Position numbers and translations under genes: made by a program | In this document: positions 1 through 64,000 of the stretch, one piece after another | How the letters are laid out: the number at the start of each line of letters is the position of its first letter | How positions within the stretch are numbered: position 1 is the first letter of the stretch | Notes under the pieces: generated by a model | Seen by the model: only the letters and a program-made list of their open reading frames with translations | The model's database searches: none | What the model was told of the DNA's origin: nothing | Source of the DNA: Dictyostelium discoideum | Lineage: Eukaryota | Assembly: GCA_000004695.1 (NCBI GenBank) | Contig: CM000155.2 | Coordinates: forward strand, 896,001 to 960,000 | DNA: 64,000 nt | Direction of reading: 5' to 3'

Positions 1-846
1 AAATTGATTGATTGATGTGTTATTGTGATTAGTTATTAAATGATTGATAATATTGATTGCTTCATGGTCATTTGCAGTACCAGGTGATAATATCCATCTT
101 TTCTTATGTTTATTTATTTGAAAAGGTGAAGAAATTGTTGTTGATATTGGATTATGATCTGATAATGAAGATGGAATTTGGTGGACTTGAGTATATATAT
201 TTTCAGGGTCTATTCTATTGTATTGAGTATATATTCTATCTAATATGTTACCATGTGTATGAGTTGGAGTGTTTTTAAATTCACCTTGATCAATTAGATG
301 GTGTTGGTATGTGTAGGATTGGATAATATCATCTAATAGTGAATTGTCGTTGTGGATACAGTTGAAATCTCCTGCGATAATAGATACATGTTGGGATTGG
401 TTTGGTATTGGGTTTGTTGAGTGGTTGTGGAGAAGTGTTTGTAGTGAAGTTGCATATGAATTCTTTTTGATGGTATTATTTGATGCTGGTGCGTAAATTC
501 CAAGAATACCAATTGGTAATTGATTTGGAAATATAACGTCTGCTAAAATAGCTCTACCATCAATTGTTGATATGTGTTTGAGTTTGAGTGTGTTTGGGTT
601 ATGGTTAATGATGATTACACCATTTCCTCGTTTGGTGACAGAGATGATGTGATCGGGAAAATCATGTTTAAGTTGTAATGGTGATGAATTGAGTTCAGTG
701 AGTATTGAGATTGTTGGACGAGGTGGAAGTTTTGATATAAGTAGTTGTAGTGTGTCAACAGCTTTTTGGTAGGAATTGTGTTGATTGTTTGGGTTTTCAG
801 TGAATCCTCTACAATTCCAAGTTATAAAGTTGATTTTTGAGCTCAT
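1..846 (-). CDS. Retrotransposon ORF2, N-terminal AP-endonuclease domain (partial; continues beyond the window start)
   Basis: ATG at 846..844 overlaps the ORF1 stop. Translation: MSSKINFITWNCRGFTENPNNQ...LTELNSSPL...GNGVIIINHN...ILGIYAPASNN...IIAGDFNCIHNDNSLLDD. The frame stays open to the window edge. Confidence 0.55.
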   Translation of the reverse strand, partial: MSSKINFITWNCRGFTENPNNQHNSYQKAVDTLQLLISKLPPRPTISILTELNSSPLQLKHDFPDHIISVTKRGNGVIIINHNPNTLKLKHISTIDGRAILADVIFPNQLPIGILGIYAPASNNTIKKNSYATSLQTLLHNHSTNPIPNQSQHVSIIAGDFNCIHNDNSLLDDIIQSYTYQHHLIDQGEFKNTPTHTHGNILDRIYTQYNRIDPENIYTQVHQIPSSLSDHNPISTTISSPFQINKHKKRWILSPGTANDHEAINIINHLITNHNNTSINQF

Positions 847-2051
847 ACCTTACTAGGTTTGGCAGCACCAGTATTGACTGGTTGTGTAGTCAGGGCATTG
901 CTGCTTCTTCTTGTATTTATTGGATTTGGAGTTGGTGCACTTGGTTTGTTTGGTTGAGATTGTAGAGGTTTTTGTGGTACAATTGTTGGATCGGTTGGAT
1001 TGCTCATTGATAATGAGTTTTTCCCGTTATTATTATTTGAAGAATCACTTTTGTGTGAAATTTCATTATTGTTTTGGGATTGATTGTTAATATCAAGTGA
1101 TTCATTTAGTATAGCTTTTGAACCACTATTTTGAAGTGAGTTATTATTGCGATTGGAATTTGCAATTTCGTTGATTGGTGGGGTTTTAATGTTGTTTTTT
1201 GGTGGTTGATTGTTTTTGTTCATGTTTGGGTTTGTGATGGCATTTTTTATAGTTGTTGCCATATCTGCATTTTTTGCATGTTGAATTTTGTGTTTAGTGA
1301 CACTACGTGTTGCAGCTTTGATATATCTTGTGATACCAGATGGTTGTTCGATCTTTTGATCAACAATGTTGTGTGTGTGATCAATTAGCTGATATGTTAT
1401 AATGTAGCTTTTAAACGCAACAGCATATGAGTATGTGACAGTAAATGATTCAATTGATGTACAACTGGTGAATTTAGTGAGGTTGTTTGTAATTGCATCG
1501 TTTGCATGTTTGGGTGAGTACGTTTTAATGAATGTTTTAATGATTGCATAATCATTTGATGATATATCGAATCTATAGTTGAGTTTGTCGATATTTAGTG
1601 CAAGTTGGTTTTGAAGGTTGATTATTGAAGTTAATTTATCAACGTTGCAATTTACGAAGGCAGTTGCACCAATTATTTTGAATGCTGATGGCGACAGTAT
1701 ATCTTCGAAGAGTTTGTGAATGTTTTTGTGAATTTGTTGAATTCTTGTGTCATCTTTTGAGGTTAATTCTTCACGGATGTGTGGTTGATTAAAGTAACAC
1801 TTAATGTTGATGGTGTTATTGTTTTTTTCTAAGAAAGAGAGTGGTCTTGTGATTGATGGAGGTGCAATGATATCTAATTGATTATCAAGTCCTTTGTTTA
1901 GTGAGAGTTGGTTTGTTGGGGTTTGTTTTTTAGGTGTGTCGATTTTTGCACTTTTGTTTTTTGTTGTTGAGGTTGTGGAGGTATTATTTGTATTGGTTGT
2001 GTTGTTATCTGTATGATTTAACTGTAATTCAGTTGAGTGATCATCAGCCAT
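843..2051 (-). CDS. Retrotransposon ORF1 (Ser/Thr/Asn-rich nucleic-acid-binding-type protein)
   Basis: Continuous 402-aa ORF starting at ATG 2051. Its stop TGA overlaps the ORF2 ATG. The composition is low-complexity (poly-N/T/S) with a basic C-terminal part, as expected for ORF1 of non-LTR elements. Confidence 0.5.
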   Translation of the reverse strand: MADDHSTELQLNHTDNNTTNTNNTSTTSTTKNKSAKIDTPKKQTPTNQLSLNKGLDNQLDIIAPPSITRPLSFLEKNNNTINIKCYFNQPHIREELTSKDDTRIQQIHKNIHKLFEDILSPSAFKIIGATAFVNCNVDKLTSIINLQNQLALNIDKLNYRFDISSNDYAIIKTFIKTYSPKHANDAITNNLTKFTSCTSIESFTVTYSYAVAFKSYIITYQLIDHTHNIVDQKIEQPSGITRYIKAATRSVTKHKIQHAKNADMATTIKNAITNPNMNKNNQPPKNNIKTPPINEIANSNRNNNSLQNSGSKAILNESLDINNQSQNNNEISHKSDSSNNNNGKNSLSMSNPTDPTIVPQKPLQSQPNKPSAPTPNPINTRRSSNALTTQPVNTGAAKPSKV

Positions 2052-2265
2052 TGTTGAAAAGTATATAGGACGATAGCCCTTGCTTTATTGAGCAAAAAAG
2101 GGTAAAATTAAGAGGAATGAATGTGGCGGTGAAGATATAACAGTGATTTATTTATTATATGTATAAATTCTCGTTTATTTCTTTGTTTTTTCGGTTTTTT
2201 TTTTTTTTTTTTTTTACCTGTGATCAGACCTTCCTTGCCTTCATTTAGAAGGTTTTAAAAATTTT

Positions 2266-2339
2266 TGCCTCAGGCCGGGATCGAACCAGCGACCTTAAGA
2301 TCTTCAGTCTCACGCTCGTACCAACTGAGCTACTAAGGC
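2266..2339 (-). tRNA. tRNA-Phe (anticodon GAA)
   Basis: Reverse complement reads GCCTTAG TA GCTC AGTTGGTAC GAGC G TGAGA CTGAAGA TCTTA AGGTC GCTGG TTCGATC CCGGC CTGAGGC A. This gives a 7-bp acceptor stem, a 5-bp anticodon stem, anticodon GAA in a 7-nt loop, a T-arm GGTTCGATCC (B box) and discriminator A. The anticodon arm is nearly identical to yeast tRNA-Phe. A T5 pol III terminator follows on the coding strand. Confidence 0.85.
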
Positions 2340-2615
2340 TTGATGAAATTTATATTTTTTATACAAGGTGACCTTTTTTATAACTTTATTTAATAATTTG
2401 AATTAGTGAATATTGTTTTATTGGTTTTAAATTTAATGTTAAAAAAAAAAGGTTATTTATTAATATATTTAATTGAATAAAGGAAAGAGTTTTTCAAAAG
2501 AAAAATGTAGGAAATTAAAAAAAAAGATTGGAAATTAAAAAAAAAAAAAAAAAAAAAATTAAAAAAAAAATTTTATTTTACATTCAAACACACAAACATA
2601 CACACATACACCGAA

Positions 2616-3220
2616 ATGTCAGAAAAATTTAAACAAAATCGAAGAAAATTTGAATATCAAGGAAGAACTATATATGAATGGGATCAATCAATAGAAGAAA
2701 TTAACATATATATTCAACCTCCACCAGGTTTAACATCTAAAATGGTTGCATGTGAAATTACACCAACTCAATTAATTTTAGGTATTAAAGGTAATCCACC
2801 ATTCATTAATGTAAATATTCATCCCACTCCACACCACTTCACCCCACCCTATCCCCCAAATGTCAACACCTAATTTATAATTATAAAAATAATGATAATT
2901 ATAATAATAAGTTATTCATTCTCGGCTAACCTAAATTAATGTTAATAAAAAAGGAACCATTTTTTTCAACAATAAAACAAAAAGATAGTTTTTGGACTTT
3001 TGAAGATGGTATAATTCATGTTACACTTCAAAAAATGAATAAAGCAGAAACATGGATGGCAGCACTTAAAGGTCATTTAAATCAAAATGAAAGTTTATTA
3101 AATGAAGAGGATAAAAAAAAGATAATGTTAGAAAGATTTCAAGAAGAACATGATGGTTTCGATTTCTCTGGTGCTGAATTCACTGGTAATAATGTACCAG
3201 ATCCAAGAAAATGTAATTGA
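2616..3220 (+). CDS. NudC/CS (p23-like) domain protein, NUDCD2-like. Two exons: 2616..2810, 2954..3220
   Basis: Exon 1 ends ...GNPPFIN, followed by a GTAAAT donor at 2811. Acceptor AAG at 2951..2953. Exon 2 begins EPFFSTIKQKDSFWTFEDGIIHVTLQKMNKAETW..., and the join is in frame (phase 0). The CS-domain pattern EW.Q...E..I...P.G....I....L......W.. is present. Confidence 0.55.
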
Positions 3221-3532
3221 TTTTTATATTTCTATTTTTATCATTTTTATTTTTATCATTTTTTATATATATGCTAACATTTTTTCTTTATTATTTACTG
3301 CTTTAGTTTTAGGAGGATTAAAAAAATAATAATAAAGTGATACACACATGTACAATTTAAAATAATAATCATGATTATTGGTGTAGAGACACCCACCTCA
3401 TCGATGCTTCATTTTTTTCATTTTTTTTTATTTTATTTTCCCATTTTTATTTTTTTTTTTTAAATTTCATTTTTATTTTTTTTTTTTTTTAAATTAATTT
3501 TGCTTTTTCACCAACAAATATAAAAATAATAA

Positions 3533-4456
3533 ATGAATAATAGTAATAATATTTTCAAATTTATAACATCAAATATTCAAAAACAAGTTATTTTAAATAA
3601 AAATAATAAAATTTTAAATAAATCATTATATTTAAATAACTATTATTATAATAAAAATATTGAAAATGCTAAAATTATAAATCAAACAGCAACAACAGCA
3701 ACGATAATTGTACCATCATTAAATAATAGAAATAATTTTAACAATATAATTAGAAATTATAGTAATAGAGGTTACCCACATCGTAGATATAATAATAGTA
3801 ACGATGATGATGATGATAATAATGGTAGATTAAACTTTTTACCAAGTAAAGATAATAAGGATTCACTATTGGAGAGAATATCAGGTGTACTTGTAGGACT
3901 TGCATCGGTTGCTTTATTAGTTTATGTATTTTATGATGGAGCTTTTGAAATTGTTATAAATAATTTAATTTTCAAGAAAACAGTTGACACATTAAGATCA
4001 AATGAAAAGGTTCAAGCAGTTTTTGGCCAAGATTTCACTGCTAAAGGTTTAGGTTTTCGTTCAAATGGCTCTTTTAATTATAAACATAGTGTTGATAAAA
4101 ATGGTGATAAAATAGTTTTTGTAAGTATATATTAAATTTAATATATATTACTCACAATTAGTATACTAATATTTATTCTTTAGATTAGTTTTATGATTGA
4201 ATCAGAGAAAGGAAAGATTGGAGTTGTTGAATGTAAATCTGTTAGAACTAGTACATTAGATTTAGAAATTAAAATATTAAAAGTTAAATATGAAAATTAT
4301 AAAACAATTACAATTGTTGATGAAGCATTACCAAAGAAATTTAATAATAAATTAAAGAATTTCCTTTCAATATTTGGTATAACAATTAATAATAATAATG
4401 GGAATGATAATAGTGGTGGTAGTAGTAGTAGTAGTAGTGGTGGATCATCAAATTAA
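3533..4456 (+). CDS. Tim21-like mitochondrial inner-membrane translocase subunit. Two exons: 3533..4120, 4184..4456
   Basis: The N-terminus is R/Y/N-rich like a presequence, followed by a single TM (ISGVLVGLASVALLVYVFY) and a domain ...KTVDTLRSNEKVQAVFGQDFTAKGLGFRSNGSFNYKHSVDKNGDKIVF|ISFMIESEKGKIGVVECKSV... consistent with the Tim21 IMS domain. Donor GTAAGT at 4121, acceptor TAG at 4181..4183, phase 0. Confidence 0.5.
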
Positions 4457-4573
4457 TATAAAAATAAAAATATAATATTATTCAATATAATTTAATAAAA
4501 AATAATTAAATTTTATTAATTTTTTGTATTTGTTTTTAGTTCATTTTGTGTTATTATTATTATTTAAATTTTA

Positions 4574-7500
4574 TTACTTTGATTTTGGTTTTGGTTTCGG
4601 TTTGGGTTTTGAAGTTGTTTTTTGTTTCTTTTTAATCTTTTCATCATCTGAAGATATTTCTTCTAGTTCAGATTCAGATTCTTCAGATTCTGGTTCAGAC
4701 TCTTCTTCAGATTCTTCTTCAGGTTCACTTTCATCCTTCTTTTGTCTTTTTGCATTTCTTTTTGTGGTTGTGGTAGTGGTGGTTGTAGATTTCTTTTTTG
4801 TAGGTTTCTTTAATTTTACATTTGATTTTTTATCATTTTTATTTGATAGATTATCTTTTTCTTTAATATTGCCATTATTGTCATTATCATCATCATTGTC
4901 ATCATCTAAAATATTTTTACTAAATTTAGAAGGTACCTGCATACCTTGAATATCATGTTTTTCATTCAATGATAAAAGATGAAAATTTAAAGTATCAATT
5001 TGCTTATTATTTGAAATGATTTCAATATTACCATTATTTGCCAATTGTAAACAAGATGTAAACATTCTACAAACCTCATAAGTTGGTGAATTCTTTGTTA
5101 TTTCACCAAATGGAACAGTTGCTTCTTTATTTATTATTATACAATCATCATCATCTTCTTCTTCATCTTCTTCGGTTTCAATGGTTGGTTTAATGATTTC
5201 TTCTTTTAATTTTTTATTTGTTGTTGCAAAAGGTTTCATACCATTTAAAAATTTATTACCATAAACATGAATATCAAAAGTTGGATGAGAATCTTGTTCA
5301 ATTAGAATTGGTGTTAATCTATTGTTCCAATCATTTACTCTTTGTGATAATGCAGTCTCTCTAACGTATTTGGAAGCACTTTCTAAATATTTCTCAACAT
5401 AGGATCTACATAACTCCTCATAGGTTTGTGTTGGTTTACTTAATTCAATATCAATCCCATTCTCTGATATAAATCTTTCTACTACATGTTCTTCTCCATT
5501 TGAATTACCAAAATTATATTGACTACCACCATTTTGAAATGGTCCATCATGATATTCAATATTATTATTATTATTATTATTATTATTATCACCACCTTCA
5601 TAATCTGAATCGTCACCCCCACCACCACCTAAATCACCATAGTCGTCATCATCGTCATCACCCCATCCCATACCAATACCATCTCCATTATTATCTTCAT
5701 TATTATTATTTTCTTGAGTAAAGAACTGTTCTTCATTATTATTATTATTACTGTCATATTCATCATTTAAATCAAAACCATTATTTTTATTTGCTAATCT
5801 TTGTTTTCTTAAAAGTTGTTTATTTTGTTGAATGTTTTTATTATAAAGATAATTTAATTCTTTAAAGAAACAACCTCTTAATGATAATGATTCATTTGGA
5901 AATGAAATGATTGGTTCTGTTGAAAACGATAATACTTTTTCTACTTTATTAGATTCGATTGTTGGTTTCTCTTTTTTCAATTTCTTTTTTTTATCAGAAT
6001 CTAAAAGATTGAATGGAATATTAAATGTTTTACCCTTTTTGAATGGTCTACTATTATTTTTAACATCTTCATCAAATGGATTTAATAATGCCCATGCATC
6101 TTTTGTTGTTGGTTGAACTTGAGCTTTTTTTCTATTTAATCTATCTTTTTTATCATTTAATTTTGAAGATGATGATGATAAATTATTATTATTATTACCA
6201 TTTTCTTGTAGTGTTGGTGGTAGTGGTGGCGGATTAGTACCATCATTATTGTCATCATGTTTCATACCAATACCATCATTATTATCATCATCATCATCAT
6301 CATCATTATTATCATCATCGCTACTATCTTGACCTGCACCTGCATTCTCAAAACCACTACCATCATCTTTATTATTTTCATTTAAATTTGTATTTGAAGA
6401 AGAGGGTTGTAGGGGGTGTTCTCCATTAGGGGGTAGTAACGAGTCATTACTTTTTTCATTTAACTTTTTAAAGAAATCACCACCACCACCACCGCCACCA
6501 TTCATTTGATAGTTATTATTATTATTATCATCTACATCATCAGTATATTGATTCCTGTGAAAATTTAATGGCTTATTATTTGATAGAAAGTTTTCATTAT
6601 CCAAGAAATCTAAACCTCTTAATACCATTGCACCATTCTTTGATACGATTGCATCATTCATTCTAAAATCACTCCTTTTTAAATCATTCTTTTTACCATA
6701 AATTTCATTACTATTACTTTGAATACTATGAATATCTTTTTCATCCATTTCATTGGTACCACTATCACCATTTAAATCCATCATTAAATTCCTATCAGTT
6801 GAACTACTATTATTCATTAATGCAATTTTATAAGTTGATTCATTTGATACTTGATCATCTTCATTCTCTTTTCTTTTATTTGATTTCATTTTTTTTCTTA
6901 TACCACCATCACCACCACCATCCTCTTCTTCATTCTCACCATCATTTAAATCAATATTATCATCTTCAATTAAAATATCATCTAATGCTAAAAATTCTAC
7001 ATCATCTTCATTTTCAATATCTCTATCAACACCTTCTGAATTAATTGATGTTGCATCTTTTCTTTTTCTAATTTTTTTTTTTTTTTTTTATTTTAAAAAT
7101 AAAATAAAATAAAATAAAATAAATAAAATAAATTGTTATTAAATTAATTCATTTTATATTTGTATATTTATTATTATTATTGTAAAATTTTTAATTACTT
7201 TTTTTGTGCTAATAAATCCAATGTTTGATAAAGTAAACTATATAGGTATTCTACTTTTTTACTATAAATAACTGCTGATCCTTGAATTAATAATGCAGCT
7301 AAATTTTTAAAAAAATAAAATTTATATATATCAGTATGATTTTATTACTTTTTTATTTTTTATTATTTTTTTATTTTTTATTTTTTTTTTTTTTCTTACC
7401 TTCAGCGAAATTTAAAGTTTTTACTTGATTAGTACCTTCAAATGTGAATGAAATTTTATCCAAATCTGATAAATAATCTTCCAATTCTTTTGAAATATCA

Positions 7501-7574
7501 ATTTGCCAATTTTCTGCAAGATCTCTAATTGGTTGAATTAGGTATGAATAATCTTTTGTTGCAGTAACTTCCAT
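4574..7574 (-). CDS. ncaph2: Condensin-2 complex subunit H2 (kleisin-beta, NCAPH2). Three exons: 7574..7400, 7298..7199, 7067..4574
   Basis: Exon 1 encodes [59 protein letters not shown], matching the NCAPH2 N-terminus (..LLQPIRDLTKNWEVDVA.QLGEYLEELD.I.ISFDEGKTTMNFIEA). Exon 2 (phase 1) encodes [34 protein letters not shown], matching [23 protein letters not shown]. Exon 3 contains [13 protein letters not shown]...[65 protein letters not shown] and the C-terminal winged-helix motif [23 protein letters not shown]. Splice sites: GTAAG donor at 7399, TAG acceptor at 7301..7299, GTAATT donor at 7198, TAG acceptor at 7070..7068. Confidence 0.75.
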
Positions 7575-7577
7575 CTA

Positions 7578-7608
<31 letters not shown>

Positions 7609-7841
7609 ATGTTATTAAACATCAACTAGTAGTTGATATGTTTTTGATTTAATTTTATTATTATATTTTAAATTTTTTTAATTTTTATTTTTAAAATAGT
7701 AAAACTAATATTTTTATAAAAAATACAGAAAAACAAATTTGTACTTAGTTTTAGAAAAAAAAAAATTTAAAACTAAAAAATTAAAAAAATTATGAAAATT
7801 GAAATTTTTTGGTGGGGAATTTTTAAAAAATTGGCGCCAAA

Positions 7842-7878
<37 letters not shown>

Positions 7879-8349
7879 AGTAAAAGTTTTTATTAATTTA
7901 ATTATTTACAAATGTAAGATATAAAATATCTTAAACTTTATTTACTTGGTATACTTGTAATATTGATCATATTAAGAATATATATTGTAATAATTAATTT
8001 TTTTTATAAAATTAATTTTTATTTTTATTTTCATAATTTTTTTTTTTTATTTTTATTTTTATTTTTTTTCATTTTTTAATTTTTAAAATTTGGGGGGAAA
8101 TTTTATCAGTTATAGTTTTTTTTTTTTTTTTTTTCATTTTTAATTTTTAATTTTTTTAACCCGAACAGATAGATTAAAACAAATAAACACACATAACCCA
8201 CACACACAATTAATATTTTTTTTTTTCTTTTTTTTCTTTTGTAATAACAATTTATCATAATAAATAAAAAAAAAAAAAAAAAAACTAGATAATAAAAAAA
8301 TAAAAAAAATAAAGAAAATTAAAAAAAAAAAAAAAGATAAATAAATAAA

Positions 8350-10031
8350 ATGGATCAACCAACAATTGAAGAATATGAAGAAACTACTACTACTACTGCC
8401 ACTACTACTACAGTCACAAAAAAAGATGAGAAATCAAAAGTAGAAATTGGTGAAGGTGAAGCAGGTATTACATTTGAAGATTATGAGGAAGAAGGTGAAG
8501 AAGAAGGTGAAGAGGAAGGTGAAGAGGAGGAAGAAGAAGAAGAAGAAGAAAAAGATAAAGAAACCATCATTAAAAGTGCAGAGGGAAATGAAAAAGCAGG
8601 TGATCTTTTGATGAAAGAAAAAGATTATTCATCTGCATGTGGTTTATATTGTGTTGCTTTAAAAAATTTGTAATTATTCTCTTTATAGTTAAATAAAATA
8701 AAATAATAATAAAAATAATAAAAATATTAATTAAAATTATTTAAATTAGATCATCAATTTATGGTGCATTATCACCAAAAGTTGCACATTTATATGTTAA
8801 ATATGGTAATTCATTAATTTTAACCTATAAACAAGAAGAATCTGAAAATTTAATGAATTTATTAGGTTCAAAGATTAAAGAAATTGCTGAAAAAGGTGAA
8901 GATTCAACTACCTCTTCAACTACTCCACCACAAACAACTACTACTACAACCACCACCACCACAACTACTACAACTACTACAACCACTCCTACTGAAGATG
9001 CACCAGATAAGAATGCATCAGATAAAAAAAATAGTAAAAAAGAAGAAGAAGAATCTGAAGATATTTCAACTGAAGAATCATCAAAACCTGTAAATAAACT
9101 AAACACAAAAGAAAATGAAGATGATGAAGCAACTCCAATTCAAATCGCTTGGGAAGTTTTAGAAACTGCAAGAGTAATCTATGAAAAAGAAAAAGATAAA
9201 CAAATTGAACTTTCAGATGTACATGTTTCATTAGGTGATTTATTCATTGATTCTGGTAATTTTTAAAATTTTATAAAATTATATATAATTCTAAATTTAA
9301 ATTTAATTTTATTAATAATTTTTAATTTTTATTTTTTAATTTACATATATTTAGATCAAATTGAAAATGCAATTGAAGAATATGATAAAGCATTAAGAAT
9401 TAGAAAAGATATTAGAGATAATGATTTAAGATCAATTGCAGAGATTCATTATGCAATGGGTTTAGCATTCCATGTTGATAATAAAGCACCAATCGCTGAG
9501 AAACATTATAGAACTGCCATTGATTTATTGGGTGATCAATTGAATAAGATACAACAATCATTGAATGGAGAAACTGATACTGATAAATTAAAGAGTTTGG
9601 CTGATGAAATTCAAGAATTGAAAAATATTATCGTTGATCTTCAAGGTAGATTGGATGAAGTTGTTCCAATTGATACCTCAAATGAACCAGTACCAAAAGA
9701 ACTTCAACAGGATGAACAACAACCAGTTTTCTCAACTTCTGCTAGTCAAAATCCAATTAAACCTGGAACTCCAGTTAATACTTTTGGTGTAGTTGGTAAA
9801 TCTGCAAGAAGAAGTATTACACCTCAAACTAATAATAGTAATAGTAGTTCAACTCCTTCAACTCCAAATAAATTTACTCCAATTGAAACAACAACAACTA
9901 CTGCATCCACAACTGAAACCAACAATACTTCAACAACCAATGGTAAGAGAAGACTTGAAGATCTTATGAATGGTGCTCAAGTACCAGAATCATTTTCAAC
10001 AAATTCCGAAGAAAAAAAACAAAAACTATAA
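8350..10031 (+). CDS. nasp: NASP / SHNi-TPR family histone H3-H4 chaperone. Three exons: 8350..8669, 8750..9255, 9355..10031
   Basis: An acidic poly-E/EEG insert sits inside TPR-like helices. The conserved IQIAWEVLETARVIYEKE...LSDVHVSLGDLFIDSGNF|DQIENAIEEYDKALRIRKDIRDNDLRSIAEIHYAMGLAFHVDNKAPIAEKHYRTAIDLLGDQL matches the NASP core (LAWEMLD.A..I.....LAEVH..LGEVS.E.ENY..A.EE...CL......L.E.HYQLGLAY). Donor GTAATT at 8670 (phase 2), acceptor TAG at 8747..8749. Donor GTAATT at 9256 (phase 1), acceptor TAG at 9352..9354. A C-terminal coiled coil is present. Confidence 0.7.
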
Positions 10032-10093
10032 ATTATTAAAATAAAATAAAATAAATAATAAATAAAATTTATTCTATGTTTACAATAATTATT

Positions 10094-12415
<2,322 letters not shown>

Positions 12416-12467
12416 TCTATTATTTGTTACTAAAATTTCAATATCATAATAATAAAAACCATATTGA

Positions 12468-13205
12468 TTAAATAATATATTTATTATCTAAAATATATGA
12501 TACCATATTATCTTTATCTTTATTAAATTCCAAACACCATTTTATTGAATTTTTTTTTATATTATTTGTAATTATTTTATTTTTATCATTATTATTATTA
12601 TTATCAATAACTTTATTATTTATATAATTAATTAATAAATTTAATGTTAAAGTTGAAGAGTATTTTATTGAATATTCAATATGATAAGATGTAATTTTAA
12701 AATTTATTATTGATTCTGAAAATAATATTTCTAATAATTGGTTATTATCGGATCTAACAAGAAACATAACATGATCATTTTCAAATTGAAATTGGTATTG
12801 ATTTATTAATAATTTAAAAACTATTAAATGAATGTTTTTAATTTTTGATTGTCCACCAACGATTTTAACAGACTTTATAAAATCTATAATTTCACTTTTT
12901 GTAACTTGTATGAATTGTTTTGTTTCTAATTTATATTTCAATAAATCTAGGCAATTGTTTTTTACCATCCAACCAAATGAATAAATATTTTCAAATTTAA
13001 TTCTATTTTCTGTATAATAATACGTATAGTTTTGAAACTCAATATCCATATTTAGCATTAAATCAAAAATTAATCCATTTAAATATTTGTTTCTAAAAAC
13101 TTTCCAAAATAGTATCTCCCAAATATCCATTGGTATAATTGATTTATTCATTGGTTGAACTATAGATTTATTACTTAGAATATTAATTCCATTTTGTTTT
13201 TCCAT
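12468..13205 (-). CDS. Hypothetical protein, N-terminal part. It is probably the 5' portion of the same gene as 10094..12415, shifted by one frame
   Basis: ATG at 13205, giving a 245-aa ORF MEKQNGINILSNKSIVQPMNKSIIPMDIWEILFWKVF... that ends at TAA 12468..12470. It overlaps by about 20 nt the open upstream extension of the next frame. Confidence 0.4.
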   Translation of the reverse strand: MEKQNGINILSNKSIVQPMNKSIIPMDIWEILFWKVFRNKYLNGLIFDLMLNMDIEFQNYTYYYTENRIKFENIYSFGWMVKNNCLDLLKYKLETKQFIQVTKSEIIDFIKSVKIVGGQSKIKNIHLIVFKLLINQYQFQFENDHVMFLVRSDNNQLLEILFSESIINFKITSYHIEYSIKYSSTLTLNLLINYINNKVIDNNNNNDKNKIITNNIKKNSIKWCLEFNKDKDNMVSYILDNKYII

Positions 13206-13613
13206 TCACTGGGAAATTAATTAAAAAGTTTATTTTTTAAAGGCTGAACTCTTAAATGAATTAAAATTATAAAAATAGTCGGCTTTTTTTTGTGTGAAAA
13301 ATTGTTTTTTTTTACATAAAAAAAAAAAAAATTAAAAAAAAAAAAAAAAACCAACACCATGCAAATTACTTTTTTCATGTAAAAATTTAAAAAATTTTTA
13401 TAATCTAAAAAAAATTTAAAAAAAATCTAAAAAAAAAAAAAATCTTAATTTACTTTTTAATTTATTTTTATTTTATTTTTTATTTAAATAATCTTTAAAT
13501 TGTAAATAATATTATTTATTCTATTAATTTCTTTTAAAAAAAAAAAAATTTCATTTTATTTAAAAATCATTTACATTACATTAAATAATAAAATAAAAAA
13601 AAAAAAATTAAAA

Positions 13614-13859
13614 ATGACAATAATTGGTAATATTTTTTTTATTTATTATTTTGTTTTATTTAAAAAAAAACTAATTTTAAATTTTAAATTAATTATAATA
13701 ATTATAGCACCAACTACTGGCTCTGTTTCAACTGTTAGTTCTGTATTTAAATATGGTTCAAATAGTATTTCAAGTGGTTCTGATTCTTGTTCTGGTTCTG
13801 GTTCTTATGCATATGGTGTTTCATATGGTGTTCCGAAAATAGGTGTCAGTTTAGGATAA
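13614..13859 (+). CDS. Small Ser/Gly-rich protein, possibly of the hssA/2C/7E family. Probably two exons: 13614..13626, 13708..13859
   Basis: ATG ACA ATA ATT G, then a GTAATA donor at 13627. The intron is 81 nt, AT-rich, and ends in TAG at 13705..13707. Spliced product: MTIIAPTTGSVSTVSSVFKYGSNSISSGSDSCSGSGSYAYGVSYGVPKIGVSLG. The intron is a multiple of 3 with no stop, so the unspliced 81-aa ORF is also open. Confidence 0.3.
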   Translation: MTIIGNIFFIYYFVLFKKKLILNFKLIIIIIAPTTGSVSTVSSVFKYGSNSISSGSDSCSGSGSYAYGVSYGVPKIGVSLG

Positions 13860-15014
13860 AATGGACTAATCTTATAATTTTTAAACCACTATATTGGGAA
13901 AAGTGTTAAAATTAGCAACCCAAAGAAATCTTGAATTGATGGGTCATCTTGTAGGGGGTAGTGTGTATGAACCAATTAATAAGTGAATTTGACATGTCTA
14001 TTTGTATATTTTTTTATAAATTCATTGTTTCAAATTCCTGGAAAGTCGTATAATTCACTCATGTCCGAGTGATATTGAGTTATAATAATTTGATTTAATA
14101 AATTGAAATCAATTTGAATGTTTATATTTAATATTGAATGAAAAATAGAAAAATATTGAGATTTATTAAATATGGACATGGATTATTCAAACCTATCAAA
14201 ATACATTAGTATTGAAAAAACTGGAAATAGGAGGTGTGGCCATAAATAATTTTTTTTTTTTTTTTTTTGTGTGATAGTATATGTTCAGTTCACAAAAACA
14301 ATTGAAAATATCCTGGCACTAACAATAGCTTTAAAAAAAAAAAAAAAAAATTGGATAAAATATTAAAAAGATGGATATCCATTTTGGATAATTAAAAAAA
14401 ATATGGATGGATAAAGATAATCAAAAAAGACACTTTTTATCCAAAAATGGATATAGGTAAAACACTAGTTTATTAGGAGGAATTTTAGGAGGGAATAAAG
14501 GTTTACTTGGTGGTTTATTAGGTGGTTTTCCAAATGCAAATTTTGGTATCAATGTTGAAAAACTAAAAAAAAAAAAAAAAAAAAAAAAAACCAACCTTTA
14601 CTAAATAAAATTATAACATTACTACTATTTCATAAGCATTCATTTTTTAAAAAATAAAAAAAAATATTTAAAATAAATTATAATAATTTTAAAAAACGTT
14701 GATGATTTTAAAAAATAATTAAAAAAATAAAAAAAAGATAAAAAAATGATTATTTCATGATATATCAATGAAATTAAAGTAATAATTAAGAAAAGACAAA
14801 AAGCTGTGTTTAAAAAAAAAAAAAAAAAAAACAGAAAAATCAATTCTTGATATTTTATCAAAATAAAAAAATATTTGACACAAAAAAAAAAAAAAAAATC
14901 ATAATGAAAATAAAAAAAAACAAAAAAAAAGTTATAATACTAATAATAATAATAATAATAATAATAGTAATAATAATATAATAATAATAGTAGTAATAAT
15001 ATAATAATAATAAA

Positions 15015-15258
15015 ATGTCTACAACCAATACAAATAATTTATTTTCATATGAAAAATATACGAAACCTGAAGGTTATGATTATGATGAATGTGATGATTC
15101 CTCTGATGGCAGTGATGGTAATGATTATCTAGATAATGAATCTTTCACAGTAAACAAAAATTATAAAAATAATGGTGGTGGTAGTGGCATTTCAAAACCA
15201 AAAAAGAAACAACCATCGCAACCATTGCAAGAACAAGAACAACAACAACAAGAACAAG

Positions 15259-15329
<71 letters not shown>

Positions 15330-15794
15330 ACATTAGAAACTTCAGAAAATTTAACAACAACAACAGAGAAATCATCAAAAACTAATAAAAAACAAAACAA
15401 ACATGAAGAATTAAATGAAACAATAGAAGAAACAAATAAAACAAAGAAATTAACAAAATCAGAGGTACAATCAATTATAGATGATGAAATTGAAAATAAG
15501 AAAAAAGAGAGGTTACCTTCAAGTGAAGAAGTTTATAACCGTATTTTATATGACCATTTATTAAAGGATAAAATGGATGATTTTACCATATTCTATGAAG
15601 ATCGTTTCGATGGTTTAAAGAAAGCTGCTTTTAAATCTTTCGAATTTGGTGTTGTACCCTTACATAGAATTAAAAAATTTAGTTATTTAAATACAATAGT
15701 TTGGGATCGTACCGAAAGAATTTATGATTTCTCAATATTTGATTGTATTAATAATAATAATAATGAAAATAATGAAAATAATGAAAATATATAA
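15015..15794 (+). CDS. Poly-Q protein with a C-terminal MJ1316 (DUF504) RNA-cyclic-end-recognition-like domain
   Basis: Single ORF. The C-terminal block SEEVYNRILYDHLLKDKMDDFTIFYEDRFDGLKKAAFKSFEFGVVPLHRIKKFSYLNTIVWDRTERIYDF fits the MJ1316 pattern (..Y.DRF.G..E..F..F.....IP.HRI..F.....IVWDR..R.D). Upstream there is a (CAA)n poly-Q tract at 15240..15330. Confidence 0.5.
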
Positions 15795-15882
15795 ATAAAT
15801 TAAAAAAAAAAAATATATATTCATTTATTTATTCATTCATTATTTAATTTTACACATTATTTTTTTTTTTTTATTTTTATTT

Positions 15883-15932
15883 TTAGTAAGCATAGATTCT
15901 AGTATGTCTTCTTGAATCGCAACTACTATTAC

Positions 15933-16007
<75 letters not shown>

Positions 16008-17067
16008 CGTGACTATTGTTATTATTGTTGTTATTGTTATCATTATTATTATTATTTGTGTTGAAAATTTCATTACTTGAGGAAGTGATAGTTGTAGAAG
16101 AAATTTGTTGTAATTGTTGAATTTCTTGTTTCATTAAAAATAATTTATAATTGTTTTTATTCCTAAAGTGAGGTGGAGGAGAATTTGATTCACTCTTTGA
16201 TGAAGTAAACATACCAGTGAATTCTATATTATCGTGAATTCTAAGTACATGTAATTGTAATGAATCTTGTTGTAAATTTTGATCATCTTGTTGAATTTTC
16301 ATTCCATTACTAGAATTATTATTATTATTATTATTGTTTAGTTTATGTTGATTATTATTTTGATTATTATTTAAAGTTAAAGTATAGATGAAAGACCAAC
16401 CACTATCACCACCTGTTAATTTAAATTTTAAAGATTGACCATTAAAAGAGATAAATTCAGCCTCAAATTTATTTTTAGTATATTCAACGATGAAATTTAA
16501 ACCGTTGAAAGAGACTTTGGTTGAATTTAAAACTTGAACATCACACCACTGTTCGTGCCATGTACCAATGAATTGTGAAACTGATTTAATGGTTTGTAAT
16601 TCTTGAATGTAAACTTGTTTACATTGTTGAGTGTTTAATAGTTTTGGAAATTCATTCAATTGGAAATGATAACAAAAATTGAATCGAATCATTGGATAAA
16701 ATCCTCTCCATATCCAATCATCTTCTGCTAACACTCTAAATGAATAACAAACTCTACTTAAACAACATAATTCTATTGGTGTTAAATATGATAAAATATA
16801 TAATAATATATCATATGGTAATTCTTCACAAATTGTTAAATTTCTTTTTTTTGAATCTAAAAATAGAAAAAAAAAATGAAAAAAAAAAAAAAAAAAAATG
16901 AAAAAAAAAAAATAAAAATAGAAAAATAATAAAAAAAAGGGTTAGTTGGTAATTATTTAATTATTTATTTTTATTTTTATTTTTTTATTTTTATTTTTAT
17001 TGGTCAATAAAAAATTATTTTAATAATTACTATAGCAATATAAATTTTCTTTCATTATAATATCCAT
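15883..17067 (-). CDS. F-box protein. Proposed two exons: 17067..17031, 16856..15883
   Basis: The large exon opens with an F-box (EELPYDILLYILSYLTPIELCCLSRVCYSFRVLAEDDWIWRG), but no ATG precedes it in frame; the track 'M' is a GTG. The sequence before it is tttttag|ATTCAAAAAAAAG. A 37-nt micro-exon ATGGATATTATAATGAAAGAAAATTTATATTGCTATA with a GTAATT donor at 17030 joins in phase 1 across a 174-nt T-rich intron, giving MDIIMKENLYCYNSKKRNLTICEELPYD... Confidence 0.45.
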
Positions 17068-17099
17068 TTTTGAAATAACAATAATAATAATTTTCCAAT

Positions 17100-17131
<32 letters not shown>

Positions 17132-17707
17132 GTTGAATAGAAAAATAAAATTAAAAAAAAAAAAACAAAAACAAAAAGGAAATTAAAAAGACCTTTGTTT
17201 TTTTTTATATAATTAATATATTTTTATATTTTTTAAAAAATTATTTATTTAATTTTTTCAATTTTTTTTTTTTTTTATATAATTATTTTTTTATAATTCT
17301 AAAAAGAAAAAAAAAAAAAAAAAAGTTTGGGGTGGGGAAAAAGGAGGTGTTTTTTTTTGGGGTGAAAGGGAAAAAAAAAAAAAAAGGGGTGGTTAAGGAT
17401 AAAAAAAGCCCCCATGTGAGTAATGGGACAAGTTGGTTGGATTTTTAAAGTTTTGTTATAATTAATTATACCAATAATATTAAACCTTTTTTTTTGAATT
17501 CCTGTATTTATAAAACAAAAACAAAAAAAAAAAACAAAAAAAAAAAAAATTTTTGGATAAAAAAAAAAAAAAAAAAATAGAAAGAAAAAAAAATAAAAAA
17601 ATAAAAAAACAAACTATTAACTACCTCTCACTCAATAATAATTTTAATGGGGAAAATAAAAATTCAGTTTGACATAAATGCTTTTTTTTTTTTTTTTTTT
17701 TTTTTAA

Positions 17708-17749
<42 letters not shown>

Positions 17750-19090
17750 ACTAACGACATTTTTTTTTTAAAATAATGTAGAGTATTTAAATATGGAAAC
17801 AAATAAATATGTTTTTTTTTTTTTTTTTTTTTTTTTTAAACAGCCTGTTGCTTGCTTCTTTTTTTCCAATTTTTTTTTTTTTCAAATTCAATTCATTAAT
17901 CTGTTTAGTAAAACTCAAATTCAATTTTTTATAAATATCTTACTTCTCAATAAATATAATTTTATTGATATAAACATAAAAAAATAAATAAAATAAAAAT
18001 AATTTTTAAAATAATTATCTGTTTTCATTGAATTTATTTTATTTTATTTTATTTTATTTTTTTCATTTTTTGATATTTTTTTTTTTTTTAATATTTTATT
18101 TGTTAAAAAACAATCTATAAATTCTAAAATTAGTTTGTATTGTTTATATAATTATTTAAAAATAAATACCAATAATTATTAAAATTCCATTTTCAATTTT
18201 CAAAAATCATTTTTATTAGATTGAATGTAAATATTAAAATAAAATAAAAAAAAAAAAATAAAAAAAAGAAAAAGAAAAAAAAAATAAAAAAAAAAAGAAA
18301 AAAAAAACACACAGAGATTTTTTTATTTTTTTATTTTTTGTATTGATAAAAAAAAAAAAAAAAAAACAAAAAACAAAAAACAAAAAACAAATTATAATCA
18401 AAACAATTGCATTTCTTTTCATTTTTTAAAATATTTTGGTATTTTTGTTTTGTTTTTATTCAATTTTTGTAAGAATTTCTTTTACGAGGATTTTTTTTAA
18501 AAACAGATTGAATTTGGTAAAAAAAAAAAAGTACTTTTTTTTAAACAATTAAAATATTGTGATTAGAGTTTTAATCCTTAAAAAAGATTTTTTGAAATTA
18601 ATATTTTGATAAATTTTTATAAATCTATTCCTATTACTAAATTAGTTTATTTTATTTTATTTCGATTTTGATTTTGAATTTTTTTTTTTTTTTTTTTTTT
18701 TTTCCAAATTAATTTAATAATTTTCATTTTTTTAAAATCATATTATTTTTATAAAAAGGATCATTTTTATTATTATTTTTATTTATTTCAATAATAATAA
18801 GGGGATAAAAATATAAATTTCTTTTTTAGGATTTTAATTTAATATTGTCTAAATAAAGACCCAAAAATGAATAAAAATAATATTAATTCTAAATAAAAAA
18901 AAATTTGTTTTAAACAACATGTTTTTATTTTTTTATTTTTTTTATTTTTTTTTTCAATTTTTTTTTTTTTATTTTTTTGAATTTTTATTTTTTATTTTTT
19001 TTAAAAAAAAGCAAACTTATTATAAAAATTTATTTCATTCTTTCAATACGCGCCAAAATTTTCTTTTTTTTTTTTTTTAAACAAAAGTAA

Positions 19091-19703
19091 ATGAAAGAAG
19101 ATAAAATAAATAGAGTTTTAAATTGCAATTATAAAGAGTTTTTAGAAATATATAAAGATGAAAGTAGTCAAAATGATTATCATTTAAAAAGAGGCGATAT
19201 AAATATAAAATTTACAAATTGGGCACAACAGACAACAACATCATCATCATCATCATTATCAACTACAACACAAACTGTGAATGAAGAAAGAACTATTATA
19301 TTTCAAGCACCAATAAATGCACCACAATCTGTATTAAAAATTATTGGAAAAAATGCAACTACAATCAATGAAAAACAAAAGTTATCAATTAATCATAAAC
19401 AATCAAGTATACATATTCAAACTTTCTATCAACCAGATATTATGGGTGAATATTTTAGTGTTGAAACTGAATGGTTTCTTAACACAATCGACAATGAAAA
19501 ATGTTCATTAGAACTTTCAATTCGTGTAACTTTTAATATGACATTTGTTGGTAACCTCTTTGAAGTTTTCATTATTAAAGCTGCTTCAGAATCTGCTCTT
19601 CAATATGTTGATATTGTTGAAGAGTTTTTAATGAAATTAAATAAAGAAAAACAATTAAAACAACAACAACAATTATTACAACAGCAACAACAACAACAAA
19701 AAT

Positions 19704-19756
<53 letters not shown>

Positions 19757-20243
19757 CTACAACAACTACAACAACTACAACAACAACATAAAAAACAAAA
19801 TAAAAAAGGATTAAAGCAACAAAATAAAAATAAAAATAAAAATAATAATATTAATAATAATAATAATAATAATAATCAAATAGTTCAAAAGTTACCACAA
19901 GAACCATATGAAAATTGGACAGTAGATTGTAATGTTGATCAAGTAAAGAAAGATTTGAATGTACATTTAGATAATTTAAAATTAAATTCATTGAATGCGT
20001 CTCAAGGTTTATTAAAAGTAGAAATTTCAATATCAGAAATGAAATCTGAGCAACAATTACAAATACAACAATTACAATTACAACAGCAACAACACCAACT
20101 ATTACAACAGCAACAACAACAACAACATCAACAACAAAATGTAAATAATTCATCCTTAAACTCAACATCAACAAGTGGAGACTCATCTACATCATTTTTA
20201 TCACCTTATAACCTTGGTTTAACTTCAAATAGAATAAATCATC

Positions 20244-20322
<79 letters not shown>

Positions 20323-20366
20323 GCAACAATTACATATTTACCAACAGCAACAATTACATATATACC

Positions 20367-20402
<36 letters not shown>

Positions 20403-20505
20403 ATAATCATCAACAATTACAAATTTATCAAAAGCAACAACACCACCACCAACAATATCATATGCATAATCAACAACGGTTACAAATTGAAGGTAATAAT
20501 AATAA

Positions 20506-20580
<75 letters not shown>

Positions 20581-20881
20581 TAATAATATGGATATGAATA
20601 TGAACAATATAAATATATCAAACATTTTAACAGAGATAGAATATAATAATAGAGCATTAAAAGAACAAAGATTGGTTTCTGAAGAAAGGATTGAGGAAGA
20701 GATTGAATCAATCTCTCAATATTTCGATGATATGGTGAAGTTACAAGAAGAAAGTAAACCTTGGTTCCCATCTTTTATTAATATTTCTTCTGTAATTATT
20801 GCTTTAGCTGTAATTTTATCATTATTTTCAAAAAGACCTATAATTCAAAAACAATTATTAAATCAAAGAAATAAAATATAA
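19091..20881 (+). CDS. Tail-anchored poly-Q protein with a possible VASt/Aster-like lipid-transfer-type beta-rich domain
   Basis: 596-aa ORF. The N-terminal 200 aa (ERTIIFQAPINAPQSVLKII...YFSVETEWFLNTIDNEKCSLELSIRVTFNMTFVGNLFEVFIIKAASESALQYVDIVEEFL) have a strand-rich pattern reminiscent of VASt domains. Long CAA/CAG poly-Q runs follow, then a C-terminal TM (WFPSFINISSVIIALAVILSLFS). Confidence 0.45.
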
Positions 20882-20887
20882 TTTAAA

Positions 20888-20923
<36 letters not shown>

Positions 20924-21760
20924 AAGAATTAAGAATTAAGAATTAAAAAAATAAATTATAAAAAAAAAAAAAAAAAAATTAATTGCAAATTATAATTAAA
21001 TATATCCATAATATTTATTGGTTTATTTATTGTCAATTTTAATTAATGTTTATTTTTTTTTTTTTTTTTTTTTTATCGTTTTTGGAATAATTTTTTATTT
21101 TAATTTTAATTCTTTTAGATATAATAAATTAAAAAAAAATCCTATTTATAAGAAATATAAAATTACCAATAAAAAAAAAATTTTTTAAGAAAAGAACATT
21201 GTTTTAAGAAAATTTAAGCCATTTCAATCAATAAAACCATTTTCAAATCCGATTTTTTTTTAATTTTTTTTTTTATTTTTTTTTTTTTTTAATTGGATAA
21301 AAATAAATTAATCGAGTGTCAAATTTTAAAATTTAATATTTTTTTTTTTTTTATTTTTTTTTTTTTTGGGGTAACAATTGTATATAATTTTTTTTTTTTT
21401 TTATTTTTTTTAAAAAAAAAAAACCAATATTCACACACCAATAAACAAACACATAAATTGTTATATATATATATATACAAAAAACACATTTATGTGTGGT
21501 TTTGTTATTTATTAGTATTAAAATATTTTTTTAAAAATAATAATTTTTTTTTTTTTTTTATAAATAAAATACATATACAAAACAACGACAAAATTAATTT
21601 TAAAATAATTTCATATTAACATTTCAATTCATTTAAAATTATATTAATATCCAACACTTTTTTTTTCTTAAAAAAAAAAATAATATAAAAAAAAAATTAA
21701 ATAAATAAACTATAATTAACATTTGTGTTTTAAATTATTACTTTCACATTCATTTGTGGA

Positions 21761-21764
<4 letters not shown>

Positions 21765-21791
<27 letters not shown>

Positions 21792-21815
21792 CAAAACAAA
21801 ACAAAACAAAACAAA
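21765..21815. repeat. (CAAAA)n pentanucleotide microsatellite followed by (AAAAAAAT)n, just upstream of the DENN gene
   Basis: aacaaaacaaaacaaaacaaaacaaaacaaaacaaaacaaaacaaaa, then repeated aaaaaaat units through about 21870. Confidence 0.8.
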
Positions 21816-21875
21816 AAAAATAAAAAAATAAAAAAATAAAAAAATAAAAAAAATAAAAAAAAAATAAAAATAATT

Positions 21876-25680
<3,805 letters not shown>

Positions 25681-25790
25681 AAAAAAAAAAAAAAAAAAAA
25701 AAACTTTGTATATGTATATAATAAAGATACTATTTATTTTTTTAATTAAATAAAAAAAAAAAAAATATTTAAAATTAATTTATTCTTTTT

Positions 25791-27035
25791 TTATTTATCA
25801 CTTTCTTTTCCATCTTCTCTTTCATCTTCTTTTTCATCTTCTTTTTCATTTTCATCATGATTATTTTGTTTTGGATTTTCTTTATTTTTCTTTTTTGGTG
25901 TTGGTTGAAGTAAACCTGCTAATCCAACTAAATTAAATCTTTTACATTCATTATAATTTGAAACAATTGAAACTCCACAATAAAACTAAAATAATAATAA
26001 TAATTAATAATTAATTAATAATTAATAATTAATAATTTTATAAAATAAAAATAAAGAAATAAATAAAAATACCAACTTTTATAATTTCAATAATAATTGT
26101 TAATTCTGGATTATTTAAATCAACTTTATGATTTGGATTAATTAATTTTGCAATTTCTTGAATATATTCCATTTTATTAATTTTTTCATTATTTCTGGAT
26201 TTAAATTCAATTTTATATTTTATAATTTTTTCTATTGGATCACAAAAATATTTATCAATTAAAATTTTAATTTCTTCCATCATATTTGATAAATGAATAA
26301 ATTTTGAAATTGGTATAAGTCTTGAAATTTCTCTTATTTATAAAAAATTATAAAAAATAAAAAATAAAAAATAAAATAAATAAAATAAATAATGAATATA
26401 AAGTTATTAAGTTAATTTTTATAATTATTATTATTTTTTGAAAAAAAAAAAAAAGGAAATTTTTACTTTGTTTTTAAAGTTTTTGAAGTTTCACAATCTT
26501 TAAAAATTCTTGAAGTTAAAGAAATTGGGTCAATATTTGAATTTTCTTTAAATGCCATAAATGCAATACCATTACATTTTAATGTATATTTTTTATATGG
26601 TGCTGATTTACCTGTAGTTTCTTTAACTTGTTGTAATTCTTGTTCAAATGCTTTATTAAAATCAAAATCATCATTATTATCATTTTTATTATTATTATTA
26701 TTATTATTTTCATTAACATATTCATTTAATAAATTATATAAATCTTTTGTTGCTTGAACTTCTCTACCATTACCAAATGTAAAAAGTAATCCTGGTTGAC
26801 CAAATATTGGATCATTTAAAACGGCTTTTGATGGTTTTAATGTTGATGGTAATGATGATTCTTCTTTTTCTTCTTTTTTTTTACCTTTTTTACTTTTTTC
26901 TTTATTCTCTAATTCCACTTCATCTTTTTTTTCTTCTTCTTCTTCTTTTTCATTATCTTTTAATTTCTTTTTATTTTCATCATTTTCATCATTTTCATTT
27001 TCAATTTTTCTTTTTAATTCATTATTTTCTGACAT
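25791..27035 (-). CDS. thumpd1: THUMP domain-containing protein 1 (THUMPD1) homolog. Three exons: 27035..26467, 26332..26077, 25985..25791
   Basis: Exon 1 has an acidic/lysine-rich N-terminus, then GLLFTFGNGREVQATKDLYNLLNEY and KKYTLKCNGIAFMAFKENS..ISLTSRIFKDCETSKTLKTK. Exon 2 encodes EISRLIPISKFIHLSNMMEEIKILIDKYFCDPI...IEFKSRNNEKINKMEYIQEIAKLINPNHKVDLNNPELTIIIEIIK. Exon 3 encodes FYCGVSIVSNYNECKRFNL. All three are collinear with human THUMPD1 (GIFVTCNMNERKCVEEAYSLLNEY; LPISGTCKAF; IVYKSRNNSHVNREEVIRELAGIVCTLNSENKVDLTNPQYTVVVEIIKAVCCLSVVKDYMLFRKYNL). Donor GTAAAA at 26466 (phase 2), acceptor AAG at 26335..26333. Donor GTTGGT at 26076 (weak, phase 0), acceptor TAG at 25988..25986. Confidence 0.65.
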
Positions 27036-27282
27036 AATTATTTCTGTTTTTTTTTTTTTTTTTTCCTAAAATTATAACCAAAAAATTAAAATAAGAATAA
27101 AAAAATAAAAAAAATGAAAAAATGAAAAAAATGATCGTTTTTTTTGTTTACAAAAAAAAAAAAACTTTTTTTTTTTTTTTTTTTTTTTTTTAATCAAAAT
27201 TTTATATTATTTTCATCATTTTACATTTTTCTTTTTTTTTTTTAAATTATTATTTTTTTTAAAAAAAAAAAAAGAAAAAAAA

Positions 27283-28659
27283 ATGGAAAATGTAATTACA
27301 AATAATAATAAAGGATTACCAAAATCAATATTAAAATTTATACCAGAACCAATTCAACCATTATTTGAAAATCCATTTTTTTCAGCAGGTTTCGGATTGA
27401 TAGGTGTTGGTTCAATTTTAGCAATGGGTAGAAAAGGATTTCAACAAGCAATGATACAATCGAGAAGATATTTTTTTGTATCAGTAGAGGTACCAAGTAA
27501 AGATAAATCATTTCATTGGTTAATGGAATGGTTAGCAACTAAAAAGAATAAAAACACAAGACATGTTAGTGTTGAGACTACATTTCATCAACATGAATCT
27601 GGTGATATAGTATCAAGAATTAATTTTGTACCAAGTGTTGGTACACATTATGTATTTTATAGAGGTAGAGTTATAAAAGTTGAGCGTTCAAGAGAGAAGA
27701 ATGTAATAGATATGAATAGTGGTAATCTTTGGGAATCAATTACACTCACAACTTTAGGTACTGGTAGACAAGTTTTCCAAAATCTAATTGAAGAGGCAAA
27801 AGAGATGGCTTTAGAGAAAGAGGAGGGTAAAACTTTAATTTATACATCAATGGGCACCGATTGGAGAAGATTTGGCCACCCACGTAGAAAGAGACCCATT
27901 TCATCGGTCATTTTGGATAAAGGTAAATCGGAATTAATCATTCAAGATGTTAAGAAATTTTTAAATAATTCAGATTGGTACAATGATAGAGGTATTCCAT
28001 ATCGTCGTGGTTATCTTTTATATGGTCCACCAGGTACAGGTAAAAGTAGTTTTATCACTGCTTTAGCAGGTGAACTTCAATTAAGTATTTGTATACTAAA
28101 TCTTGCTGGTAAAAGTGTTAGTGACACTTCATTAAATCAATTATTAGCAACTGCACCACAAAGATCAATTATTTTATTAGAAGATATTGATTCTGCAATT
28201 CAAACTGGTAATCATGATTTATCAGCAAAAAGCAATTCTGCCAATGCACCTTCAATTTCATCAGGTGGATTACAATATCAAGGCTATTATGGCAATCCTT
28301 CAGTTAGTAGTGGTGGTTCTGCTTTAACTTTTAGTGGTTTATTAAATGCATTGGATGGTGTAGCCGCAAGTGAAGGACGTATTTTATTTATGACAACTAA
28401 TCATCTTGAAAAACTTGATAAAGTTTTAATTAGACCTGGTAGAGTTGATTTACAAATCGAAATTGGTTTATGTTCATCTTATCAAATGGAACAAATGTTT
28501 TTAAAATTTTATCCAACAGATTTCGATTTAGCGAAACAATTTGTTGAAAAACTTGAAAATTATAAATTTAGTCCTGCTCAACTTCAAGCTTACTTTATGA
28601 CTTATTCAAATAATTCAATTGAAGCAATTAATAATTTAAATGAATTAATAAAAAAATAA
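27283..28659 (+). CDS. bcs1l: Mitochondrial chaperone BCS1 (AAA-ATPase needed for Rieske Fe-S assembly into complex III)
   Basis: Single 458-aa ORF. It has an N-terminal TM/BCS1_N region, Walker A GPPGTGKSS, Walker B ILLEDID, and LNALDG...RILFMTTNH..LD.ALIRPGRVD. These are the characteristic BCS1 motifs. Confidence 0.85.
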   Translation: MENVITNNNKGLPKSILKFIPEPIQPLFENPFFSAGFGLIGVGSILAMGRKGFQQAMIQSRRYFFVSVEVPSKDKSFHWLMEWLATKKNKNTRHVSVETTFHQHESGDIVSRINFVPSVGTHYVFYRGRVIKVERSREKNVIDMNSGNLWESITLTTLGTGRQVFQNLIEEAKEMALEKEEGKTLIYTSMGTDWRRFGHPRRKRPISSVILDKGKSELIIQDVKKFLNNSDWYNDRGIPYRRGYLLYGPPGTGKSSFITALAGELQLSICILNLAGKSVSDTSLNQLLATAPQRSIILLEDIDSAIQTGNHDLSAKSNSANAPSISSGGLQYQGYYGNPSVSSGGSALTFSGLLNALDGVAASEGRILFMTTNHLEKLDKVLIRPGRVDLQIEIGLCSSYQMEQMFLKFYPTDFDLAKQFVEKLENYKFSPAQLQAYFMTYSNNSIEAINNLNELIKK

Positions 28660-29220
28660 TAAAATAAAATGAATGTAATCGTTCTATTTTATTTTTAGAA
28701 TTTAATTATATTCATTTTTTGTATTTGGTTTTTTTATTTTTAGGGAATATATTTTAAATAACTTTTATAAAATCAATATTCTCACAATTTTTCTTTTTTT
28801 TTTTTTTAATTTTTTTTTTTTTTTTTGAGTATTAATTCAAAAAAAAAATATATATATATATTTTATTAAATAATGGAATATATATATTTGATATACCAAT
28901 TGTTACCTATATTTGGTTATCAAGTTGTGTATAAAAATGAATAGCCTATCCATCTAAAAAGAGCTATAATTGGTGATCAAAACTTATTATTTTATTCCAC
29001 CCAATAAAACAAAATGATTTTATGGTTGTTAATTTTTTTTTTTTTTTTTTAAAAAACAATTGATTTTCATATTTTAATGATTGTCAATTTTATTGATTGT
29101 GTTTAGATTTTAAAATATTTTTTTTTTTTTTTTTGTTTTCTGTCTAAACACTTCAATTAAATATAAATTTATATCTTTGCTGTTTTCAATAAAAAAAGGA
29201 AGATTACCAAAAAAAAAAAA

Positions 29221-29438
29221 ATTATTATAAAATTGACTTTTTCTTTTTAAAAAAATTTATAAGAATAAAATGTGATTACAATAATACTATTATTTTTAAG
29301 AAATAAATTAAAAAAAAAAAAAAATAAAAAAAAAAAAAAAAAAATTATTATAAAATTGACTTTTTCTTTTTAAACAAATTTATTTATAAGAATAAAATGT
29401 GATTACAATAATATTATTATTTTTAAGAAATAAATTAT
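29221..29438. repeat. Tandem direct duplication, two copies of a unit of about 95 bp with a period of about 124 bp, in intergenic DNA
   Basis: 29221..29310 reads attattataaaattgactttttctttttaaaaaaatttataagaataaaatgtgattacaataatactattatttttaagaaataaatta. 29345..29438 repeats it with small differences (taaacaaatttattta, ataatatt). Confidence 0.8.
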
Positions 29439-30085
29439 AAAAAAAAAACTATAAAAAAAAAATAAAAAAAAAACAACCAATCGTTGTCTTGTATCTGTGA
29501 TTTCTTAAGATATTTGTTTTTATTGTTGACGTTATTGTTGTATGATGTTATATAGCGTCATGAACCATGCCCGGGTGAGGTTGAAAAAGATTTTGTTGTT
29601 GGTATGAAAATAAAAAAAAAAAATAAAAAAAATAATTGGGAATTGTTTTTTTTTTTTTTTTTTTTATAAATTAATTAATTCCACAAAAAAGTTTTTTCTC
29701 ATCGGTAAAATTTTCTTATCTATCGATTATCGTAATTTGATGTGACTCACGATTGAACAACAACCTTCGGTTTTTTTTTTTTTTTTTTTTTGTAAATACT
29801 TATTAAAAAAACGATTGTCAATTTTTTAGCAGATCAAGATTTTTCATTTGCAGATATAAGAATGATTCAAAAAAAAAAAAAAAAATCTTAATTTATTTAT
29901 TTTTAATTTTTTTTTTTTTTTTGTAAAATTAATTTTTTTTTTTTTTTTTTCTATAAATTTTCTTTACAAATGTTTTTTTTTTTTTTTTTCTTTAATAAAT
30001 TATTATTATTATTTTATTTATATAAGTATATATATAAAAAATAATTAATAAATTTATAAAAATATAAAAAAAAAAAAAAAAAAAA

Positions 30086-32115
30086 ATGAATAAATTATAT
30101 TTTTCAATTTATTTTATAATTTTATCAATTTTAGTTACTTTATCAAATGGTCAATTATTTCCAATTACTCCAGTCCATTCAGTAAATGTTACATTAATTG
30201 ATAATGCTTCTTCACTAATTAATGCATTCGAATTACATCCATACTCAACAGCCGACTCAAGCTGTAGCTCAAAATTTGAATTCCTTGTTGATGGCAATGG
30301 TGTTCCAATAGAATCCGTTGTTCTTTCTAAAGGTTGGCCACAAGAAAGATTAAGAGTCAGTGATTCAAAAATAGTATATTTATATTATGATTATAATGGT
30401 TTTGGTTCATATAATGTTACTATTAATATTAAATTAAAAGATACTCCATTAGTTCAATACCAATTAGAATTTTCATGCACTGGTAAGTAATAACATTTAT
30501 TAAAAAATAAAATAAAATAAAAATATATATATATATGTATTTACTAATATTTATTTACCAATAGAATTTGACTTAAGTAAAATTGAAATTAAATTTGCTC
30601 AAGAATATCCATTTTCTGTAGTCAACCAAAATTTTGCATCATGGGTTACTGTTAAAGGTTTTGATATTAAATCTACATCTTTATCAACCAGTGGTTCATC
30701 AGGTACTTTCGGTGCATATGGTATGTTTATTTGGAACACACAATATATTGTGGATCATGTATATGAAGATTGGAGTGTTACAATTTTATTTTATGGTGGT
30801 AAAACTTTAAATCTTACTACAAAATCATATTATTCTCAATGTATGTATTCTTTTTTTTTTTTTTTCAAAATATTATTAATATTTTATTTTTAAAAGGGTT
30901 ATTAATATTTAAAAAATTTTAATTTTTTATTTTTATTATTATTTTTTAGATGAAAATCAATTACCACCATTACCATATGAAACTAAATTCTTCCCACCAG
31001 ACATTCTTGATTCTGAACCATTTAATCCATTTGGATTTTATAGTTTCCCATTATCTAAATTTAAAATTAATACAACAATCTTTAGACCTTTCCAAGTTTT
31101 AAATGTTGTAAACTATGGTTCAATTTTATCATTCCCAACCAAAGGTATTAAAGGTGATATGGAATATAGTACCCTTTTTTTAAAAGTAACAGGTGAAAAC
31201 GTTAATGAAATAGATTTTACAATTATTAATCAAAATGGTCATAATCCACTTGTTAAAACTAATTTTACAATTGAATATAATAGTAAGTTTTATTATATAT
31301 ATATTTTTTTTATTATTATATTTTAAATAGTTTTTATTAATAATATATTTTCTTTTTATAGAATTCTTTTTCCCAAATTTATCAAATGTTCCAGTTAATC
31401 TTGAAGTTGAAAGTGATATGTTTTGTACATCATTTTCAAATAACTTTTTTAAATATACAAGTTATTTATATCAATTCGATACCAATTCTGTCGTAAAAGG
31501 TTTCCCATATGGTTTCTCTGGTGATAACAATAATTATAAAAATAATATTTGTTTTGAAAGAACACCACAAGCTACTTATATAAATTTTAGAACTGAAAAC
31601 AACTATGATGATTATAAAACTTTTAATGTTCCAGAATTACGTCGTAAGTTAACAAAAAAAAAAAAAAAAAAAAAAAAACTATTAAAGTCAAAATATTATT
31701 TTTTTTTAAATATTAATTTTATAAATAATTTTATTATTATTATAGCATATGAATTTTCACCAATAAAAGTTGAATCATATAATATTTTAACAGTTTCACC
31801 AACAAAATTCCTTTTAACAATTAATATTTCTTCAAGTGTTGGTATTAATGCAGTACAATTTTTATCAACAGTTTCAAAATCAAGTTATGAATTTTTAATT
31901 AGTGGTGATAAATATAATGGTACTTATCAAGCTGTTATCGATGTTTATAATACTCCATCATTTAGAGATGAAAATGGTAATTGGTTAAGACTTTATGATG
32001 GTTCAATCGTTTCTAGTGATCCAATAGTTTATTTTAAATTACCATCAATTCCAAGTATGTATAAAATTTTAAAAAATTTATAAATTTGTTTATTTATTTT
32101 AAACTAATTAAATAA

Positions 32116-32153
<38 letters not shown>

Positions 32154-34902
32154 CAATTTAGGATCAGTCGGCTATAATTCATTTTCAAATATTACATTTT
32201 TATATGATAATATTAATATGACAAGGGATCAAGATTTTTATAATATTGCATATTTAGAAAATGATGAAATTCCACGTGATTTACCATTTTCATTAATTTC
32301 TTTAGATCCAGTAACTTATTCTTATTTAACTTCAGTTAGATTAATTAATAATATTATGTACCCATTCACTTTTGATCCAACCATTAATAAATTCACAAGT
32401 AAATTTGTTATTCCAGCAAATACTGCATTCGATAAGATTTCATTTGCAATTATTGGTGGTTTATCAACAGAATTTTATTATTCAGGTTTTACAATTAATA
32501 ATTCACCAGCTTTCGATAATGAAGGTCCATTATTTAGTGAATTCTACAAAGTAAATGAAAATACTACTTATTCCTCTTTAGGTTATCCAAAAACTTCTGG
32601 TTGGAGATTTAGAATCACTGATAAATACAATGGTTTCAGAAATGGTTTTATTAAAGCTATGGGTTCAGTTGATAGTACAATTATTAAATTAAACTTCACT
32701 GTCCACGATAGACTTAATGGTGATAAACACGATGGTTTATATGAACTTTTACTCGCTTTAGTACCAGAACAATGTATCACACAACAATATACTATCACTC
32801 ACGTTGAACTTTATGATGACAATAACATTAGTTCAATTTTCAAACTTTATTCACCAGATTATTACTTAAAGAATCCATTCATTAATATTTATGCTCAAGG
32901 TTTAGAAGTTACTACAATCTCTACATTCTGTAGTGAACCAATTATTGACGTTTTACCAACTCTTTCCCAATTCAGAGTTTACAATCAATCTGTTGATGTT
33001 GGTTCTGGTAATAGAAGAGTTTCATTTAGTTTTGAAGCATCATCAGATAGTGGTATGAAAAGATCACAAGCACCAATTATTTATCTCACAACAAATTTAT
33101 TTGAAATCGTTGAATGTGAAACAAAATTTATTATGATTACACCAATATCCAATCTTTACTCTTGTTCAGTTGATCTTCCATTCTCATTTGGTTATCCAGG
33201 TAAATTATTTTTGTCAGTTTATGGTTTAATCAATAATGGTGGTAAATATGGTGGTGCTAGTACAAAGGATTTACGTGATCTCGGTTTCCAATATTCTATT
33301 GATACTCAATTCACAAATTATACTCCAGTTATTACTCAAAATGATAATATTTTATCCGTTCATTCAGATTTAGTATTCTTTGGTTATGGTTTCAATAAAG
33401 TTGTTGATGTAATTGTTAGATATAAAAATCAAGAACCAGTTCATATTGCACCAACTCAAATCTTTGGTTCAACTGCAATTAAACTTCAAATTACTCCAAC
33501 TGAATATCAATTTACTATTCAAGTTGTAAATAGTGAAGGTATTTATTCAAATGAATATAAAATTAATCCAATAATTTGGAGATATCAATTTAATCCAACT
33601 GAAACACCAACTGAAACTCCAACTGAAACTCCAACTCAAACACCAACTCAAACACCAACTGAAACTCCAACCCAAACTCCAACTGAAACTCCAACTGAAA
33701 CTCCAACTGAAACTCCAACTGAAACTCCAACTGAAACTCCAACTGAAACTCCAACTGAAACTCCAACTGAAACTCCAACTCAAACTCCAACTGAAACTCC
33801 AACTGAAACTCCAACTCAAACTCCAACTGAAACTCCAACCCAAACCCCAACACAAACACCAACACCAACACCAAACCCAGGTAATTGTAATGTTAGTGTT
33901 ACCCTAAAGGTTACTTCTCAATGGGTTGAAAATAATCAAAACTTTATACAAGTTGAGGCAACTATTTTCAATTATGGTCAATCAGAAATCACTGGTTTTT
34001 CATTCCAATTATTTAATATTATCAGTATTTGGAATGTTGATCAAACATCATTCAATAGCTACAGTCTTCCAATTTGGTTACCAGCCATTCAAGTTGGTTC
34101 ATCATTCAGTTTTGGTTATATTCAAAAAACTGATACTGTTGTCCCACTCTCCTCCCAATCAGTTGTATGTCAAGAAATTCCAACCCCATCCCCAACTCCA
34201 TCACCATCCCCATGTATGATTAATGTTTCTCAAAGTATCGTTAATTCATGGAGAGAAAATACTCAAGACTTTATTCAAGTTGAAGTAAACCTTAAAAACA
34301 TTGGTCAAAATACCGTTTACCAATTCTCATTCGAAATATTTGATCTTGTTAACATTTGGGGCGTTGAATTATTATCAAATAATACTTATCAACTCCCAAG
34401 TTGGGTATATAGTATCCCAGTTGGTTCATCTCACAATTTTGGTTATATCCAAAAATCAAACCATCTTTTACCAATTTATTCACAATTACCAACTTGTCAA
34501 GTAACTCCAACTCCAACACCAACTCAAACTCCAACTCAAACTCCAACTGAAACCCCAACTCCAACCGAAACTCCAACCGAAACTCCAACTCAAACTCCAA
34601 CTCAAACACCAACTCAATCACCAATTCCAAGACCAATAACTTGTTCAAAACTTGATGATGTTCTTAATTTCAATAGCACAGAAACTATTTACTGTAAAGG
34701 TAGAGGTCCAACCTACTGTATTGATGGCTATGGTTCAGAATGTGAAACCAACGATGTTGATGGAAGAATTAAATGTACAACAAAGAGCAATTTCATGAGC
34801 TGTAAGGGTGATCATTTAGTTTGTAAATCAAACTATCTTACATGTAAAGTCAATATTTCTGAAGGTACACCATTCCATGTTCACGATTCTTCTTTACAAT
34901 AA
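30086..34902 (+). CDS. Large secreted glycoprotein with two tandem CBM49-like carbohydrate (cellulose)-binding modules, Pro-Thr (PTETPTQT)n linkers and a C-terminal Cys-rich tail. Six exons: 30086..30482, 30565..30840, 30950..31282, 31362..31643, 31746..32054, 32162..34902
   Basis: Signal peptide MNKLYFSIYFIILSILVTLSNG. Five introns (GTAAGT or GTATGT donors, TAG acceptors) are all phase 1, and each internal exon is a multiple of 3 nt. The two ~95-aa modules are C.V...V.SW.EN.Q.FIQVE....N.GQ......F......IW.V........Y.LP.W......G.S..FGYI.K and match the CBM49 pattern (..SW...GQ.YYQ.EV.I.N.......L..........WG.......Y.FPSW...L..G.S..F.YI). (ACT-CCA/ACA-CCA) repeats encode mucin-like PT linkers at 33590..33870 and 34500..34620. 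Confidence 0.55.
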
Positions 34903-35228
34903 AATATTTTAAATAACCTATCAAAGAAATAAATAAATTTTAAAATTTCTTTTTTAAATTATCTCTTTCCAAATAATTTTTTTTTTTTTCTTTCTTTACT
35001 AATTTTATTTATTTATTTTTAAAATAATATAATAATAAAAAAAAAGTTTTTAAGAAACTACAACACTAACCAAGCTTATATTTAAATTCTTTAAGTTTAA
35101 TTGAATGAATATCATTACAATTTATTACAATTTTAATTTTTCTTTTTCTTTTTCTCTAAAAAAAAAAAAAAAAAAATAATATTATTTAAAATATTATTTT
35201 TTTTTATATATTTATATATGTTTAAATA

Positions 35229-36154
35229 TTAATTTTGAATAAAGGATTCAACCATAGCCAAAGCAGCGACAGGTGCTTCTCTTGGTGCCATATGAGATGC
35301 TCCAAGAAGAACTTGCATTGTAAGATTATCATATGATTGTGAATAACCAGAAATTGTATTACCATTAATATATAAAATTTTTCTTGGTGAGTTATTAAAT
35401 TCTTGATTGTATTTCCATTTAAGTTGAGAAGTCCATTCAGTACTACCTAAGAAATTACAAATCCAATCATAGTTTCTATTTTATTTAATTTTTATTTTTT
35501 TTTTTTTAGGAAATGTTGTATATTAGTATTTATAAATACTAATTTTTAATGATGATGAATTTGTATATAGGTGGTGTAATAAATAAAATAAAATAAAATA
35601 AATAAAAAAACATACCCATTATAAACTAAAACTTTATAATTTTCTAATAAAGTTGGAATATAATTAATTGGTGTATTAAACCAATCTCTAATGATAGCAC
35701 TATATGGTTGAGTACTACAAACATTCCAAGTAGAATTTGGTAAAACTCCAAATGATTGTTTGGTTGATGCTAAATTAAGGTAATCAATGATAGCTGTAAA
35801 GTTATAACAAAGTGGTTCATTTGGATAACATGTCTTTGATACATCATATACATTGAAATTACCTGCATACTCTTGAACGATATCCATAATGTTATTACAA
35901 ATTTGAGTGGTCATATTATAATCACCTGAATCTATTGCTTGTTGACATGATTCATATAATCCTTCAGTTTCCTTTAATGCATTAATATCAAGCATACCAT
36001 GTGCATATGCAAATGGTCCAAGTGATCCATATTGAATGTATGGGTCAACCATACCATTACCAATTGCAAGACCTTTAAGATTAATTGTTGCTAATCCTAA
36101 ATTCTTTTGATAAATATAATATGAAAAACTTGGTACATAATGACCCTATAAAAA

Positions 36155-36190
<36 letters not shown>

Positions 36191-36834
36191 TAGTGTTAAA
36201 TATACTATTTATGTATTATTTTCACTATATATAGTGGCGGTAGTGGTGATGGTGGTAAATAAATAACTTACTGCATATGATTCACCAAAAATATATAATG
36301 GTAATTTAGAATATTTTGGATATTTTGAAAGGAATTGAGTTAAGAATGAATATAAATTTTCAGAAATCTCTGTTTCTGTAGTACTATAACCATCACTATC
36401 AACAACATAACTGAAACCGGCACCTAATGGAGAATCTACATATAAAACATTTGCAACCATATTCCATGAATTTGGATTTTCTGATAAAGTTAAATTATCA
36501 TTTACAAAATATGGTCCATTTTCATAAACTATTAAAAAAAAAAAAAAAAAAAATATAAAAAAAAAAGAATTTATTAGTATATGCACGTGTAACTTTACAA
36601 TAAAAAAAAACACTTACAAGCTGCCATTAAAGATGAACAACCTGGACCACCTGTAAGCCAAAGAATTAATGGATCAGTTGATGGAGAATTTTGTGATTCA
36701 TAAAATAAATAAAACAAATTTGCATTTGTTGTTTCATTAACATTGAAATAACCACTTAATTGTAAAGTTGGTGTACTATTTGATACATTTATTACAAAAA
36801 TTATTGAAATAATAATAAATAATAATTTCATCAT
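35229..36834 (-). CDS. Serine carboxypeptidase (peptidase S10). Four exons: 36834..36618, 36528..36272, 36145..35616, 35475..35229
   Basis: The spliced product reads [20 protein letters not shown]...[17 protein letters not shown]|[12 protein letters not shown]...[15 protein letters not shown]...[10 protein letters not shown]|[15 protein letters not shown]...LVYNG|[20 protein letters not shown]...[26 protein letters not shown]. All S10 hallmarks are present: GGPGCSS, the GESYAG catalytic-Ser motif, DWICN and the catalytic His in GASHM. Donors GTAAGT at 36617, GTAAGT at 36271 and GTATGT at 35615. Acceptors TAG at 36531..36529, 36148..36146 and 35478..35476. Confidence 0.75.
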
Positions 36835-36899
36835 TTTTGTTCGTTTCTTTGTTGAATGTTTGGATTAAAAAAATGAAAATTCCGTTTTTTTGTTTTATT

Positions 36900-36943
<44 letters not shown>

Positions 36944-37441
36944 TGCTATTCCAATTTTATTTTTATTTTTATTTTTATTTTGAAAAATAAAATGAATTTT
37001 CATTTGCATTTTTTTTTTTTTTCTTTATTCTTTTATACTTTTTTTATCTTTAATTTTCTTTGCTAATTAGCAAACCCAGTTTCGTTTTTATAATAAGAAT
37101 TATTAAAAAAAAAAAAAAAAAAAAAATAAGAATAATAAAAAAAAAAAAAAAATAAAAATAAAAATAATAAAATAAAAAAAAAAAGAAAATTGATGAAACC
37201 ATTCTGTTTTTTTTTTTTTTTTTTTTTTTAAGATTTAAATATTATAAAAAATAATAAGAAATTATTATAAAAAAGTTAATAAATATTTAATTTAAGTTTA
37301 TTATATACTTTTTTTTTTTTTGCACAAGAAGAAAAAAAAGAAGGGAGTGTCACTAAAAAAATGTTAAAAAATTAATTTAGATAAAAATAACAATTATTTT
37401 TATTGAAAAATTTTTTATTTTATTATTAAAAATTTAATAAA

Positions 37442-37902
37442 CTATTTTTTTAATTGTTTTTTTGGAAGGTCTATGTACAAAGTTCCATAAATATTCTAAA
37501 AATAAAAAGTGTAAGTTTTTTTTTATTTTTTTATTTTTTTTATTTTTTTAAATAATAGAGATTATTTACATATATATCTTGTAAAAGAGAAATAGTAATG
37601 GCACTAATATTATTCATATCATTAAAAAAATTATTTGGATTATCTTGATATTGCAAAATAGTTTGGAAAATTGTTGTTAAAATGTGAGTGATATTTCTTG
37701 ACATTGTACCATGCTTTTCTCCATCAGGTTTTAAATGGGAAATAATAAATTTTATAATTATTGCAATTACATGAATTATAGATTTCCATTCATCATTAAC
37801 ATTAGAATGAAGAATAGTTTTAATAATAATTATTCCTATATTCTCCCATACTTCAATTCCATCCATTTTTTTTTTTTTTTTTAAAAAAAATTTAACCAAC
37901 AA
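37442..37902 (-). CDS. Small hypothetical protein, possibly 2 exons: 37902..37570 (or starting at MDG 37866), 37495..37442
   Basis: ORF MDGIEVWENIGIIIIKTILHSNVNDEWKSIIHVIAIIIKF...SLLQDIY, then a GTAAAT donor at 37569. Acceptor TAG at 37498..37496 precedes NIYGTLYIDLPKKQLKK*. No confident homology. Confidence 0.3.
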
Positions 37903-38203
37903 ATAAAAAAAATAAAAAATAAAAAAATAAAATATAAAAGGTTTATTTATTTATTTATTTATTTATAAATTAAATTACAATTTTATTTTTTCTTTAATTT
38001 TTTAATTATTAAAATCGATGGTAATTTTTTTTTTATTTTTAAATAAATCACACCCACTTCAAAGTTTATTTTTAATTTAAGTTTTCAAAAGGGGGGGGGG
38101 GGGTTAAAGAATATATTTTAAAATTAAAATTTAGATAAAAAACATAAAATGTATTATTGTAGTGGTTTATATACTTTATTTTTTATTATTATTTTTATTT
38201 TGA

Positions 38204-38718
38204 TTATCTTATTAATTGATAATGAACACGTTTTGGTTTTGAACAATATTTTTTGTATAAATATAATGATATTGAACCAATTATTAATAAAATGAAAATT
38301 GATACAATTATTACAATTGGGATTGTCCAATTCATATGGTTATTATTATTGTTATTATTATTATTTGAAGTATTATTAATAATAATTGTTGTTGTTGTAT
38401 TTGGTGAGGTTGAACCATTAATTAATAAACAATAAGGATTGATAGTATTATCAATTAGAATATAACCATTATCACAATAGCATATATACAATCGATCATT
38501 TACCATTGAATTTGAATCTAAACTCCAATCAGAAAAAAATGAATAATTACAATTTGCACTTCCACAAACTTTTTCTGCAATTGTTCCAAAACATTGATCA
38601 ATGTTACAACTTTTACCACTTGATGATAATTTAAAACCACTTTCACAAAAACAATTATTAAATACTTGATTTGTATAATTACATTTTGCGGTACCACACT
38701 CACTACAAATTTCATTTC
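38204..38718 (-). CDS. EGF-like single-pass membrane protein, paralog A (3' exon only; the 5' exons could not be found and may be degenerate)
   Basis: Frame open from acceptor ccaaaag|GA at 38720/38718 to TAA at 38204. It encodes NEICSECGTAKCNYTNQVFNNCFCESGFKLSSSGKSCNIDQCFGTIAEKVCGSANC...YICYCDNGYILIDNTINPYCL (EGF-like C.C..GY spacing), then an N-rich stalk, a TM (TIPIVIIVSIFILLIIGSISLYLY) and a short basic tail. It is homologous to the last exon of paralog B and enters in the same phase (1). Confidence 0.4.
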
Positions 38719-38725
38719 CTTTTGG

Positions 38726-38763
<38 letters not shown>

Positions 38764-38768
38764 ACCCC

Positions 38769-38809
<41 letters not shown>

Positions 38810-39132
38810 TTTTATCCTTCCCTAGATTATTGTTAATTAAAATAAATAAAATTATGATATAGTATATTATCATCTTTATAAAATCCATGAATAAAAGAAA
38901 AAAAAAAATTAAAAATTAAAAAAAAAAAAAAAAAGTAAAAAAAATAAAAAAAAAAAAAATTAAAAATATTAATAATAAAAATTGTTTAAAAAGGTGTCAA
39001 TTAAATTATTTATTTATTTTTTTTTGAAAAAACACTAAATAAATTATTTTTTTATTTTTTTTTTATTTTTTTTTATTATAGAATTATAATTCCAATATTT
39101 TTTTATTTTATATATTTATTTATTTATTTTAT

Positions 39133-40330
39133 TTATAACAATGGTTGAGAATCTAATGAATTATCATCTTCATCATAATAATAATTATTATTATTTGTTT
39201 TTGTTGTAATTGTTTTAGATTTTTTATATTTAAAAAATTTAACATAAATAAACATTGAGATACAAAATATAAATAAAAGACCAATTACTGAAACCATGAT
39301 TGAGACTGGTATTTTCCATTTTGAAGAATCTGGATTATCTACACAACTTACATCACCATTATCTGAAATGAATAAATGAGTTTTTTCATTTAAACAAACA
39401 CAATTATCATCTTGACCATCATTTTTGCAATCAGCTGAACCACACATTGTAGAATTTGCACATTCACCTTCTTTTTGACAGTATTTAATAATTTCATTAT
39501 CAATTTTTTTATTTTGTAAAGTGAAACCTTCATCACAATAACAATAATAAAGTATGTTATAATCAATTCCATTCTCTATAAAGTGATTTGTAGTTAAATT
39601 ACATTTTGCATAACCACAATCTATTTGAAAATTTTTAATATAACATGTATCAATTTCACATTGCGTACCATTGAATTTATAACCTTCTTTACAAGTACAA
39701 TTATAACCTTTTACTATATTATCAGTATTTTCACATTCTCCATTCCCACCACATACATTTAAATAACAATAATCTTTATCTATTTAAAAATAAATATAAA
39801 ATAAAATAAAATAAGTTTTTAAAATAAAATAATAAAATAATAATTAAATAATTTAATAATAAAAATACTTACATTGACATAAGGTACCATAAAAACCCAA
39901 TGGACATATATCACTACCATAATCCCATGTAAAAACATTAATTGAACCATTCAAACAATTAAATGATGTTGTTGCTGAAGTATGATTTAATTGTATTGAA
40001 GTTGAATTGAAGATTGTGGTTGTTGTGATTAAATTTGGTGAATTATTTAGTGAACAAGTGAAAATATTTAAAAAATGATTTTCATTTGTAAATGATAAAA
40101 TCATTGAATTAAATTCAATTGAATTTTCACCACAATTACCAATTTGATAGAATTGAATTGAATTATCTTGTTTTAATTTACATGAACCCAATGTTAAACT
40201 TTTTTTGAAAATTTTTTGATATCCCCATGATAAAGTAATCCAATCAATTGGGCATGGGGAATATATTTTTGAGTTTCCATAAATTTGATTATATTCATAA
40301 AAATTTTTATTTTTATTTAAACCCTTTTGG

Positions 40331-40368
<38 letters not shown>

Positions 40369-40568
40369 TTGTCAACAAAAAAAAAAAAAAAAATTAAAAA
40401 AAAGTAATAATAAAAAAAGTAATAATTAATATTTACCAATCCACTACCAAAATAAATATTACCTTTGTGACAAATATTTGATAATGAATAATATTCATTT
40501 GGGCATGAATATTCTATTGCAGTTGCATAATTAAAAATAATTAAAACTATTAAAATAAATAACTTCAT
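39133..40568 (-). CDS. EGF-like single-pass membrane protein, paralog B. Three exons: 40568..40437, 40323..39873, 39779..39133
   Basis: Exon 1 is a signal peptide MKLFILIVLIIFNYATA + IEYSCPNEYYSLSNICHKGNIYFGSGL, ending at a GTAAAT donor at 40436. Exon 2 follows (T)n-CCAAAAG|GGT (acceptor at 40325..40324) and encodes KIYSPCPIDW...GSCKLKQDNSIQFYQIGNCGEN...FTWDYGSDICPLGFYGTLCQ. GTAAGT donor at 39872 (phase 1). Exon 3 follows TAG at 39782..39780 and encodes repeated EGF-like units (CGGNGECENTDNIVKGYNCTCKEGYKFNGTQCEIDTC...YYCYCDEGFTLQN...), a TM (IPVSIMVSVIGLLFIFCISMFIYV) and the tail KFFKYKKSK...DSQPLL. Confidence 0.55.
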
Positions 40569-40888
40569 TTTTTTTTTTGAAGAAATAATAATAATAATAA
40601 TAATAATTTACAAAAAAAAAACAATAAAATAAGAAAAAAATTAACTAAAAAAAAAAAAAAAAAAATAAGAAAAAAAAATACAAAAATGGCCAAAAACGAA
40701 TAAAAATAAAATATATCAAAAATATAAAAAAAAAAAAAATTTAAAGATATCTAAATAAAAATATAATATGAAATAAATAAAAAAATAAAAATAAAAACTA
40801 CTACCTATCTAAATGAATATTTAATTTAAATATTTCTTTTTTTTTTATTTTTTATTTTTTTTTTATTTTTTTTTTTTCCTATTTTTAT

Positions 40889-41463
40889 TTATTGTACAAC
40901 TACATAAATTTTAGTTCCAATTGCTGTGACTATAAATGTTTGTTCTGAAAATGAAACTATATAAATAGGAATTGTTTGTTGTTGTTGTTGTTGTTGTTAT
41001 TGTTATAATTAGTAAAATTGAACTCCTATTGGTATATATATAACGACTAAAAATAATACTAAATAAACAATTGAATGAAAATAATAATAATAATAAATAC
41101 CTGTCATTCTTTTAAATTCTTGATTATTTGAAGATGTAATTTTATTGACGTCGTGTAACATTGAAATAATGGTGCTTGCAAATTCTTTATTATTATAGAA
41201 ACTTTCTTGTAAAATACCTGAAGCCTATATTATTATCACAATCATCATTATCATGATTTATTATGAATATTATAATTTAAAACATATAAGAATATGTCCC
41301 GATAAATGAAATTAAGTTAGTAGAAAAAAAAAAAAAAAAAAAAAAAACCCCTAAATATAAGAAAGTTGTGTGTGTAGGATATTATACTTACACTTGAAAT
41401 TGATCCATCTTGTTCAATAGTTAATGAACCTTTAAAATCTTTTAAAATATCTGGTGCGCTCAT
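40889..41463 (-). CDS. lamtor4: Ragulator complex protein LAMTOR4 homolog (roadblock fold). Three small exons: 41463..41392, 41224..41101, 40956..40889. Absent from the ORF track
   Basis: Spliced product (87 aa): MSAPDILKDFKGSLTIEQDGSISS|ASGILQESFYNNKEFASTIISMLHDVNKITSSNNQEFKRMT|GVSFSEQTFIVTAIGTKIYVVVQ. It aligns with human LAMTOR4 ([43 protein letters not shown]...[28 protein letters not shown]). Donor GTAAGT at 41391, acceptor TAG at 41227..41225. Donor GTATTT at 41100 (phase 1), acceptor TAG at 40959..40957. Confidence 0.55.
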
Positions 41464-41559
41464 TGTATTTATATATATATTATGTTGGAAATGTTATTTT
41501 GATTTTAATTTATTTGTTTTTTTTTTTTTTTATGAAAGTTCGATTGAAAAAAAAAAAAA

Positions 41560-41591
<32 letters not shown>

Positions 41592-41758
41592 TTTATTTTT
41601 ATTTTTATTTTTTTTATTTTTTATATTTTTTATTTTTTATTTCACATATTGTGTAACCAAAAAAAAAACAAAATAAAAATAAGAAAAATAAAAAAGAAAT
41701 AAACAAATAAATTTTAAACTTTTGCACTTTTATTTATTTTTTTTTTTTTTTTTTCTAA

Positions 41759-42000
41759 TTAATTGAATTGAATTTTTAATTTATCATCAAAAAGATTATC
41801 ATTATTTGATATTGATTTGAAATTATAATTTAATAAAGAAATGATATTTAAAATTTGTTGATTTTTAATATTTGAAATTATTAATGGTTGAAGATTTAAA
41901 TTAAATTTTTTAATTTGATTTGTATTTTCCATTTTAGTAATTAAATTTGAAATTTCTATATTATATAATTTCAATGAATCAATAAATAAAATTTTATTAC

Positions 42001-42072
<72 letters not shown>

Positions 42073-44485
42073 TATTATAATTATTAATTTTTAATTTTGA
42101 AAACCATAAATTATCTCTATCATGATAATAGTTTTTACTAATATTATCATCTTCACTTAATTTAATTATTGAATAAAAAATTAAATTAATTAAAAGATGA
42201 TGTTTTATTTCTTGAGAATAATTTTCATTTAATAAAATTAAATTCATATAAAATAAATCTCTAAATTTACAAGAATTGTAAATTATATTTAATATATTAT
42301 CACAAACCCATTTTGAATCATTTTCAATAACATAACATAATTTTTTAGAAATTTGATAAGGCGAACCAAATTCATTAAAAAATTCTTTTGAATTGAAATT
42401 AACCACACTTGAAGGTTTTAAATTACATTCTAAAAATAAATAATTTAATATACTTTCTTTAATATTATAAAAATTATTTAATAATTTAGAAATATTATAA
42501 TTTTGTTCTATTAAAATTGATGATACTGATGATACTGATGATATTGATGATGGCACTGATGATGATACTGATGATGATGTTGGTTTAAAAAATAATTTTA
42601 TAAAATTTAAATCATCAATATAAAAATAATATCTAGATTCTAAATTTTTTAAAATTAAATAATGATAAATTAATGGATTATTAATTAAAAATACTTGACT
42701 AATTACATGTGAACCAATAAGACTAGGTTGTAAATCACTATAGTTTAAAGGTTTACCACCACTACTTATAATACTATCAATTATTGTTTTAAAAATTATA
42801 AAACCTTGATAACCTTCATTTTTTAAATTTGGAATATATCTTATTAAATTTCTAAGTTGGAATGCCGATGGCCATAATGATTTAAAATTACTAAGTATAT
42901 AATTAAATATTAATAAATTTGAAGTGTTAACAGAGGTTTCTAAAATTGTTATTAACAAATTTGAATTTTTAAATAATGAAATTGATTTTTCAATAAATAA
43001 ATGCAAAGATTTTAAATCATTAAAAAATAAATCCAAATATTTATAAGTACCAGTATTCATTGAAAAATTTGTAAATTGAATAGTTTTATAATTTTCAAAA
43101 TTATTAAAAAGGAATTCAACAATTGATAATTTTGAATCGAAATGAATTGGTTTTAAAGAAACTTTATCATTTAATGTTGGTTCATTTGAAATGAAATCTA
43201 ATACAAATTTCAAATAATTACAATCAAATAATTTCTTTGTAATATTAAAAAATATTAAATCCCAATTTAATTTATGAAATTCAATTTTATTATTATTTTC
43301 AATTAAAAATTTAAATTCTTGAAATGTTGGTGAATAATTAAATCTTAATAATGAAATTATAATATTATCATTATTATAATTTATTAAATTAAAATTAAAA
43401 TTAATAATTTCTAAATTACTATTAATTATTAAACGACTGATATCTTTAGTATTGTTAACGGAAGTACTACTTGTTAAATGGAAACCATTAATTCTAAATT
43501 GATTTTGTGATGAATTTGAATTTTTCCAAAAATAATTTAAAATTTGGAAATCCAAAAACTTTGTATTTTGTTGTTTAATGTAAGGTAATGGATAATTTCC
43601 ATTGAATTGTTTTGATAGGTAATCAGATTTTAAAATGATTTTAGCCAATTCAAGATTAGAGTGAATGAAAGAAATACCAATTAAAAGACAACTTAAATTA
43701 TCTACAATTTTATCATAGGGTGCTGTGAATGGTAGTTGAAATTTAACTAAATGAATTTCGAGATCAATTAAATAATTTACTAAATAATTTAAATAAACCA
43801 AGTTATTACTTTTTAATGATTTAATTAAAACTTCAATCGCTTGAACAAATGTGAGTTCAAAATTGTGATATTTAATTTCATTTTTGAAAATTTCTAAATT
43901 ATTATCACAATCGATTGAAGTTTTATAACCATCTTTATTAATCATTGGATCGCCACCCCATCTATAAAATTTTGAATATTTTATTGGTTCTCTAAATTCA
44001 TAAATTTTTTCATTCATTAAGAATTTATAAATTTCTAAATTACCACTTTTTGCTGAACTTTTTAAAACAAATTTTTTAAATATTTGAAATTGAAATTTTG
44101 AATTATTATAAACTTTTAAAAATCTATTAAATCCTAATTCTTTATAAGATAATAGTGCTTTAAAATCTTTTTTATCATTAAATTGGAACATTGATACAAA
44201 TTTCCAATACTTTTCTCTATTAAATATTACAACATTATAATAAAATTCGAATAAATAATCAAATAATTTAAATAATTTTTTTGATAATAATTCTTTAATT
44301 GAAAAATCATATGATCTTTTTAATTCTTTTTTAATTTCATAAATTTTATAAAATTCATTTTCATTATTATCATCATCATCATCTAAATATTCAAATCTAA
44401 CAAATTTAAATATTTTATTTGAAATTACAATATTATTAAAAACTTTTTTATATAATATATAATTATTATTATTGTTATTATTCAT
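41759..44485 (-). CDS. Large N/I/K-rich hypothetical protein (Dictyostelium-type low complexity; no recognised domain)
   Basis: Continuous 908-aa ORF from ATG 44485. It contains poly-N coded by (ATT)n at 42000..42070 and S/V-rich repeats (SSVSSSVPSSISSVSSVSS). The family was not recognised. Confidence 0.45.
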
Positions 44486-44720
44486 TTTATTTATAATGTT
44501 TAAAATAAAAAAAATAAAAAAATAAAAAAATTTGATAAAAATCTATTTGAGTGAAAAAAAAAAAAAAAAAAAAAAAAATCTAAAAAAAAAAAAATAAGAA
44601 ATAAATAAGAAAAAAAAAAAAAAGATAAAACAATTATCTTCTATAAATTTTTTAATTTTATTTAATTTTATTTTATTATTTTTTTTTTATTATTATTATT
44701 ATTTATTATTATTATTATTA

Positions 44721-45593
44721 TTAAGTTCTATAATGAGAATTTGCTTTAACATAATCAACTGTTAAATCACAAGTCCACATAGTATAATTTTGATTACCAT
44801 TATTTAAATCAACAATTATACTAATATCTTTATTTGATAATAATTTGGCAGCTTTTTCATCATCTTTTGGAGTTGGTTGACCATCTTTAAGGAATTGCAT
44901 TGCAATGAGAGGATCATTCTTTTGACCGATACCAATATTATCACCATAACCAGATGCGAACCACATTGAAATATTTGAAGGTACAACACCATCAGCACCA
45001 CTATAACCAACAGCGGCTAAAACTCTACCCCAATTTGCATCTTCACCATACATTGCTGTCTTTACCAATGAAGAGGTTGCAATTGAATTTGCAATGATTT
45101 TACCATCCTTTTCGGTTTTAGCACCTCTAACTACCACACTGATGAACTTGGTTGCACCTTCAGCATCTCTGACGATCATTTGAGCCAATTCAGTTGCACA
45201 TTCTCTCATTGCTTTCTCTAATAATAAATACTCTTTGGAATTGGTTGAATCAATTCTCTTGTTACCTGCCAAACCATTTGAAAATACTGCAACCGTATCA
45301 TTGGTACTCATATCACCATCAACATTAATACTATTGAATGAATAATCAATTGAATGTTTTAATGCACTCTTTAATGCTTCCTCACTAATATCTGCATCTG
45401 TACAAAGTGTACATAACATTGTTGCCATATTTGGATGAATCATACCTGCTCCTTTGCAAATACCTGTAATATTAACTTGTTTACCTTGAATTTCAATTTG
45501 TTTTTGAACTAATTTTGGTACTTTATCTGTTGTCATAATTGCTTTTGCTGCCTTTGAAAAAAAAATAAAAAAAAATAAAAAAAATTATTAATA

Positions 45594-45646
<53 letters not shown>

Positions 45647-46210
45647 AATTAAATACATACTGATAACCAATCATCTTTTAAATTTTCAGATGCTTTTGTA
45701 ATACCAAGTTCAACTTTTTTCATATCTAATTGTTGACCAATAATACCAGTTGACTTTAATAATAAAAATAAAAGTTAATAATTAATTTATAAATTTTAAA
45801 TATATATAAATATTTACTTACCATTACTAATGATTGTTGTTTTGCATTTACCAATTTTGAAGATAAAAAAGACATTGTTTGAGCATTTTTTTCACCTTCT
45901 GGACCTGTACAAGCATTAGCACCACCACTATTTATAATTAAAGATTGGAAACCAGTGTTTTTATGTTTCTCTATTAATGACTTGCTTAATAAAACTGGTG
46001 CTGCTTTAACTTTATTCTCTGTAAATACTGCTGCAACATTACATTCTTTCTCTGAATGAATTAAACAAATATCTAATGCTCCACTCTTTTTTAATCCGCA
46101 TGCATATGTACCAGTTTTAAATCCTTTTGGTGATGTTGTTGTCTTTTTTTATTTTTTTTTTTTTTTTATTTTTTTTTTTTTTTAATCCCAAATAAAAAAA
46201 AATAAAAAAA

Positions 46211-46241
<31 letters not shown>

Positions 46242-46478
46242 ATTTTTATTTTATTATTGTTATTATTTTTGATAATAAATAAGTTTTATTATTATTTTTA
46301 TTATATATTTTAAAATAAAATTTACAAAATAATTTTTTGAAATAAAATAAATAAAATAAAATAAAATAAAAATAAATGATTTTCAACAATTTACATTTTT
46401 TATAGTACTATAATGTCTTAAAAAAGAAGTAGTTGTTGAGTTTTGAAATAATTTTTTATTAACTATATTTGAAAACAT
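44721..46478 (-). CDS. argJ: Arginine biosynthesis bifunctional protein ArgJ (glutamate N-acetyltransferase / ornithine acetyltransferase), mitochondrial. Four exons: 46478..46395, 46142..45822, 45753..45661, 45551..44721
   Basis: Exon 1 is a presequence-like MFSNIVNKKLFQNSTTTSFLRHYSTIKN, with a GTAAAT donor at 46394. Exon 2 encodes TTTSPKGFKTGTYACGLKKSGALDICLIHSEKECNVAAVFTENKVKAAPV...GANACTGPEG...SLVM, with a GTAAGT donor at 45821. Exon 3 encodes STGVIGQQLDMKKVELGITKASENLKDDWLS, with a GTATGT donor at 45660. Exon 4 encodes AAKAIMTTDKVPK...GMIHPNMATMLCTLCTDA (the ATML autoproteolytic site) ...ISVVVRGAKTE... Acceptors AAG at 46145..46143, AAG at 45756..45754 and AAG at 45554..45552. Intron 3 contains a (TA)22 repeat. 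Confidence 0.75.
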
Positions 46479-46592
46479 GTTTTTTTTTTTTTTTTTTTTT
46501 ATATTATATTATTGTTTTTATTTTTTTTTTTTTTTTATTTTTTTTTTTTTTTTTTATATGAAAACTTGAAGTTATGTGTATTGAATTAATAA

Positions 46593-46626
<34 letters not shown>

Positions 46627-47088
46627 TGAAAAAAAAAAAAAGTAAAAAATAAAAAAAAAAAAAAAAAAGATTAGTGGAAGTGCGATAAAAAAAATATCAA
46701 TGGACCAGAAAAGCCAATTTTATTTTTTTTTTATTTTTTTTTTATTTTTTTTTATTTTTTTTTATATAAGAAAATAAAAATATAAAAAAATAAAAAAATT
46801 TAAAAAAATTTAAAAAAATCTTCAATTATTTGTCACTTGTGCAATAAGCCGTGTGCGGCTTCATCGCCGAAATTTTTTCAAAAACCAAATTTTTTTTTTT
46901 ACTTTTGTTTATACAAATATTTCCATTAAATTTTTAATTTGGTTTTTAATTTTTTTATTCCAAACCAATAATAAAATAAAATTAAAAAAAAAAAAAAAAT
47001 AATAGAAAAAATAAAAAATAAAAATATAATCACAAAAATTACAATCATTTGAATCGCAATCACAAATACCGACATCAAAAAATTTGTT

Positions 47089-47123
<35 letters not shown>

Positions 47124-47653
47124 TTAATAAAAAAAAAAATATAAAATAAAATAATCAACTTATAATTTTAAGGTTATTATTTTTTGGTAAAAGCCGAAAA
47201 TGAAAAAAAAAATAAAAAATAAAAAATTATTGTTTATTTCACAGAAAAAAAATTGCATGATCATTTTTTTTTTTTTAGAAAAGTGAAAAAGACAATAAAA
47301 AAATGAAAAAATAAAAAAATAAAAATAAAAAAAAACAAATTAAAATAATTAAAATAATTAATTACAAAAAATGTTAAATTTGCATTTTTTTTAATTTTGT
47401 AAGATTTACCTAAAAAATCAACATTGGCCTCCCAAAAATTAAATAATTTTCAAAAAAAAAAAAAAATAATAATTAAAAAAAATTAAAATTTATTTTTTTA
47501 TTTTTTTTTTTTCGAGCAATAAAATTTTTTTTTTTTTATTTTTTTTTTAATAGATGTGTGACATCATACCATTTTATTTTTCATTTCACTTTTTTTTGTA
47601 AAAATTTGTATATATAAAAAAAAAAATCAAACAAAATAATAATATAAATAAAA

Positions 47654-49093
47654 ATGAGTAATCAAAGAGTTTTATATTGGCCAGAGACCTATAATAATAT
47701 AAAAGAACTTGGTAGAGGTGTTAGTGGTGTTGTTTATAAAGCATCACATAAGAAAACAGGTCAAATTGTAGCTATAAAATTAGTTGATATGAAACAAAGT
47801 AAAATTTCAACAGAGTATGTTTTCAATTAAAAAAAATAAAAATAATTATAAAATAAAAAAAAAGTTAAAAATAATAATAATAATAAAAAAAAAAAAAAAT
47901 ATATATATATATATTTTAGACAAATTCAAGGTGAAATTAGAGCATTATTAACATTAAATCCAGAGAATGAAAGAACACATATAAATATTATAAAATTAAT
48001 TCAATGTTTTGTAAGTACCTAATATAATTTAAATTTTAAAATTTAATATAAAAAAATCCAAATTTTAATTTTTTTTTAAGATACATAAAACTACAGCAAT
48101 TTTTATATTAGAATATGTTGATGGTGGAACATTAGAAGATTTTATGTATAGTTTTGAAAGAGGTATGCCATTATCATTAATAAGTCATTGTTTATATCAA
48201 TCAGTGAATGCAATTGAATATATGAATTCAAAGAAATGTTCACATCGTGATATTAAACCGGCAAATATATTAATGTTAAGAAATCGTAAACCAAAATTAA
48301 AACAGCAGAGTGAACAACAACAACAAGAGGATGGTGGATATATTAGATATAGTGGACAATTTCAATTGGAACCATCATCACAAGAGAATAATAATTATCA
48401 ATTTGATCCAGACGAATTACCAATTCTTAAAGTTACAGATTATGGGTACGCATCGATTAGTGGTAATGATAGTGCAGAGATTCATTCGACATTGGCAGGC
48501 TCACCACTTTATATGGCACCAGAGATTATACATATTATATTATCACCCTTTTTAGAGCCTGGTACTGGTAAACTATCAGCTGACAGTTCCGAAGGTTACA
48601 ATCCTTTGTTAGTCGATGTTTGGGCAATTGGTGCAGTAGCATTCAGATTAATAACGGGTGATGATTTAATTAGTGTAATCTTTCCAAATTTAAATCAAAC
48701 TACTGTTTTAGCTGCTTTGGTTAATTTAGCGAAAATGATCGATAATGGTGATTTCCAAAAGGGTTTAGATAGTATACCCAATGAAATTCGTAAATATGGT
48801 CTTGTTGATCCTGATATTGAATTGGGTATTTCTTTTATCACATCTTTACTTCAATTAGATCCAAAGAAAAGATTGCCATTAAAAGAAACTTTAAATCATC
48901 CTTTCCTTGCAAAAGGTAAATTATCTTTTACTCAAACTTTAAACCAACATTATAAAGATAATAAAGATGTTTTAGGTTCAATTGTACCTTCAGATATTTC
49001 AAATTTTTTAAATCAAAATCAACAACAACAACAACAACAACAAAAATCATTTTCAACTTCATCATTACCACAAGTTAATCATAATAATGATAC

Positions 49094-49180
<87 letters not shown>

Positions 49181-49838
49181 AAAAGATAAAGATAATCAAT
49201 CAAATAATTCATCATCATCTTCTTCATCATCATCACCACCATCACCAACAATTTCAAAATCATCACCATCATCATTATCATCATCATTATCACCATCATC
49301 ATCAACTGATGATTTACCAAAAGCAATGAAATGGTCATCATCAGTTAAACCACCTAAGAAATCAAATTTTGCTCCAACCTTTTTATCACATCAAAGAAGT
49401 GATAAGATAACCTTATTTCCAAAACTTTTACCACCACCAACTAAAGATGCACCACCATTAGAAACAATGAATTGGAGAAGTCCACCAGTTGAAGTTGGTG
49501 ATAGTATCACTTGGACAACATTAACACAAGATGCTATATTTCAAGTTCAATTTAGTGTTTTAACTTCATTCCTAAAGGTAATCTCTGCTTCAAATTCTTA
49601 TCAATTCCGTATTATCACCTCTTTAACAAAGGTACCATTAGAAATCGCTGTTTCAAATCATAAAGATACTATCCTTTATATGTATAATATTGTAAAATCA
49701 GTTATTGCACCTCAATTAATTTCACTTTCCAATGCTTTCGATGAAAATTCAATTCGTTCTGTATTAGCTGCTATCCTTTATCAAATTGGTACTGAAACTG
49801 AACAAGCTGAAATTGCAAATTGTTGGACTTTAGTTTAA
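47654..49838 (+). CDS. Ser/Thr protein kinase with a DYG (not DFG) motif, a long activation-segment insert and a poly-N/Ser-rich C-terminal region. Three exons: 47654..47814, 47920..48010, 48081..49838
   Basis: Kinase motifs: ELGRGVSGVVYKA (G-loop), VAIKLV (VAIK), EQIQGEIRALLTL, HRDIKPANIL (catalytic loop), VTDYGYA (DYG), SPLYMAPEI (APE) and DVWAIGAV. Donor GTATGT at 47815 (phase 2), acceptor TAG at 47917..47919. Donor GTAAGT at 48011 (phase 0), acceptor AAG at 48078..48080. Confidence 0.65.
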
Positions 49839-50126
49839 AAAAAAAAAATAAATAAATAAAAAAAAAGAAATAAATAAAAAAAAAGAAATAAATAAACATT
49901 TAAAAAATAAAAAAAAGTAATAATAATATTTTAAATAATAAAATGAAAAAAAAAAGATTTTAAACTTTAAATTTTCTTAATTGTTTAATTCTATTTGATA
50001 GAATTATTAAAAACTAATTTAAAAATATCTTTATTTTTTTTTTTTTTTTTTTTTAAAAAAACACAATATTTACTTTAACCTAACTGTTTGCTTCTGCTGT
50101 TGGCTTGTTTCTTTTTCTTTTGTTTT

Positions 50127-50160
<34 letters not shown>

Positions 50161-50579
50161 GGGCTTCTATATGAAGAATTTACAAAATGAATTGGAGGAG
50201 TGCAGCATTTACAACCCTTTGAGACAATGATCTTTATTTTCAACTTTACAATTTTTCCTAAACAACTAAGATGATCTTTCCTTTCATGCTTTTTTTTTGT
50301 ATAACACTAATACCTCTCGATAGAATGTTCAACCATTTAAATGTATGCATATAAATTTTTGATTTTTTCTTTTATAACTTTCCATTTTTTTTCCATTTTT
50401 TTTCTCACATTTTTTTTTAATTTTGCCTTAATAAAATGTATTTAATTAAAAAAAGTCTCTTTTTTAATGTCATTTTTAACTTTTTTTAATAATAATAATT
50501 ATAAAAACTAATGAATTCAAAAACACTCTAAAATTCAATTATTTTGTTTGGAAAAACCAATTTTGTTTGAAAAAAAAAA

Positions 50580-51959
50580 ATGATTAAAAAAGAATTATCA
50601 AATTATATTCAAAATTATATAATAAAAATTATAGTCAAATATATAAATTCAGAAAAAAGTAGATTGGATGATAATCAATTTAAAGATTATAATAAATTTA
50701 AAAATAAAATTGAAAAATTAATAGAATCAATAGCATTGGTTTGTTGGAGATGGTTTGAAAATGTTTCAAAAAATTTAAATGTTTCAATTGATTATGATTG
50801 TTTAAAAAACAATAATGATAATAATAATAATAAAGAAAAATATTTAATTATTAAACCAAATAATATTAATATTTTAAAGATTAGTAGAGAAAAATTTTCA
50901 TTTATTCAAGGTAATTCCAATTTTTTTATTCCACCAAAAAGAAAATATTTAATTGAATTGGAACAATTTTTAAAAGAATTAAATGATAATATTAAATTAT
51001 TAAAAAATTTAAATCAAATTTTAATTGATAATAATGATTTTGGTATAAATATAAATAATGAATATAAAAGTTTTGAAAAAAGTTTATTATATTTATTAAT
51101 TAAAAGAATTAAAAGATATAAAATATTAAATAAAAATAGTAGTAATTGTAATGAAGAAATTAAAATTGAAATTAAAATTGGATTATCATTATTAACACCA
51201 TTAATGATTATAAAACCACTATTAAATGATTTAATAATAGTTAATGGTGGTGGTGATTCAATTATTAATGAAAATGATTTAAAATCAATTAATTTTATTG
51301 AAAAGATTTCAAATAAAAATTTAGATAATTCAGTATCTGATAGTTTTAAATCAAATGAATTAAAAGTTATTTTAACAAATATTTCAAAAATTAATTCTAT
51401 TGAAGTTTATAATATTAATGAATTATCATTAAAATCAATGTCAAATTATTATAAATCAATTAATAATATTAATATAATTGATCAAGTTTATGAAATTATA
51501 AAAATTCAACAATTATTAAAAGCAATACCAAATTTAAAGAAATTTGAATTTTCATTTTGTTATACAATGTTTTATTATTACTTTTCAAATGGTAATTCAA
51601 ATTTCCTTTGTAATTGTACGGAAACTAATAATGATAGTTTAAATGAATTTAATGAAAATTGGAATTTTATTAAAAATTATATTATAAATAGTAATTGTTT
51701 AATTGAATTATCAATTCAAAGTCAATGTGATATTAATGGTAAAAATGGTGATTTTTTAAATCCTTCATTTTTATTAAAAAATGATCATTATTTTATAAAT
51801 TCTTTTATTTCAATTTTAAATTTAAATAATTCAATTAAAAATTTAAAAATTTCAATTTTAGATAATAATCAAAATAATAATATTATTCTTTCAATTTTAA
51901 ATAATAATAATAATAATAATAATAATATTAAAAAAATAAATAACTTAAAAATAAATTAA
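50580..51959 (+). CDS. N/I/K-rich hypothetical protein
   Basis: Continuous 459-aa ORF from ATG 50580. It has the typical Dictyostelium low-complexity composition and no recognised domain. Confidence 0.4.
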   Translation: MIKKELSNYIQNYIIKIIVKYINSEKSRLDDNQFKDYNKFKNKIEKLIESIALVCWRWFENVSKNLNVSIDYDCLKNNNDNNNNKEKYLIIKPNNINILKISREKFSFIQGNSNFFIPPKRKYLIELEQFLKELNDNIKLLKNLNQILIDNNDFGININNEYKSFEKSLLYLLIKRIKRYKILNKNSSNCNEEIKIEIKIGLSLLTPLMIIKPLLNDLIIVNGGGDSIINENDLKSINFIEKISNKNLDNSVSDSFKSNELKVILTNISKINSIEVYNINELSLKSMSNYYKSINNINIIDQVYEIIKIQQLLKAIPNLKKFEFSFCYTMFYYYFSNGNSNFLCNCTETNNDSLNEFNENWNFIKNYIINSNCLIELSIQSQCDINGKNGDFLNPSFLLKNDHYFINSFISILNLNNSIKNLKISILDNNQNNNIILSILNNNNNNNNNIKKINNLKIN

Positions 51960-52053
51960 AACATTATTACATTTTTATATTTTATATAATTAATTATTTT
52001 ATTATTTTATTATTTTATTATTATTTTTTATTTTATTATTATTATTATTATTT

Positions 52054-52810
52054 TTAATTTGAATTTGATCTTGATCTTGATCTTGATCTTTCTCTTGATC
52101 TTCCATTACCATTTGCATTATTACCAGAGTCAGCAGAAGCAGCATCGCCAGCTGCAATTCTTTCTTTAGAGAGTGAAGAATCTCTCTTTTTTTCTTTTTT
52201 TAGAGATCTTGAACGATCTCTTGAACGATCTCTACTTCTATCTCTTGAACGATCTCTTCTACTACTATAACGACTACCACCACCATTTGATCTTGAACGA
52301 TCTCTACTTCTATCTCTACTATTATTTCTTCTTCTATCTCTACTAGTGTCTCTTATTATATTACCACCATCTCTTGAACGATCTCTACTTCTATCTCTAG
52401 AACGATCTCTTGAGGTATCTCTATTTCTTCTGGCATCTCTTGATCTATCTCTACTTCTATCTCTTGATCTTTCTCTTCTACCATCTCTTGATCTATCTCT
52501 ACTTCTGTCTCTACGATCTCTTCTTCTATCTCTTCTATCTCTAGAACGATCTCTAGAACGGTCTCTTGAACGATCTCTAGAACGATCCCTTGATCTATCT
52601 CTACGATCCCATGATGGTGATCTATATCTTCTTGATCTTCTATCTCTTGAATGTGAACGACTTAGGGATCTATCTCTTGATCTTTTCTTTCCACCATTTG
52701 GACAACTTTTTATCCAATGACCTTCTTGACCACATGCAAAACATTTATTATTATCAGCTATTTATTTTTTTTTTTTTTTTTCACAGTAATAATAAAATAA
52801 AAAATCAGTA

Positions 52811-52898
<88 letters not shown>

Positions 52899-52900
52899 GT

Positions 52901-52932
<32 letters not shown>

Positions 52933-53762
52933 ATTTTAAATTTTATAAAAAAAATAGCAAATATAGGTTTAAGAATGGACACAAAAGAAGCAAAAACATA
53001 AAGAAAAAGATGAATTATGTTGAATGGCATATAGCAATTAGCAATAAATAACACAAACGGTGGAGAGGTGGGAAAGGATGAAGTGAGCACAAAGGAAGGA
53101 AAAAGAGTGAAAAAGGGAAAAGGAGAGAGTGAGACACACAAGACACAAGGTGACTAATGATAATTAATTATCAAATAGTAGTGGATGAGCCATCATGAAT
53201 GAAATGAATGCCTAAAATGACCAATCTTGGGGGTTTTTTTTTTTTTTTTTTTTCTTTTGAAATTAACCAAAAAATTGTAAAAAAAAAAAAAAAAAAAAAA
53301 AAGGTTCTGGCTCTGCTTAATGACCCATTGGAATGATCGGAGAATTAAGAGGCAACTTTTTTTTTTTTTTTTTTTTTTCTGGGCTTTTTTTCTTGGAAAA
53401 AAAAAAAACGGATCTGAAGCGTGATTTAACCGACAAAAATGGAAACGGGAATTCTTAATTTTTTAATTTTTTAATTTTTTTTCCCCTCTTTTTAAAAATA
53501 AAAAAATAAAAAAATTACCTAGAAAAGCAAGGCAAGTAGCAAACTTCTAGGGGGGGCATGAAATAAATTTAGTCAACAGCAAAACATGTCTGTCCCACAA
53601 ACAAAATTTTTTTTTTTTTTTTCCTTTTTTTTTTTTTTTTTTTTTTTTTTCTAAAAACAAAGTGTGGTGGGGTGGGGTGATTTTTTTTTTTTTTTTTTTC
53701 CCAATGAAAAATACAAAAATATTGAGATTTTTATAATTTGAAAAAGAGAGAAAAAGAGAGAG

Positions 53763-53798
<36 letters not shown>

Positions 53799-54082
53799 GA
53801 TGCAGATTGTTAATATAAAGAAAAATAATAAAAAAATAAAAACTTACCATTTTTACCACCTTTTGCCCATTCAACTGAAATTTTACTATTTAATAAGGTT
53901 GTACCATTTAATGCTTTTAAAGCATCATCTGCATCTCTTCTTTCTTTATATTCAACGAAAGCATAACATCTTCCGTTTGTTTTCTTTACATCATTTCTAG
54001 TAATTGTACCATATTTTGAAAAATGGTCATTTAAATTTTTTTGGGTGGTTTCGACTGATAATCTACCTATGTATAATGACAT
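52054..54082 (-). CDS. SR-type splicing factor (SRSF7/9G8-like: RRM + CCHC zinc knuckle + Arg-Asp/Arg-Ser repeat tail). Two exons, 54082..53848 and 52757..52054, separated by a 1090-nt intron
   Basis: Exon 1 is an RRM: MSLYIGRLSVETTQKNLNDHFSKYGTITRNDVKKTNGRCYAFVEYKERRDADDALKALNGTTLLNSKISVEWAKGGKN, with a GTAAGT donor at 53847 (phase 1). Exon 2 follows TAG at 52760..52758 and encodes ADNNKCFACGQEGHWIKSCPNGG (CCHC knuckle), then about 200 aa of RDRS/RSRD dipeptide repeats and the C-terminus ...RSRSRSNSN*. The ORF-track ORF 52346..52720(+) is the antisense of the RS repeat. Confidence 0.65.
53058..53152 (-). promoter_or_regulatory. Pyrimidine tract of about 95 nt (about 84% C+U on the transcribed minus strand) embedded in the long SR-gene intron. 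Candidate splicing-regulatory element
   Basis: The plus strand reads acggtggagaggtgggaaaggatgaagtgagcacaaaggaaggaaaaagagtgaaaaagggaaaaggagagagtgagacacacaagacacaaggtgac. Such a GC-containing strand-asymmetric tract is very atypical in this AT-rich genome. Confidence 0.35.
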
Positions 54083-54154
54083 ATTTACTATTTATATTTA
54101 TATTTATTATTTTTATTATTATATATGTTTTTATATAATATTTATACTTTTAAT

Positions 54155-54188
<34 letters not shown>

Positions 54189-54883
54189 AAAATAAAGCCC
54201 GCACTAATATATAAGAATTTTTTTTTATTTTTTTTTTTTTTTTAATGTATATCCACAAAAAGTTGTTTTTTTATTTTATTTTTTATAAATTATTTTATTA
54301 ATTATTTACAATTATATTACAATGTCAATTTAATTCGTTTTTTTTTTTTTTTTTCTGTTTATTTTTTATTTTTTATTTTTTAATATATCTTGTTATGCTA
54401 TTTTAGAGGTGTGTGGGTGAGTGGAAAAAAAAAAAAAAAAAAAAATAAAAAAATTTATAAAAAAAAATGAAAAAAAAAAAAATAAAAAAGAAAAAAAAAA
54501 GAAAAAAATAAAAAAAAAAAAAAAAAAAAGAAAAAAAAATTAAAAAAAATTTTAAAAAAAAAAAAAAAAAAAAAAAAATCAAACAAAAATGATGTTTTAA
54601 TTATTTGTTATTTTATTTATTTACTTTTATTATTATTATAATTATAATTAGAAACAATTGTAATTGTATAATTTATTTTAATTTTTTTTTTTTTTTTTTT
54701 CATATTTTTTAATTATTTTATTTTATTTTTTTTTTAAAATTTTTTTTTTCAATCGAACGAAGAAATTTTTTTGATATATTTATTTTTTTTTAAATTTTTT
54801 TTTTCTTTTTCAAAACAAATGATTAAAAATAAAAATAAAAAATAAAAAAATATAAAAAATAAAAAAAAATAAAAAATAAATAA

Positions 54884-55927
54884 ATGGATAGTAACAATAG
54901 TAATAATAATAATAAAAATCTAAAACAAATATGTGATATACCAAAACCTCAATTTTTAAGTAAAGGAGTTTTTACATTAGTTGGAGTATTATGTAAATTT
55001 TGGATATCAATGAATACGGTCACAACATCAGGTATTGATAAATTAGTAAATGAAATTGATAAAACTCACCAATTAAAAAGACCAATGATAACAATTGCAA
55101 ATCATTCGTCAAATTTAGATGATCCATTATTATGGGGTGTTTTACCAAATCGTATTTTAATGGATCCATCAAAACAACGTTGGACATTAGGTGCTTCAAA
55201 TATTTTATTTACAAATTGGTTTTATTCTAAATTTTTTTCATTAGGTAAATGTGTAAGTTTTTACATTAATATTATTATAAAAATTAAATGAAATTTCATT
55301 GATTTTTATTTCTTTTATTTTTTATTTTTTATTTTTTTTTTTGAGAAATTTTACTAAAATATCTTTTTTTTTTTTTATTTTTTTTTATTTTTATTTTTTT
55401 TTTTTTATTTTTATTTTAAATTTATCAAAATAAAATAGATTAAAATTGTTAGAGGTGATGGAATTTATCAAGATGGTATGAATGAATCAATTGATAGATT
55501 ATCAGAAGGACAATGGTTACATATATTTCCAGAAGGTAGAATTAGTCAACAAACTCAATTATTATATTTTAAATGGGGTCTTGGTAGATTAGTTGGTGAA
55601 TGTTATAGAAGAACCGGTGTTGTACCATTAGTTGTACCAATTTATCATCAAGGTATGGAGAAATCAATGCCATTAGCAAAATTACCAATACCAAGAGTTG
55701 GTATAAATTTAGATATTAAAGTTGGTGATAATATTTATTGTGATCAAGTAATTTCGAAATATATTGATGATAATAAAATATCTGATCTCACCGATTACCT
55801 TTCACAAGATGATAAAAAACGAAAAGATTTTTATAAAACAATTACGCTTCATATTGAAGATGAATATCAAAAAATTATACCCCCAACCAATAGAGGTCGT
55901 TTTTCTCATCCAACAATTAAAGATTAA
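54884..55927 (+). CDS. taz: Tafazzin (phospholipid:lysophospholipid transacylase, cardiolipin remodelling). Two exons: 54884..55252, 55439..55927
   Basis: Exon 1 encodes ...ITIANHSSNLDDPLLWGVLP...NWFYSKFFSLGKC, with a GTAAGT donor at 55253. Exon 2 follows TAG at 55436..55438 and encodes IKIVRGDGIYQDGMNESIDRLSEGQWLHIFPEGRIS...FKWGLGRLVGEC...VVPIYHQGM. Both are collinear with human tafazzin (NHQSCMDDPHLWG...[42 protein letters not shown]...FKWGIGRLIAEC), including the HX4D acyltransferase motif. Confidence 0.75.
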
Positions 55928-56037
55928 AAATAAAATTAAAATTAAAATTAATAATGAAAATAATAAAATTAAAAAAAAAAAAAAAAAAAAAGATATTTTA
56001 ATCTATGGTTTGAAAATAAAAATAAAAATAATTATTT

Positions 56038-56085
<48 letters not shown>

Positions 56086-56137
56086 ACGATTTTTTTTTTT
56101 TTTTTTTTTTTTTTTTTGAATTTTATTTTATTTACCA

Positions 56138-56225
56138 ATGCAATCTTTTATTCCAAAATTTTGGGAAAATACAAATAATAATAATAATGATATAATTAAT
56201 AAAGAAATAAATGTAGATAATAGGA

Positions 56226-56319
<94 letters not shown>

Positions 56320-57039
56320 AAATTTACAAAATAATTTAAATGTTAATGTTTTAACTATATTAAGAAAATATCAAAAAATTTTCAATGAAATTGAAACGTT
56401 AATATCAAGTTGGGAATATTCAGAGAATAATTTATTTATAGTTTTTAAAAATATTTTATCATTTTTAGAAAGATATAATATATTAATAAATACATCCACA
56501 ATATCAACAATAAATTCAAATGAAATTGATTTAAATAATGACTCAAATGGTATAAGAATTGATTATTTTAGATTATTTAAAGATTCAAATAATAATAATA
56601 ATAATAATAATTCTATAGAATTTGAATTAAAATTAAAAATAATTGATAAATTAGAAGAATCAATGATATCATTAGATGAATATCAAAGAGAAATGAAAAA
56701 AGTTATAGAAAAATTTGATTCGTTTAAAATTGAAATTGACCAATATTGGGAAACAAATATTTTTTCTTTAAAATCATTATCAACAACGACAACAACAACA
56801 ATTGATAAAAATATATATATAAAAATAAATGAATTAAATCAAGGAAGTTTTTCAAATTCACCAATAACACAAATTGATCAATGGTTTCATTTTATTGTTA
56901 ATCAATTTAAATTAGAATTTCAAAGAAGAGATGGTTTATTAAAAAATTTAGAATATAATAAACCAATTAAACAATTAAACTCAATTTTTGAAAATTATGA
57001 AAAAAATACCAATTTTTCTTTAAATAATAGTATGTTTAG

Positions 57040-57073
<34 letters not shown>

Positions 57074-57085
57074 TTTCTTAACTAA
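56138..57085 (+). CDS. N-rich hypothetical protein. It may carry a terminal intron: alternative 3' end 56138..57029 joined to 57115..57161
   Basis: 315-aa ORF with a (AAT)n poly-N tract. The ORF-track C-terminus [16 protein letters not shown] is translated from an A28 run, preceded by a GTATGT at 57030. Splicing from there to TAG|TTAGGGAAATAATACC at 57112..57114 would give ...SLNNIREIIPKVNGVIKEM*. Confidence 0.4.
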
Positions 57086-58164
57086 TTATTATTATTTTTT
57101 TTTTCTATTTTTAGTTAGGGAAATAATACCAAAAGTTAATGGAGTTATAAAAGAAATGTAAATAAAATAAAACAAAATAAAAAACTATTATAAATTTTAT
57201 ATCTTTTTTTTTATTTTTATTTTTATTTTTATTTTTTAATCAAATTATTAAATTAATTGGTTTTTTTTTTTTAAATTTAAATGGTGTTATTTCATTTTAT
57301 TACATGAATTAATACTATCCTTTATTTGGTGTTTCCTAATTGTGTTCCACTAACAAAAAACTAGGAGAAAGAAAAAGTAAAAATTGTCAAGAAAAAAAGA
57401 AAAAATAAAAAATAAAATAAGATAAATATTTATAAAAACAATTTTATATATATTTTTTTTTTAATTACGTTATTATATTTAATTTATTTTTTATTTTTAT
57501 TTATTTTTATTTTAAAAAGCAAGAAAGCTGGAATGCTGCAAAAAAAGCTTACCCTTTTTTTTAAACACCAATTTAACTTTTGGTGCTTTTTTGCAATTGT
57601 TGTGAAAATATCTTTTTAATAATACTAAAAATAATTTTTTTTTTTTATTTGATTGATCAATTGTGTTTGTTATAATTTTTTTTTTTCTAATTTTAAATCG
57701 TTTCCACTGAATACATAGTTTTTTTTTCTCATAATATATTTTTTTTTATTTTCTTTTATTTTCTAATTTTAAAATCCCCATGATACTTATTTTTTTTAAT
57801 TTTTTTTTTATTATTTTTCTATTTAAAACCTAAAATTTTTTTTTTCTTTAATTTTGTTTTCATTTTTAAAAATTATATTGGTTTTTATTTATTAGTTTTA
57901 AATTTTCAATTATAAGTATTATTTAATATTATAAATTTTTCTTTTTATATATTAATTATTTTTTTTTTTTTTCAATTTTAAAATTGAACAAATTTGTCCA
58001 ATTCCGTACTGTATCAATTCTAATCATTTTTAAAGCTCTGCTTGAACTCTCGGTTTCATTTTCACAATTAATATGGCACATCAACCCCCAATTAAACAGG
58101 CTTACGCCCACTACTCTGTACCACATTATCAGTATTTCAATGGCCATGAAAGAGTTTTTGTGTA

Positions 58165-58312
58165 ATTATTATGACGGATTAGATAAAAGAACATTGAAAC
58201 TGAAATTGAAATCCATCTTGATAATATACATATTTTGGATATCCTAAATATGTTTATTATCAAGATGGATTTCAATTTTCAATATTCTTTTATCTAATCC
58301 GTCATAATAATA
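58165..58312. repeat. Long imperfect inverted repeat (hairpin of about 148 nt) in intergenic DNA
   Basis: The left arm attattatgacggattagataaaagaacattgaaactgaaattgaaatccatcttgataata pairs with the right arm tattatcaagatggatttcaattttcaatattcttttatctaatccgtcataataat. The central loop itself holds the palindrome ggatatcc. The GC-richer non-coding stretch 57990..58160 lies just upstream. Confidence 0.7.
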
Positions 58313-58329
58313 TTCATTTATTTCCCAAA

Positions 58330-58565
58330 ATATAAAAATAAATGAATTAAATCAAGGAAGTTTTTCAAATTCATCATTAACACAAATTGATCAATGTTTT
58401 CATTTTATTATTAATTAATTTAAATTAGAATTTCAAAGAAGAGATAGTTATTAAAAATTTTGGAATATAATAAACCAATTAAACAATTAAACTCAATTTT
58501 TTGAAAATTATGAAAAGAATATCACTTTTTCTTTAAATATAATAGTATGTTTGGGAAATAAAAAA
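58330..58565 (+). pseudogene. Degenerate segmental duplicate (about 235 bp) of the 3' end of gene 56138..57085, including the start of its putative terminal intron
   Basis: 58330..58565 (aaaaataaatgaattaaatcaaggaagtttttcaaattcatcattaacacaaattgatcaatgttttcattttatt...ttctttaaatataatagtatgtttggg) aligns with 56815..57045 (..caaattcaccaataacacaaattgatcaatggtttcattttattgtt...tttctttaaataatagtatgtttag). There are about 10% substitutions and small indels that break the frame. Confidence 0.5.
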
Positions 58566-58735
58566 AAAAAAAATAAAAAAAATCATTTTCATAATTATTA
58601 TTTTCTAAAGTGTGTTGGCTGGGGAAAAAAAAAAAAAAAAAAAAAATATACAAATAATATAAGAAAAATACAATAAACAAGTAGGAAATAGGATATATTA
58701 TGTTTGATAACTCTCTGAAATCTAATTTATTGAAT

Positions 58736-60280
58736 TTAAGCCTTAGTTGATCTTGATTTCTTGACGCCGAAATATTTAGTCTTATCTTCAGCGGTTTGAT
58801 GAAGACCGTGACCAAACTTGCTGGAGGTATCGATGAATTTGAGAGTGATTTTCTCGAGGGCAGCACGACCAGTTTGAGTGGTGATACTCTTTCTTAAGGT
58901 TAAGGCTCTCTTTCTTGGACCAGCAACACAACCTATTTATTGAAAATTATATATTAGTATTTGAATCGTATAATTATATAATAATAATGATAATAATAAT
59001 AATAAAAAAAGAAAAAGAAAAAAAATAACAATAAATGGGGGAAAAAAAAATAGCATTTTCAGAAAGAACTTAAACATAATAGGAAGTGAAAAAAATGAAA
59101 AAGCAAAGGAGAAATCTAACAATATTATGGAAAAAAGAAAAACATAATAATAAAAAAAAAATAATAATAATTTATACAAATTAAATAACATACCTTTAAG
59201 CATTAAGAATTCATGTTTAACCATACCGTAGTGAGCGAAACCACCCATTGGATTGATAGTCTTTTCAGTTAAATCGAATTCAGTCTTACCGGTTGAGATT
59301 TGTTTACCGTCTTCTGGTTGAGCTTGACCGATTCTGTAAATCTTCTTGTTTCTTTCGACACGATGATGGTAACCGAGTTGACCAGCTCTTGGGACGGTGG
59401 TACTAACACGGGATGGATGCCATGCACCAATACAGGCAACCTTTCTTAAACCTTTATGGGTCTTTCTTGGTAATTTACGGACACCCCATCTTTTAATGAC
59501 ACCATTGAAACCTTTACCTTTGGTTACACCGATAACATCGATTAATTCATTTTCGGCAAAGACACCAGTGACGTTGACGGTCTTTTCAAAGTTGGCAACA
59601 GCAAAGTTAACTTTTTCGACGATTGAACCACCATTGACTTGGATTTCAAGGACGTGTGCTTTCTTTTGAGTTAATTTTAATTTGTGAACTTGAGTGTGAG
59701 CAATGACACGGACGACTGAACATCTCTTTTTGATGGCTTGGAGAGAGGCTTCAATTGATTTTTTACCTTCTTCAGTTTCGTATTGTTTAACGTATTTGGT
59801 GAAAGCTTTCTTTGATTTTGATTTGTACCAGTTTTTGTATAATCTTCTACGGAAGTTATCACTTAAATGTTGAGCCCAGACGGTTTTGTAGGTTTTGAGA
59901 CCTTGAGCGGTTTCAACATAACCAACTAAACCAACAATGTACATTGGTGGACATTCAATGATGGTGACGGCTTCAACGATTTCTTTTTTGTGCATCTTTG
60001 AACCTGGTTTTTCTAAATCTCTGACAACGTGAGTCATACCAGCTTTGTAACCCATGAATGCAGTTAAGTGGACTTTTTGGGTACGGTCATCCTTTGGGAA
60101 TGACTTGACTTTACCTTGATGTCTGGCGGCTCTCTTTCTTGGTCTGAAACCGAGATTACCGTGACGTGGAGCTTCAAATTTACGATGACTAATTGATTTA
60201 AATGTAAAAACAAAATTAAAAGAAAAAAAAGAATTAGTATTTATTGAATTTCTTTTAATTATTGATTAAAAGTTTTTCTT

Positions 60281-60312
<32 letters not shown>

Positions 60313-60486
60313 TAAATAATGATAAATATAAAAATTATAAATTTAACATCCAAGCACAACCAATTACCATCATTCGATAATGTTTGTATGAAAATGTTTT
60401 ATAATTTTTTAAATATAATTAAAATTTTTTTGAACCCCTTTTTTTTTTTTATTTTTGTCGTTTTTTTTTATAATATTTTACCTCAT
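58736..60486 (-). CDS. rpl3: 60S ribosomal protein L3 (uL3). Three exons: 60486..60482 (ATGAG only), 60188..59194, 58932..58736
   Basis: Exon 2 follows TAG at 60191..60189 and encodes (S)[55 protein letters not shown]...[21 protein letters not shown]...HEFLMLKG, with a GTATGT donor at 59193 (phase 1). Exon 3 follows TAG at 58935..58933 and encodes [43 protein letters not shown]...STKA*. The frame requires a 2-nt contribution ahead of exon 2; ATGAG|GTAAAA at 60486..60482 supplies Met-Ser (MSHRKF, as in other uL3 proteins). The total is 398 aa. The sequence is GC-richer with ribosomal-protein-type codon bias. Confidence 0.8.
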
Positions 60487-60817
60487 ATTGTTATTGTTGT
60501 TTAGAAGTGACTAACGAAAAAAAAAAATAAAAAATTATTCAATTTAGCCATTTTATACTAACTTTTTTGGTTTTTTTTACGAAAAAAAAATCAAATTTTT
60601 TTAATTTTTTAAAAATTAAAGAAAATAAATGCCCGGCGTAAAAAAAAAAATAAATGCCCGGTTTAAAAAAAATATTATTATAAATTTAAAAAAAAAAAAA
60701 AGTGATTCGCTAATATATATTTTTTTTTTTATTTTTTAAAAAAAGAGATTGGCTAATATGTATTTTTATTTTATTTTTTATTTTTAAATAAATGTTTAAC
60801 TAAAATTTAATTATATG

Positions 60818-60856
<39 letters not shown>

Positions 60857-61079
60857 AAATCTTTTTTTTTTTTGACTATTTTTAATTTCCAATAAAACAT
60901 CTAAAAATAAATAATTACTTTTTTTAAAATACCCATAGTTTAAATCTCATTCAAATTGAAAAAAGAGTAAAATTTAAAAATTTAAAAGAAAATAATAAAA
61001 ATAACCCTTTTCAAGCTTTTGTTAATCAAATTCAAATTTTAACTTGTTATTCTCAATTTTTTTTTTTTTCCACTAGTAA

Positions 61080-61119
<40 letters not shown>

Positions 61120-61399
61120 CAATTAAAACTTTGGTTAATAAAAATGGAACTATTCAATTAAATAACACTCTCTAGATTCTCATTATTTTTTCAATACAAA
61201 TTTCAAGTGATAATATCAGAATCAATCCAATCATCTCAAATTAATAATATTCTGGTAAATTTTTAATTTTTTTTTTTTTTTTTTTTTTTAAATTTTAAGT
61301 TTTAAAACCAATACATTTTTAAACAATATAGAGTTATTAGTTTATATTGGATGTAACAAATAATTGTGATATGGTAATTCCAGAAGTTAAGAAAAAAAA

Positions 61400-61435
<36 letters not shown>

Positions 61436-62096
61436 AATAAAAATAGATAAATAAATAAGCAAAAAAAAAATGGTTTAAGAAGAGTATTTTTATTGAATAT
61501 CGTCTTCTGAGACTTTTTTTTTATTCGAAAGACTATAAATGATATTTAACTTTAAAAAAAAAAAAAAAAAAAAAAAATTGAAAAATAAAATAAAGATTAT
61601 ATAAAAAAAAAAACTCTTAGGAAACGATATTCACTAAAATTACTCTTCTTAAAACATTTTTTTTTGTTTATTTATTTATCTATTTATTGATTAATCTATT
61701 TTTAAATTTTAATAATTATTTTTTTTTTTTTTTTTTTTTTTTAATTTTTTTTTTTCCTTACTTCTAAAATTCCCATACCACAAAAATAAACCATTTTCAA
61801 CAAACTTTTGTTAATCTAATTCTCATTTTCTTCAAAATTATATTGATTTGTAACTTCTAAAAAGTTTTGAATTGTTTTAAGGTTGCCATTATTGAGTACA
61901 GGAGCATGTCCGATAACACTACCTAAGCCGAATTGCAGCTGTATGGTTTAGCATTATGATCAATGAGTTTAATGAGAGATAATTTCAAAAAAACTCCATT
62001 AATAAATAATTCACTTGGAATTTTGGGAACCTGAATTCCTTTTTGCTTATAACTGGAAAGCAATAATCTTAAAGGTATTGATGGGAGACTATAACA

Positions 62097-62240
62097 GTAT
62101 TATCGTTGATGTATTCTTGATATCTAATATAACCAATTTCCTCCAATTTATATTTACTACAATTGGTATTGATCACAAGTAAATATAAATTGGAGGAAAT
62201 TGGTTATAATAGATATCAAGAATACATTAACGATAATACT
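62097..62240. repeat. Near-perfect 62-nt inverted repeat with a 19-nt spacer (hairpin of about 144 nt) in intergenic DNA
   Basis: Arm 62097..62158 gtattatcgttgatgtattcttgatatctaatataaccaatttcctccaatttatatttact and arm 62178..62240 agtaaatataaattggaggaaattggttataatagatatcaagaatacattaacgataatac are reverse complements with 2 mismatches. The spacer is acaattggtattgatcaca. Confidence 0.8.
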
Positions 62241-63252
62241 CATTGGAGATTTATCCACTTGGGTGGATTACTAATAAATGATGGGATTGACTCCTTATCA
62301 TTTTATTTAATTTTATATCATATATAAATGATTTTAATGTGATATTACCAGATTCAACAGCTGGAAACGAGTGATATAGAAATTCTATTTCTTCACCTGG
62401 AGTAGGAATTTGATTTCTTGATAGAAAAAAATCAATGAATGTAAGAAGTAAGCTTTAACTTTTTCTTTAAATAATTTGACGAGCCATAAAAAACAACAAA
62501 TAACAAATAATTAAAGAAATAAACTTACTTTTAAAATGAATGTAATATAATATAAATATAATTGGAAAAAAAATTGAAAACAAATTAAAGAAAAACAAAA
62601 TTAATTTTTTAAAAAAGTAAGGGTGGTTAGATATTAAAGTTTTAGCCGCATAAAATTAATTAATTTTATGCGGCGATGGTGGGTTTGTCACATCATTTTT
62701 TTTTTTTAATTATTTTTTTTTTTTATTTTCTATGCGACTGCCCTTTTTAAAACATAATGAAAATAAAATAAAAAAAAATATTGGTTTTAAATAAGAAATA
62801 ATAATGATAAAAAAAAATTATAAAAAAAAATAAAAAATGTGTAAATTTTATTTTTTACTCCTAAATTTAGTTTTTATCATAATTTTTTTTATCATATTCA
62901 TAAATAACTAACTGATGTTTATTTAAATTTGGATATTTTTTTTTTTCATATCTCAACCTATCTTATGAATATGATCTTTTCATAATTCGAAAGTTGTTCA
63001 AAAAAGTGCGAAAAATTTGATGATTGGAATAAATAGCCAATAATAATAATAAAAAAAAAAAAAAAAAAAAATTAAAAAAAAATTAAATAAAAAAAAAAAA
63101 ACCAAATGGGAACCTGGTTAAAAAATTGATTAAGAAGGTGTTGAATTATAATTAATCAATGAAGATGGTAAATAAATTTGAAAAATTAATGAATGAAATG
63201 AATTTTATTTCTTTTTAAAATATTTTTTTTTTTTTTTTAAAAAAAAAAAACT

Positions 63253-64000
63253 TTATTTTATTAAAGTATTTGGAAGAGTTTTAGCTACACATGGACCAGC
63301 AGAAGTTTTTGATAAATCACCTTTATAAGAGGCGATTTTATTATCATCAGTCTTAAAGTCAGCACTGACAGCGTCAAAAGTTGCAGGTTTTAAAACTTTA
63401 TCGAATTCACCTGGATATTTATCAAAGACAACACGTTCACCAATGGTTGCATTAGCTGGTGGTTCAACAAATTCAACATGAGTATGATCAGCATTTGAAG
63501 CACATAAAACCATGCCAAAGGATTTGATACTTTTGAGATTTGCTGGTTTTAAATTACATAATACCAATACCATACGATTTAACATTTGATCCAATGGAAT
63601 GAACTTAACCAAACCACTTACAATGGTTCTTGGACCTTCCTTTTCACCTAAATCAATCTTTTCAACATATAATGAATCTGCATTTGGATGTTTTTCACAT
63701 TCAACAATTTTACCAACTCTAATTTCAAATCTTGAAATATCCATTGGTGGTTCTGCAACAACTGGTGCGACTCTTTTCTCTTTTTTTGGTTGTTGTTCAC
63801 TTGTTTGTTGTTCAGTTGATTTTTTATCAACATTAACATTTTCAGTTTTATTTGCTGCTGCTGCTGCTGCTGGTTTCTTTTCTTCTTTCTTTTCAACTGG
63901 TGGTGGTACAACACTAATTGTAATTAATGGTTGAATATTTAAAATTGATTTTTGATTTTGAATTAAATTAAACCATCTTGTAATATTACAAAAAGTGAAT
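63253..64000 (-). CDS. Protein with a C-terminal EMAP-II/Myf-type tRNA-binding domain (AIMP1/Arc1p-like, or an aminoacyl-tRNA-synthetase C-terminal domain). 5' part beyond the window end
   Basis: 163-aa ORF from ATG 63744: MDISRFEIRVGKIVECEKHPNADSLYVEKIDLGE...PRTIVSGLVKFIPLDQMLNRMVLVLCNLKPANLKSIKSFGMVLCAS. This is the classic tRNA-binding OB-fold signature (..I.VG.I......HP.AD.LYV..IDLGE...R.IVSGL..........V.V..NLKP...RG..S.GM.L). The same frame stays open upstream through a K/E/A-rich linker (..PPPVEKKEEKKPAAAAAANKTEN...KKEKRVAPVVAEPP) to the window edge, so the gene is probably 5'-truncated here. Confidence 0.55.
   Translation of the reverse strand, partial: FTFCNITRWFNLIQNQKSILNIQPLITISVVPPPVEKKEEKKPAAAAAANKTENVNVDKKSTEQQTSEQQPKKEKRVAPVVAEPPMDISRFEIRVGKIVECEKHPNADSLYVEKIDLGEKEGPRTIVSGLVKFIPLDQMLNRMVLVLCNLKPANLKSIKSFGMVLCASNADHTHVEFVEPPANATIGERVVFDKYPGEFDKVLKPATFDAVSADFKTDDNKIASYKGDLSKTSAGPCVAKTLPNTLIK

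Follow-up and report, generated by a model that had tools for sequence, protein, structure and literature searches.

Very probably, the DNA immediately downstream of the tRNA-Phe(GAA) gene in the window (the 64-kb stretch of Dictyostelium discoideum DNA analysed here) is the 5′ part of a TRE3 non-LTR retrotransposon of the L1 clade and APE type, most likely TRE3-B, which lies at the canonical TRE3 site and is accompanied there by an 18-nt stump of a second poly(A) retroelement. The features on which this reading rests are listed in Table 1.

Table 1. Features of the tRNA-Phe(GAA) locus and the adjoining retroelement sequences (window coordinates)
Feature	Position	Strand	Evidence
tRNA-Phe(GAA) gene, Pol III-transcribed target	2266..2339	-	ARAGORN; Rfam RF00005, 62.5 bits
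Internal B box of tRNA-Phe, GGTTCGATCCC	2277..2287	-	B-box match
Native tRNA 3′ flank, 32 nt, AAAATTTTTAAAACCTTCTAAATGAAGGCAAG	2234..2265	-	Direct sequence reading
18-nt stump, GAAGGTCTGATCACAGGT, putative extreme 3′ terminus of a different, severely 5′-truncated poly(A) retroelement	2216..2233	-	Exact match to two copies
A21 run	2195..2215	-	Probable stump tail (~11-15 A) fused with oligo(A) head (6-10 A)
5′ UTR of TRE3 (probably TRE3-B), 143 nt, starts CCGAAAAAACAAAGAAATAAACGAG	2052..2194	-	Nucleotide identity to other copies
ORF1 (gag), 402 aa, uninterrupted	843..2051	-	Translation
ORF2 (pol), first 282 codons, no stop up to window edge	1..846	-	Translation
APE endonuclease domain of ORF2	aa 8-231 = nt 154..825	-	Pfam PF03372

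Coding capacity of the element

The original prediction described two overlapping reading frames of a retroelement, and both were recovered. The TGA of ORF1 overlaps the ATG of ORF2 in an ATGA at 843..846, which places ORF2 in the -1 frame relative to ORF1 (2051 - 846 = 1205; 1205 mod 3 = 2). The predicted endonuclease domain at the start of ORF2 was identified as Exo_endo_phos (PF03372; E = 1.4e-12; score 48.3 bits, cutoff 24.5), and the ITWNCRGF and AGDFNC strings quoted for it are both present in the translation. ORF1 showed 99% identity (399/402) to the D. discoideum gag protein AAD43056.1, with three private substitutions (H221Q, N289K and T377P), and the visible N-terminus of ORF2 showed 99.6% identity (281/282) to the D. 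discoideum pol protein AAD43057.1 (1275 aa), with R201I as the sole substitution over 282 aa. A host EEP-domain gene was considered and rejected. ORF1 contained no Pfam domain, and its single-sequence AlphaFold2 model (mean pLDDT 37, pTM 0.28) was too poor for a fold search; the ORF1 of the window and three AX4 ORF1 proteins had no exact-sequence database entry.

Dozens of D. discoideum gene models fall into the same 90% clusters as the window ORFs, indicating a multicopy element. At the nucleotide level, 99.5% identity with the copies at L006, L003 and L005 begins at the 5′ UTR or within the A-run. The element signal in the window is not attributable to chance, judged by the 99% identity of ORF1 and ORF2 to a multicopy D. 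discoideum element. In the 1275-aa relative, the APE domain at residues 8-231 is followed by a reverse transcriptase domain (RVT_1) at 502-732 and by a zinc knuckle (CPIC...H....C, a CX2CX12HX4C or CCHC motif) at residue 1056. The refuting outcome named with the original prediction, an ORF2 lacking reverse transcriptase, did not arise, as this domain is present in full-length relatives with 99.6% identity to the window copy where the two can be compared. The window copy appears to be young and is apparently intact, with its reverse transcriptase domain, zinc knuckle and 3′ end past the window edge. The full element would have a 3′ UTR of ~110 nt ending in GTTTATTTATATC, followed by a poly(A) tail and a target-site duplication (TSD); full copies of this family in L006 end in A14.

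Position and orientation relative to the tRNA gene

ARAGORN and Rfam RF00005 agree on the tRNA-Phe(GAA) gene that had been predicted on the minus strand, and it is the sole tRNA of the window. Its 32-nt 3′ flank contains a T5 Pol III terminator (2257..2261) and had no match in any element copy fetched. Downstream of the tRNA, the visible sequence up to the element showed no external B box, and no element was detected in the 276 bp upstream of the tRNA gene (2340..2615), which lead into a CS-domain host gene.

The distance from the 3′ end of the tRNA (2266) to the start of the CCG core of the element (2194) is 71 nt on the same strand, or ~64 nt if measured to the element's own oligo(A) head; the 5′ end of the element is turned toward the 3′ end of the tRNA. 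All five 5′-complete copies examined, which represent two TRE3 families, lie downstream of, and co-oriented with, a tRNA gene; measured from the tRNA end, their cores start at 71 nt in the window, 77 nt in L006, 55 nt in L005, 69 nt in L007 and 76 nt in L008. According to PMC5911963, TRE3 elements insert co-oriented with tRNA genes, 40-150 bp downstream of them, and PMC5006619 (Table 1) gives ranges of 34-188 bp (TRE3-B) and 14-228 bp (TRE3-A). The assignment to TRE3 that had been proposed from position and orientation agrees with the published distances and with the four other copies.

TRE5 shares with TRE3 the two-ORF, APE-RT-ZF plan, and the visible part comprises only the 5′ 2.2 kb; it is nevertheless scarcely credible that the window carries a TRE5-type element, or another non-LTR element that came to lie near a tRNA gene by accident. 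TRE5 insertions are oriented against the tRNA gene and lie ~50 bp upstream of it (PMC5911963), whereas the window copy is downstream and co-oriented, as are all other fetched 5′-complete copies of its family, at 55-77 nt. A TRE5 element was ruled out by the downstream position and the same orientation.

The A-run and the 18-nt stump

The original prediction placed an A24 run, together with a T-run at 2192..2216, between the tRNA terminator and the 5′ UTR. Direct reading gave 21 A at 2195..2215, and the run is better explained as a poly(A) tail joined to an oligo(A) head than as a plain spacer. An oligo(A) head precedes the CCG core in every 5′-complete copy, and the TSDs at L007 place this head in the insert and not in the target. 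The heads of other copies are 7, 8, 8 and 9 nt long, versus 21 nt for the run in the window.

The 18 nt just upstream of the A-run had been overlooked in the earlier reading. Copies ending in the identical 18 nt and a poly(A) stretch were found at L005 (~7110-7147) and L007 (~352-419), each flanked by its own TSD, CCTAATCTAAA and TGTTATATTTGTATT, respectively. Long A and T runs are abundant in Dictyostelium intergenic DNA and no TSD of the stump is demonstrable within the window, so that the A21 and the preceding 18 nt might be taken for nothing more than AT-rich intergenic sequence, or for a homopolymer present at the target site. This is very unlikely: the 18-mer contains G and C, directly abuts the A-run and exactly equals the last 18 nt before poly(A) in two independent TSD-flanked copies, and the A-run exceeds the 7-9 A heads found elsewhere by ~13 A. 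A plain intergenic homopolymer was rejected on the exact 18-nt match and the excess length.

Judging from these sequence matches, the A21 run consists of the stump's poly(A) tail and, fused to it, the element's own oligo(A) head. With the stump of a second poly(A) retroelement lying next to the TRE3 head, the tRNA-Phe gene appears to be a target that was hit at least twice, once by the TRE3 element and once by the element that left the stump. The relative of the stump at L005 encodes an ORF2 C-terminus that shares 49-54% identity with P0027/P0170, which represent a third ORF2 family of D. discoideum; P0027 had no exact-sequence database entry. A single genomic copy of this third family, L009, was examined; it lacked a 3′ UTR, and no tRNA lay within 7 kb of it. 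The stump is TRE3-type and may derive from TRE3-C or TRE3-D.

Probable assignment to TRE3-B

The subfamily, which the original prediction left open, is now most likely TRE3-B, an assignment based on length, on relative abundance and on the identifier of a neighbouring gene model, not on alignment to a labelled reference. The full L006 copy of the window family measures 5287 bp from the CCG to the base before poly(A), and the consensus lengths of TRE3-B and TRE3-A are 5279 bp and 5229 bp, respectively (PMC5006619); the L006 copy thus exceeds the TRE3-B consensus by 8 bp. A sister family with 41% ORF2 identity measures 5219-5224 bp and has the larger protein cluster (79 members). The AX4 gene model DDB_G0291688 spans ORF1 and ORF2 aa 13-771 of the window family, and the model with the consecutive identifier, DDB_G0291686, is named 'TRE3-B ORF2' (PMC12405889, Table 2). 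The DDB_G identifiers of the window element's family were absent from the main texts in the literature searched.

The alternative that the element is TRE3-A (Tdd-3) and not TRE3-B is unlikely. TRE3-A is the most abundant TRE3, with 67 copies (PMC5006619), the deposited gag and pol names show no subfamily label, and the TRE3-A consensus falls only 58 bp short of the ~5.29 kb of the element. The lengths, however, fit TRE3-B far better, with 5287 bp against 5279 bp for the window family and 5219-5224 bp against the 5229 bp of TRE3-A for the sister family, and a 79-member cluster for the sister family is what would be expected of TRE3-A. The name TRE3-B ORF2 of the neighbouring AX4 gene model also argues for TRE3-B.

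Comparison with known TREs

Compared with TRE3-B as described in the literature (Szafranski et al. 1999; Glöckner et al. 2001; Spaller et al. 2016, PMC5006619), the window element shows the same organization, with two ORFs, ORF2 in the -1 frame, a short 5′ UTR and the APE-RT-zinc-knuckle order (the RT and knuckle taken from the 1275-aa relative). It also lies downstream of and co-oriented with the tRNA gene within the 34-188 bp of TRE3-B, and its relatives have nearly the consensus length. No substantive difference was found: the visible part carries four private amino-acid substitutions, and the 3′ 3 kb lie past the window. TRE3-A has the same architecture and the oligo(A) and CCG 5′ head, requires a -1 frameshift (PMC5911963), and is targeted in the same way, with the L007 and L008 copies lying co-oriented 69-76 nt downstream of a tRNA gene, but its ORF2 is only ~40% identical, its copies are of the sister-family length (5219-5224 bp), and no similarity of the window ORF1 to TRE3-A-like ORF1 was detectable (E = 0.6).

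TRE5-A (DRE) belongs to the same superfamily, has the same domain plan and also targets Pol III complexes on tRNA genes, but it inserts ~48 bp upstream in the opposite orientation (PMC5911963), and neither its modular A/B/C UTR nor its TFIIIB-binding ORF1 (PMC5911963) applies to the window element. Repeated TRE insertion at a single tRNA gene, in tandem or sequentially, has been noted (PMC5006619, Additional file Table S2). The window would resemble such cases in having two TRE3-type insertions at one tRNA-Phe gene, as do L005, L006 and L007, and would differ in that the second insertion here consists of 18 nt and a tail fused to the oligo(A) head of its neighbour.

Putative mechanism of insertion

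No experimental dissection of TRE3 targeting was found in the literature searched, and the steps proposed here are drawn from the literature on the family and from general non-LTR biology. The ORF1 and ORF2 proteins would be translated from the element RNA, the latter protein with APE endonuclease, reverse transcriptase and zinc knuckle, and the protein/RNA complex would be guided to the Pol III transcription complex assembled on the B box. The endonuclease would nick A/T-rich DNA a few tens of bp downstream, where the poly(A) tail would anneal at the nick and cDNA would be made by target-primed reverse transcription. The outcome would be a poly(A) tail and a target-site duplication, here expected past the window edge. 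The stump separates the native tRNA flank from the TRE3-B head, and the relative age of the two insertions would have to be read from the TRE3-B 3′ junction.

We tentatively consider, as a rather doubtful possibility, that the oligo(A) and CCG head serves as a secondary landing pad for the next TRE3 at the same tRNA gene. The poly(A) tail of a further TRE3 RNA recruited to this tRNA gene could anneal to the complementary T-run of the head, which would suit priming ideally. Head-primed insertion, if it occurs, would account for the exact fusion of the tail of the abortive 18-nt copy to the resident head, and for the pile-up of short poly(A) stumps between tandem copies at L006 (13144-13234). 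Tandem TRE3 arrays would then grow by head-primed insertion and not by independent measuring from the B box.

Implications

The element is already known, and the window contains an ordinary TRE3 copy in its usual place; 61% of D. discoideum tRNA genes bear a TRE (PMC5006619). The finding has little significance beyond correct annotation, and adds one more apparently intact TRE3 5′ half. For annotation, positions 1..2233 should be masked as a repeat that comprises TRE3 (probably TRE3-B) and the 18-nt stump, and ORF1 and ORF2 of the window should not be annotated as host genes.

Structure and identity of the element

The tRNA-Phe gene of the original prediction was recovered at exactly the same coordinates by ARAGORN and by Rfam RF00005, and it is the sole tRNA and the sole Rfam match in the 64-kb window (table). 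Reading 5′ to 3′ on the minus strand (window 2339..1), the order is tRNA-Phe, a flank with a T5 terminator, an A-run, a leader, ORF1 and ORF2. On the 5′ side of tRNA-Phe, an AT-rich spacer of 276 bp ends at a divergent host gene, whose CS domain is divided between its two exons. In the window, no TRE5 was found upstream of tRNA-Phe, where the ~50-bp slot is empty, and no external B box was seen between tRNA-Phe and the TRE3 element.

Coordinates of the features at the tRNA-Phe locus and 5′ ends of the compared copies (L005 to L008, other genomic loci; distances run from the tRNA 3′ end to the CCG core start)
Feature	Position	Strand	Details
tRNA-Phe(GAA) gene	2339..2266	minus	ARAGORN; Rfam RF00005, 62.5 bits
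T5 terminator in tRNA-Phe 3′ flank	2261..2257	minus	
Stump GAAGGTCTGATCACAGGT	2233..2216	minus	18 nt, directly 5′ of A-run
A-run	2195..2215	minus	21 A
Leader of element		minus	143 nt, between A-run and ORF1
ORF1	2051..843	minus	402 codons, no interruption
ORF2 start (ATGA overlap with ORF1 TGA)	846..843	minus	-1 frame
CS-domain host gene	2616..3220	plus	exons 2616..2873, 2939..3220
TIM21-like ORF, next after CS-domain gene	3533..4135	plus	
Oligo(A)+CCG terminus, window copy	2194	minus	71 nt
Oligo(A)+CCG terminus, L005	7855		55 nt
Oligo(A)+CCG terminus, L006	7857		77 nt
Oligo(A)+CCG termini, L007	766 and 6062		69 nt (one copy)
Oligo(A)+CCG terminus, L008	6839		76 nt

ORF1 and its overlap with ORF2 lie precisely where they had been predicted, and ORF2 stays open over 282 codons up to the window edge. 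The amino acid strings cited for ORF2 are present, and its residues 8-231 matched the APE-type endonuclease Exo_endo_phos in Pfam (E = 1.4e-12). ORF1 generated no Pfam hit, and its single-sequence AlphaFold model had a pLDDT of 37. ORF1 was identical to a D. discoideum 'gag' (AAD43056.1/Q9Y1H6) at 399/402 residues, and the ORF2 fragment to the partner 'pol' (AAD43057.1/Q9Y1H5) at 281/282. This 1275-aa 'pol' carries the endonuclease (8-231), a reverse transcriptase (502-732) and a zinc-knuckle motif, CPIC-N12-H-N4-C, at residue 1056. Neither of the outcomes named beforehand as refuting the original reading, an ORF2 devoid of reverse transcriptase or a best match outside the TREs, was obtained. 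The 90% clusters of ORF1 and ORF2 hold D. discoideum gene models by the dozen, from AX4 as well as from a newer assembly, so the element is multicopy.

The window has a GC content of 14-33%, which together with the database matches assigns it to D. discoideum or a very close relative, and its remainder resembles ordinary gene-dense Dictyostelium DNA with ORFs rich in trinucleotide repeats. Tandem Repeats Finder detected a nearly pure A tract of 165 nt (54425..54589, 82% matches), long even by Dictyostelium intergenic standards. Within a long plus-strand ORF (32218..34902), 22.5 copies of a 12-nt unit, TCCAACTGAAAC, follow one another with 92% identity (33594..33863) and would give a four-residue coding repeat. 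An intergenic stretch (29209..29472) holds 2.1 tandem copies of an AT-rich 127-bp unit with 93% identity.

Position relative to tRNA genes

TRE5 elements integrate about 44-54 bp upstream of tRNA genes and point the opposite way, and TRE3 elements integrate co-oriented with the tRNA gene, 40-150 bp downstream as counted from the internal or an external B box (PMC5911963). Spaller et al. observed TRE3-A at distances of 14-228 bp and TRE3-B at 34-188 bp (PMC5006619 Table 1). For comparison, tRNA genes were located around copies of the same family (L005 and L006) and around copies of a sister family whose ORF2 is ~40% identical (L007 and L008), and the distance was measured from the tRNA 3′ end to the start of the conserved core (CCG...). 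Each of the five 5′-complete copies, the window copy at 71 nt included, is located downstream of a tRNA gene and shares its strand (table). Identity, architecture, position and orientation therefore agree in supporting the TRE3-type reading originally proposed.

Subfamily assignment

A full copy of the window family (L006) is 5287 bp long when counted from CCG up to the base that precedes poly(A), and in the sister family three such copies span 5219, 5221 and 5224 bp. The consensus sequences in the literature have 5279 bp (TRE3-B), 5229 bp (TRE3-A) and 4734 bp (TRE3-C) (PMC5006619 Table 1). Taking the window family as TRE3-B and its sister as TRE3-A leaves length errors of 8 and 5-10 bp, against >55 bp for the swapped assignment. 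The larger protein cluster belongs to the sister family (79 members), in accord with TRE3-A being the most abundant TRE3 (PMC5006619 Table 1), which also favours TRE3-B for the window family. AX4 model DDB_G0291688 comprises this family's ORF1 and ORF2 residues 13-771, and the consecutive identifier, DDB_G0291686, has the dictyBase product 'TRE3-B ORF2' (PMC12405889 Table 2); consecutive identifiers in this genome denote adjacent models of one element, e.g. DDB_G0268942 and DDB_G0268944. The window element is thus probably TRE3-B, on the indirect evidence of length, cluster abundance and neighbouring gene identifier. No ORF1 similarity was detectable between the window and sister families, and TRE ORF1 proteins are likewise described in the literature as lacking mutual similarity.

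A second insertion at the tRNA-Phe gene

The A-run, predicted as A24 at 2192..2216, is in fact three residues shorter (table), the sole coordinate error in the prediction. Directly 5′ of it, GAAGGTCTGATCACAGGT matches without a difference the 18 nt on which the poly(A) tail of a different retroelement follows at two other loci. The L005 relative is 5′-truncated (~0.8 kb, ending at ~7128), is flanked on both sides by the duplication CCTAATCTAAA, and encodes an ORF2 C-terminus that shares 49-54% identity with a third ORF2 family of D. discoideum; the L007 relative (~50 nt, 352-400) is flanked by the duplication TGTTATATTTGTATT. All three occurrences of this terminus have TRE3-type position and orientation. 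An oligo(A) precedes CCG in every 5′-complete copy, TRE3-B and TRE3-A-like alike, with 7-9 A in the compared copies and a range of 6-10 nt over the termini in the table; the L007 target-site duplications place it inside the insert, and it may be templated or added during 5′ joining. Given the shared terminus and these short heads, the 21 A are best read as two fused parts, the poly(A) tail of the stump (about 11-15 A) joined to the TRE3-B oligo(A) head. The tRNA-Phe gene has thus been targeted twice; successive insertions at a single tRNA gene have been noted before (PMC5006619, note to Table S2). Either insertion may be the older one, as the 3′ junction of TRE3-B and its target-site duplication lie beyond the window. 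With the stump taken out, the TRE3-B core would start at ~40 nt, a distance that the published range still covers.

L006 contains a tandem pair of TRE3-B copies with extra sequence at the head and between them (7800..7856 and 13144..13234). The head of the first copy is preceded by a B-box-like 22 nt, GGTTCAAATCCCAGAAAAAAGT, which could represent either an external B box or a 5′ transduction and has no second occurrence after that copy's poly(A). The interval between the copies holds two more short stumps, both with a poly(A) tail and set apart by GTATTACCAAAA repeats, which points to repeated hits on one spot. Another locus, L009, carries a 5′-truncated copy of the third APE-RT family (protein P0170; 7183..9458), ~35% identical to TRE3-B ORF2, in which poly(A) begins two bases past the ORF2 stop codon; an LTR element with an integrase lies close by (11840..14160), and ARAGORN found no tRNA gene across the 16.4-kb locus.

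Proposed mechanism

The sequence itself presents ORF1 and the endonuclease domain, both intact, together with a -1 overlap and a co-oriented downstream position. From TRE family and non-LTR biology we infer that the ORF2 protein would nick A/T-rich DNA downstream of the Pol III factor complex on the B box, prime reverse transcription on the poly(A) tail of the RNA, and frequently abort, leaving 5′-truncated copies, of which the 18-nt stump would be one. The targeting interaction is reported to have been examined for TRE5-A only. The original observation is confirmed and its interpretation supported, with the probable subfamily TRE3-B, the corrected A-run and the second, 18-nt insertion as additions; elements of this kind have been described before, and the locus is an ordinary case.

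Follow-up and report, generated by a model that had tools for sequence, protein, structure and literature searches.

The 64,000-nucleotide stretch of Dictyostelium discoideum chromosome 6 analysed here (the window) carries a six-exon gene whose product we consider likely to be a secreted, heavily glycosylated chain of 1445 aa in which a ComC-type Ig array is tethered to a cellulose wall. This reading is the best explanation of the protein as a whole. The gene is almost certainly DDB_G0291856 (gerD, 'germination protein'), to judge from the accession numbers of its neighbours. It is already annotated and of a known kind, but unstudied; no literature on gerD or DDB_G0291856 was found. The features of the gene are collected in Table 1.

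Table 1. Features of the gene in the window (positions counted from the first nucleotide of the window).
Feature	Position	Strand	Residues and remarks
Exon 1	30086-30482	+	397 nt; signal peptide and Ig-like domain 1
Start codon and predicted signal peptide	30086-30151	+	aa 1-22, MNKLYFSIYFIILSILVTLSNG; cleavage site inferred
Ig-like domain 1	in exon 1	+	aa 23-132, Cys60/Cys131; collinear with P0002 residues 4-121
Intron 1	30483-30564	+	82 nt, GT..AG, GC 10%, phase 1; same position in paralogs and D. citrinum
Exon 2	30565-30840	+	276 nt; domain 2
Domain 2	exon 2	+	aa 133-224; matches collinear position in paralogs
Intron 2	30841-30949	+	109 nt, GT..AG, phase 1; position kept in paralogs and D. 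citrinum
Exon 3	30950-31282	+	333 nt; domain 3
Domain 3	exon 3	+	aa 225-335; matches P0007 residues 227-335
Intron 3	31283-31361	+	79 nt, GT..AG, phase 1; position kept in paralogs and D. citrinum
Exon 4	31362-31643	+	282 nt; domain 4
Domain 4	exon 4	+	aa 336-429, Cys357/Cys399; collinear match in paralogs
Intron 4	31644-31745	+	102 nt, GT..AG, phase 1; site kept in D. citrinum
Exon 5	31746-32054	+	309 nt; domain 5
Domain 5 (DUF7743)	exon 5	+	aa 430-532; PF24893 36.8 bits, cut-off 27
Intron 5	32055-32161	+	107 nt, GT..AG, phase 1; site kept in D. citrinum
Exon 6	32162-34902	+	2741 nt including stop
Ig-like domain 6	32162-32508	+	aa 533-648, first part of exon 6
DUF7035 domain	32512-32934	+	aa 650-790, Cys737/Cys789; PF23034 111 bits; AF2 pLDDT ~90
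DUF7034 domain	32956-33315	+	aa 798-917, Cys851/Cys867; PF23033 121 bits
Last Ig/IPT-like domain	33325-33594	+	aa 921-1010; counterpart of DUF8390 in paralogs
PT(E/Q)T linker 1	33595-33879	+	aa 1011-1105, 95 aa
CBM49 module a	33886-34170	+	C1108-C1202; W1120, W1156, W1171; PF09478 81.1 bits
CBM49 module b	34213-34497	+	C1217-C1311; W1229, W1265, W1280; PF09478 96.3 bits
PT linker 2	34498-34641	+	aa 1312-1359
C-terminal 8-Cys domain and stop codon	34642-34902	+	aa 1360-1445

The Ectodomain

Judged from sequence and structural models, about nine Ig-like beta-sandwich domains make up residues 23-1010 as a rod that is homologous to, and collinear with, the ectodomain of the ComC family of type I membrane proteins. 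AF2 models of the ectodomain compared by Foldseek revealed arrays of Ig/FN3/MG/IPT-like domains. Every N-terminal exon module matches the collinear position in paralogs, and DUF7743, DUF7035, DUF7034 and the DUF8390-like domain follow one another in the ComC-family order, ~530-1010 residues from the N-terminus. A search with residues 534-1010 returned 289 relatives, mostly about 1350-1420 aa long and matching at the same offset; all those whose source was looked up are dictyostelid. The earlier note had described the N-terminal exons as beta-rich repeats of unknown type; the first half of that description holds, but the type is that of ComC-family Ig-like domains.

Residues 1-1010 of the window protein align collinearly with this ectodomain, with an identity of up to 38%, and share with it the domain order, the conserved Cys pairs and the phase-1 intron positions. 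The two part company at the C-terminus. The relatives carry DUF7949 (EGF), the supersandwich domain ComC_SSD and a C-terminal transmembrane segment, which lies 20-45 residues from the end in paralogs. The window protein has none of the three, and in their place are PT linkers, two CBM49 modules and the 8-Cys domain. A Pfam scan found neither the EGF-like DUF7949 nor the supersandwich domain (PF22933) in the protein, and none lies downstream in the window. Within the 64 kb, there is also no second ComC-family member and no relic of an EGF or transmembrane tail. Beyond the signal-peptide-like segment at the N-terminus, the 1445 aa contain no second hydrophobic segment, and a sequence scan found no transmembrane or GPI anchor and no hydrophobic C-terminus, which agrees with the secreted modular protein that had been proposed.

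Sequence kinship among the nine modules is confined to one pair, the exon 5 domain (DUF7743) and DUF7035 (profile-profile comparison, probability 83%, E 8.5e-6). All other pairs showed no relation at the sequence level by the same comparison, and blastp agrees. A recent tandem duplication of exons is therefore not supported. PDB sequence searches with the protein gave nothing useful, and a word-indexed protein search with residues 1-1010 gave one distant match.

The Putative Cellulose-Binding Tail

In the DNA of the first linker, a 12-nt unit recurs 22.5 times (33594-33863), which bears out the PT linkers of the earlier note. An antisense open reading frame at 33547-33855 translates to SWSFSWS... 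opposite this repeat, and the antisense frames had rightly been taken as its artefacts.

Both modules that follow are 95 aa long with a Cys at either end, and these Cys pairs are conserved in D. citrinum. The Pfam gathering cut-off for CBM49 (PF09478) is 23.4 bits; both modules exceed it (Table 1) with matches that span profile positions 1-79 of 80, so that the proposed tandem of Cys-bracketed CBM49-type modules of ~95 aa was confirmed by the profile check. Cys residues at the start and end of such a module form a disulfide that closes the beta-jelly-roll (PMC11423589). In both modules, Trp occupies module positions 13, 49 and 64, a spacing of 36 and 15, in a region modelled by AF2 at pLDDT <50, as is the 8-Cys domain. 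In the Acanthamoeba lectin Luke-2, the aromatic residues, spaced as W35/W73/W88, and the Cys features were shown by mutation to bind cellulose (PMC11423589). The Trp spacing and the end Cys of both window modules appear to match these features. Luke lectins, built of tandem CBM49-like beta-jelly-roll modules, further share with the window protein a signal peptide, two Cys-closed modules, what appears to be the same three-aromatic spacing and low-complexity spacers of hydroxy amino acids (PMC11423589). They consist of the modules alone, whereas the window protein adds a 1000-aa Ig-like array and the 8-Cys domain.

The C-terminal domain had been credited with 12 Cys; eight were counted, at residues 1360, 1377, 1385, 1393, 1404, 1413, 1420 and 1427. 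It is 91% identical in D. citrinum and without a Pfam or PDB match. A word-indexed protein search with the C-terminal region gave PT low-complexity matches only, and no match once the linkers were removed.

A CBM49 also ends the chain of XP_646514.1 / Q55CG7 of D. discoideum (P0080/P0159, 1137 aa), which is encoded by a tandem pair on chromosome 1, and of P0068, its relative in D. firmibasis. Here, too, the CBM49 comes after an ectodomain of ComC type, a transmembrane segment is lacking and all introns are in phase 1. Unlike the window protein, these proteins have just one CBM49 and neither a long PT repeat nor an 8-Cys domain, and they are only about 25% identical to it and sit on a distant branch of the family tree. 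Because of this low identity and distant placement, the ComC-CBM49 fusion seems, on sequence grounds, to have arisen separately in the window gene and in this group.

Identity and Conservation

Upstream lies BCS1-B, which matched XP_629907.1 exactly, and the downstream neighbour, an S10 peptidase, is XP_629909.1 (DDB_G0291912). A single gene lies between them, and the accession between theirs, XP_629908.1, is gerD; it is these flanking genes that place the window gene at DDB_G0291856. Another CBM49 protein of chromosome 6, DDB_G0292054, was rejected as the identity since its accession is about 110 records away.

D. citrinum has a syntenic ortholog; next to BCS1 at the syntenic site in D. dimigraforme, the ortholog is absent. 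The dN/dS against the D. citrinum ortholog is 0.36 overall, and by region 0.14 for CBM49 module b, 0.20 for the 8-Cys domain and 0.44 for the Ig array. The Ig array is thus fairly fast-evolving, and its role may be loosely constrained.

Proposed Function and Alternatives

The signal peptide would send the protein into the secretory pathway, where the PT linkers would be O-glycosylated and serve as stiff spacers. Each CBM49 may contact crystalline cellulose through a strip of three Trp, with avidity raised by having two modules in tandem. From these strips and this avidity, it follows that the protein would be tethered to a cellulose wall and not to the plasma membrane. The gene name gerD and the abundance in fruiting bodies make the spore wall the most likely one, and the tethered protein would display its ComC-type Ig array for protein-protein contacts. 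An earlier guess at a cellulose-binding protein of the spore wall or matrix fits the probable gerD identity and the enrichment of the protein in fruiting bodies.

The linkers offer a further comparison. The TETP-type repeat is the hallmark of the '270' gene family of spore germination (celA, celB); Giorda et al. (1990) reportedly described this D. discoideum family by its shared Thr-Glu-Thr-Pro repeat. An internal Thr-Glu-Thr-Pro repeat is present in the window protein as (PTET/PTQT)n. The likeness, drawn by description only, extends to a (PTET)n built from a 12-nt unit, to cellulose-binding modules and, should the gene be gerD, to probable expression in spores or at germination. The celA product is a GH9 cellulase and that of celB a small binding protein; a ComC-type ectodomain is not known from either.

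Instead of serving spores or germination, the protein could be a matrix component of the stalk tube or slime sheath made by prestalk or stalk cells, as many other Dictyostelium CBM49 proteins are. Some 30 secreted CBM49 proteins build up late in development and have been linked to the walls of sheath, stalk and spore (PMC12821622), and several marker genes of stalk and 'somatic' cells encode CBM49 proteins (PMC9117722). The gerD identity is, moreover, positional only. If it holds, the proteome values for the protein (fruiting body +3.70, vegetative +3.49, culmination -3.07) are a misfit for the sheath or early stalk. With the TETP-type repeat, a hallmark of the '270' spore-germination family, also against it, we regard a stalk or sheath protein as unlikely.

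In another reading, the main task of the protein lies in cell-cell communication of the ComC type, where it would be a decoy or ligand, either soluble or bound to the wall, and the CBM49 cassette would do no more than limit its diffusion. The ectodomain groups with membrane-anchored, EGF-bearing paralogs and not with the other CBM49-bearing paralog, and comC mutants are affected in aggregation and communication. However, no ComC-family ectodomain has a known binding partner, and the strongest constraint falls on CBM49 module b and the 8-Cys domain and not on the Ig array, which makes such a role decidedly unlikely. Tethering of the array to the cellulose wall remains the preferred reading.

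Gene Model and Intron Phases

Splicing of the forward strand from 30086 to 34902 gave an open reading frame of 4338 nt that encodes 1445 aa without an internal stop. All five introns are GT..AG, lie in phase 1 and have a GC content of 6-10%. The model draws on the sequence itself, on conservation between species and on automated annotation. When AT-rich GT..AG introns that link open frames were sought blindly, the five introns came up again, with an in-frame acceptor for intron 4 at 31769 as the sole alternative; intron 4 is itself open in frame and would add 34 aa if retained. In another D. discoideum assembly (GCA_054883475.1), the DNA of the gene is identical except for six T in intron 5, whose poly-T tract is 6 nt shorter there, and the product was independently annotated at 1445 aa. 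The D. citrinum ortholog has five introns at the same sites, all GT..AG and in phase 1 with differing lengths, and its annotated 1449 aa equal the length from the projected splice. Splicing and the blind scan both return the structure that had been spliced by hand, with six exons, internal exons of 276, 333, 282 and 309 nt and introns all in phase 1. On this comparative evidence, the six-exon gene is real and functional.

Roughly 25-30% of introns in eukaryotes are in phase 1. With this share as the baseline, five of five would occur by chance with P ~0.002; the other genes in the window had too few reliable introns for a local baseline. An in-frame alternative acceptor exists for intron 4, but it is extremely improbable that the phases agree by coincidence or through the choice of splice sites and that the model is wrong in detail, since D. 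citrinum has the same sites and phases although its intron lengths differ, product lengths agree in two independent annotations, and eight paralog loci show the same phase at shared positions.

In these eight ComC loci, from Dictyostelium and Heterostelium, 68 of 72 introns are in phase 1, with about nine shared positions. Shared positions correspond to residues 132, 224, 335, 429, 532, 648 and 791 of the window protein, the last two coinciding with Pfam borders (648/650 and 790/798). Introns also coincide with pLDDT dips in the model of P0080, and the family map and these dips both agree with the symmetric 1-1, domain-sized exons seen earlier. Sequence comparison thus indicates that the one-domain-per-exon phase-1 layout is family-wide and inherited from the ComC ancestor, not special to the window gene. 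In the ancestral gene, each symmetric 1-1 exon would have carried roughly one domain, and in the window gene six domains are each bounded by a phase-1 intron. Paralogs have a phase-1 intron at the end of domain 6 that is absent from the window gene; on this comparison, the introns at residues 648 and 791, still present in other members, were lost from the window gene.

Symmetric phase-1 exons with borders at domain borders are of class 1-1 in Patthy's sense. The same module still flanked by same-phase introns in unrelated genes, the mark of class 1-1 shuffling, was not found. The CBM49 modules and their junction to the ectodomain lie inside exon 6 without introns, and gain of CBM49 by exon shuffling is not supported because the modules are not intron-flanked. 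Of the exon-shuffled pattern suggested in the earlier note, the symmetric exons stand. The ComC pattern may have come from internal duplication in one family and not from shuffling between genes.

The ComC layout resembles that of metazoan NCAM, contactins, fibronectin and titin, with one beta-sandwich per symmetric phase-1 exon, and the best Foldseek matches of the ectodomain are metazoan-type Ig/FN3 arrays. However, these arrays have no detectable sequence homology to the ComC family, whose lineage is amoebozoan. Heterostelium retains a phase-1 intron directly behind the last Ig domain. A broader scenario, doubtful as it stands, is that the ComC family is the amoebozoan counterpart of metazoan class 1-1 modularity, with an array built before the Dictyostelium/Heterostelium split; that its C-terminal membrane anchor was exchanged for a cellulose anchor more than once by recombination at the phase-1 intron after the last Ig domain; and that gerD is a communication-receptor ectodomain re-posted on the cellulose wall of the spore for spore-spore or spore-amoeba recognition at germination.

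Significance

Taken alone, the gene is an annotated one for a probable cellulose-binding wall protein, and D. discoideum has dozens of such proteins. What stands out is the intron pattern, common to the whole family, and the exchange of a membrane for a cellulose anchor, which appears to have happened repeatedly. A layout of one domain per phase-1 exon is commonly quoted as typical of the extracellular proteins of animals; a large dictyostelid family of surface proteins adheres to it strictly, with one Ig-like domain per exon. The ComC family could therefore be used to test if modularity at the level of exons went hand in hand with the independent rise of multicellularity in social amoebae. 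This ectodomain occurs in membrane-anchored and in putatively cellulose-tethered proteins, seemingly via separate fusions, which points to a simple evolutionary path by which a cell-surface receptor could become a component of the extracellular matrix.

Gene Structure and Identity

The window, from Dictyostelium discoideum, is very AT-rich. The splice model takes the evident GTAAGT/GTATGT donors and, as acceptors, (T/A)AG. All five introns of the gerD candidate gene (79–109 nt, GC 6–10%) are in phase 1, and the joined exons give a stop-free ORF of 1445 aa. The same five introns, and no others, came out of a blind scan for AT-rich introns that are bounded by GT..AG and link open frames; the coordinates, exon sizes and phases of the earlier note were exact. 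The scan also turned up a second in-frame acceptor at 31769, which lies 24 nt downstream of that of intron 4 and whose use would remove eight residues. Intron 4 itself (window 31644–31745, 102 nt) is open in frame, and its retention would add 34 residues with no truncation.

Exons of the gerD candidate gene, in window coordinates
Exon	Position	Strand	Length
1	30086–30482	+	397 nt
2	30565–30840	+	276 nt
3	30950–31282	+	333 nt
4	31362–31643	+	282 nt
5	31746–32054	+	309 nt
6	32162–34902	+	2741 nt

The two 95-aa Cys-bracketed modules and the PT linkers were found as the earlier note had described them, as was the artefactual nature of the antisense ORFs. Pfam recognized both modules as CBM49, with 81 and 96 bits against a cut-off of 23.4. 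The only error of observation concerned the C-terminal domain, to which 12 Cys had been assigned and which contains eight. The observation is otherwise confirmed, and its interpretation is right in essentials.

The gene is identified by its position. The ORF at 27283–28659 matches AX4 BCS1-B (XP_629907.1) exactly, and a serine carboxypeptidase S10 gene lies on the other side (minus strand, ~35.2–36.6 kb), which is XP_629909.1/DDB_G0291912 (PMC12821622 supplement); the same source gives argJ, also within the window, as DDB_G0291916. A single gene is found between BCS1-B and the peptidase, and by its place between the flanking accessions it is almost certainly gerD (XP_629908.1, DDB_G0291856), a “germination protein”. 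No discussion of gerD was found in the literature searched. The spore-germination “270” gene family, with celA and celB among its members, is reported to be marked by a Thr-Glu-Thr-Pro repeat (Giorda et al. 1990), and the 12-nt PTET repeat of the window gene fits this family.

When window 28660–48143 was compared with D. dimigraforme, a protein kinase gene was seen to adjoin BCS1 there, rather than gerD and the S10 peptidase. The BCS1-to-kinase block is therefore missing or moved in that species, and no gerD-like sequence was found there within 10 kb. Elsewhere in the window, a multi-exon gene on the minus strand (37540–40436) has candidate introns in phases 0 and 1; its Cys-containing, N-glycosylation-rich product (ORF 39853–40191) has no Pfam match. 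Positions 52346–52720 and 19091–20881 hold simple-repeat ORFs of a kind typical for D. discoideum (SLERSLE... and extended polyQ/polyN tracts), mirrored by artefact ORFs on the opposite strand.

Conservation

Another D. discoideum assembly has an annotated gene between BCS1 and the S10 peptidase with a 1445-residue product, and its DNA differs from the window gene solely by six T in intron 5. The syntenic D. citrinum gene has an annotated product of 1449 residues. Projection of the window splice sites onto it gave exons of 397, 276, 330, 282, 309 and 2756 nt and an intact ORF of 1449 aa, with all five introns at the window-gene sites, in phase 1 and bounded by GT..AG. The introns themselves align poorly and are unlike those of the window gene in length (135, 189, 110, 84 and 81 nt), and identity by module is 70–91%. 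The dN/dS ratio is 0.36 for the whole and 0.44 in the Ig array, dropping to 0.14 in CBM49b and 0.20 in the 8-Cys domain; the gene is therefore under purifying selection that is strongest at the C-terminal end.

A ComC-Type Rod with a Predicted Cellulose Anchor

Besides the two CBM49 modules, the Pfam matches comprise DUF7743 in exon 5, DUF7035 and DUF7034. Residues 534–1010 served as query in an exhaustive HMMER search, which returned 289 relatives, all dictyostelid where the source was looked up, mostly of 1350–1420 aa and matching at the same offset. These belong to the “EGF-like domain-containing” ComC family. Every exon-encoded module matches a collinear position in at least one paralog, so residues 1–1010 form the full ComC-type ectodomain. 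The AlphaFold2 models of window residues 534–1013, in exon 6 (pLDDT ~85–97), and of the D. discoideum paralog P0080 (pLDDT 75) are all-beta. Foldseek matched both to strings of Ig, FN3, MG and IPT domains, such as those of thick-filament Ig arrays, a mastigoneme protein, LILRB/PirB, ICAM-5, plexin, complement C5 and alpha-2-macroglobulin. The Ig block is also found in a quite different architecture: in P0001 (EukProt gene3652-4550_t), a protein of amoebozoan type, DUF7743, DUF7035 and DUF7034 occur together with ankyrin repeats at the N-terminus.

No transmembrane segment was found in the window protein, whose C-terminus is hydrophilic. The protein is thus a secreted rod of the ComC type, made up of some nine Ig-like domains. 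Whereas its ComC relatives continue after the shared region with EGF-like DUF7949, the supersandwich domain of ComC and, at the C-terminus, a transmembrane segment, the window protein has in place of this membrane-anchoring tail a predicted cellulose-binding cassette: PT linker, CBM49, CBM49, second PT linker and 8-Cys domain.

A terminal CBM49 and the lack of a transmembrane segment are shared by two further representatives of the family, P0080 (AX4 XP_646514.1) and P0068. When the ectodomains were placed in a neighbour-joining tree, the window protein clustered with paralogs bearing transmembrane and EGF segments, and the smallest clade uniting it with P0080 was never small: its minimum over 50 bootstraps was 48 of 106 taxa. 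The tree is crude; it suggests at least two exchanges of a membrane anchor for a cellulose anchor.

CBM49a and CBM49b alike carry Trp at module positions 13, 49 and 64 and are bounded by Cys on both sides; all the Cys and 6/6 of these Trp are conserved in the D. citrinum ortholog. The Trp spacing equals that of W35, W73 and W88 of Acanthamoeba Luke-2, which Ala mutation showed to be needed for cellulose binding; each CBM49-like jelly-roll of Luke-2 has its start joined to its end by a disulfide (PMC11423589). We infer, rather than see, a planar Trp array in the window modules, a part modelled with low confidence.

Intron Phase across the Family

Eight paralog proteins from D. discoideum, D. 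firmibasis, D. purpureum and Heterostelium album were placed on genomic loci by exact spliced matching, and 68 of their 72 introns are in phase 1. One exception is a doubtful 45-nt first intron. Another, after residue 444 of the ComC-related protein P0006, is off by a base (phase 2), with flanking exons of 346 and 332 nt compensating to keep the frame; either the intron slid by one base or the splice site was mis-called. The remaining two are long “introns” (670 and 785 nt) in PPL_11382, a 3928-aa Heterostelium album model (GL290995.1, gene 501–16076). They are the only “introns” of this model outside phase 1, separate complete copies of the domain series and probably join distinct genes; annotation seems to have fused three tandem ComC-like genes into one.

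On the family alignment, common intron positions lie at window residues ~19, 132, 224, 335, 429, 532, 648 and 791, and just past the last Ig domain. Residues 648 and 791, intronless in the window gene, are the exact Pfam borders of DUF7035 and DUF7034, and the introns of P0080 fall, in its model, at the signal-peptide end and in low-confidence inter-domain linkers. One domain per symmetric 1-1 exon is therefore an arrangement older than the divergence of the Dictyostelium and Heterostelium lineages, and the window gene retains five ancestral introns. The Ig-like domains are old and diverged; profile-profile comparison detected a relationship only between DUF7743 and DUF7035. No introns flank the CBM49 cassette, which therefore offers no evidence that these modules were shuffled. 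Head-to-tail tandem pairs of ComC-family genes occur at three paralog loci, the upstream copies being a second CBM49 protein of 1137 aa (L001) and paralogs of 1368 and 1379 aa (L002, L008). Local duplication seems to be how the family expands.

The gene is already annotated, and its product is of known kinds, being both a CBM49 wall protein and a member of the ComC family. The literature searched contained no account of its particular architecture, of phase-1 domain exons throughout the family or of the apparently repeated exchange of anchors. As predicted from domain content, the product would be a secreted, glycosylated Ig rod that a pair of CBM49 modules tethers to cellulose, probably that of the spore wall.

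Follow-up and report, generated by a model that had tools for sequence, protein, structure and literature searches.

Two neighbouring genes on the minus strand of a 64,000-nt stretch of Dictyostelium discoideum DNA (the window) raise the question of why the downstream member, gene A (DDB_G0291932), should seem to lack the 5' exons that its neighbour, gene B (DDB_G0291946), possesses. The original prediction, made from the window, proposed that gene A is a decaying duplicate, a gene with a non-canonical first exon, or a copy affected by homopolymer length errors. The window is from the AX4 reference, its exact translation yielding the DDB_G0291946 product (P0009) with the exons of that model. 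We compared gene A in eight genomes, these being the window and seven other Dictyostelium genomes (L001–L007), of which L001 (ACTFIT) is a near-identical strain and L002–L007 are outgroups. ACTFIT appears to be AX2-214, and the strain identity of the SRA runs behind the Logan contigs used for gene B is likewise presumed. The genomes of PRJNA1300491 include the laboratory strain AX2-214, and the wild isolates found there have diverged from AX4 (PMC12745789). Other Nanopore assemblies are described in bioRxiv 10.1101/2025.10.22.684067, with no tie to these loci, and a literature search by the gene and UniProt identifiers of the pair found nothing.

Results

Gene A has two exons and a probably miscalled splice donor in the reference

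The true first exon of gene A lies at 38822..38873 (minus strand). It is 52 nt long and starts at an ATG at 38873; its 17 codons specify the signal-peptide-like sequence MIIYYIIILFILINNNL, and its last nucleotide begins a Gly codon. All seven other genomes have a 52-nt exon here with a GT donor behind it (GTAAGT, GTAACT, GTAAAT or GTACAT). The window has GG at the donor position (38821-38820, within GGAAGG), a reading that is probably an error. A non-canonical first exon had been one of the options offered, and the only candidate seen at that time, opened by an ATG at 38888, was in the wrong phase; the 52-nt exon is canonical in every other genome and ends at 38822 in the required phase 1. The intron (38719..38821, minus strand) is 103 nt in the window and 66–106 nt in the orthologs, holds runs of T37 and T35, and closes with an AG at 38720-38719 (CCAAAAG|GA), also in phase 1. 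Exon 2 (38204..38718, minus strand) begins behind T35-CCAAAAG in phase 1, as predicted, and encodes two EGF-like six-Cys modules, an N/T-rich stalk, a transmembrane (TM) segment, and a basic tail that ends in YQLIR before the stop. Neither exon is interrupted by a stop in the window, and splicing 38873..38822 to 38718..38204 gives exactly the 188-aa D. discoideum hypothetical protein ACTFIT_009698 (KAM9944961.1, P0007). This gene has the identical product, locus and neighbours, its genome carrying the donor GTAAGT where the window has GGAAGG.

The existing AX4 annotation of the same gene, DDB_G0291932 (Q54DY5, 'Putative uncharacterized transmembrane protein', 100 aa; P0008), spans only 38506..38204. 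It thus consists of the C-terminal 100 residues of the gene A protein and includes neither the signal peptide nor either of the EGF-like modules. The truncation arises from the lack of a usable donor in the reference. NCBI annotation gives gene A proteins of 186–189 aa in three D. discoideum strains.

Comparison of the window with L001 located the damage. At the corrupted donor (38808..38821, minus strand) the window reads GGAAGGATAAAAGG and L001 reads GTAAGTATATATGT, a difference of five T-to-neighbouring-base substitutions (38820, 38816, 38812, 38810 and 38808). There follow the T37 run (38770..38806, minus strand; A37 on the plus strand), an inter-run patch (38761..38769, minus strand) and the T35 run (38726..38760, minus strand; A35 on the plus strand), a layout that had been described correctly. 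An ungapped comparison of the nine inter-run positions gives GGGGGTAAA in the window and TGGTGTTAA in L001. From the ATG at 38873 as far as the gene A acceptor there is a single GT; it falls within this patch, at 38765, and is probably an artefact. Since both runs are intronic, their length is irrelevant to the product. The ATG at 38886..38888 (minus strand), which the original prediction took as the only candidate start, does open a frame that runs into the T run. It is spurious, however, being TTG in five related genomes (L001–L005), with the window G at 38886 a copy of the next base, and the second ATG at 38873 had been missed.

Upstream of gene A, the box TTGACACCTTTTTAA (38986..39000, minus strand) is conserved in all eight genomes, 111–153 nt from the ATG, and may be a promoter element of gene A's own. 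A scan with bacterial promoter and terminator models, which has no bearing on a eukaryote, gave no excess over shuffled controls.

Gene B carries a similar patch of reference-private bases

Gene B has three exons, as had been proposed. Exon 1 (40437..40568, minus strand) is 132 nt and ends in phase 0 at a GTAAAT donor that is kept across species; this places the end of the exon at 40437, at variance with the original prediction. An alternative donor at 40463 was rejected because it leads to an immediate stop. Intron 1 (40324..40436, minus strand) contains a T36 run (40331..40366), and the AX4 annotation reads through to 40368, adding 23 intron-encoded residues. The 451-nt middle exon (39873..40323, minus strand) and the phase-1 last intron stood as first described; the middle exon encodes an N-terminal Cys-containing domain without a Pfam match. 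The three EGF-like modules of gene B, its TM segment and its tail, which ends in DSQPLL before the stop, are all encoded by exon 3 (39133..39779, minus strand).

Just 3' of the T36 run (minus-strand orientation), the window carries 15 reference-private substitutions within a patch at 40188..40330 (minus strand). These convert the intron-1 acceptor from TCTATAG|TGT to CCAAAAG|GGT and alter seven codons (C45G, D50N, I53F, N65K, N84K, N85K and C91G), with both Cys45 and Cys91 conserved in all orthologs. The shared (T)n-CCAAAAG acceptor noted for the two genes is therefore present in the window but is a property of the reference only, since both the near-identical strain and independent short-read contigs have TCTATAG|TGT as the gene B acceptor. 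The outgroups L002–L007 agree with L001 at nearly all of the gene B sites, and Logan short-read contigs (L008–L010; at least four SRA runs) have the L001 state rather than that of the reference at 15 of 15. Gene conversion, from gene A or elsewhere, was rejected as a source of the patch, since the window offers as donors only low-complexity stretches that match over at most 18 nt.

DDB_G0291946 (Q54DY4, 'EGF-like domain-containing protein', 432 aa) is gene B and matches the window exactly. The model contains the 23 intron-encoded residues (VNINYYFF...VDK) and the seven reference-private residues, in contrast to the orthologous models, which have 409–418 aa and Cys at positions 45 and 91.

The substitutions cluster beside homopolymers and copy the adjacent base

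Over 46580..33116 the window is 99.58% identical to L001, with 25 substitutions in 13.4 kb. All but one of these (24 of 25) fall within 224 nt, in three patches beside the T36, T37/T35 and T17 runs, leaving 1 in the other 13 kb or so. For the gene A patches L001 is the sole near-identical comparator; for the gene B patch there are both L001 and the Logan contigs. All 22 tabulated clustered substitutions equal the adjacent L001 base, with a constant direction of copying in each patch, and the inter-run 9-nt patch adds three more that fit this rule in an ungapped alignment judged by eye. Under random substitution, such neighbour copying has a chance of (1/3)^25, about 1e-12. Patches on opposite sides of a homopolymer show opposite directions of copying, and the substitutions begin at the edge of runs of 17–37 nt and fade within about 150 nt.

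We consider it very probable that the locus holds an ordinary, separately transcribed tandem gene pair and that its apparent damage consists of reference base-call errors beside the T runs. Polymerase slippage through a homopolymer would yield an out-of-register signal, in which a base, usually T, would be called as its neighbour. Such miscalls would turn the gene A donor GTAAGT into GGAAGG, turn TTG into the false ATG at 38888, and rewrite the gene B intron-1 acceptor together with seven gene B codons. A flip in direction is what is expected of reads running out of a run, and the observed flip fits this explanation. The true AX4 sequence would then be GTAAGTATATATGTA at 38821..38807 and GGTGTTAA between the runs. 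Homopolymer length error, as first suggested for gene A, is the closest of the three options originally offered, in that the errors adjoin the runs, but what is seen are flanking base substitutions rather than changes in run length.

The differences could instead be real AX4-private mutations, in which case the gene A splice donor is destroyed, gene A is freshly dead, and the seven changes in gene B are genuine. The reference does literally carry these bases. Neighbour-copy substitutions can also result from misalignment ('dislocation') mutagenesis in repeated sequence, a possible source of those found here. D. discoideum has a high slippage rate in its repeats (PMC7466956). We nevertheless regard real mutation as unlikely. 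The base-substitution rate of the species is very low, at 2.47e-11 per site per generation (PMC7466956), so that it is implausible for lines derived from NC4 to differ by 24 real mutations in 224 nt, when about 13 kb of other sequence has 1. The direction of copying tracks the side of the homopolymer, as it should for reads leaving a run. All 15 gene B changes are absent from independent read sets of near-identical strains, and two conserved Cys residues and two splice signals are affected without further signs of decay. A specific form of this alternative, in which transient misalignment during replication or repair of the 35–37-nt T runs caused localized mutagenesis in AX4, seems to us quite unlikely. 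Were it true, a homopolymer-triggered process would, in a laboratory strain, have knocked out the gene A donor and replaced two cysteines that are conserved in gene B. We infer that the differences arose in sequencing and not by mutation of AX4, and it is most likely that such errors broke two AX4 gene models.

Genes A and B are homologous but separate

The original prediction of tandem EGF-like membrane paralogs on the minus strand is supported by the homology of the two genes (tblastn E=5e-14; BLASTP E=1e-11, with 29% identity over 184 aa). Their architecture is not the same, as had been supposed. The gene A protein is 188 aa from two exons and the gene B protein 409 aa from three, gene B having an extra N-terminal Cys-containing domain of ~180 aa and a third EGF-like module, and the cytoplasmic tails differ. 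The single intron of gene A corresponds in position and phase to the last intron of gene B, as its homolog; both are phase 1, with three codons separating them from the Cys that opens the EGF module. As anticipated, an equivalent of the gene B middle exon was not found for gene A in any of the eight genomes.

Two automated NCBI models, P0005 of D. dimigraforme and P0006 of D. citrinum, join the 5' part of gene B to the gene A exon, as if the latter were an alternative 3'-terminal exon of a single gene. This arrangement is very unlikely. In both of these species gene B keeps its own TM segment, conserved tail and stop intact, and the ATG exon and GT donor of gene A are also retained; the fused splice would have to leave from the middle of the gene B TM segment, and five other annotations call two genes.

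Gene A is under purifying selection

That gene A is a pseudogene of gene B, decaying without its 5' exons, is suggested by the AX4 annotation of a 100-aa ORF only and by one genome, that of a cryptic-species strain (L004), which has a premature in-frame TAG after NEICG. The comparative data make this reading highly improbable. The two-exon ORF is intact, at 182–193 aa, in six of the seven other genomes, with exon 1 always 52 nt, and the coding sequence in the window is 100% identical to that for the 188-aa protein of the sister strain. The dN/dS ratio is 0.10–0.34 in all informative pairs, away from the value near 1 of relaxed constraint, showing that purifying selection acts on gene A. The tail is nearly invariant among orthologs, and the upstream box is conserved. 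Locus-specific hyper-polymorphism of the pair was rejected, the flanking genes being equally diverged in L002–L005.

A literal reading of the window, in which exon 1 of gene A runs through T37 as poly-Phe and a 67-nt intron joins the GT at 38765 to an AG at 38699, gives a construct that is in frame and open, but it has hardly any likelihood given that L001 lacks this GT (having GGTGTTAA there), that run lengths and surrounding sequence differ in every other genome, that in each of those genomes a canonical donor precedes the run, and that the product would be missing Cys 1 and Cys 2 of the EGF module.

Genes A and B encode putative EGF-like membrane proteins

The translations, read directly, contain six-Cys modules with C-x-C-x2-G-[FY] (between C4/C5 and C6), two in gene A and three in the last exon of gene B, and the EGF Cys columns are conserved across orthologs. 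Both proteins miss the Pfam gathering thresholds, gene B scoring 24.8 bits on EGF_3 (PF12947; cut-off 28.5) and gene A 21.7 on cEGF (PF12662; cut-off 26.6). By phmmer, EGF-rich proteins match gene B residues ~160-385 with E values of 1e-9 to 8e-4. The locus record of the L002 ortholog carries a weak precomputed EGF_3 match.

The hydrophobic N-termini MIIYYIIILFILINNNLG and MKLFILIVLIIFNYATA, read by eye, are putative signal peptides. The gene A TM segment, IPIVIIVSIFILLIIGSISLYLY, is followed by KKYCSKPKR and is conserved in orthologs. The gene B TM helix, also conserved in orthologs, lies at residues 353–378 of an AlphaFold2 model, within its stretch of highest pLDDT; with a mean pLDDT of 36 and a pTM of 0.21 from a 5-sequence alignment, the model as a whole is unusable for a fold search. 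On these features both products are predicted to be type I single-pass membrane proteins with EGF-like ectodomains. The conserved tails contain YxxPhi and [DE]xxxL[LI] motifs, identified by eye, and may direct AP-dependent endocytic/lysosomal cycling of the proteins as surface adhesion or receptor molecules. Detectable relatives came to light only in D. discoideum, D. cf. discoideum, D. citrinum and D. dimigraforme.

The N-terminal Cys-containing domain of gene B occurs in two other proteins, the 1384-aa ACTFIU_005708 (P0018; phmmer E=8e-8) and the small secreted P0015 (E=2e-11). P0018, a dictyostelid multi-EGF/TIG membrane protein, resembles gene B in being type I with EGF modules. It differs in having 14 calcium-binding EGF (EGF_CA) domains plus TIG, whereas the gene A and gene B proteins fall below the Pfam EGF thresholds and gene A is without the N-terminal domain.

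Discussion

Base-call artefacts after homopolymers are known in dye-terminator (Sanger) shotgun assemblies, the classic expectation being an error in run length. The window resembles such artefacts in its copying of the adjacent base, as from a shifted, superimposed signal, but departs from the classic form in that the damage consists of substitutions.

The value of the finding is mainly curational. DDB_G0291932 / Q54DY5 should be a 188-aa protein with a signal peptide, EGF-like modules and a TM segment, not a 100-aa fragment, and DDB_G0291946 / Q54DY4 should be 409 aa, minus the 23 intron-encoded residues and with seven residues corrected, two of them to Cys. The error signature itself can mislead, since neighbour-copy patches by long homopolymers in AX4 can remove a splice site, produce a start codon that does not exist, or make a gene look like a pseudogene. 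Other AX4 gene models could be repaired via the same signature, by comparison of AX4 with AX2-214. As for the gene pair, its sequence is consistent with an unremarkable family of EGF-like proteins that probably act at the cell surface.

Structure of Genes A and B in the AX4 Reference

The window matches the AX4 reference at both genes. The exons of the AX4 model for gene B (40568..40368, 40323..39873 and 39779..39133) translate exactly into DDB_G0291946 (P0009, 432 aa), down to residues seen in no other strain, and the 100-aa open reading frame at 38506..38204 is DDB_G0291932 (P0008), the AX4 model of gene A. The region contains approximately 21.5% G+C. The homopolymers noted in the original prediction are present on the plus strand as A37 (38770..38806) and A35 (38726..38760), and rank among the eight longest runs of the window.

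The predicted paralogy of the two genes was borne out by tblastn (E=5e-14) and BLASTP (E=1e-11, 29% identity over 184 aa); the tandem pair is real and is already in the databases. Homology is confined to the last exon of B, the two 6-Cys modules of A aligning with the first two of the three in B, and EGF matches in Pfam were sub-threshold only. As predicted, the last exon of A (38718..38204) is entered in phase 1 and the last intron of B is phase 1; in both genes the intron lies three codons ahead of the first module Cys. This common phase and position indicates that the A intron is the positional homolog of the last intron of B, not of intron 1.

The three exons proposed for B, including a middle exon of 451 nt, do resolve, but only if the first exon extends to 40437 (donor GTAAAT, phase 0); splicing from 40463 yields a stop. 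The resulting translation is 98% identical to D. discoideum ACTFIT_009697. Orthologous annotations of B use donor 40437, unlike the AX4 model, which reads through the conserved GTAAAT at 40436 (minus strand, 40368..40436), adding 23 intron-encoded residues and using the T36 run itself as an intron.

Reference Differences Cluster beside T Runs

Gene A was compared across the orthologous loci of seven assemblies: ACTFIT (L001), ACTFIR (L002), ACTFIW (L003), two of D. cf. discoideum (L004 and L005), D. dimigraforme (L006) and D. citrinum (L007). Global alignment of 46580..33116 with L001 gave 99.58% identity and 25 substitutions, 24 of which lie in three patches: 15 just 3' of the T36 run inside B (40330..40188), 7 by the aligner or 8 in ungapped comparison flanking the T37 and T35 runs (38820..38765), and 2 after a T17 run (38910 and 38886). 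The exception and sole substitution outside the homopolymer patches, at 42865 (G versus T, minus strand), falls in an upstream 908-aa gene without a Pfam match and may be a true SNP separating laboratory lines. Run lengths differ between the window and L001 by 1–8 nt at other homopolymers (36942, 44578, 46541, 41347 and 38761); either assembly may be in error, as Nanopore-based run lengths are also unreliable.

In all 22 tabulated clustered substitutions, a copy of the neighboring base takes the place of the L001 base (usually T). For patches read away from a T run, this neighbor is the base that follows on the minus strand; for the patch on the other side of T37, it is the base that precedes. 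Three further substitutions between the two runs, seen by eye in an ungapped comparison, obey the same rule. The probability of this neighbor rule by chance is approximately 1e-12, and that of the clustering is far lower. A signal thrown out of register by slippage through a homopolymer would be the simplest cause of the neighbor-copied bases.

The ATG at 38888, taken as a start for A, is the product of one patch substitution and reads TTG in L001-L005. The acceptor motif thought common to A and B is private to the reference in the case of B, because the patch changes turn TCTATAG/TGT into CCAAAAG/GGT. Seven B residues are altered by the patch, among them two Cys conserved in all orthologs, and the gene A donor reads GGAAGGATAAAAGG in the window versus GTAAGTATATATGT in L001.

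At nearly all of the B sites, the outgroups L002-L007 share the L001 state. Short-read Logan contigs (SRR26869268, SRR26869266, SRR28564540 and SRR28564541) span B from within the T36 run, and those extending to the B patch (L008-L010) carry the L001 state at 15 of 15 sites. The contigs depart from both the window and L001 at one further site, 39746, indicating that they derive from an independent sample.

An alternative is that the patch substitutions are real AX4 mutations, and here the identity of ACTFIT is relevant. PRJNA1300491 comprises ten Nanopore-plus-Illumina Dictyostelium genomes, including lab strain AX2-214; PMC12745789, which describes them, calls the wild isolates CR116C, OT3A, M4B and S6B 'genetically diverged from AX4'. 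L002-L005 are only ~79–92% identical to L001 over aligned locus blocks. ACTFIR and ACTFIW, both labelled D. discoideum, are only ~87–92% identical to AX4 in aligned blocks, flanking genes included, and have a gene A dS of ~0.13, far higher than the species-wide diversity of ~0.3% (10.1101/2025.10.22.684067). Identity for the D. cf. discoideum loci L004 and L005 is mostly 79–93%. Given this divergence, and the single site at which L001 differs from the window outside the patches, we infer that ACTFIT is AX2-214. At a base-substitution rate of 2.47e-11 per site per generation (PMC7466956), it is not credible that lines derived from NC4 would differ by 24 real mutations within 224 nt, and we consider this alternative very improbable.

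Gene A Is a Conserved Two-Exon Gene

Each of the seven assemblies has an ATG matching window position 38873, from which an exon of 52 nt begins (MIIYYIIILFILINNNL plus G). After it come a GTAAGT, GTAACT, GTAAAT or GTACAT donor, a T-rich intron of 66–106 nt with an AG acceptor, and then the EGF/TM exon. The open reading frame is intact in six of the seven (182–193 aa), and the NCBI annotations of gene A for three strains of D. discoideum have lengths of 186–189 aa (P0007, P0010 and P0011). In D. cf. discoideum ACTFIY (L004:4800-4900), an in-frame TAG occurs right after NEICG (AGTGAG to GGTTAG); the NCBI model P0012 bypasses it via a downstream acceptor, at the cost of the initial Cys residues in EGF-like module 1. 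This copy may be a pseudogene peculiar to the strain or may be spliced differently. Pairwise dN/dS is 0.10–0.34, and window bases spliced 38822/38718 give exactly P0007, the ACTFIT protein. These data demonstrate that gene A is a conserved, constrained two-exon gene; its conservation and dN/dS contradict the proposal that it is a decaying duplicate. A counterpart of the B middle exon is absent from gene A in every genome examined.

B and A could also be read as a single gene, based on NCBI models P0005 and P0006, which fuse B with the last exon of A in D. dimigraforme (545 aa, L006:3001-5356) and D. citrinum (495 aa, L007:3001-5351). These models splice out of the B TM segment, but in both species a TM segment, conserved tail and stop codon belonging to B are present, as is the ATG exon of A, indicating that the fusions are merger artefacts. 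Read literally, the window allows an in-frame intron from GT 38765 to AG 38699, but this requires poly-Phe read-through and a GT missing elsewhere. Gene conversion as the source of the patch was rejected, no donor sequence being found within the window. The seemingly lost 5' exons and wrong phase of A are best explained, given the patch differences and the intact gene elsewhere, by a local artefact of base calling in the AX4 reference that corrupts both AX4 gene models. The value of this finding is curational only.

A box, TTGACAYMTNTTTAA (window TTGACACCTTTTTAA, 38986..39000, minus strand), lies 111–153 nt upstream of the A ATG in eight of eight genomes, within otherwise fast-evolving intergenic A/T runs, and is a candidate promoter element. 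Approximately 100 nt downstream of the A stop codon, where G+C is ~21%, the plus strand carries a run of 13 G (38091..38103; C13 on the minus strand), and L001 likewise has a long C run.

Predicted Features of the A and B Proteins

We found no mention of gene A or B in the literature, and no Pfam family for the ~180-aa N-terminal Cys-containing domain of B (exon 2, 39873..40323). An exhaustive phmmer search over 1.84 billion representatives returned only 10 hits. Among these, the B N-domain recurs only in P0015 (210 aa, D. citrinum and D. dimigraforme) and P0018 (1384 aa, D. citrinum), and the clusters of both proteins come from these two species; P0018 also has a TM segment, 14 EGF_CA domains and a single TIG domain. 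Only generic EGF similarity underlies the other hits. AlphaFold2 gave no usable model (mean pLDDT 36). To judge from these matches, the N-domain is a predicted extracellular domain that is undescribed and clade-restricted.

The cytoplasmic tails were inspected by eye for sorting motifs. The A tail (38204..38251, minus strand) ends HYQLIR, in which YQLI(R) fits YxxPhi, and the B tail (39133..39170, minus strand) ends NSLDSQPLL, in which DSQPLL fits [DE]xxxL[LI]. Both motif classes are AP-adaptor sorting signals, and those of A and B show little or no variation between species. Based on these conserved sorting-type tails, we propose with modest confidence that A and B are surface adhesion or receptor-like proteins that cycle through the endocytic system.

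Follow-up and report, generated by a model that had tools for sequence, protein, structure and literature searches.

A long intron with a C/U-rich block in a dictyostelid SR-protein gene, a candidate for feedback regulation

The stretch of Dictyostelium discoideum DNA analysed here, 64 kb in length and termed the window below, carries on its minus strand a gene of two exons separated by one long intron. Exon 1 (53848..54082) holds the start codon and an RRM, comprising codons 1-78 plus 1 nt; it reads the same in a second D. discoideum assembly and has counterparts in five further species. Exon 2 (52054..52757) encodes a CCHC zinc knuckle and an RD/RS-rich domain, and extends up to the stop codon. 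The intron between them (52758..53847) is 1090 nt long, lies in phase 1 and has GT..AG boundaries (GTAAGT...ATAG); in the second D. discoideum assembly it measures 1066 nt.

Splicing exon 1 to exon 2 gives an ORF of 312 aa, and the NCBI annotation places a gene of 312 aa across the same range. Within this protein, Pfam recognizes an N-terminal RRM_1 domain (residues 3-68, E = 2e-17) and, directly behind it, a single zf-CCHC knuckle (residues 82-99, E = 5e-06), whose sequence, CFACGQEGHWIKSC, is kept in every orthologue. The translation continues into a C-terminal RS domain of about 200 residues made up of RDRS/RSRD repeats. This RS domain holds more Asp than classical RS domains. SR proteins figure among the PDB and database matches of the encoded protein; the RRM is generic by sequence, with SRSF7 and SRSF3 as mid-ranking PDB matches only. 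In homologues from outside the dictyostelids, RRM and knuckle are contiguous. An environmental transcript from a close relative of P. violaceum, with SRR8446436 among its source runs, joins the exons exactly at the predicted junction, and the tafazzin and ArgJ contigs of the same environmental sample are likewise spliced. The exon coordinates and the assignment of the RRM and the knuckle-RS part to one gene, both put forward in an earlier sequence-only reading of this DNA, are thus borne out by the 312-aa ORF, the Pfam domains, the NCBI annotation and the spliced transcript of the relative. The locus is a single SR gene of the RRM plus CCHC knuckle type, the architecture of SRSF7/9G8 and plant RSZ proteins, for which a role in splicing is predicted from sequence.

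To place the intron in an evolutionary context, orthologues were located via the neighbouring tafazzin gene, and loci of 17 kb were compared among D. discoideum, D. firmibasis, D. purpureum, P. violaceum, T. lacteum and C. fasciculata, six species drawn from the P. violaceum complex and from dictyostelid groups 1, 3 and 4. Searches at the protein level yielded no orthologue from a dictyostelid, and A. subglobosum has no SR gene beside tafazzin. The intron occupies the identical codon and phase in all six species and spans 529-1090 nt, with lengths of 1064 nt in D. firmibasis, 1082 nt in D. purpureum, 783 nt in P. violaceum, 529 nt in T. lacteum and 943 nt in C. fasciculata. Published genome-wide intron lengths have means of 146 and 177 nt and medians of 104 and 78 nt (PMC3188802, PMC4683709), and neighbouring genes at the annotated loci of the six species each contain at most 554 nt of intron in sum. 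Across Dictyostelia, the intron has therefore been kept at 4-10 times normal length, and what had been described as an exceptionally long intron is both a local outlier and one whose length, position and phase are retained in six species. The site of the intron, its phase and its unusual length, together with the C/U-rich block described below, are conserved across these species beyond neutral expectation. Read-through of the retained intron meets an in-frame stop in every one of them, 12 codons on in D. discoideum and within a range of 2-72 codons over all the species, so that retention would supply the premature stop characteristic of unproductive splicing in all six.

Parts of the intron sequence in the window call for caution. 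Compared with the second D. discoideum assembly, the window differs by 29 substitutions in 21.4 kb, and 21 of these, together with indels, are concentrated in 53381..53738. At the 21 disputed sites, D. firmibasis sides with the second assembly 15 times and with the window once, and the window sequence of this segment is probably inaccurate. Because D. firmibasis mostly supports the second assembly, the C7 run at 53551..53557 and the island at 53404..53450 are best regarded as partly artefactual. The intron as a whole has a GC content of 22.5%, against 21.5% for the window, and only the islands stand out from this background; the GC islands reported earlier are real in that respect, except that the C7 run and 53404..53450 owe part of their character to the window sequence. 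The long homopolymers and the (ATT)n run have held up: TRF finds a trinucleotide (ATT/TAA)n microsatellite at 52787..52898, which lengthens the D. discoideum intron, is absent in D. firmibasis and is specific to D. discoideum.

An internal feature common to all six introns is a C/U-rich block. In D. discoideum it covers 183 nt of the sense (minus) strand at 52971..53153, is 79% pyrimidine and 28% C, and has its G residues mostly in UGU or UGC. Its core is the 95-nt pyrimidine tract at 53058..53152 that the sequence-only reading had picked out; this tract is genuine, with pyrimidines at 84.2% of its minus-strand positions and a GC content of 47%, and forms part of the larger block. All six species have an equivalent block within the final third of the intron (137-216 nt, 74-80% pyrimidine, 28-40% C), in each case on the sense strand only. 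The distance from block end to 3' splice site is about 90-113 nt, except in D. discoideum (213 nt) and P. violaceum (178 nt). In each 17-kb locus the block ranks first or second among segments of this kind, and the only rival segment in most loci is trivial, namely the antisense of the gene's own GA-rich RS-coding region. Among the comparable segments examined in the window, three lie under long ORFs of the opposite strand or are seemingly antisense to acidic coding sequence, and one, at 17301..17441, is non-coding.

The blocks also share a simple grammar. Across species, 89 of 107 G residues follow a T (60 as TGT and 20 as TGC), and TGTGT, TGTCT and CTCTC are enriched. In four of the six species, the 3' splice site is preceded by 210-395 nt devoid of AG. 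We considered this AG-free zone as a sign of a distant branch point and set the idea aside, since the general preference of G for the position after T explains it. Long-range pairing between the C/U-rich block and the GA-rich exon 2 was rejected as well: the predicted duplexes reach -50 to -110 kcal/mol, and shuffled sequences pair equally strongly, so the complementarity is compositional only.

Conservation of the primary sequence is shallow. Between D. discoideum and D. firmibasis, the intron retains four complex blocks at 90-95% identity, on the minus strand, for which the third codon positions of exon 1 (81% identical) and the shared promoter region (conserved blocks of low complexity only) offer comparison values. 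The first, at 53133..53233 (about 90-95% identity), borders the C/U-rich block and runs into it from upstream, exceeds the coding exons in conservation, and holds a 10-codon ORF, MMAHPLLFDN, that is common to D. firmibasis only; no other ORF in the intron is conserved. The second, ..TTCTTGTCGGTTAAATCACGCTTCAGATCCG (53409..53456), is identical at 56/61 positions and reads correctly in the second assembly only, and the third, TTGCTACTTGCCTTGCTTTTCTA.. (53500..53542), is identical at 40/43. A CACCC or C-A-rich box between A-runs (53661..53684) is likewise kept in D. firmibasis; on the plus strand it is the gtgtggtggggtggggtga of the sequence-only reading. The 64 kb contain very few boxes of this type in non-coding sequence, and another of them, at 54408..54424, lies upstream of exon 1.

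Beyond D. firmibasis, these sequence similarities fade. The block at 53133..53233 is unrecognizable in D. purpureum or more distant species, local alignments with the other introns score like dinucleotide shuffles, and block similarities to D. purpureum noted by eye fall within chance. No k-mer of at least 9 nt is common to three or more lineages among the introns of the six species, the same comparison reveals no ultraconserved primary sequence of the animal poison-exon type, and an exact 27-mer from the conserved block has no match in a metagenome collection. The orthologue alignment that had been suggested as a check on the intron therefore gives a divided answer: position, phase, length and C/U composition are conserved in six species, and primary sequence only as far as D. 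firmibasis.

The joint conservation of intron position, phase, length and a sense-strand C/T block fits the earlier notion of an autoregulatory element. We give slightly less than even weight to the proposal that this 1.09-kb intron has a conserved regulatory role in the RRM plus zinc-knuckle SR gene of dictyostelids, and regulation of this kind would probably take the form of feedback through retention or alternative processing. The SR protein itself, or a different RNA-binding protein, would dock on the pre-mRNA at the C/U-rich block, and the efficiency of intron removal would depend on that binding. SRSF3-type RRMs are reported to prefer C/U-rich motifs, which would fit the block. Failed splicing, or processing that ends within the intron, would yield an unproductive transcript encoding a truncated RRM only, and the outcome would be negative feedback on the level of the SR protein. 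Among the possible modes, we favor intron retention, followed by polyadenylation just past the block, with a cassette poison exon as the least likely. More tentatively, dictyostelid SR genes may be governed by a feedback intron that is defined by composition rather than by sequence, in which a C/U-rich, UGU-punctuated RNA platform of 140-220 nt is maintained within an intron kept abnormally long over the whole of dictyostelid evolution.

Several observations weigh against the proposal. The sole transcript recovered, that of the P. violaceum relative, is fully spliced, and an earlier survey of ESTs described the SR genes of D. discoideum as free of alternative splicing (PMC3173450). The two closest non-dictyostelid homologues with available DNA have no intron at this site, and homopolymers and microsatellite make up about 40% of the intron in D. 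discoideum. Further points against it are the want of significant sequence similarity beyond D. firmibasis, the lack of conserved internal splice sites and the generic character of the RRM. Our searches of the literature on splicing isoforms of Dictyostelium SR genes turned up nothing specific, and the ORF that reads from exon 1 into the intron has no database record.

One alternative is that the intron acts at the DNA level, as an intronic enhancer or an internal promoter built from CACCC/G-box-type sites and A/T homopolymers. In that case the C/T block would be no RNA element but a group of binding sites for transcription factors, or a polypurine/polypyrimidine structure. A/T homopolymers are typical of Dictyostelium promoters, and the 5' half of the group-4 introns does resemble intergenic DNA, with long A/T runs around short G/C islands. 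The CACCC box is kept in D. firmibasis and has its twin upstream of exon 1, and conservation of composition without conservation of sequence is typical of enhancers too; since only composition and position are conserved beyond D. firmibasis, a role of the DNA itself could give the same pattern. However, the strand asymmetry of the block is the same in 6/6 species, which is expected of an RNA element and not required of a DNA element, and the introns of P. violaceum, T. lacteum and C. fasciculata lack the homopolymer-rich architecture, yet retain the block. An internal promoter, furthermore, could not give a protein, because exon 2 contains no in-frame ATG. We regard a DNA-level role as unlikely, though not negligible.

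Another possibility, which amounts to a sub-mode of post-transcriptional autoregulation, is that the C/U-rich block gives rise to a cassette poison exon or an alternative terminal exon, or that cleavage and polyadenylation at a downstream AATAAA produce a truncated, unproductive mRNA. An AG falls exactly at the block start in D. discoideum and C. fasciculata, and the distance from the block to the 3' splice site (about 90-213 nt) equals the size of a normal dictyostelid intron. In the three group-4 species, an AATAAA followed by A19-A25 lies 12-48 nt past the block, and the AT-rich stretch around it is identical at 30/32 positions between D. discoideum and D. firmibasis. However, AATAAA is expected by chance in DNA this rich in AT, and P. 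violaceum has none past the block. As for internal donors, a GTA-type donor in or after the block is absent from D. discoideum, D. firmibasis and C. fasciculata and poor in D. purpureum (four of the six species lack one), and the only internal donor that looks good, CTAG|GTAATT at about 53520, is present solely in the window version of the sequence. A 28-nt frameshifting micro-exon ending at this donor was considered and rejected, since the second assembly reads CTA-GTTATT at the same place. The cassette exon once suggested for this intron thus lacks conserved internal splice sites among the six species, and an exon or poly(A) site derived from the block appears improbable overall.

The intron might also have no function and be a legacy of the dictyostelid ancestor that escaped loss, its block having arisen by an accident of composition or through biased mutation or transcription. 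Such an origin would agree with the want of deep sequence conservation, with the recent simple-sequence expansion that accounts for much of the D. discoideum length, and with intron lengths that differ two-fold between species. It is harder to reconcile with a far-oversized intron in 6/6 species that carries one type of block, always on the same strand and at the same relative position, in a lineage where intron losses are frequent and documented (PMC4683709), or with intron blocks in which D. discoideum and D. firmibasis agree more closely than they do at third codon positions of the adjoining exon. A functionless intron is, in our assessment, distinctly unlikely.

Least probable by far is an embedded small ncRNA gene, be it a class I RNA under the control of a DUSE-like motif or a snoRNA housed in the intron. 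Other eukaryotes commonly carry small RNAs within introns, and the plus-strand 8-mer TCCCACAA at 53593..53600 matches the DUSE consensus exactly and is followed, some 60 nt further on, by a G-rich stretch and a T-run; the intron shares with Dictyostelium class I ncRNA genes this [AT]CCCA[CT]AA 8-mer and the G-rich sequence at that distance. The match noted in the sequence-only reading is real as a match, but its pattern, WCCCAYAA, has 5 occurrences in the window where 9.9 would be expected and the 8-mer is not kept in D. firmibasis, and we judge it to be probably a chance occurrence. Class I RNAs are further characterized by an 11-nt motif, CCTTACAGCAA, and a short stem that joins the 5' and 3' ends. 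The intron has no match to the 11-mer with up to two mismatches allowed, and it differs from class I genes also in having no terminal stem, Rfam match or conservation. The covariance-model search proposed earlier has proved negative: at gathering score, Rfam returned only tRNAs and no snoRNA or class I family across the window and the five orthologous loci, and a relaxed scan of 51500..55000 gave poly-A/poly-T hairpin matches only. Six islands folded on both strands gave z values of -0.84 to +1.67 relative to shuffles, which is no signal of structure. A snoRNA guide or box set would leave a k-mer of at least 9 nt shared by three or more lineages, and neither the Rfam scans nor k-mer sharing revealed a conserved guide set in a box C/D or H/ACA architecture. 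With 11-mer, Rfam family, stable fold and deeply conserved k-mer all absent, the idea of an ncRNA in this intron is not supported.

The regulatory-intron proposal has counterparts elsewhere. In animals, plants and fungi, splicing factors are known to regulate their own genes via unproductive splicing. The autoregulatory logic, proposed here for Dictyostelium, is that of animal SRSF3/SRSF7 with their poison exons and of plant RSZ/RS2Z genes with their long, alternatively spliced introns, which resemble the present gene in combining an RRM, a CCHC knuckle (SRSF7, RSZ) and an RS domain and in having the regulated intron separate the RNA-binding part from the RS domain. The animal SRSF3/SRSF7 elements, in contrast, are ultraconserved and are true cassette exons with splice sites, and the Dictyostelium intron shows neither deep sequence conservation nor conserved internal splice sites.

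The fungal SRSF5 orthologues of Neurospora and Aspergillus offer a further parallel, as they contain a notably long retained intron whose sequence is not conserved (Lareau & Brenner 2015; PMC4379411). Both cases involve an SR gene in a short-intron organism with one position-conserved intron among the longest of the genome; in both, the intron sequence diverges between species and retention brings in an in-frame stop. They differ in that retention and sensitivity to NMD were shown experimentally in fungi, whereas they are predicted from sequence in the Dictyostelium case. Moreover, the fungal proteins are of the two-RRM SRSF5 type, as opposed to one RRM plus a zinc knuckle, and Dictyostelium belongs to another supergroup, the Amoebozoa, and carries a compositionally conserved C/U-rich block.

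The cross-kingdom study of SR-gene splicing leaves out amoebae (PMC4379411), and in the literature we searched there was no report of splicing-factor autoregulation by unproductive splicing in Amoebozoa. If the proposal is true, it would extend unproductive splicing of SR genes to this supergroup, and the feedback would either date back to the ancestor that amoebae, fungi and animals have in common or have arisen anew at the same site of the gene. The 183-nt block, which can be deleted, makes this a testable case in a tractable organism with very few SR genes and very short introns. Such a case would help to decide between ancestral and convergent feedback, and would show how a regulatory element can persist without conservation of its sequence.

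The SR gene on the minus strand is a single gene whose RRM and knuckle are separated by one intron of abnormal length, as the sequence-only reading had proposed. Exon 1 (54082..53848) starts with ATG, codes for the RRM and ends in ...AAAAATG|GTAAGT, while exon 2 (52757..52054) follows the acceptor ...AAATAG|CTGATAAT at 52758/52757 and runs to a stop at 52054; spliced and translated, the two yield a 939-nt open reading frame (ORF) of 312 residues. Pfam assigns residues 3-68 to RRM_1 (E = 2e-17) and residues 82-99 to a CCHC knuckle, C-terminal to which lie about 200 residues of RD/RS repeats. Because RRM and knuckle are contiguous in the closest non-dictyostelid homologues (...VEWAKGG..CF.CG..GHW..C..), the exons form one gene, and a 312-residue gene is annotated across the identical range in a second D. 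discoideum assembly, GCA_054883475.1. The architecture is of the SRSF7/9G8 and plant RSZ type, and SRSF7/RSZ-type names are borne by database neighbours of the protein, the RRM of which is generic by sequence.

The intron (53847..52758) is GT..AG, in phase 1 and 1090 nt long, a length that proves as exceptional as first suspected when set against the published D. discoideum mean of 146 nt (PMC3188802) and median of 104 nt (PMC4683709), and against neighbouring genes in the loci compared, whose annotated introns sum to at most 554 nt per gene. Homopolymer or microsatellite makes up about 40% of it, and its overall GC equals the window average, from which only its islands deviate. The 95-nt tract at 53058..53152 is indeed 84% pyrimidine on the transcribed strand, and belongs to a C/T-rich block of 183 nt (53153..52971), whose core it forms.

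Protein searches returned no dictyostelid orthologues of the SR protein; these were reached through contigs of its divergently transcribed neighbour, tafazzin. The SR gene adjoins tafazzin, with orientation kept, in D. firmibasis, D. purpureum, P. violaceum, T. lacteum and C. fasciculata, and no SR gene lies beside tafazzin in A. subglobosum. In all five orthologues the intron site is identical, after base 1 of the codon following ...EWAKGGK(N/S/A), with GTAAGT/GTATGT...TAG borders and lengths of 1064 nt (D. firmibasis), 1082 nt (D. purpureum), 783 nt (P. violaceum), 529 nt (T. lacteum) and 943 nt (C. fasciculata), next to 1090 nt in the window and 1066 nt in the second D. discoideum assembly. 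The remaining introns of the orthologues span 71-115 nt. The split between D. discoideum and D. purpureum is put at ~400 Myr ago by one estimate (PMC3188802), and intron loss is frequent in dictyostelids (PMC4683709). No intron interrupts this site in the two closest non-dictyostelid homologues for which DNA is available.

The SR gene and tafazzin are adjacent and divergently transcribed from group 1 through group 4 (here D. discoideum, D. firmibasis and D. purpureum). Beyond tafazzin, as seen from the SR gene, lies ArgJ in group 4, P. violaceum and T. lacteum; it shares the strand of tafazzin in D. firmibasis and D. purpureum, takes the other strand in P. violaceum and T. lacteum, and in C. 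fasciculata is not adjacent to tafazzin. In D. purpureum a tRNA gene separates ArgJ from the gene that follows it (locus L004, 12881..12953), and the window holds a tRNA-Phe (GAA) gene at 2266..2339, minus strand. For the C. fasciculata SR gene (locus L008, 5648..7599), the sole single-intron solution fitting the annotated 297 residues removes 115 nt; as this cuts away part of the RRM (...ALN|EWAKGG), where a shorter intron would retain ...ALNGLNLHGVKMCVEWAKGG, the annotation may be mis-spliced.

A profile scan of a metagenome collection found a 1618-nt contig (L009), its product identical to that of P. violaceum at 104 of the N-terminal 108 residues, that carries neither intron and joins the exons as predicted (...GGTAAATCTG|CAGATAACAAGTG...). 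Since tafazzin and ArgJ are uninterrupted ORFs in contigs of that sample and matching SRA runs, yet contain introns in P. violaceum, the likeliest interpretation is that the sample is a metatranscriptome and that the contig comes from a spliced mRNA. The contig supports the predicted junction and is uninformative on other isoforms. The leader of this transcript (1..514) is at least 514 nt long, includes ~135 nt of near-pure T, and shares an identical 34-nt stretch, ATAGATATTTAATATCATTGTATATATAAATACT, with sequence upstream of the P. violaceum gene (locus L005, ~7345..7378); it represents either an unusually long 5' UTR or upstream transcription assembled in.

Scanning the six introns for C-rich pyrimidine segments found, within the final third of each, a single block of 137-216 nt that is 74-80% pyrimidine and 28-40% C and is confined to the sense strand. 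Counting both strands, the block is the first- or second-best-scoring such segment per 17-kb locus, and its usual rival is, trivially, the antisense strand of the GA-rich exon that codes for the gene's own RS domain; among the comparable segments examined in the 64-kb window, three lie under long opposite-strand ORFs or are seemingly antisense to acidic coding sequence. On the minus strand, 17301..17441 was the one further sizeable non-coding stretch of this type identified in the window; it is promoter-like, its CCCC islands set between runs of T and A. The blocks of the six species share a grammar: 89 of 107 G residues follow T (60 in TGT, 20 in TGC), and TGTGT, TGTCT, TTTGT and CTCTC are enriched. 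A long AG-free zone is a by-product of this preference of G for a preceding T, and duplexes between the block and the GA-rich exon 2 were no better than those of shuffles; neither feature is specific.

The intron is conserved across six species in position, phase and size class, together with its strand-specific C/U-rich block, while primary sequence is conserved in D. firmibasis alone. There, four complex intron blocks reach 90-95% identity, above the 81% at third codon positions of exon 1, and conserved stretches of the shared promoter region are low-complexity only. Against D. purpureum and more distant species, local intron alignments scored no higher than dinucleotide shuffles. The most conserved intron block contains a 10-codon ORF (MMAHPLLFDN plus stop; ~53164..53196, minus strand), identical in D. 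firmibasis with three differing bases, all at third codon positions, one of them changing the stop from TAA to TAG. The ORF does not occur in D. purpureum or more distant species and may be a coincidence.

Part of the intron is probably misread in the window. Over a 21.4 kb overlap with the second assembly there are 29 substitutions, 21 within 53381..53738, inside the intron and amid long homopolymers, and six within 60961..61079, both short AT-rich segments. Because D. firmibasis matches the second assembly at 15 of the 21 intronic sites and the window at one, base-call error is the simplest reading. The C7 run would then be lost (true sequence CCACACC), as would much of the island at 53404..53450 and the sole good internal 5' splice-site look-alike, CTAG|GTAATT; the GC islands first described do stand out from intron and window GC, but some are sequence errors. 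Elsewhere in the window, a ~275-nt stretch occurs in two copies (56817..57090 and 58330..58602), ~1.5 kb apart and 91% identical.

In every species, reading through the intron meets a stop after 2-72 codons. On the preferred reading, the C/U-rich block would be an RNA platform tuning how the long intron is removed and, in turn, the yield of productive mRNA. The closest documented parallel is a fungal SRSF5 orthologue with a retained, NMD-targeted intron that is "notably long" and not conserved in sequence (PMC4379411). Intron retention would be the favoured mode, ranked first because it requires no internal splice sites. Intronic polyadenylation 3' of the block would rank second: AATAAA and an A19-A25 run lie 12-48 nt 3' of it in the three group-4 species, in a stretch conserved between D. 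discoideum and D. firmibasis, although chance alone would produce such signals in AT-rich DNA. A cassette poison exon ranks last, as a consensus donor is missing in most species.

The intron may instead work at the DNA level, as an enhancer or promoter, which would fit its promoter-like homopolymers and the CACCC boxes but leaves unexplained both the constant strand asymmetry of the block and its retention in introns without that architecture. The CACCC / C-A-rich boxes, at 54408..54424 upstream of exon 1 and 53661..53684 in the intron (minus strand, SR-gene sense orientation), belong to a very small number of such non-coding boxes in the 64 kb, and are similar to the C-A-rich / G-box elements known from Dictyostelium promoters. 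The embedded ncRNA suggested by a DUSE match is rejected: WCCCAYAA occurs five times in the window against 9.9 expected, its intronic copy is unconserved even in D. firmibasis, the intron lacks the class I 11-mer, six islands folded on both strands were no more stable than shuffles, Rfam returned only poly-A/poly-T hairpin artefacts in the SR-gene region and otherwise tRNAs alone across the window and five orthologous loci, and the orthologous introns share no non-trivial k-mer of at least 9 nt across three lineages, although one would be expected from any conserved class I RNA or snoRNA.

The original observation was largely right, and more interesting than its sequence-only reader could know, because intron and C/T block are conserved across Dictyostelia. 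Autoregulation of the SR gene through its long intron is plausible and now testable but unproven; if true, a known kind of control would gain a case in a supergroup where a literature search found no report.

Follow-up and report, generated by a model that had tools for sequence, protein, structure and literature searches.

Two long, near-perfect inverted repeats lie 4 kb apart in intergenic DNA of Dictyostelium discoideum, and a reading of the sequence alone had proposed that they are candidate MITEs or small-RNA precursors. Here we ask what these two structures are. The DNA that we analyzed, hereafter the window, is a 64-kb stretch of AX4 chromosome 6 (896,001-960,000, plus orientation); positions are given in window coordinates, which are related to chromosomal ones by an offset of 896000.

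Two outlying folds in the window

In a stability scan with sliding 150-nt RNA folds over the whole window, the two best folds were the two hairpins (-82.5 and -75.8 kcal/mol), hairpin 1 being the second most stable. The third-best fold reached only -40.9 kcal/mol, and the scan as a whole had a mean of -16.6 and a standard deviation (sd) of 8.0 kcal/mol, making the two hairpins 7-8 sd outliers among all 150-nt folds of the window. A chance origin of both stable folds is ruled out.

Folding bore out both inverted repeats that the sequence-only reading had reported, with z scores of about -17.8 for hairpin 1 and about -20 for hairpin 2. The geometry first given for them, with arms of about 60 nt and loops of 19-30 nt, describes hairpin 2 (62096-62240), whose 63-nt arms (62096-62158 and 62178-62240) are 97% complementary and separated by a 19-nt spacer, but not hairpin 1 (58165-58311, unstranded; AX4 chr6:954165-954311). 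The latter is a 147-bp palindrome with arms of about 70 nt and a spacer that is nearly nil (0-4 nt), because its center, GGATATCC, is itself palindromic; the left half differs from the reverse complement of the right by 3 mismatches and one 5-nt indel.

The minimum free energy (MFE) of hairpin 1 is -82.4 kcal/mol on the plus strand and -85.8 kcal/mol on the minus strand, or -0.56 to -0.58 kcal/mol per nt at 37 °C and -0.71 to -0.74 at 22 °C. For hairpin 2 the MFE is -87.9 (plus) and -84.0 (minus) kcal/mol, a stability reached by 0 of 200 dinucleotide-preserving shuffles, and the energy per nt is -0.58 at 37 °C and -0.74 at 22 °C, next to a published value of -0.73. Both hairpins fall below the free-energy threshold of -0.2 kcal/mol per nt of the miRBase high-confidence set, as applied by Liao 2018. 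They are also close in GC content (0.22 for hairpin 1, 0.24 for hairpin 2) and in length (147 and 145 nt).

These similarities do not extend to sequence. A local alignment of the arms is no better than with shuffled sequence, its score being reached by 59/500 and 121/500 shuffles, and the two hairpins are thus mutually unrelated, as had been supposed. The lack of coding potential at both loci was likewise borne out: we found no long ORFs, and none of six ORFs taken from the two loci matches a Pfam family. An exhaustive HMMER search with an 87-aa ORF over the leader and arm of hairpin 1 returned a single borderline match (E 9e-4); it is to a repeat motif in a beta-propeller protein that is unrelated, and we regard it as chance.

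Hairpin 2 is ddi-mir-1185

Hairpin 2 is the published miRNA gene ddi-mir-1185, on the minus strand. Its stem-loop at 62096-62240 corresponds to the published locus DDB0232433:958097-958239, listed as a single intergenic locus on the minus strand (Liao 2018, PMC6161686, Table S1), and when the published 182-nt precursor (Liao 2018 Fig. S2) is aligned with the minus strand of the window, 181 of 184 positions agree. The other three are single-base gains or losses in homopolymers, which we attribute to PDF-to-text conversion. The proposal of a small-RNA precursor thus holds for hairpin 2, which has been characterized experimentally; for hairpin 1 it is plausible but unproven.

Mature mir-1185-3p, TATCAAGAATACATCAACGAT, maps exactly to 62102-62122 (minus strand) and is the dominant product, with 880 reads in the wild type versus 6 in drnB- cells; it was also positive on a northern blot, and the signal was gone in drnB- cells (Liao 2018, PMC6161686). 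The 5′-arm product, mir-1185-5p (CGTTAATGTATTCTTGATATC), maps exactly to 62212-62232 on the same strand, with a read count (41-48) that differs between tables. A second, adjacent duplex is represented by the 3′-arm small RNA AAATTGGTTATATTAGATATC at 62119-62139 and the 5′-arm small RNA TCTATTATAACCAATTTCCTCC at 62192-62213, both mapping to the minus strand. Two neighboring duplexes from the mir-1185 stem were reported, with imprecise 5p ends (39% common 5′ end), and with 48 and 882 reads the locus exceeds the requirement of at least 10 reads per arm (Liao 2018, PMC6161686); the criteria of that study further ask that the top pair form a duplex with a 2-nt 3′ overhang.

The predicted primary transcript, pri-mir-1185, spans 61768-62754 on the minus strand, from poly(A) RNA-seq coverage (DDB0232433:957768-958754, Liao 2018 Table S3). 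Its putative promoter or transcription start site motif, a T-rich motif ending in G (ATTTTTTTTTATTTTATTTTCATTATG), matches exactly at 62753-62779 (minus strand); since the published position is 958753-958779, this independently confirms the coordinate offset of 896000 that the published locus of mir-1185 sets, and with it the attribution to Dictyostelium made by the sequence-only reading. Between 61825 and 62499 the GC content is 0.25-0.33, compared to 0.09-0.16 in spacers. An unusual, moderately GC-rich stretch that had been noted at 61880-62095 is therefore real, and because the predicted primary transcript extends over it, it can be identified as belonging to pri-mir-1185, toward its 3′ end. 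For the model miRNAs mir-1176 and mir-1177, Pol II was shown to make the transcript, with an m7G cap (Liao 2018, PMC6161686), and we infer the same for mir-1185.

In the mechanism that follows from the published work, a primary transcript of about 1 kb starts just downstream of the T-rich motif, runs along the minus strand across the GC-richer non-coding region, and folds into the 145-nt near-perfect hairpin. Starting at the base of the stem, the Dicer-like enzyme DrnB then releases two 21-nt duplexes that lie side by side, with mir-1185-3p predominating.

In the 5′ part of pri-mir-1185, the segment 62360-62480 (minus strand) has coding-like GC at the three codon positions (0.34, 0.40, 0.10) and a 67-aa open frame; it is the only segment with this property among the loci and flanks tested, and no homologue of the 67-aa ORF was found among 5.8 billion proteins.

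Surroundings of hairpin 1

Hairpin 1 sits in an unusually long spacer of about 1.5 kb in which the 3′ ends of a CA109/CK2S-like gene and rpl3 converge, about 390 nt past the rpl3 stop region. The CA109/CK2S-like gene has two exons (exon 1, 56138-57029; intron, 57030-57114; exon 2, 57115-57161).

The GC-richer surroundings that the sequence-only reading had described are real at both hairpins. At hairpin 1, a GC-richer non-coding block (57986-58164, unstranded) adjoins the palindrome, and GC content is 0.35-0.37 both in this block, versus 0.09-0.14 in the spacer, and at about 58000-58220, versus 0.09-0.16 in spacers. The block has no clear codon periodicity, no Pfam match, no credible protein homologue, and no above-threshold Rfam match. 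If hairpin 1 has a plus-strand primary transcript, this block would form its leader. The enrichment is confined to one side of the hairpin; on the other side lies a gene-fragment duplicate.

This duplicate (58330-58602, plus strand) had been sized at 235 bp; it exists, but that figure is too short, as the alignment extends over 273 bp (277 columns) at 91% identity to 56817-57090 (plus strand) inside the intact CA109/CK2S-like gene. It runs from the final 213 nt of exon 1 across the splice donor and 61 nt into the intron, and its truncated 5′ end abuts hairpin 1 with a gap of about 5-20 nt.

We scanned for promoter motifs with a weight matrix built from 12 published T-rich/G motifs. Candidates lie upstream of hairpin 1 at 57961-57986 and 57835-57856 (plus strand), and sites of similar quality recur at intervals of 17-250 nt on either strand. 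The motif is no guide to the strand of hairpin 1 because equally good sites are present throughout the window. An asymmetry between G:U and A:C pairs, used as a strand indicator, would choose the wrong strand for mir-1185. As the two strands of hairpin 1 have nearly identical arms, strand matters little for the identity of a product: the palindrome would give almost the same small RNAs from either strand, and the predicted product, UGACGGAUUAGAUAAAAGAA(C/U), is identical from both.

Sister genomes and a rearranging spacer

We compared the window with two sister assemblies, L001 (GCA_054859355.1, labelled D. discoideum) and L002 (GCA_054859205.1, labelled D. cf. discoideum), whose coding DNA differs from that of the window by only 1.1-2.6%. 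The CA109/CK2S-like gene has homologues in both. Hairpin 1 together with its GC-richer block is missing at the syntenic loci of both assemblies, as is the mir-1185 unit. The whole mir-1185 transcription unit falls within an AX4-specific block of 1.1 kb (61823-62935, unstranded), in place of which L001 has about 93 nt of AT-rich spacer and L002 has unrelated DNA.

The spacer between the CA109-like gene and rpl3 has a different structure in each of the three closely related genomes. AX4 carries the direct duplicate of the CA109-like 3′ fragment beside hairpin 1. In L001 the 3′ end of rpl3 is present as an inverted duplicate (13443-13520 and 13988-14065), with 78-nt arms that are 95% complementary and 467 nt apart. 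L002 has duplicates of both gene ends and two extra ORFs. The L001 and L002 spacers have about 0.8 kb in common, in opposite orientation. Because this spacer differs in all three genomes, the suggestion that the first locus is a rearrangement hot-spot is supported.

Comparison of the three genomes suggests that the AX4 lineage acquired both hairpins recently, repeated losses elsewhere being a less parsimonious account. Rapid lineage-specific turnover of miRNAs has been described, with unusually long hairpins that have no or almost no mismatches taken as newly evolved (Edelbroek 2024), and the absence of both hairpins from the sister genomes is in keeping with the speed at which miRNAs arise and vanish in Amoebozoa.

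Several further features came to light in these comparisons. Read-through transcription of the L001 rpl3 inverted duplicate could form a long hairpin with rpl3 sequence. In the intergenic spot that mir-1185 occupies in AX4, L002 has its own unrelated 200-nt hairpin (18862-19080; -66.3 kcal/mol, z -11.7), preceded by a long T-run and then ATTTAAATG; this may be an independently born hairpin gene. In AX4, a third, weaker inverted repeat (-50.5 kcal/mol, z -9.3) lies at 61465-61662, in the interval that separates the 3′ end of pri-mir-1185 from the region upstream of rpl3. Its arms of about 45 nt are not of low complexity, enclose an A-rich loop of about 100 nt, and are well conserved in L001 (16537-16611 and 16765-16839) despite a deletion in the loop. 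Two copies of a motif of about 48 nt (…AAATAAACCATTTTCAACAAACTTTTGTTAATCTAATTC), 79% identical, lie at 61770-61829 and 60997-61040, and two copies are conserved in L001; just before the copy at 61774-61788 stands AAATTCCCATACCAC, a sequence similar to the upstream sequence element found at small ncRNA genes in Dictyostelium.

Relative to AX4, L002 has a 1.55-kb insertion (8546-9715) that separates the acyltransferase gene from the CA109-like gene and has a 389-aa ORF that weakly matches tyrosine recombinases (Phage_integrase); this may be a DIRS/Crypton-like element. The deposited L001 model of the CA109-like gene (10001-12577) is 2.6 kb long and adds a C-terminal extension (…IPEKSNVASSDCTLNTHCILLEQLIPM) that is lacking in AX4 and in the 298-aa L002 protein, and is probably an over-extended annotation.

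The hairpins are very probably not MITEs

If both hairpins were MITE-like fold-back transposable elements of the thug kind, their shared size, both being inverted repeats of about 145 bp, and their location within lineage-specific DNA would be explained, and a tyrosine-recombinase-like ORF has been inserted nearby in L002. The other evidence argues against this. The hairpins resemble each other no more than they resemble shuffled sequence, each is present once in the window, and a search of the 64 kb and of 43 kb of L001 and L002 gave no further copy of either one or of its flanks. Neither is bounded by a target-site duplication: the flanks read …GTGTA / ATTCA… for hairpin 1 and …TATAAC / CATTGG… for hairpin 2, with no direct repeat at the inverted-repeat ends. 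The lineage-specific blocks, at about 1.1 kb, are far larger than the hairpins. In addition, mir-1185 was published as a unique intergenic locus and handled apart from the multicopy thug-S miRNA loci (Liao 2018, PMC6161686); six thug-S miRNA loci are listed, none of them on chromosome 6 near these hairpins, and thug-S is a DNA transposon with an intron rather than a 150-bp fold-back (Meier 2016). A transposon origin for the pair is thus extremely improbable, and our verdict, with copy number assessed in the window and the two sister regions, is that neither hairpin is likely to be a MITE, contrary to the first of the two initial proposals.

Small-RNA catalogs and databases

The interval chr6:954165-954311 is absent from Tables S1 and S3 and Fig. 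S2 of Liao 2018; the catalog of Avesson 2012 lay outside this comparison. Hairpin 1 is also absent from Tables S3 and S4 of Meier 2016 and from the supplements of Edelbroek 2024, and its k-mers have no relevant match in the Liao 2018 and Edelbroek 2024 supplements or in the Dictyostelium papers that we searched. One of these three small-RNA surveys detected mir-1185, 4 kb away. Absence from all three suggests that hairpin 1 is weakly or not expressed, is processed too imprecisely to satisfy miRNA criteria, or had already been named in Avesson 2012. D. discoideum has 27 miRNA loci, 17 of them from Avesson 2012, and five intergenic loci without poly(A) reads were given without coordinates (Liao 2018, PMC6161686). 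Later tables place about 10 of the Avesson 2012 miRNAs, none of them near hairpin 1.

One published entry, ddis_Cluster_1065 (Edelbroek 2024 Table S3; 144 nt, -0.575 kcal/mol per nt), was considered as a match to hairpin 1 and rejected: it is too unstable beside the values that hairpin 1 gives at 22 °C, and no 144-nt window yields -82.75 kcal/mol, the value for the cluster. We took published energies as 22 °C folds because folding at 22 °C reproduces the Liao 2018 value for mir-1185.

Searched with Rfam at gathering thresholds, the window contains only a tRNA-Phe (GAA) gene (2266-2339, minus strand) and no family for either hairpin. Relaxed thresholds gave only sub-threshold matches to unrelated plant and animal miRNA models, of the sort that any generic hairpin gives. 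The Rfam null is uninformative because Rfam holds no D. discoideum miRNA family. No Logan or NCBI contigs with the hairpin-locus ORFs or the rpl3 exon are on record, and those that carry the Arc1p-like ORF measure only about 1.2 kb and end before mir-1185.

What is hairpin 1?

We consider it probable that the two fold-back loci, whether genes or structures, are independent of each other, hairpin 2 being mir-1185 and hairpin 1 likely an earlier or weaker instance of the same kind. Hairpin 1 itself is a candidate young hairpin-RNA locus, or else a silent palindrome left by rearrangement. Its size, stability, and GC content close to those of mir-1185, its GC-richer flank, which recalls the flanks of mir-1185, and its position in an over-long convergent spacer speak for the production of small RNAs, which we rate at slightly less than an even chance. 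Under this reading, hairpin 1 would be a very young inverted duplication that arose in the spacer separating the two convergent genes, which is prone to rearrangement. Its transcript, if made, would fold into a near-perfect 70-bp RNA stem, and Dicer-like enzymes could cut that stem into RNAs of about 21 nt, yielding a proto-miRNA or hairpin-siRNA locus. A miRNA in a pseudogene context has a precedent in D. discoideum, mir-1184 (Liao 2018, PMC6161686, Table S1).

The main rival to the small-RNA reading, and nearly as likely, takes hairpin 1 for a silent DNA palindrome that is selectively neutral and has no RNA function, a by-product of fold-back repair or template switching as the spacer rearranged; we regard this as a real if tentative possibility. 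A near-zero spacer is what a hairpin-capped break or a template switch is expected to leave, the palindrome abuts the truncated 5′ end of the gene-fragment duplicate, and the surrounding spacer has a different structure in all three genomes. Its absence from the surveys of Liao 2018, Meier 2016, and Edelbroek 2024 points the same way, although their strict miRNA criteria would drop heterogeneous hairpin siRNAs. Against silence stand the GC-richer block in which hairpin 1 is embedded, typical of transcribed DNA in this genome, and the working miRNA gene of nearly identical structure type 4 kb away. It is unlikely that hairpin 1 is instead a miRNA already annotated in Avesson 2012, for which we considered ddi-mir-7094, 7099, 7100, 7101, and thug-S-derived loci. 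The hairpin has every structural hallmark of a precursor, and most of the loci of Liao 2018 (17/27) come from that catalog, five intergenic loci having no coordinates; yet later miRNA tables hold no coordinate on chromosome 6 near 954 kb, and the papers and supplements searched have no match to its k-mers.

Two further readings draw on the neighboring genes. Lying between two convergent 3′ ends, a short way past the rpl3 stop region, hairpin 1 could act in cis at the level of DNA or of the nascent transcript, perhaps by terminating the CA109-like and rpl3 units or by keeping them apart as a barrier. We give this almost no weight: the sister genomes do without hairpin 1, it is much longer and more perfect than known terminator hairpins, and such structures are not known to take part in Pol II 3′-end formation in D. 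discoideum. Very unlikely as well, though conceivable, is that hairpin 1 and the adjoining CA109/CK2S-like fragment form a newborn silencing module that makes siRNAs against the neighboring gene. Read-through from rpl3 on the minus strand, a gene which this reading calls highly expressed, would carry the antisense CA109/CK2S-like fragment directly into hairpin 1, and dicing of the hairpin would recruit RdRP-dependent spreading that generates siRNAs against the CA109/CK2S-like gene. RrpC/DrnB 5′ spreading is documented in D. discoideum. If true, the locus would show a small-RNA gene at its birth, which came after the split of AX4 from genomes that diverge by only 1-2.6%.

Only about 27 miRNA loci are known in D. 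discoideum, and their turnover is very fast. If hairpin 1 is a small-RNA gene, it would offer a clean example of amoebozoan gene birth by inverted duplication in rearranging spacers; if it is silent, it is a structural curiosity only.

Comparison with known systems

In the model that Allen et al. reportedly proposed in 2004, young plant MIRNA genes are born by inverted duplication of a target gene. Both hairpins share the long, almost perfect arms and the lineage specificity of such genes, and mir-1185 also yields more than one phased duplex. They differ in that no parental or target gene was found for either hairpin, whether at the protein level or within the window. The protein-level negative is weak because the AX4 proteome is apparently poorly represented in the database; the best near-complementary targets within the window have 3-4 mismatches and lie in AT-rich DNA.

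With thug-S and MITEs, the hairpins have in common a fold-back inverted repeat, and thug-S gives miRNA-like RNAs. Unlike thug-S, which is multicopy and gives rise to its RNAs in the intron of a DNA transposon, the hairpins are unrelated, occur once each in the window, and lack target-site duplications.

Other DrnB-dependent miRNA genes, such as mir-1176, mir-1177, and mir-7097, are intergenic and transcribed by Pol II; each has a T-rich motif ending in G, the leader ahead of the hairpin is 116-281 nt long, and the hairpins measure 100-150 nt (Liao 2018, PMC6161686). Compared to these, a promoter motif for hairpin 1 is indistinguishable from background. Most known D. discoideum precursors are imperfectly paired, with energies of -0.43 to -0.70 kcal/mol per nt, and both hairpins described here fall at the most stable and most perfect end.

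The closest comparison is between the two hairpins themselves. Hairpin 2, as ddi-mir-1185, was already known, and hairpin 1 is at best an unverified further member of the same kind. It differs from ddi-mir-1185 in sequence, in having essentially no loop spacer (versus 19 nt), in GC enrichment on only one flank, and in that published small-RNA evidence was not found for it. In length, stability per nt, GC content, near-perfect pairing, and lineage restriction, the two are alike.
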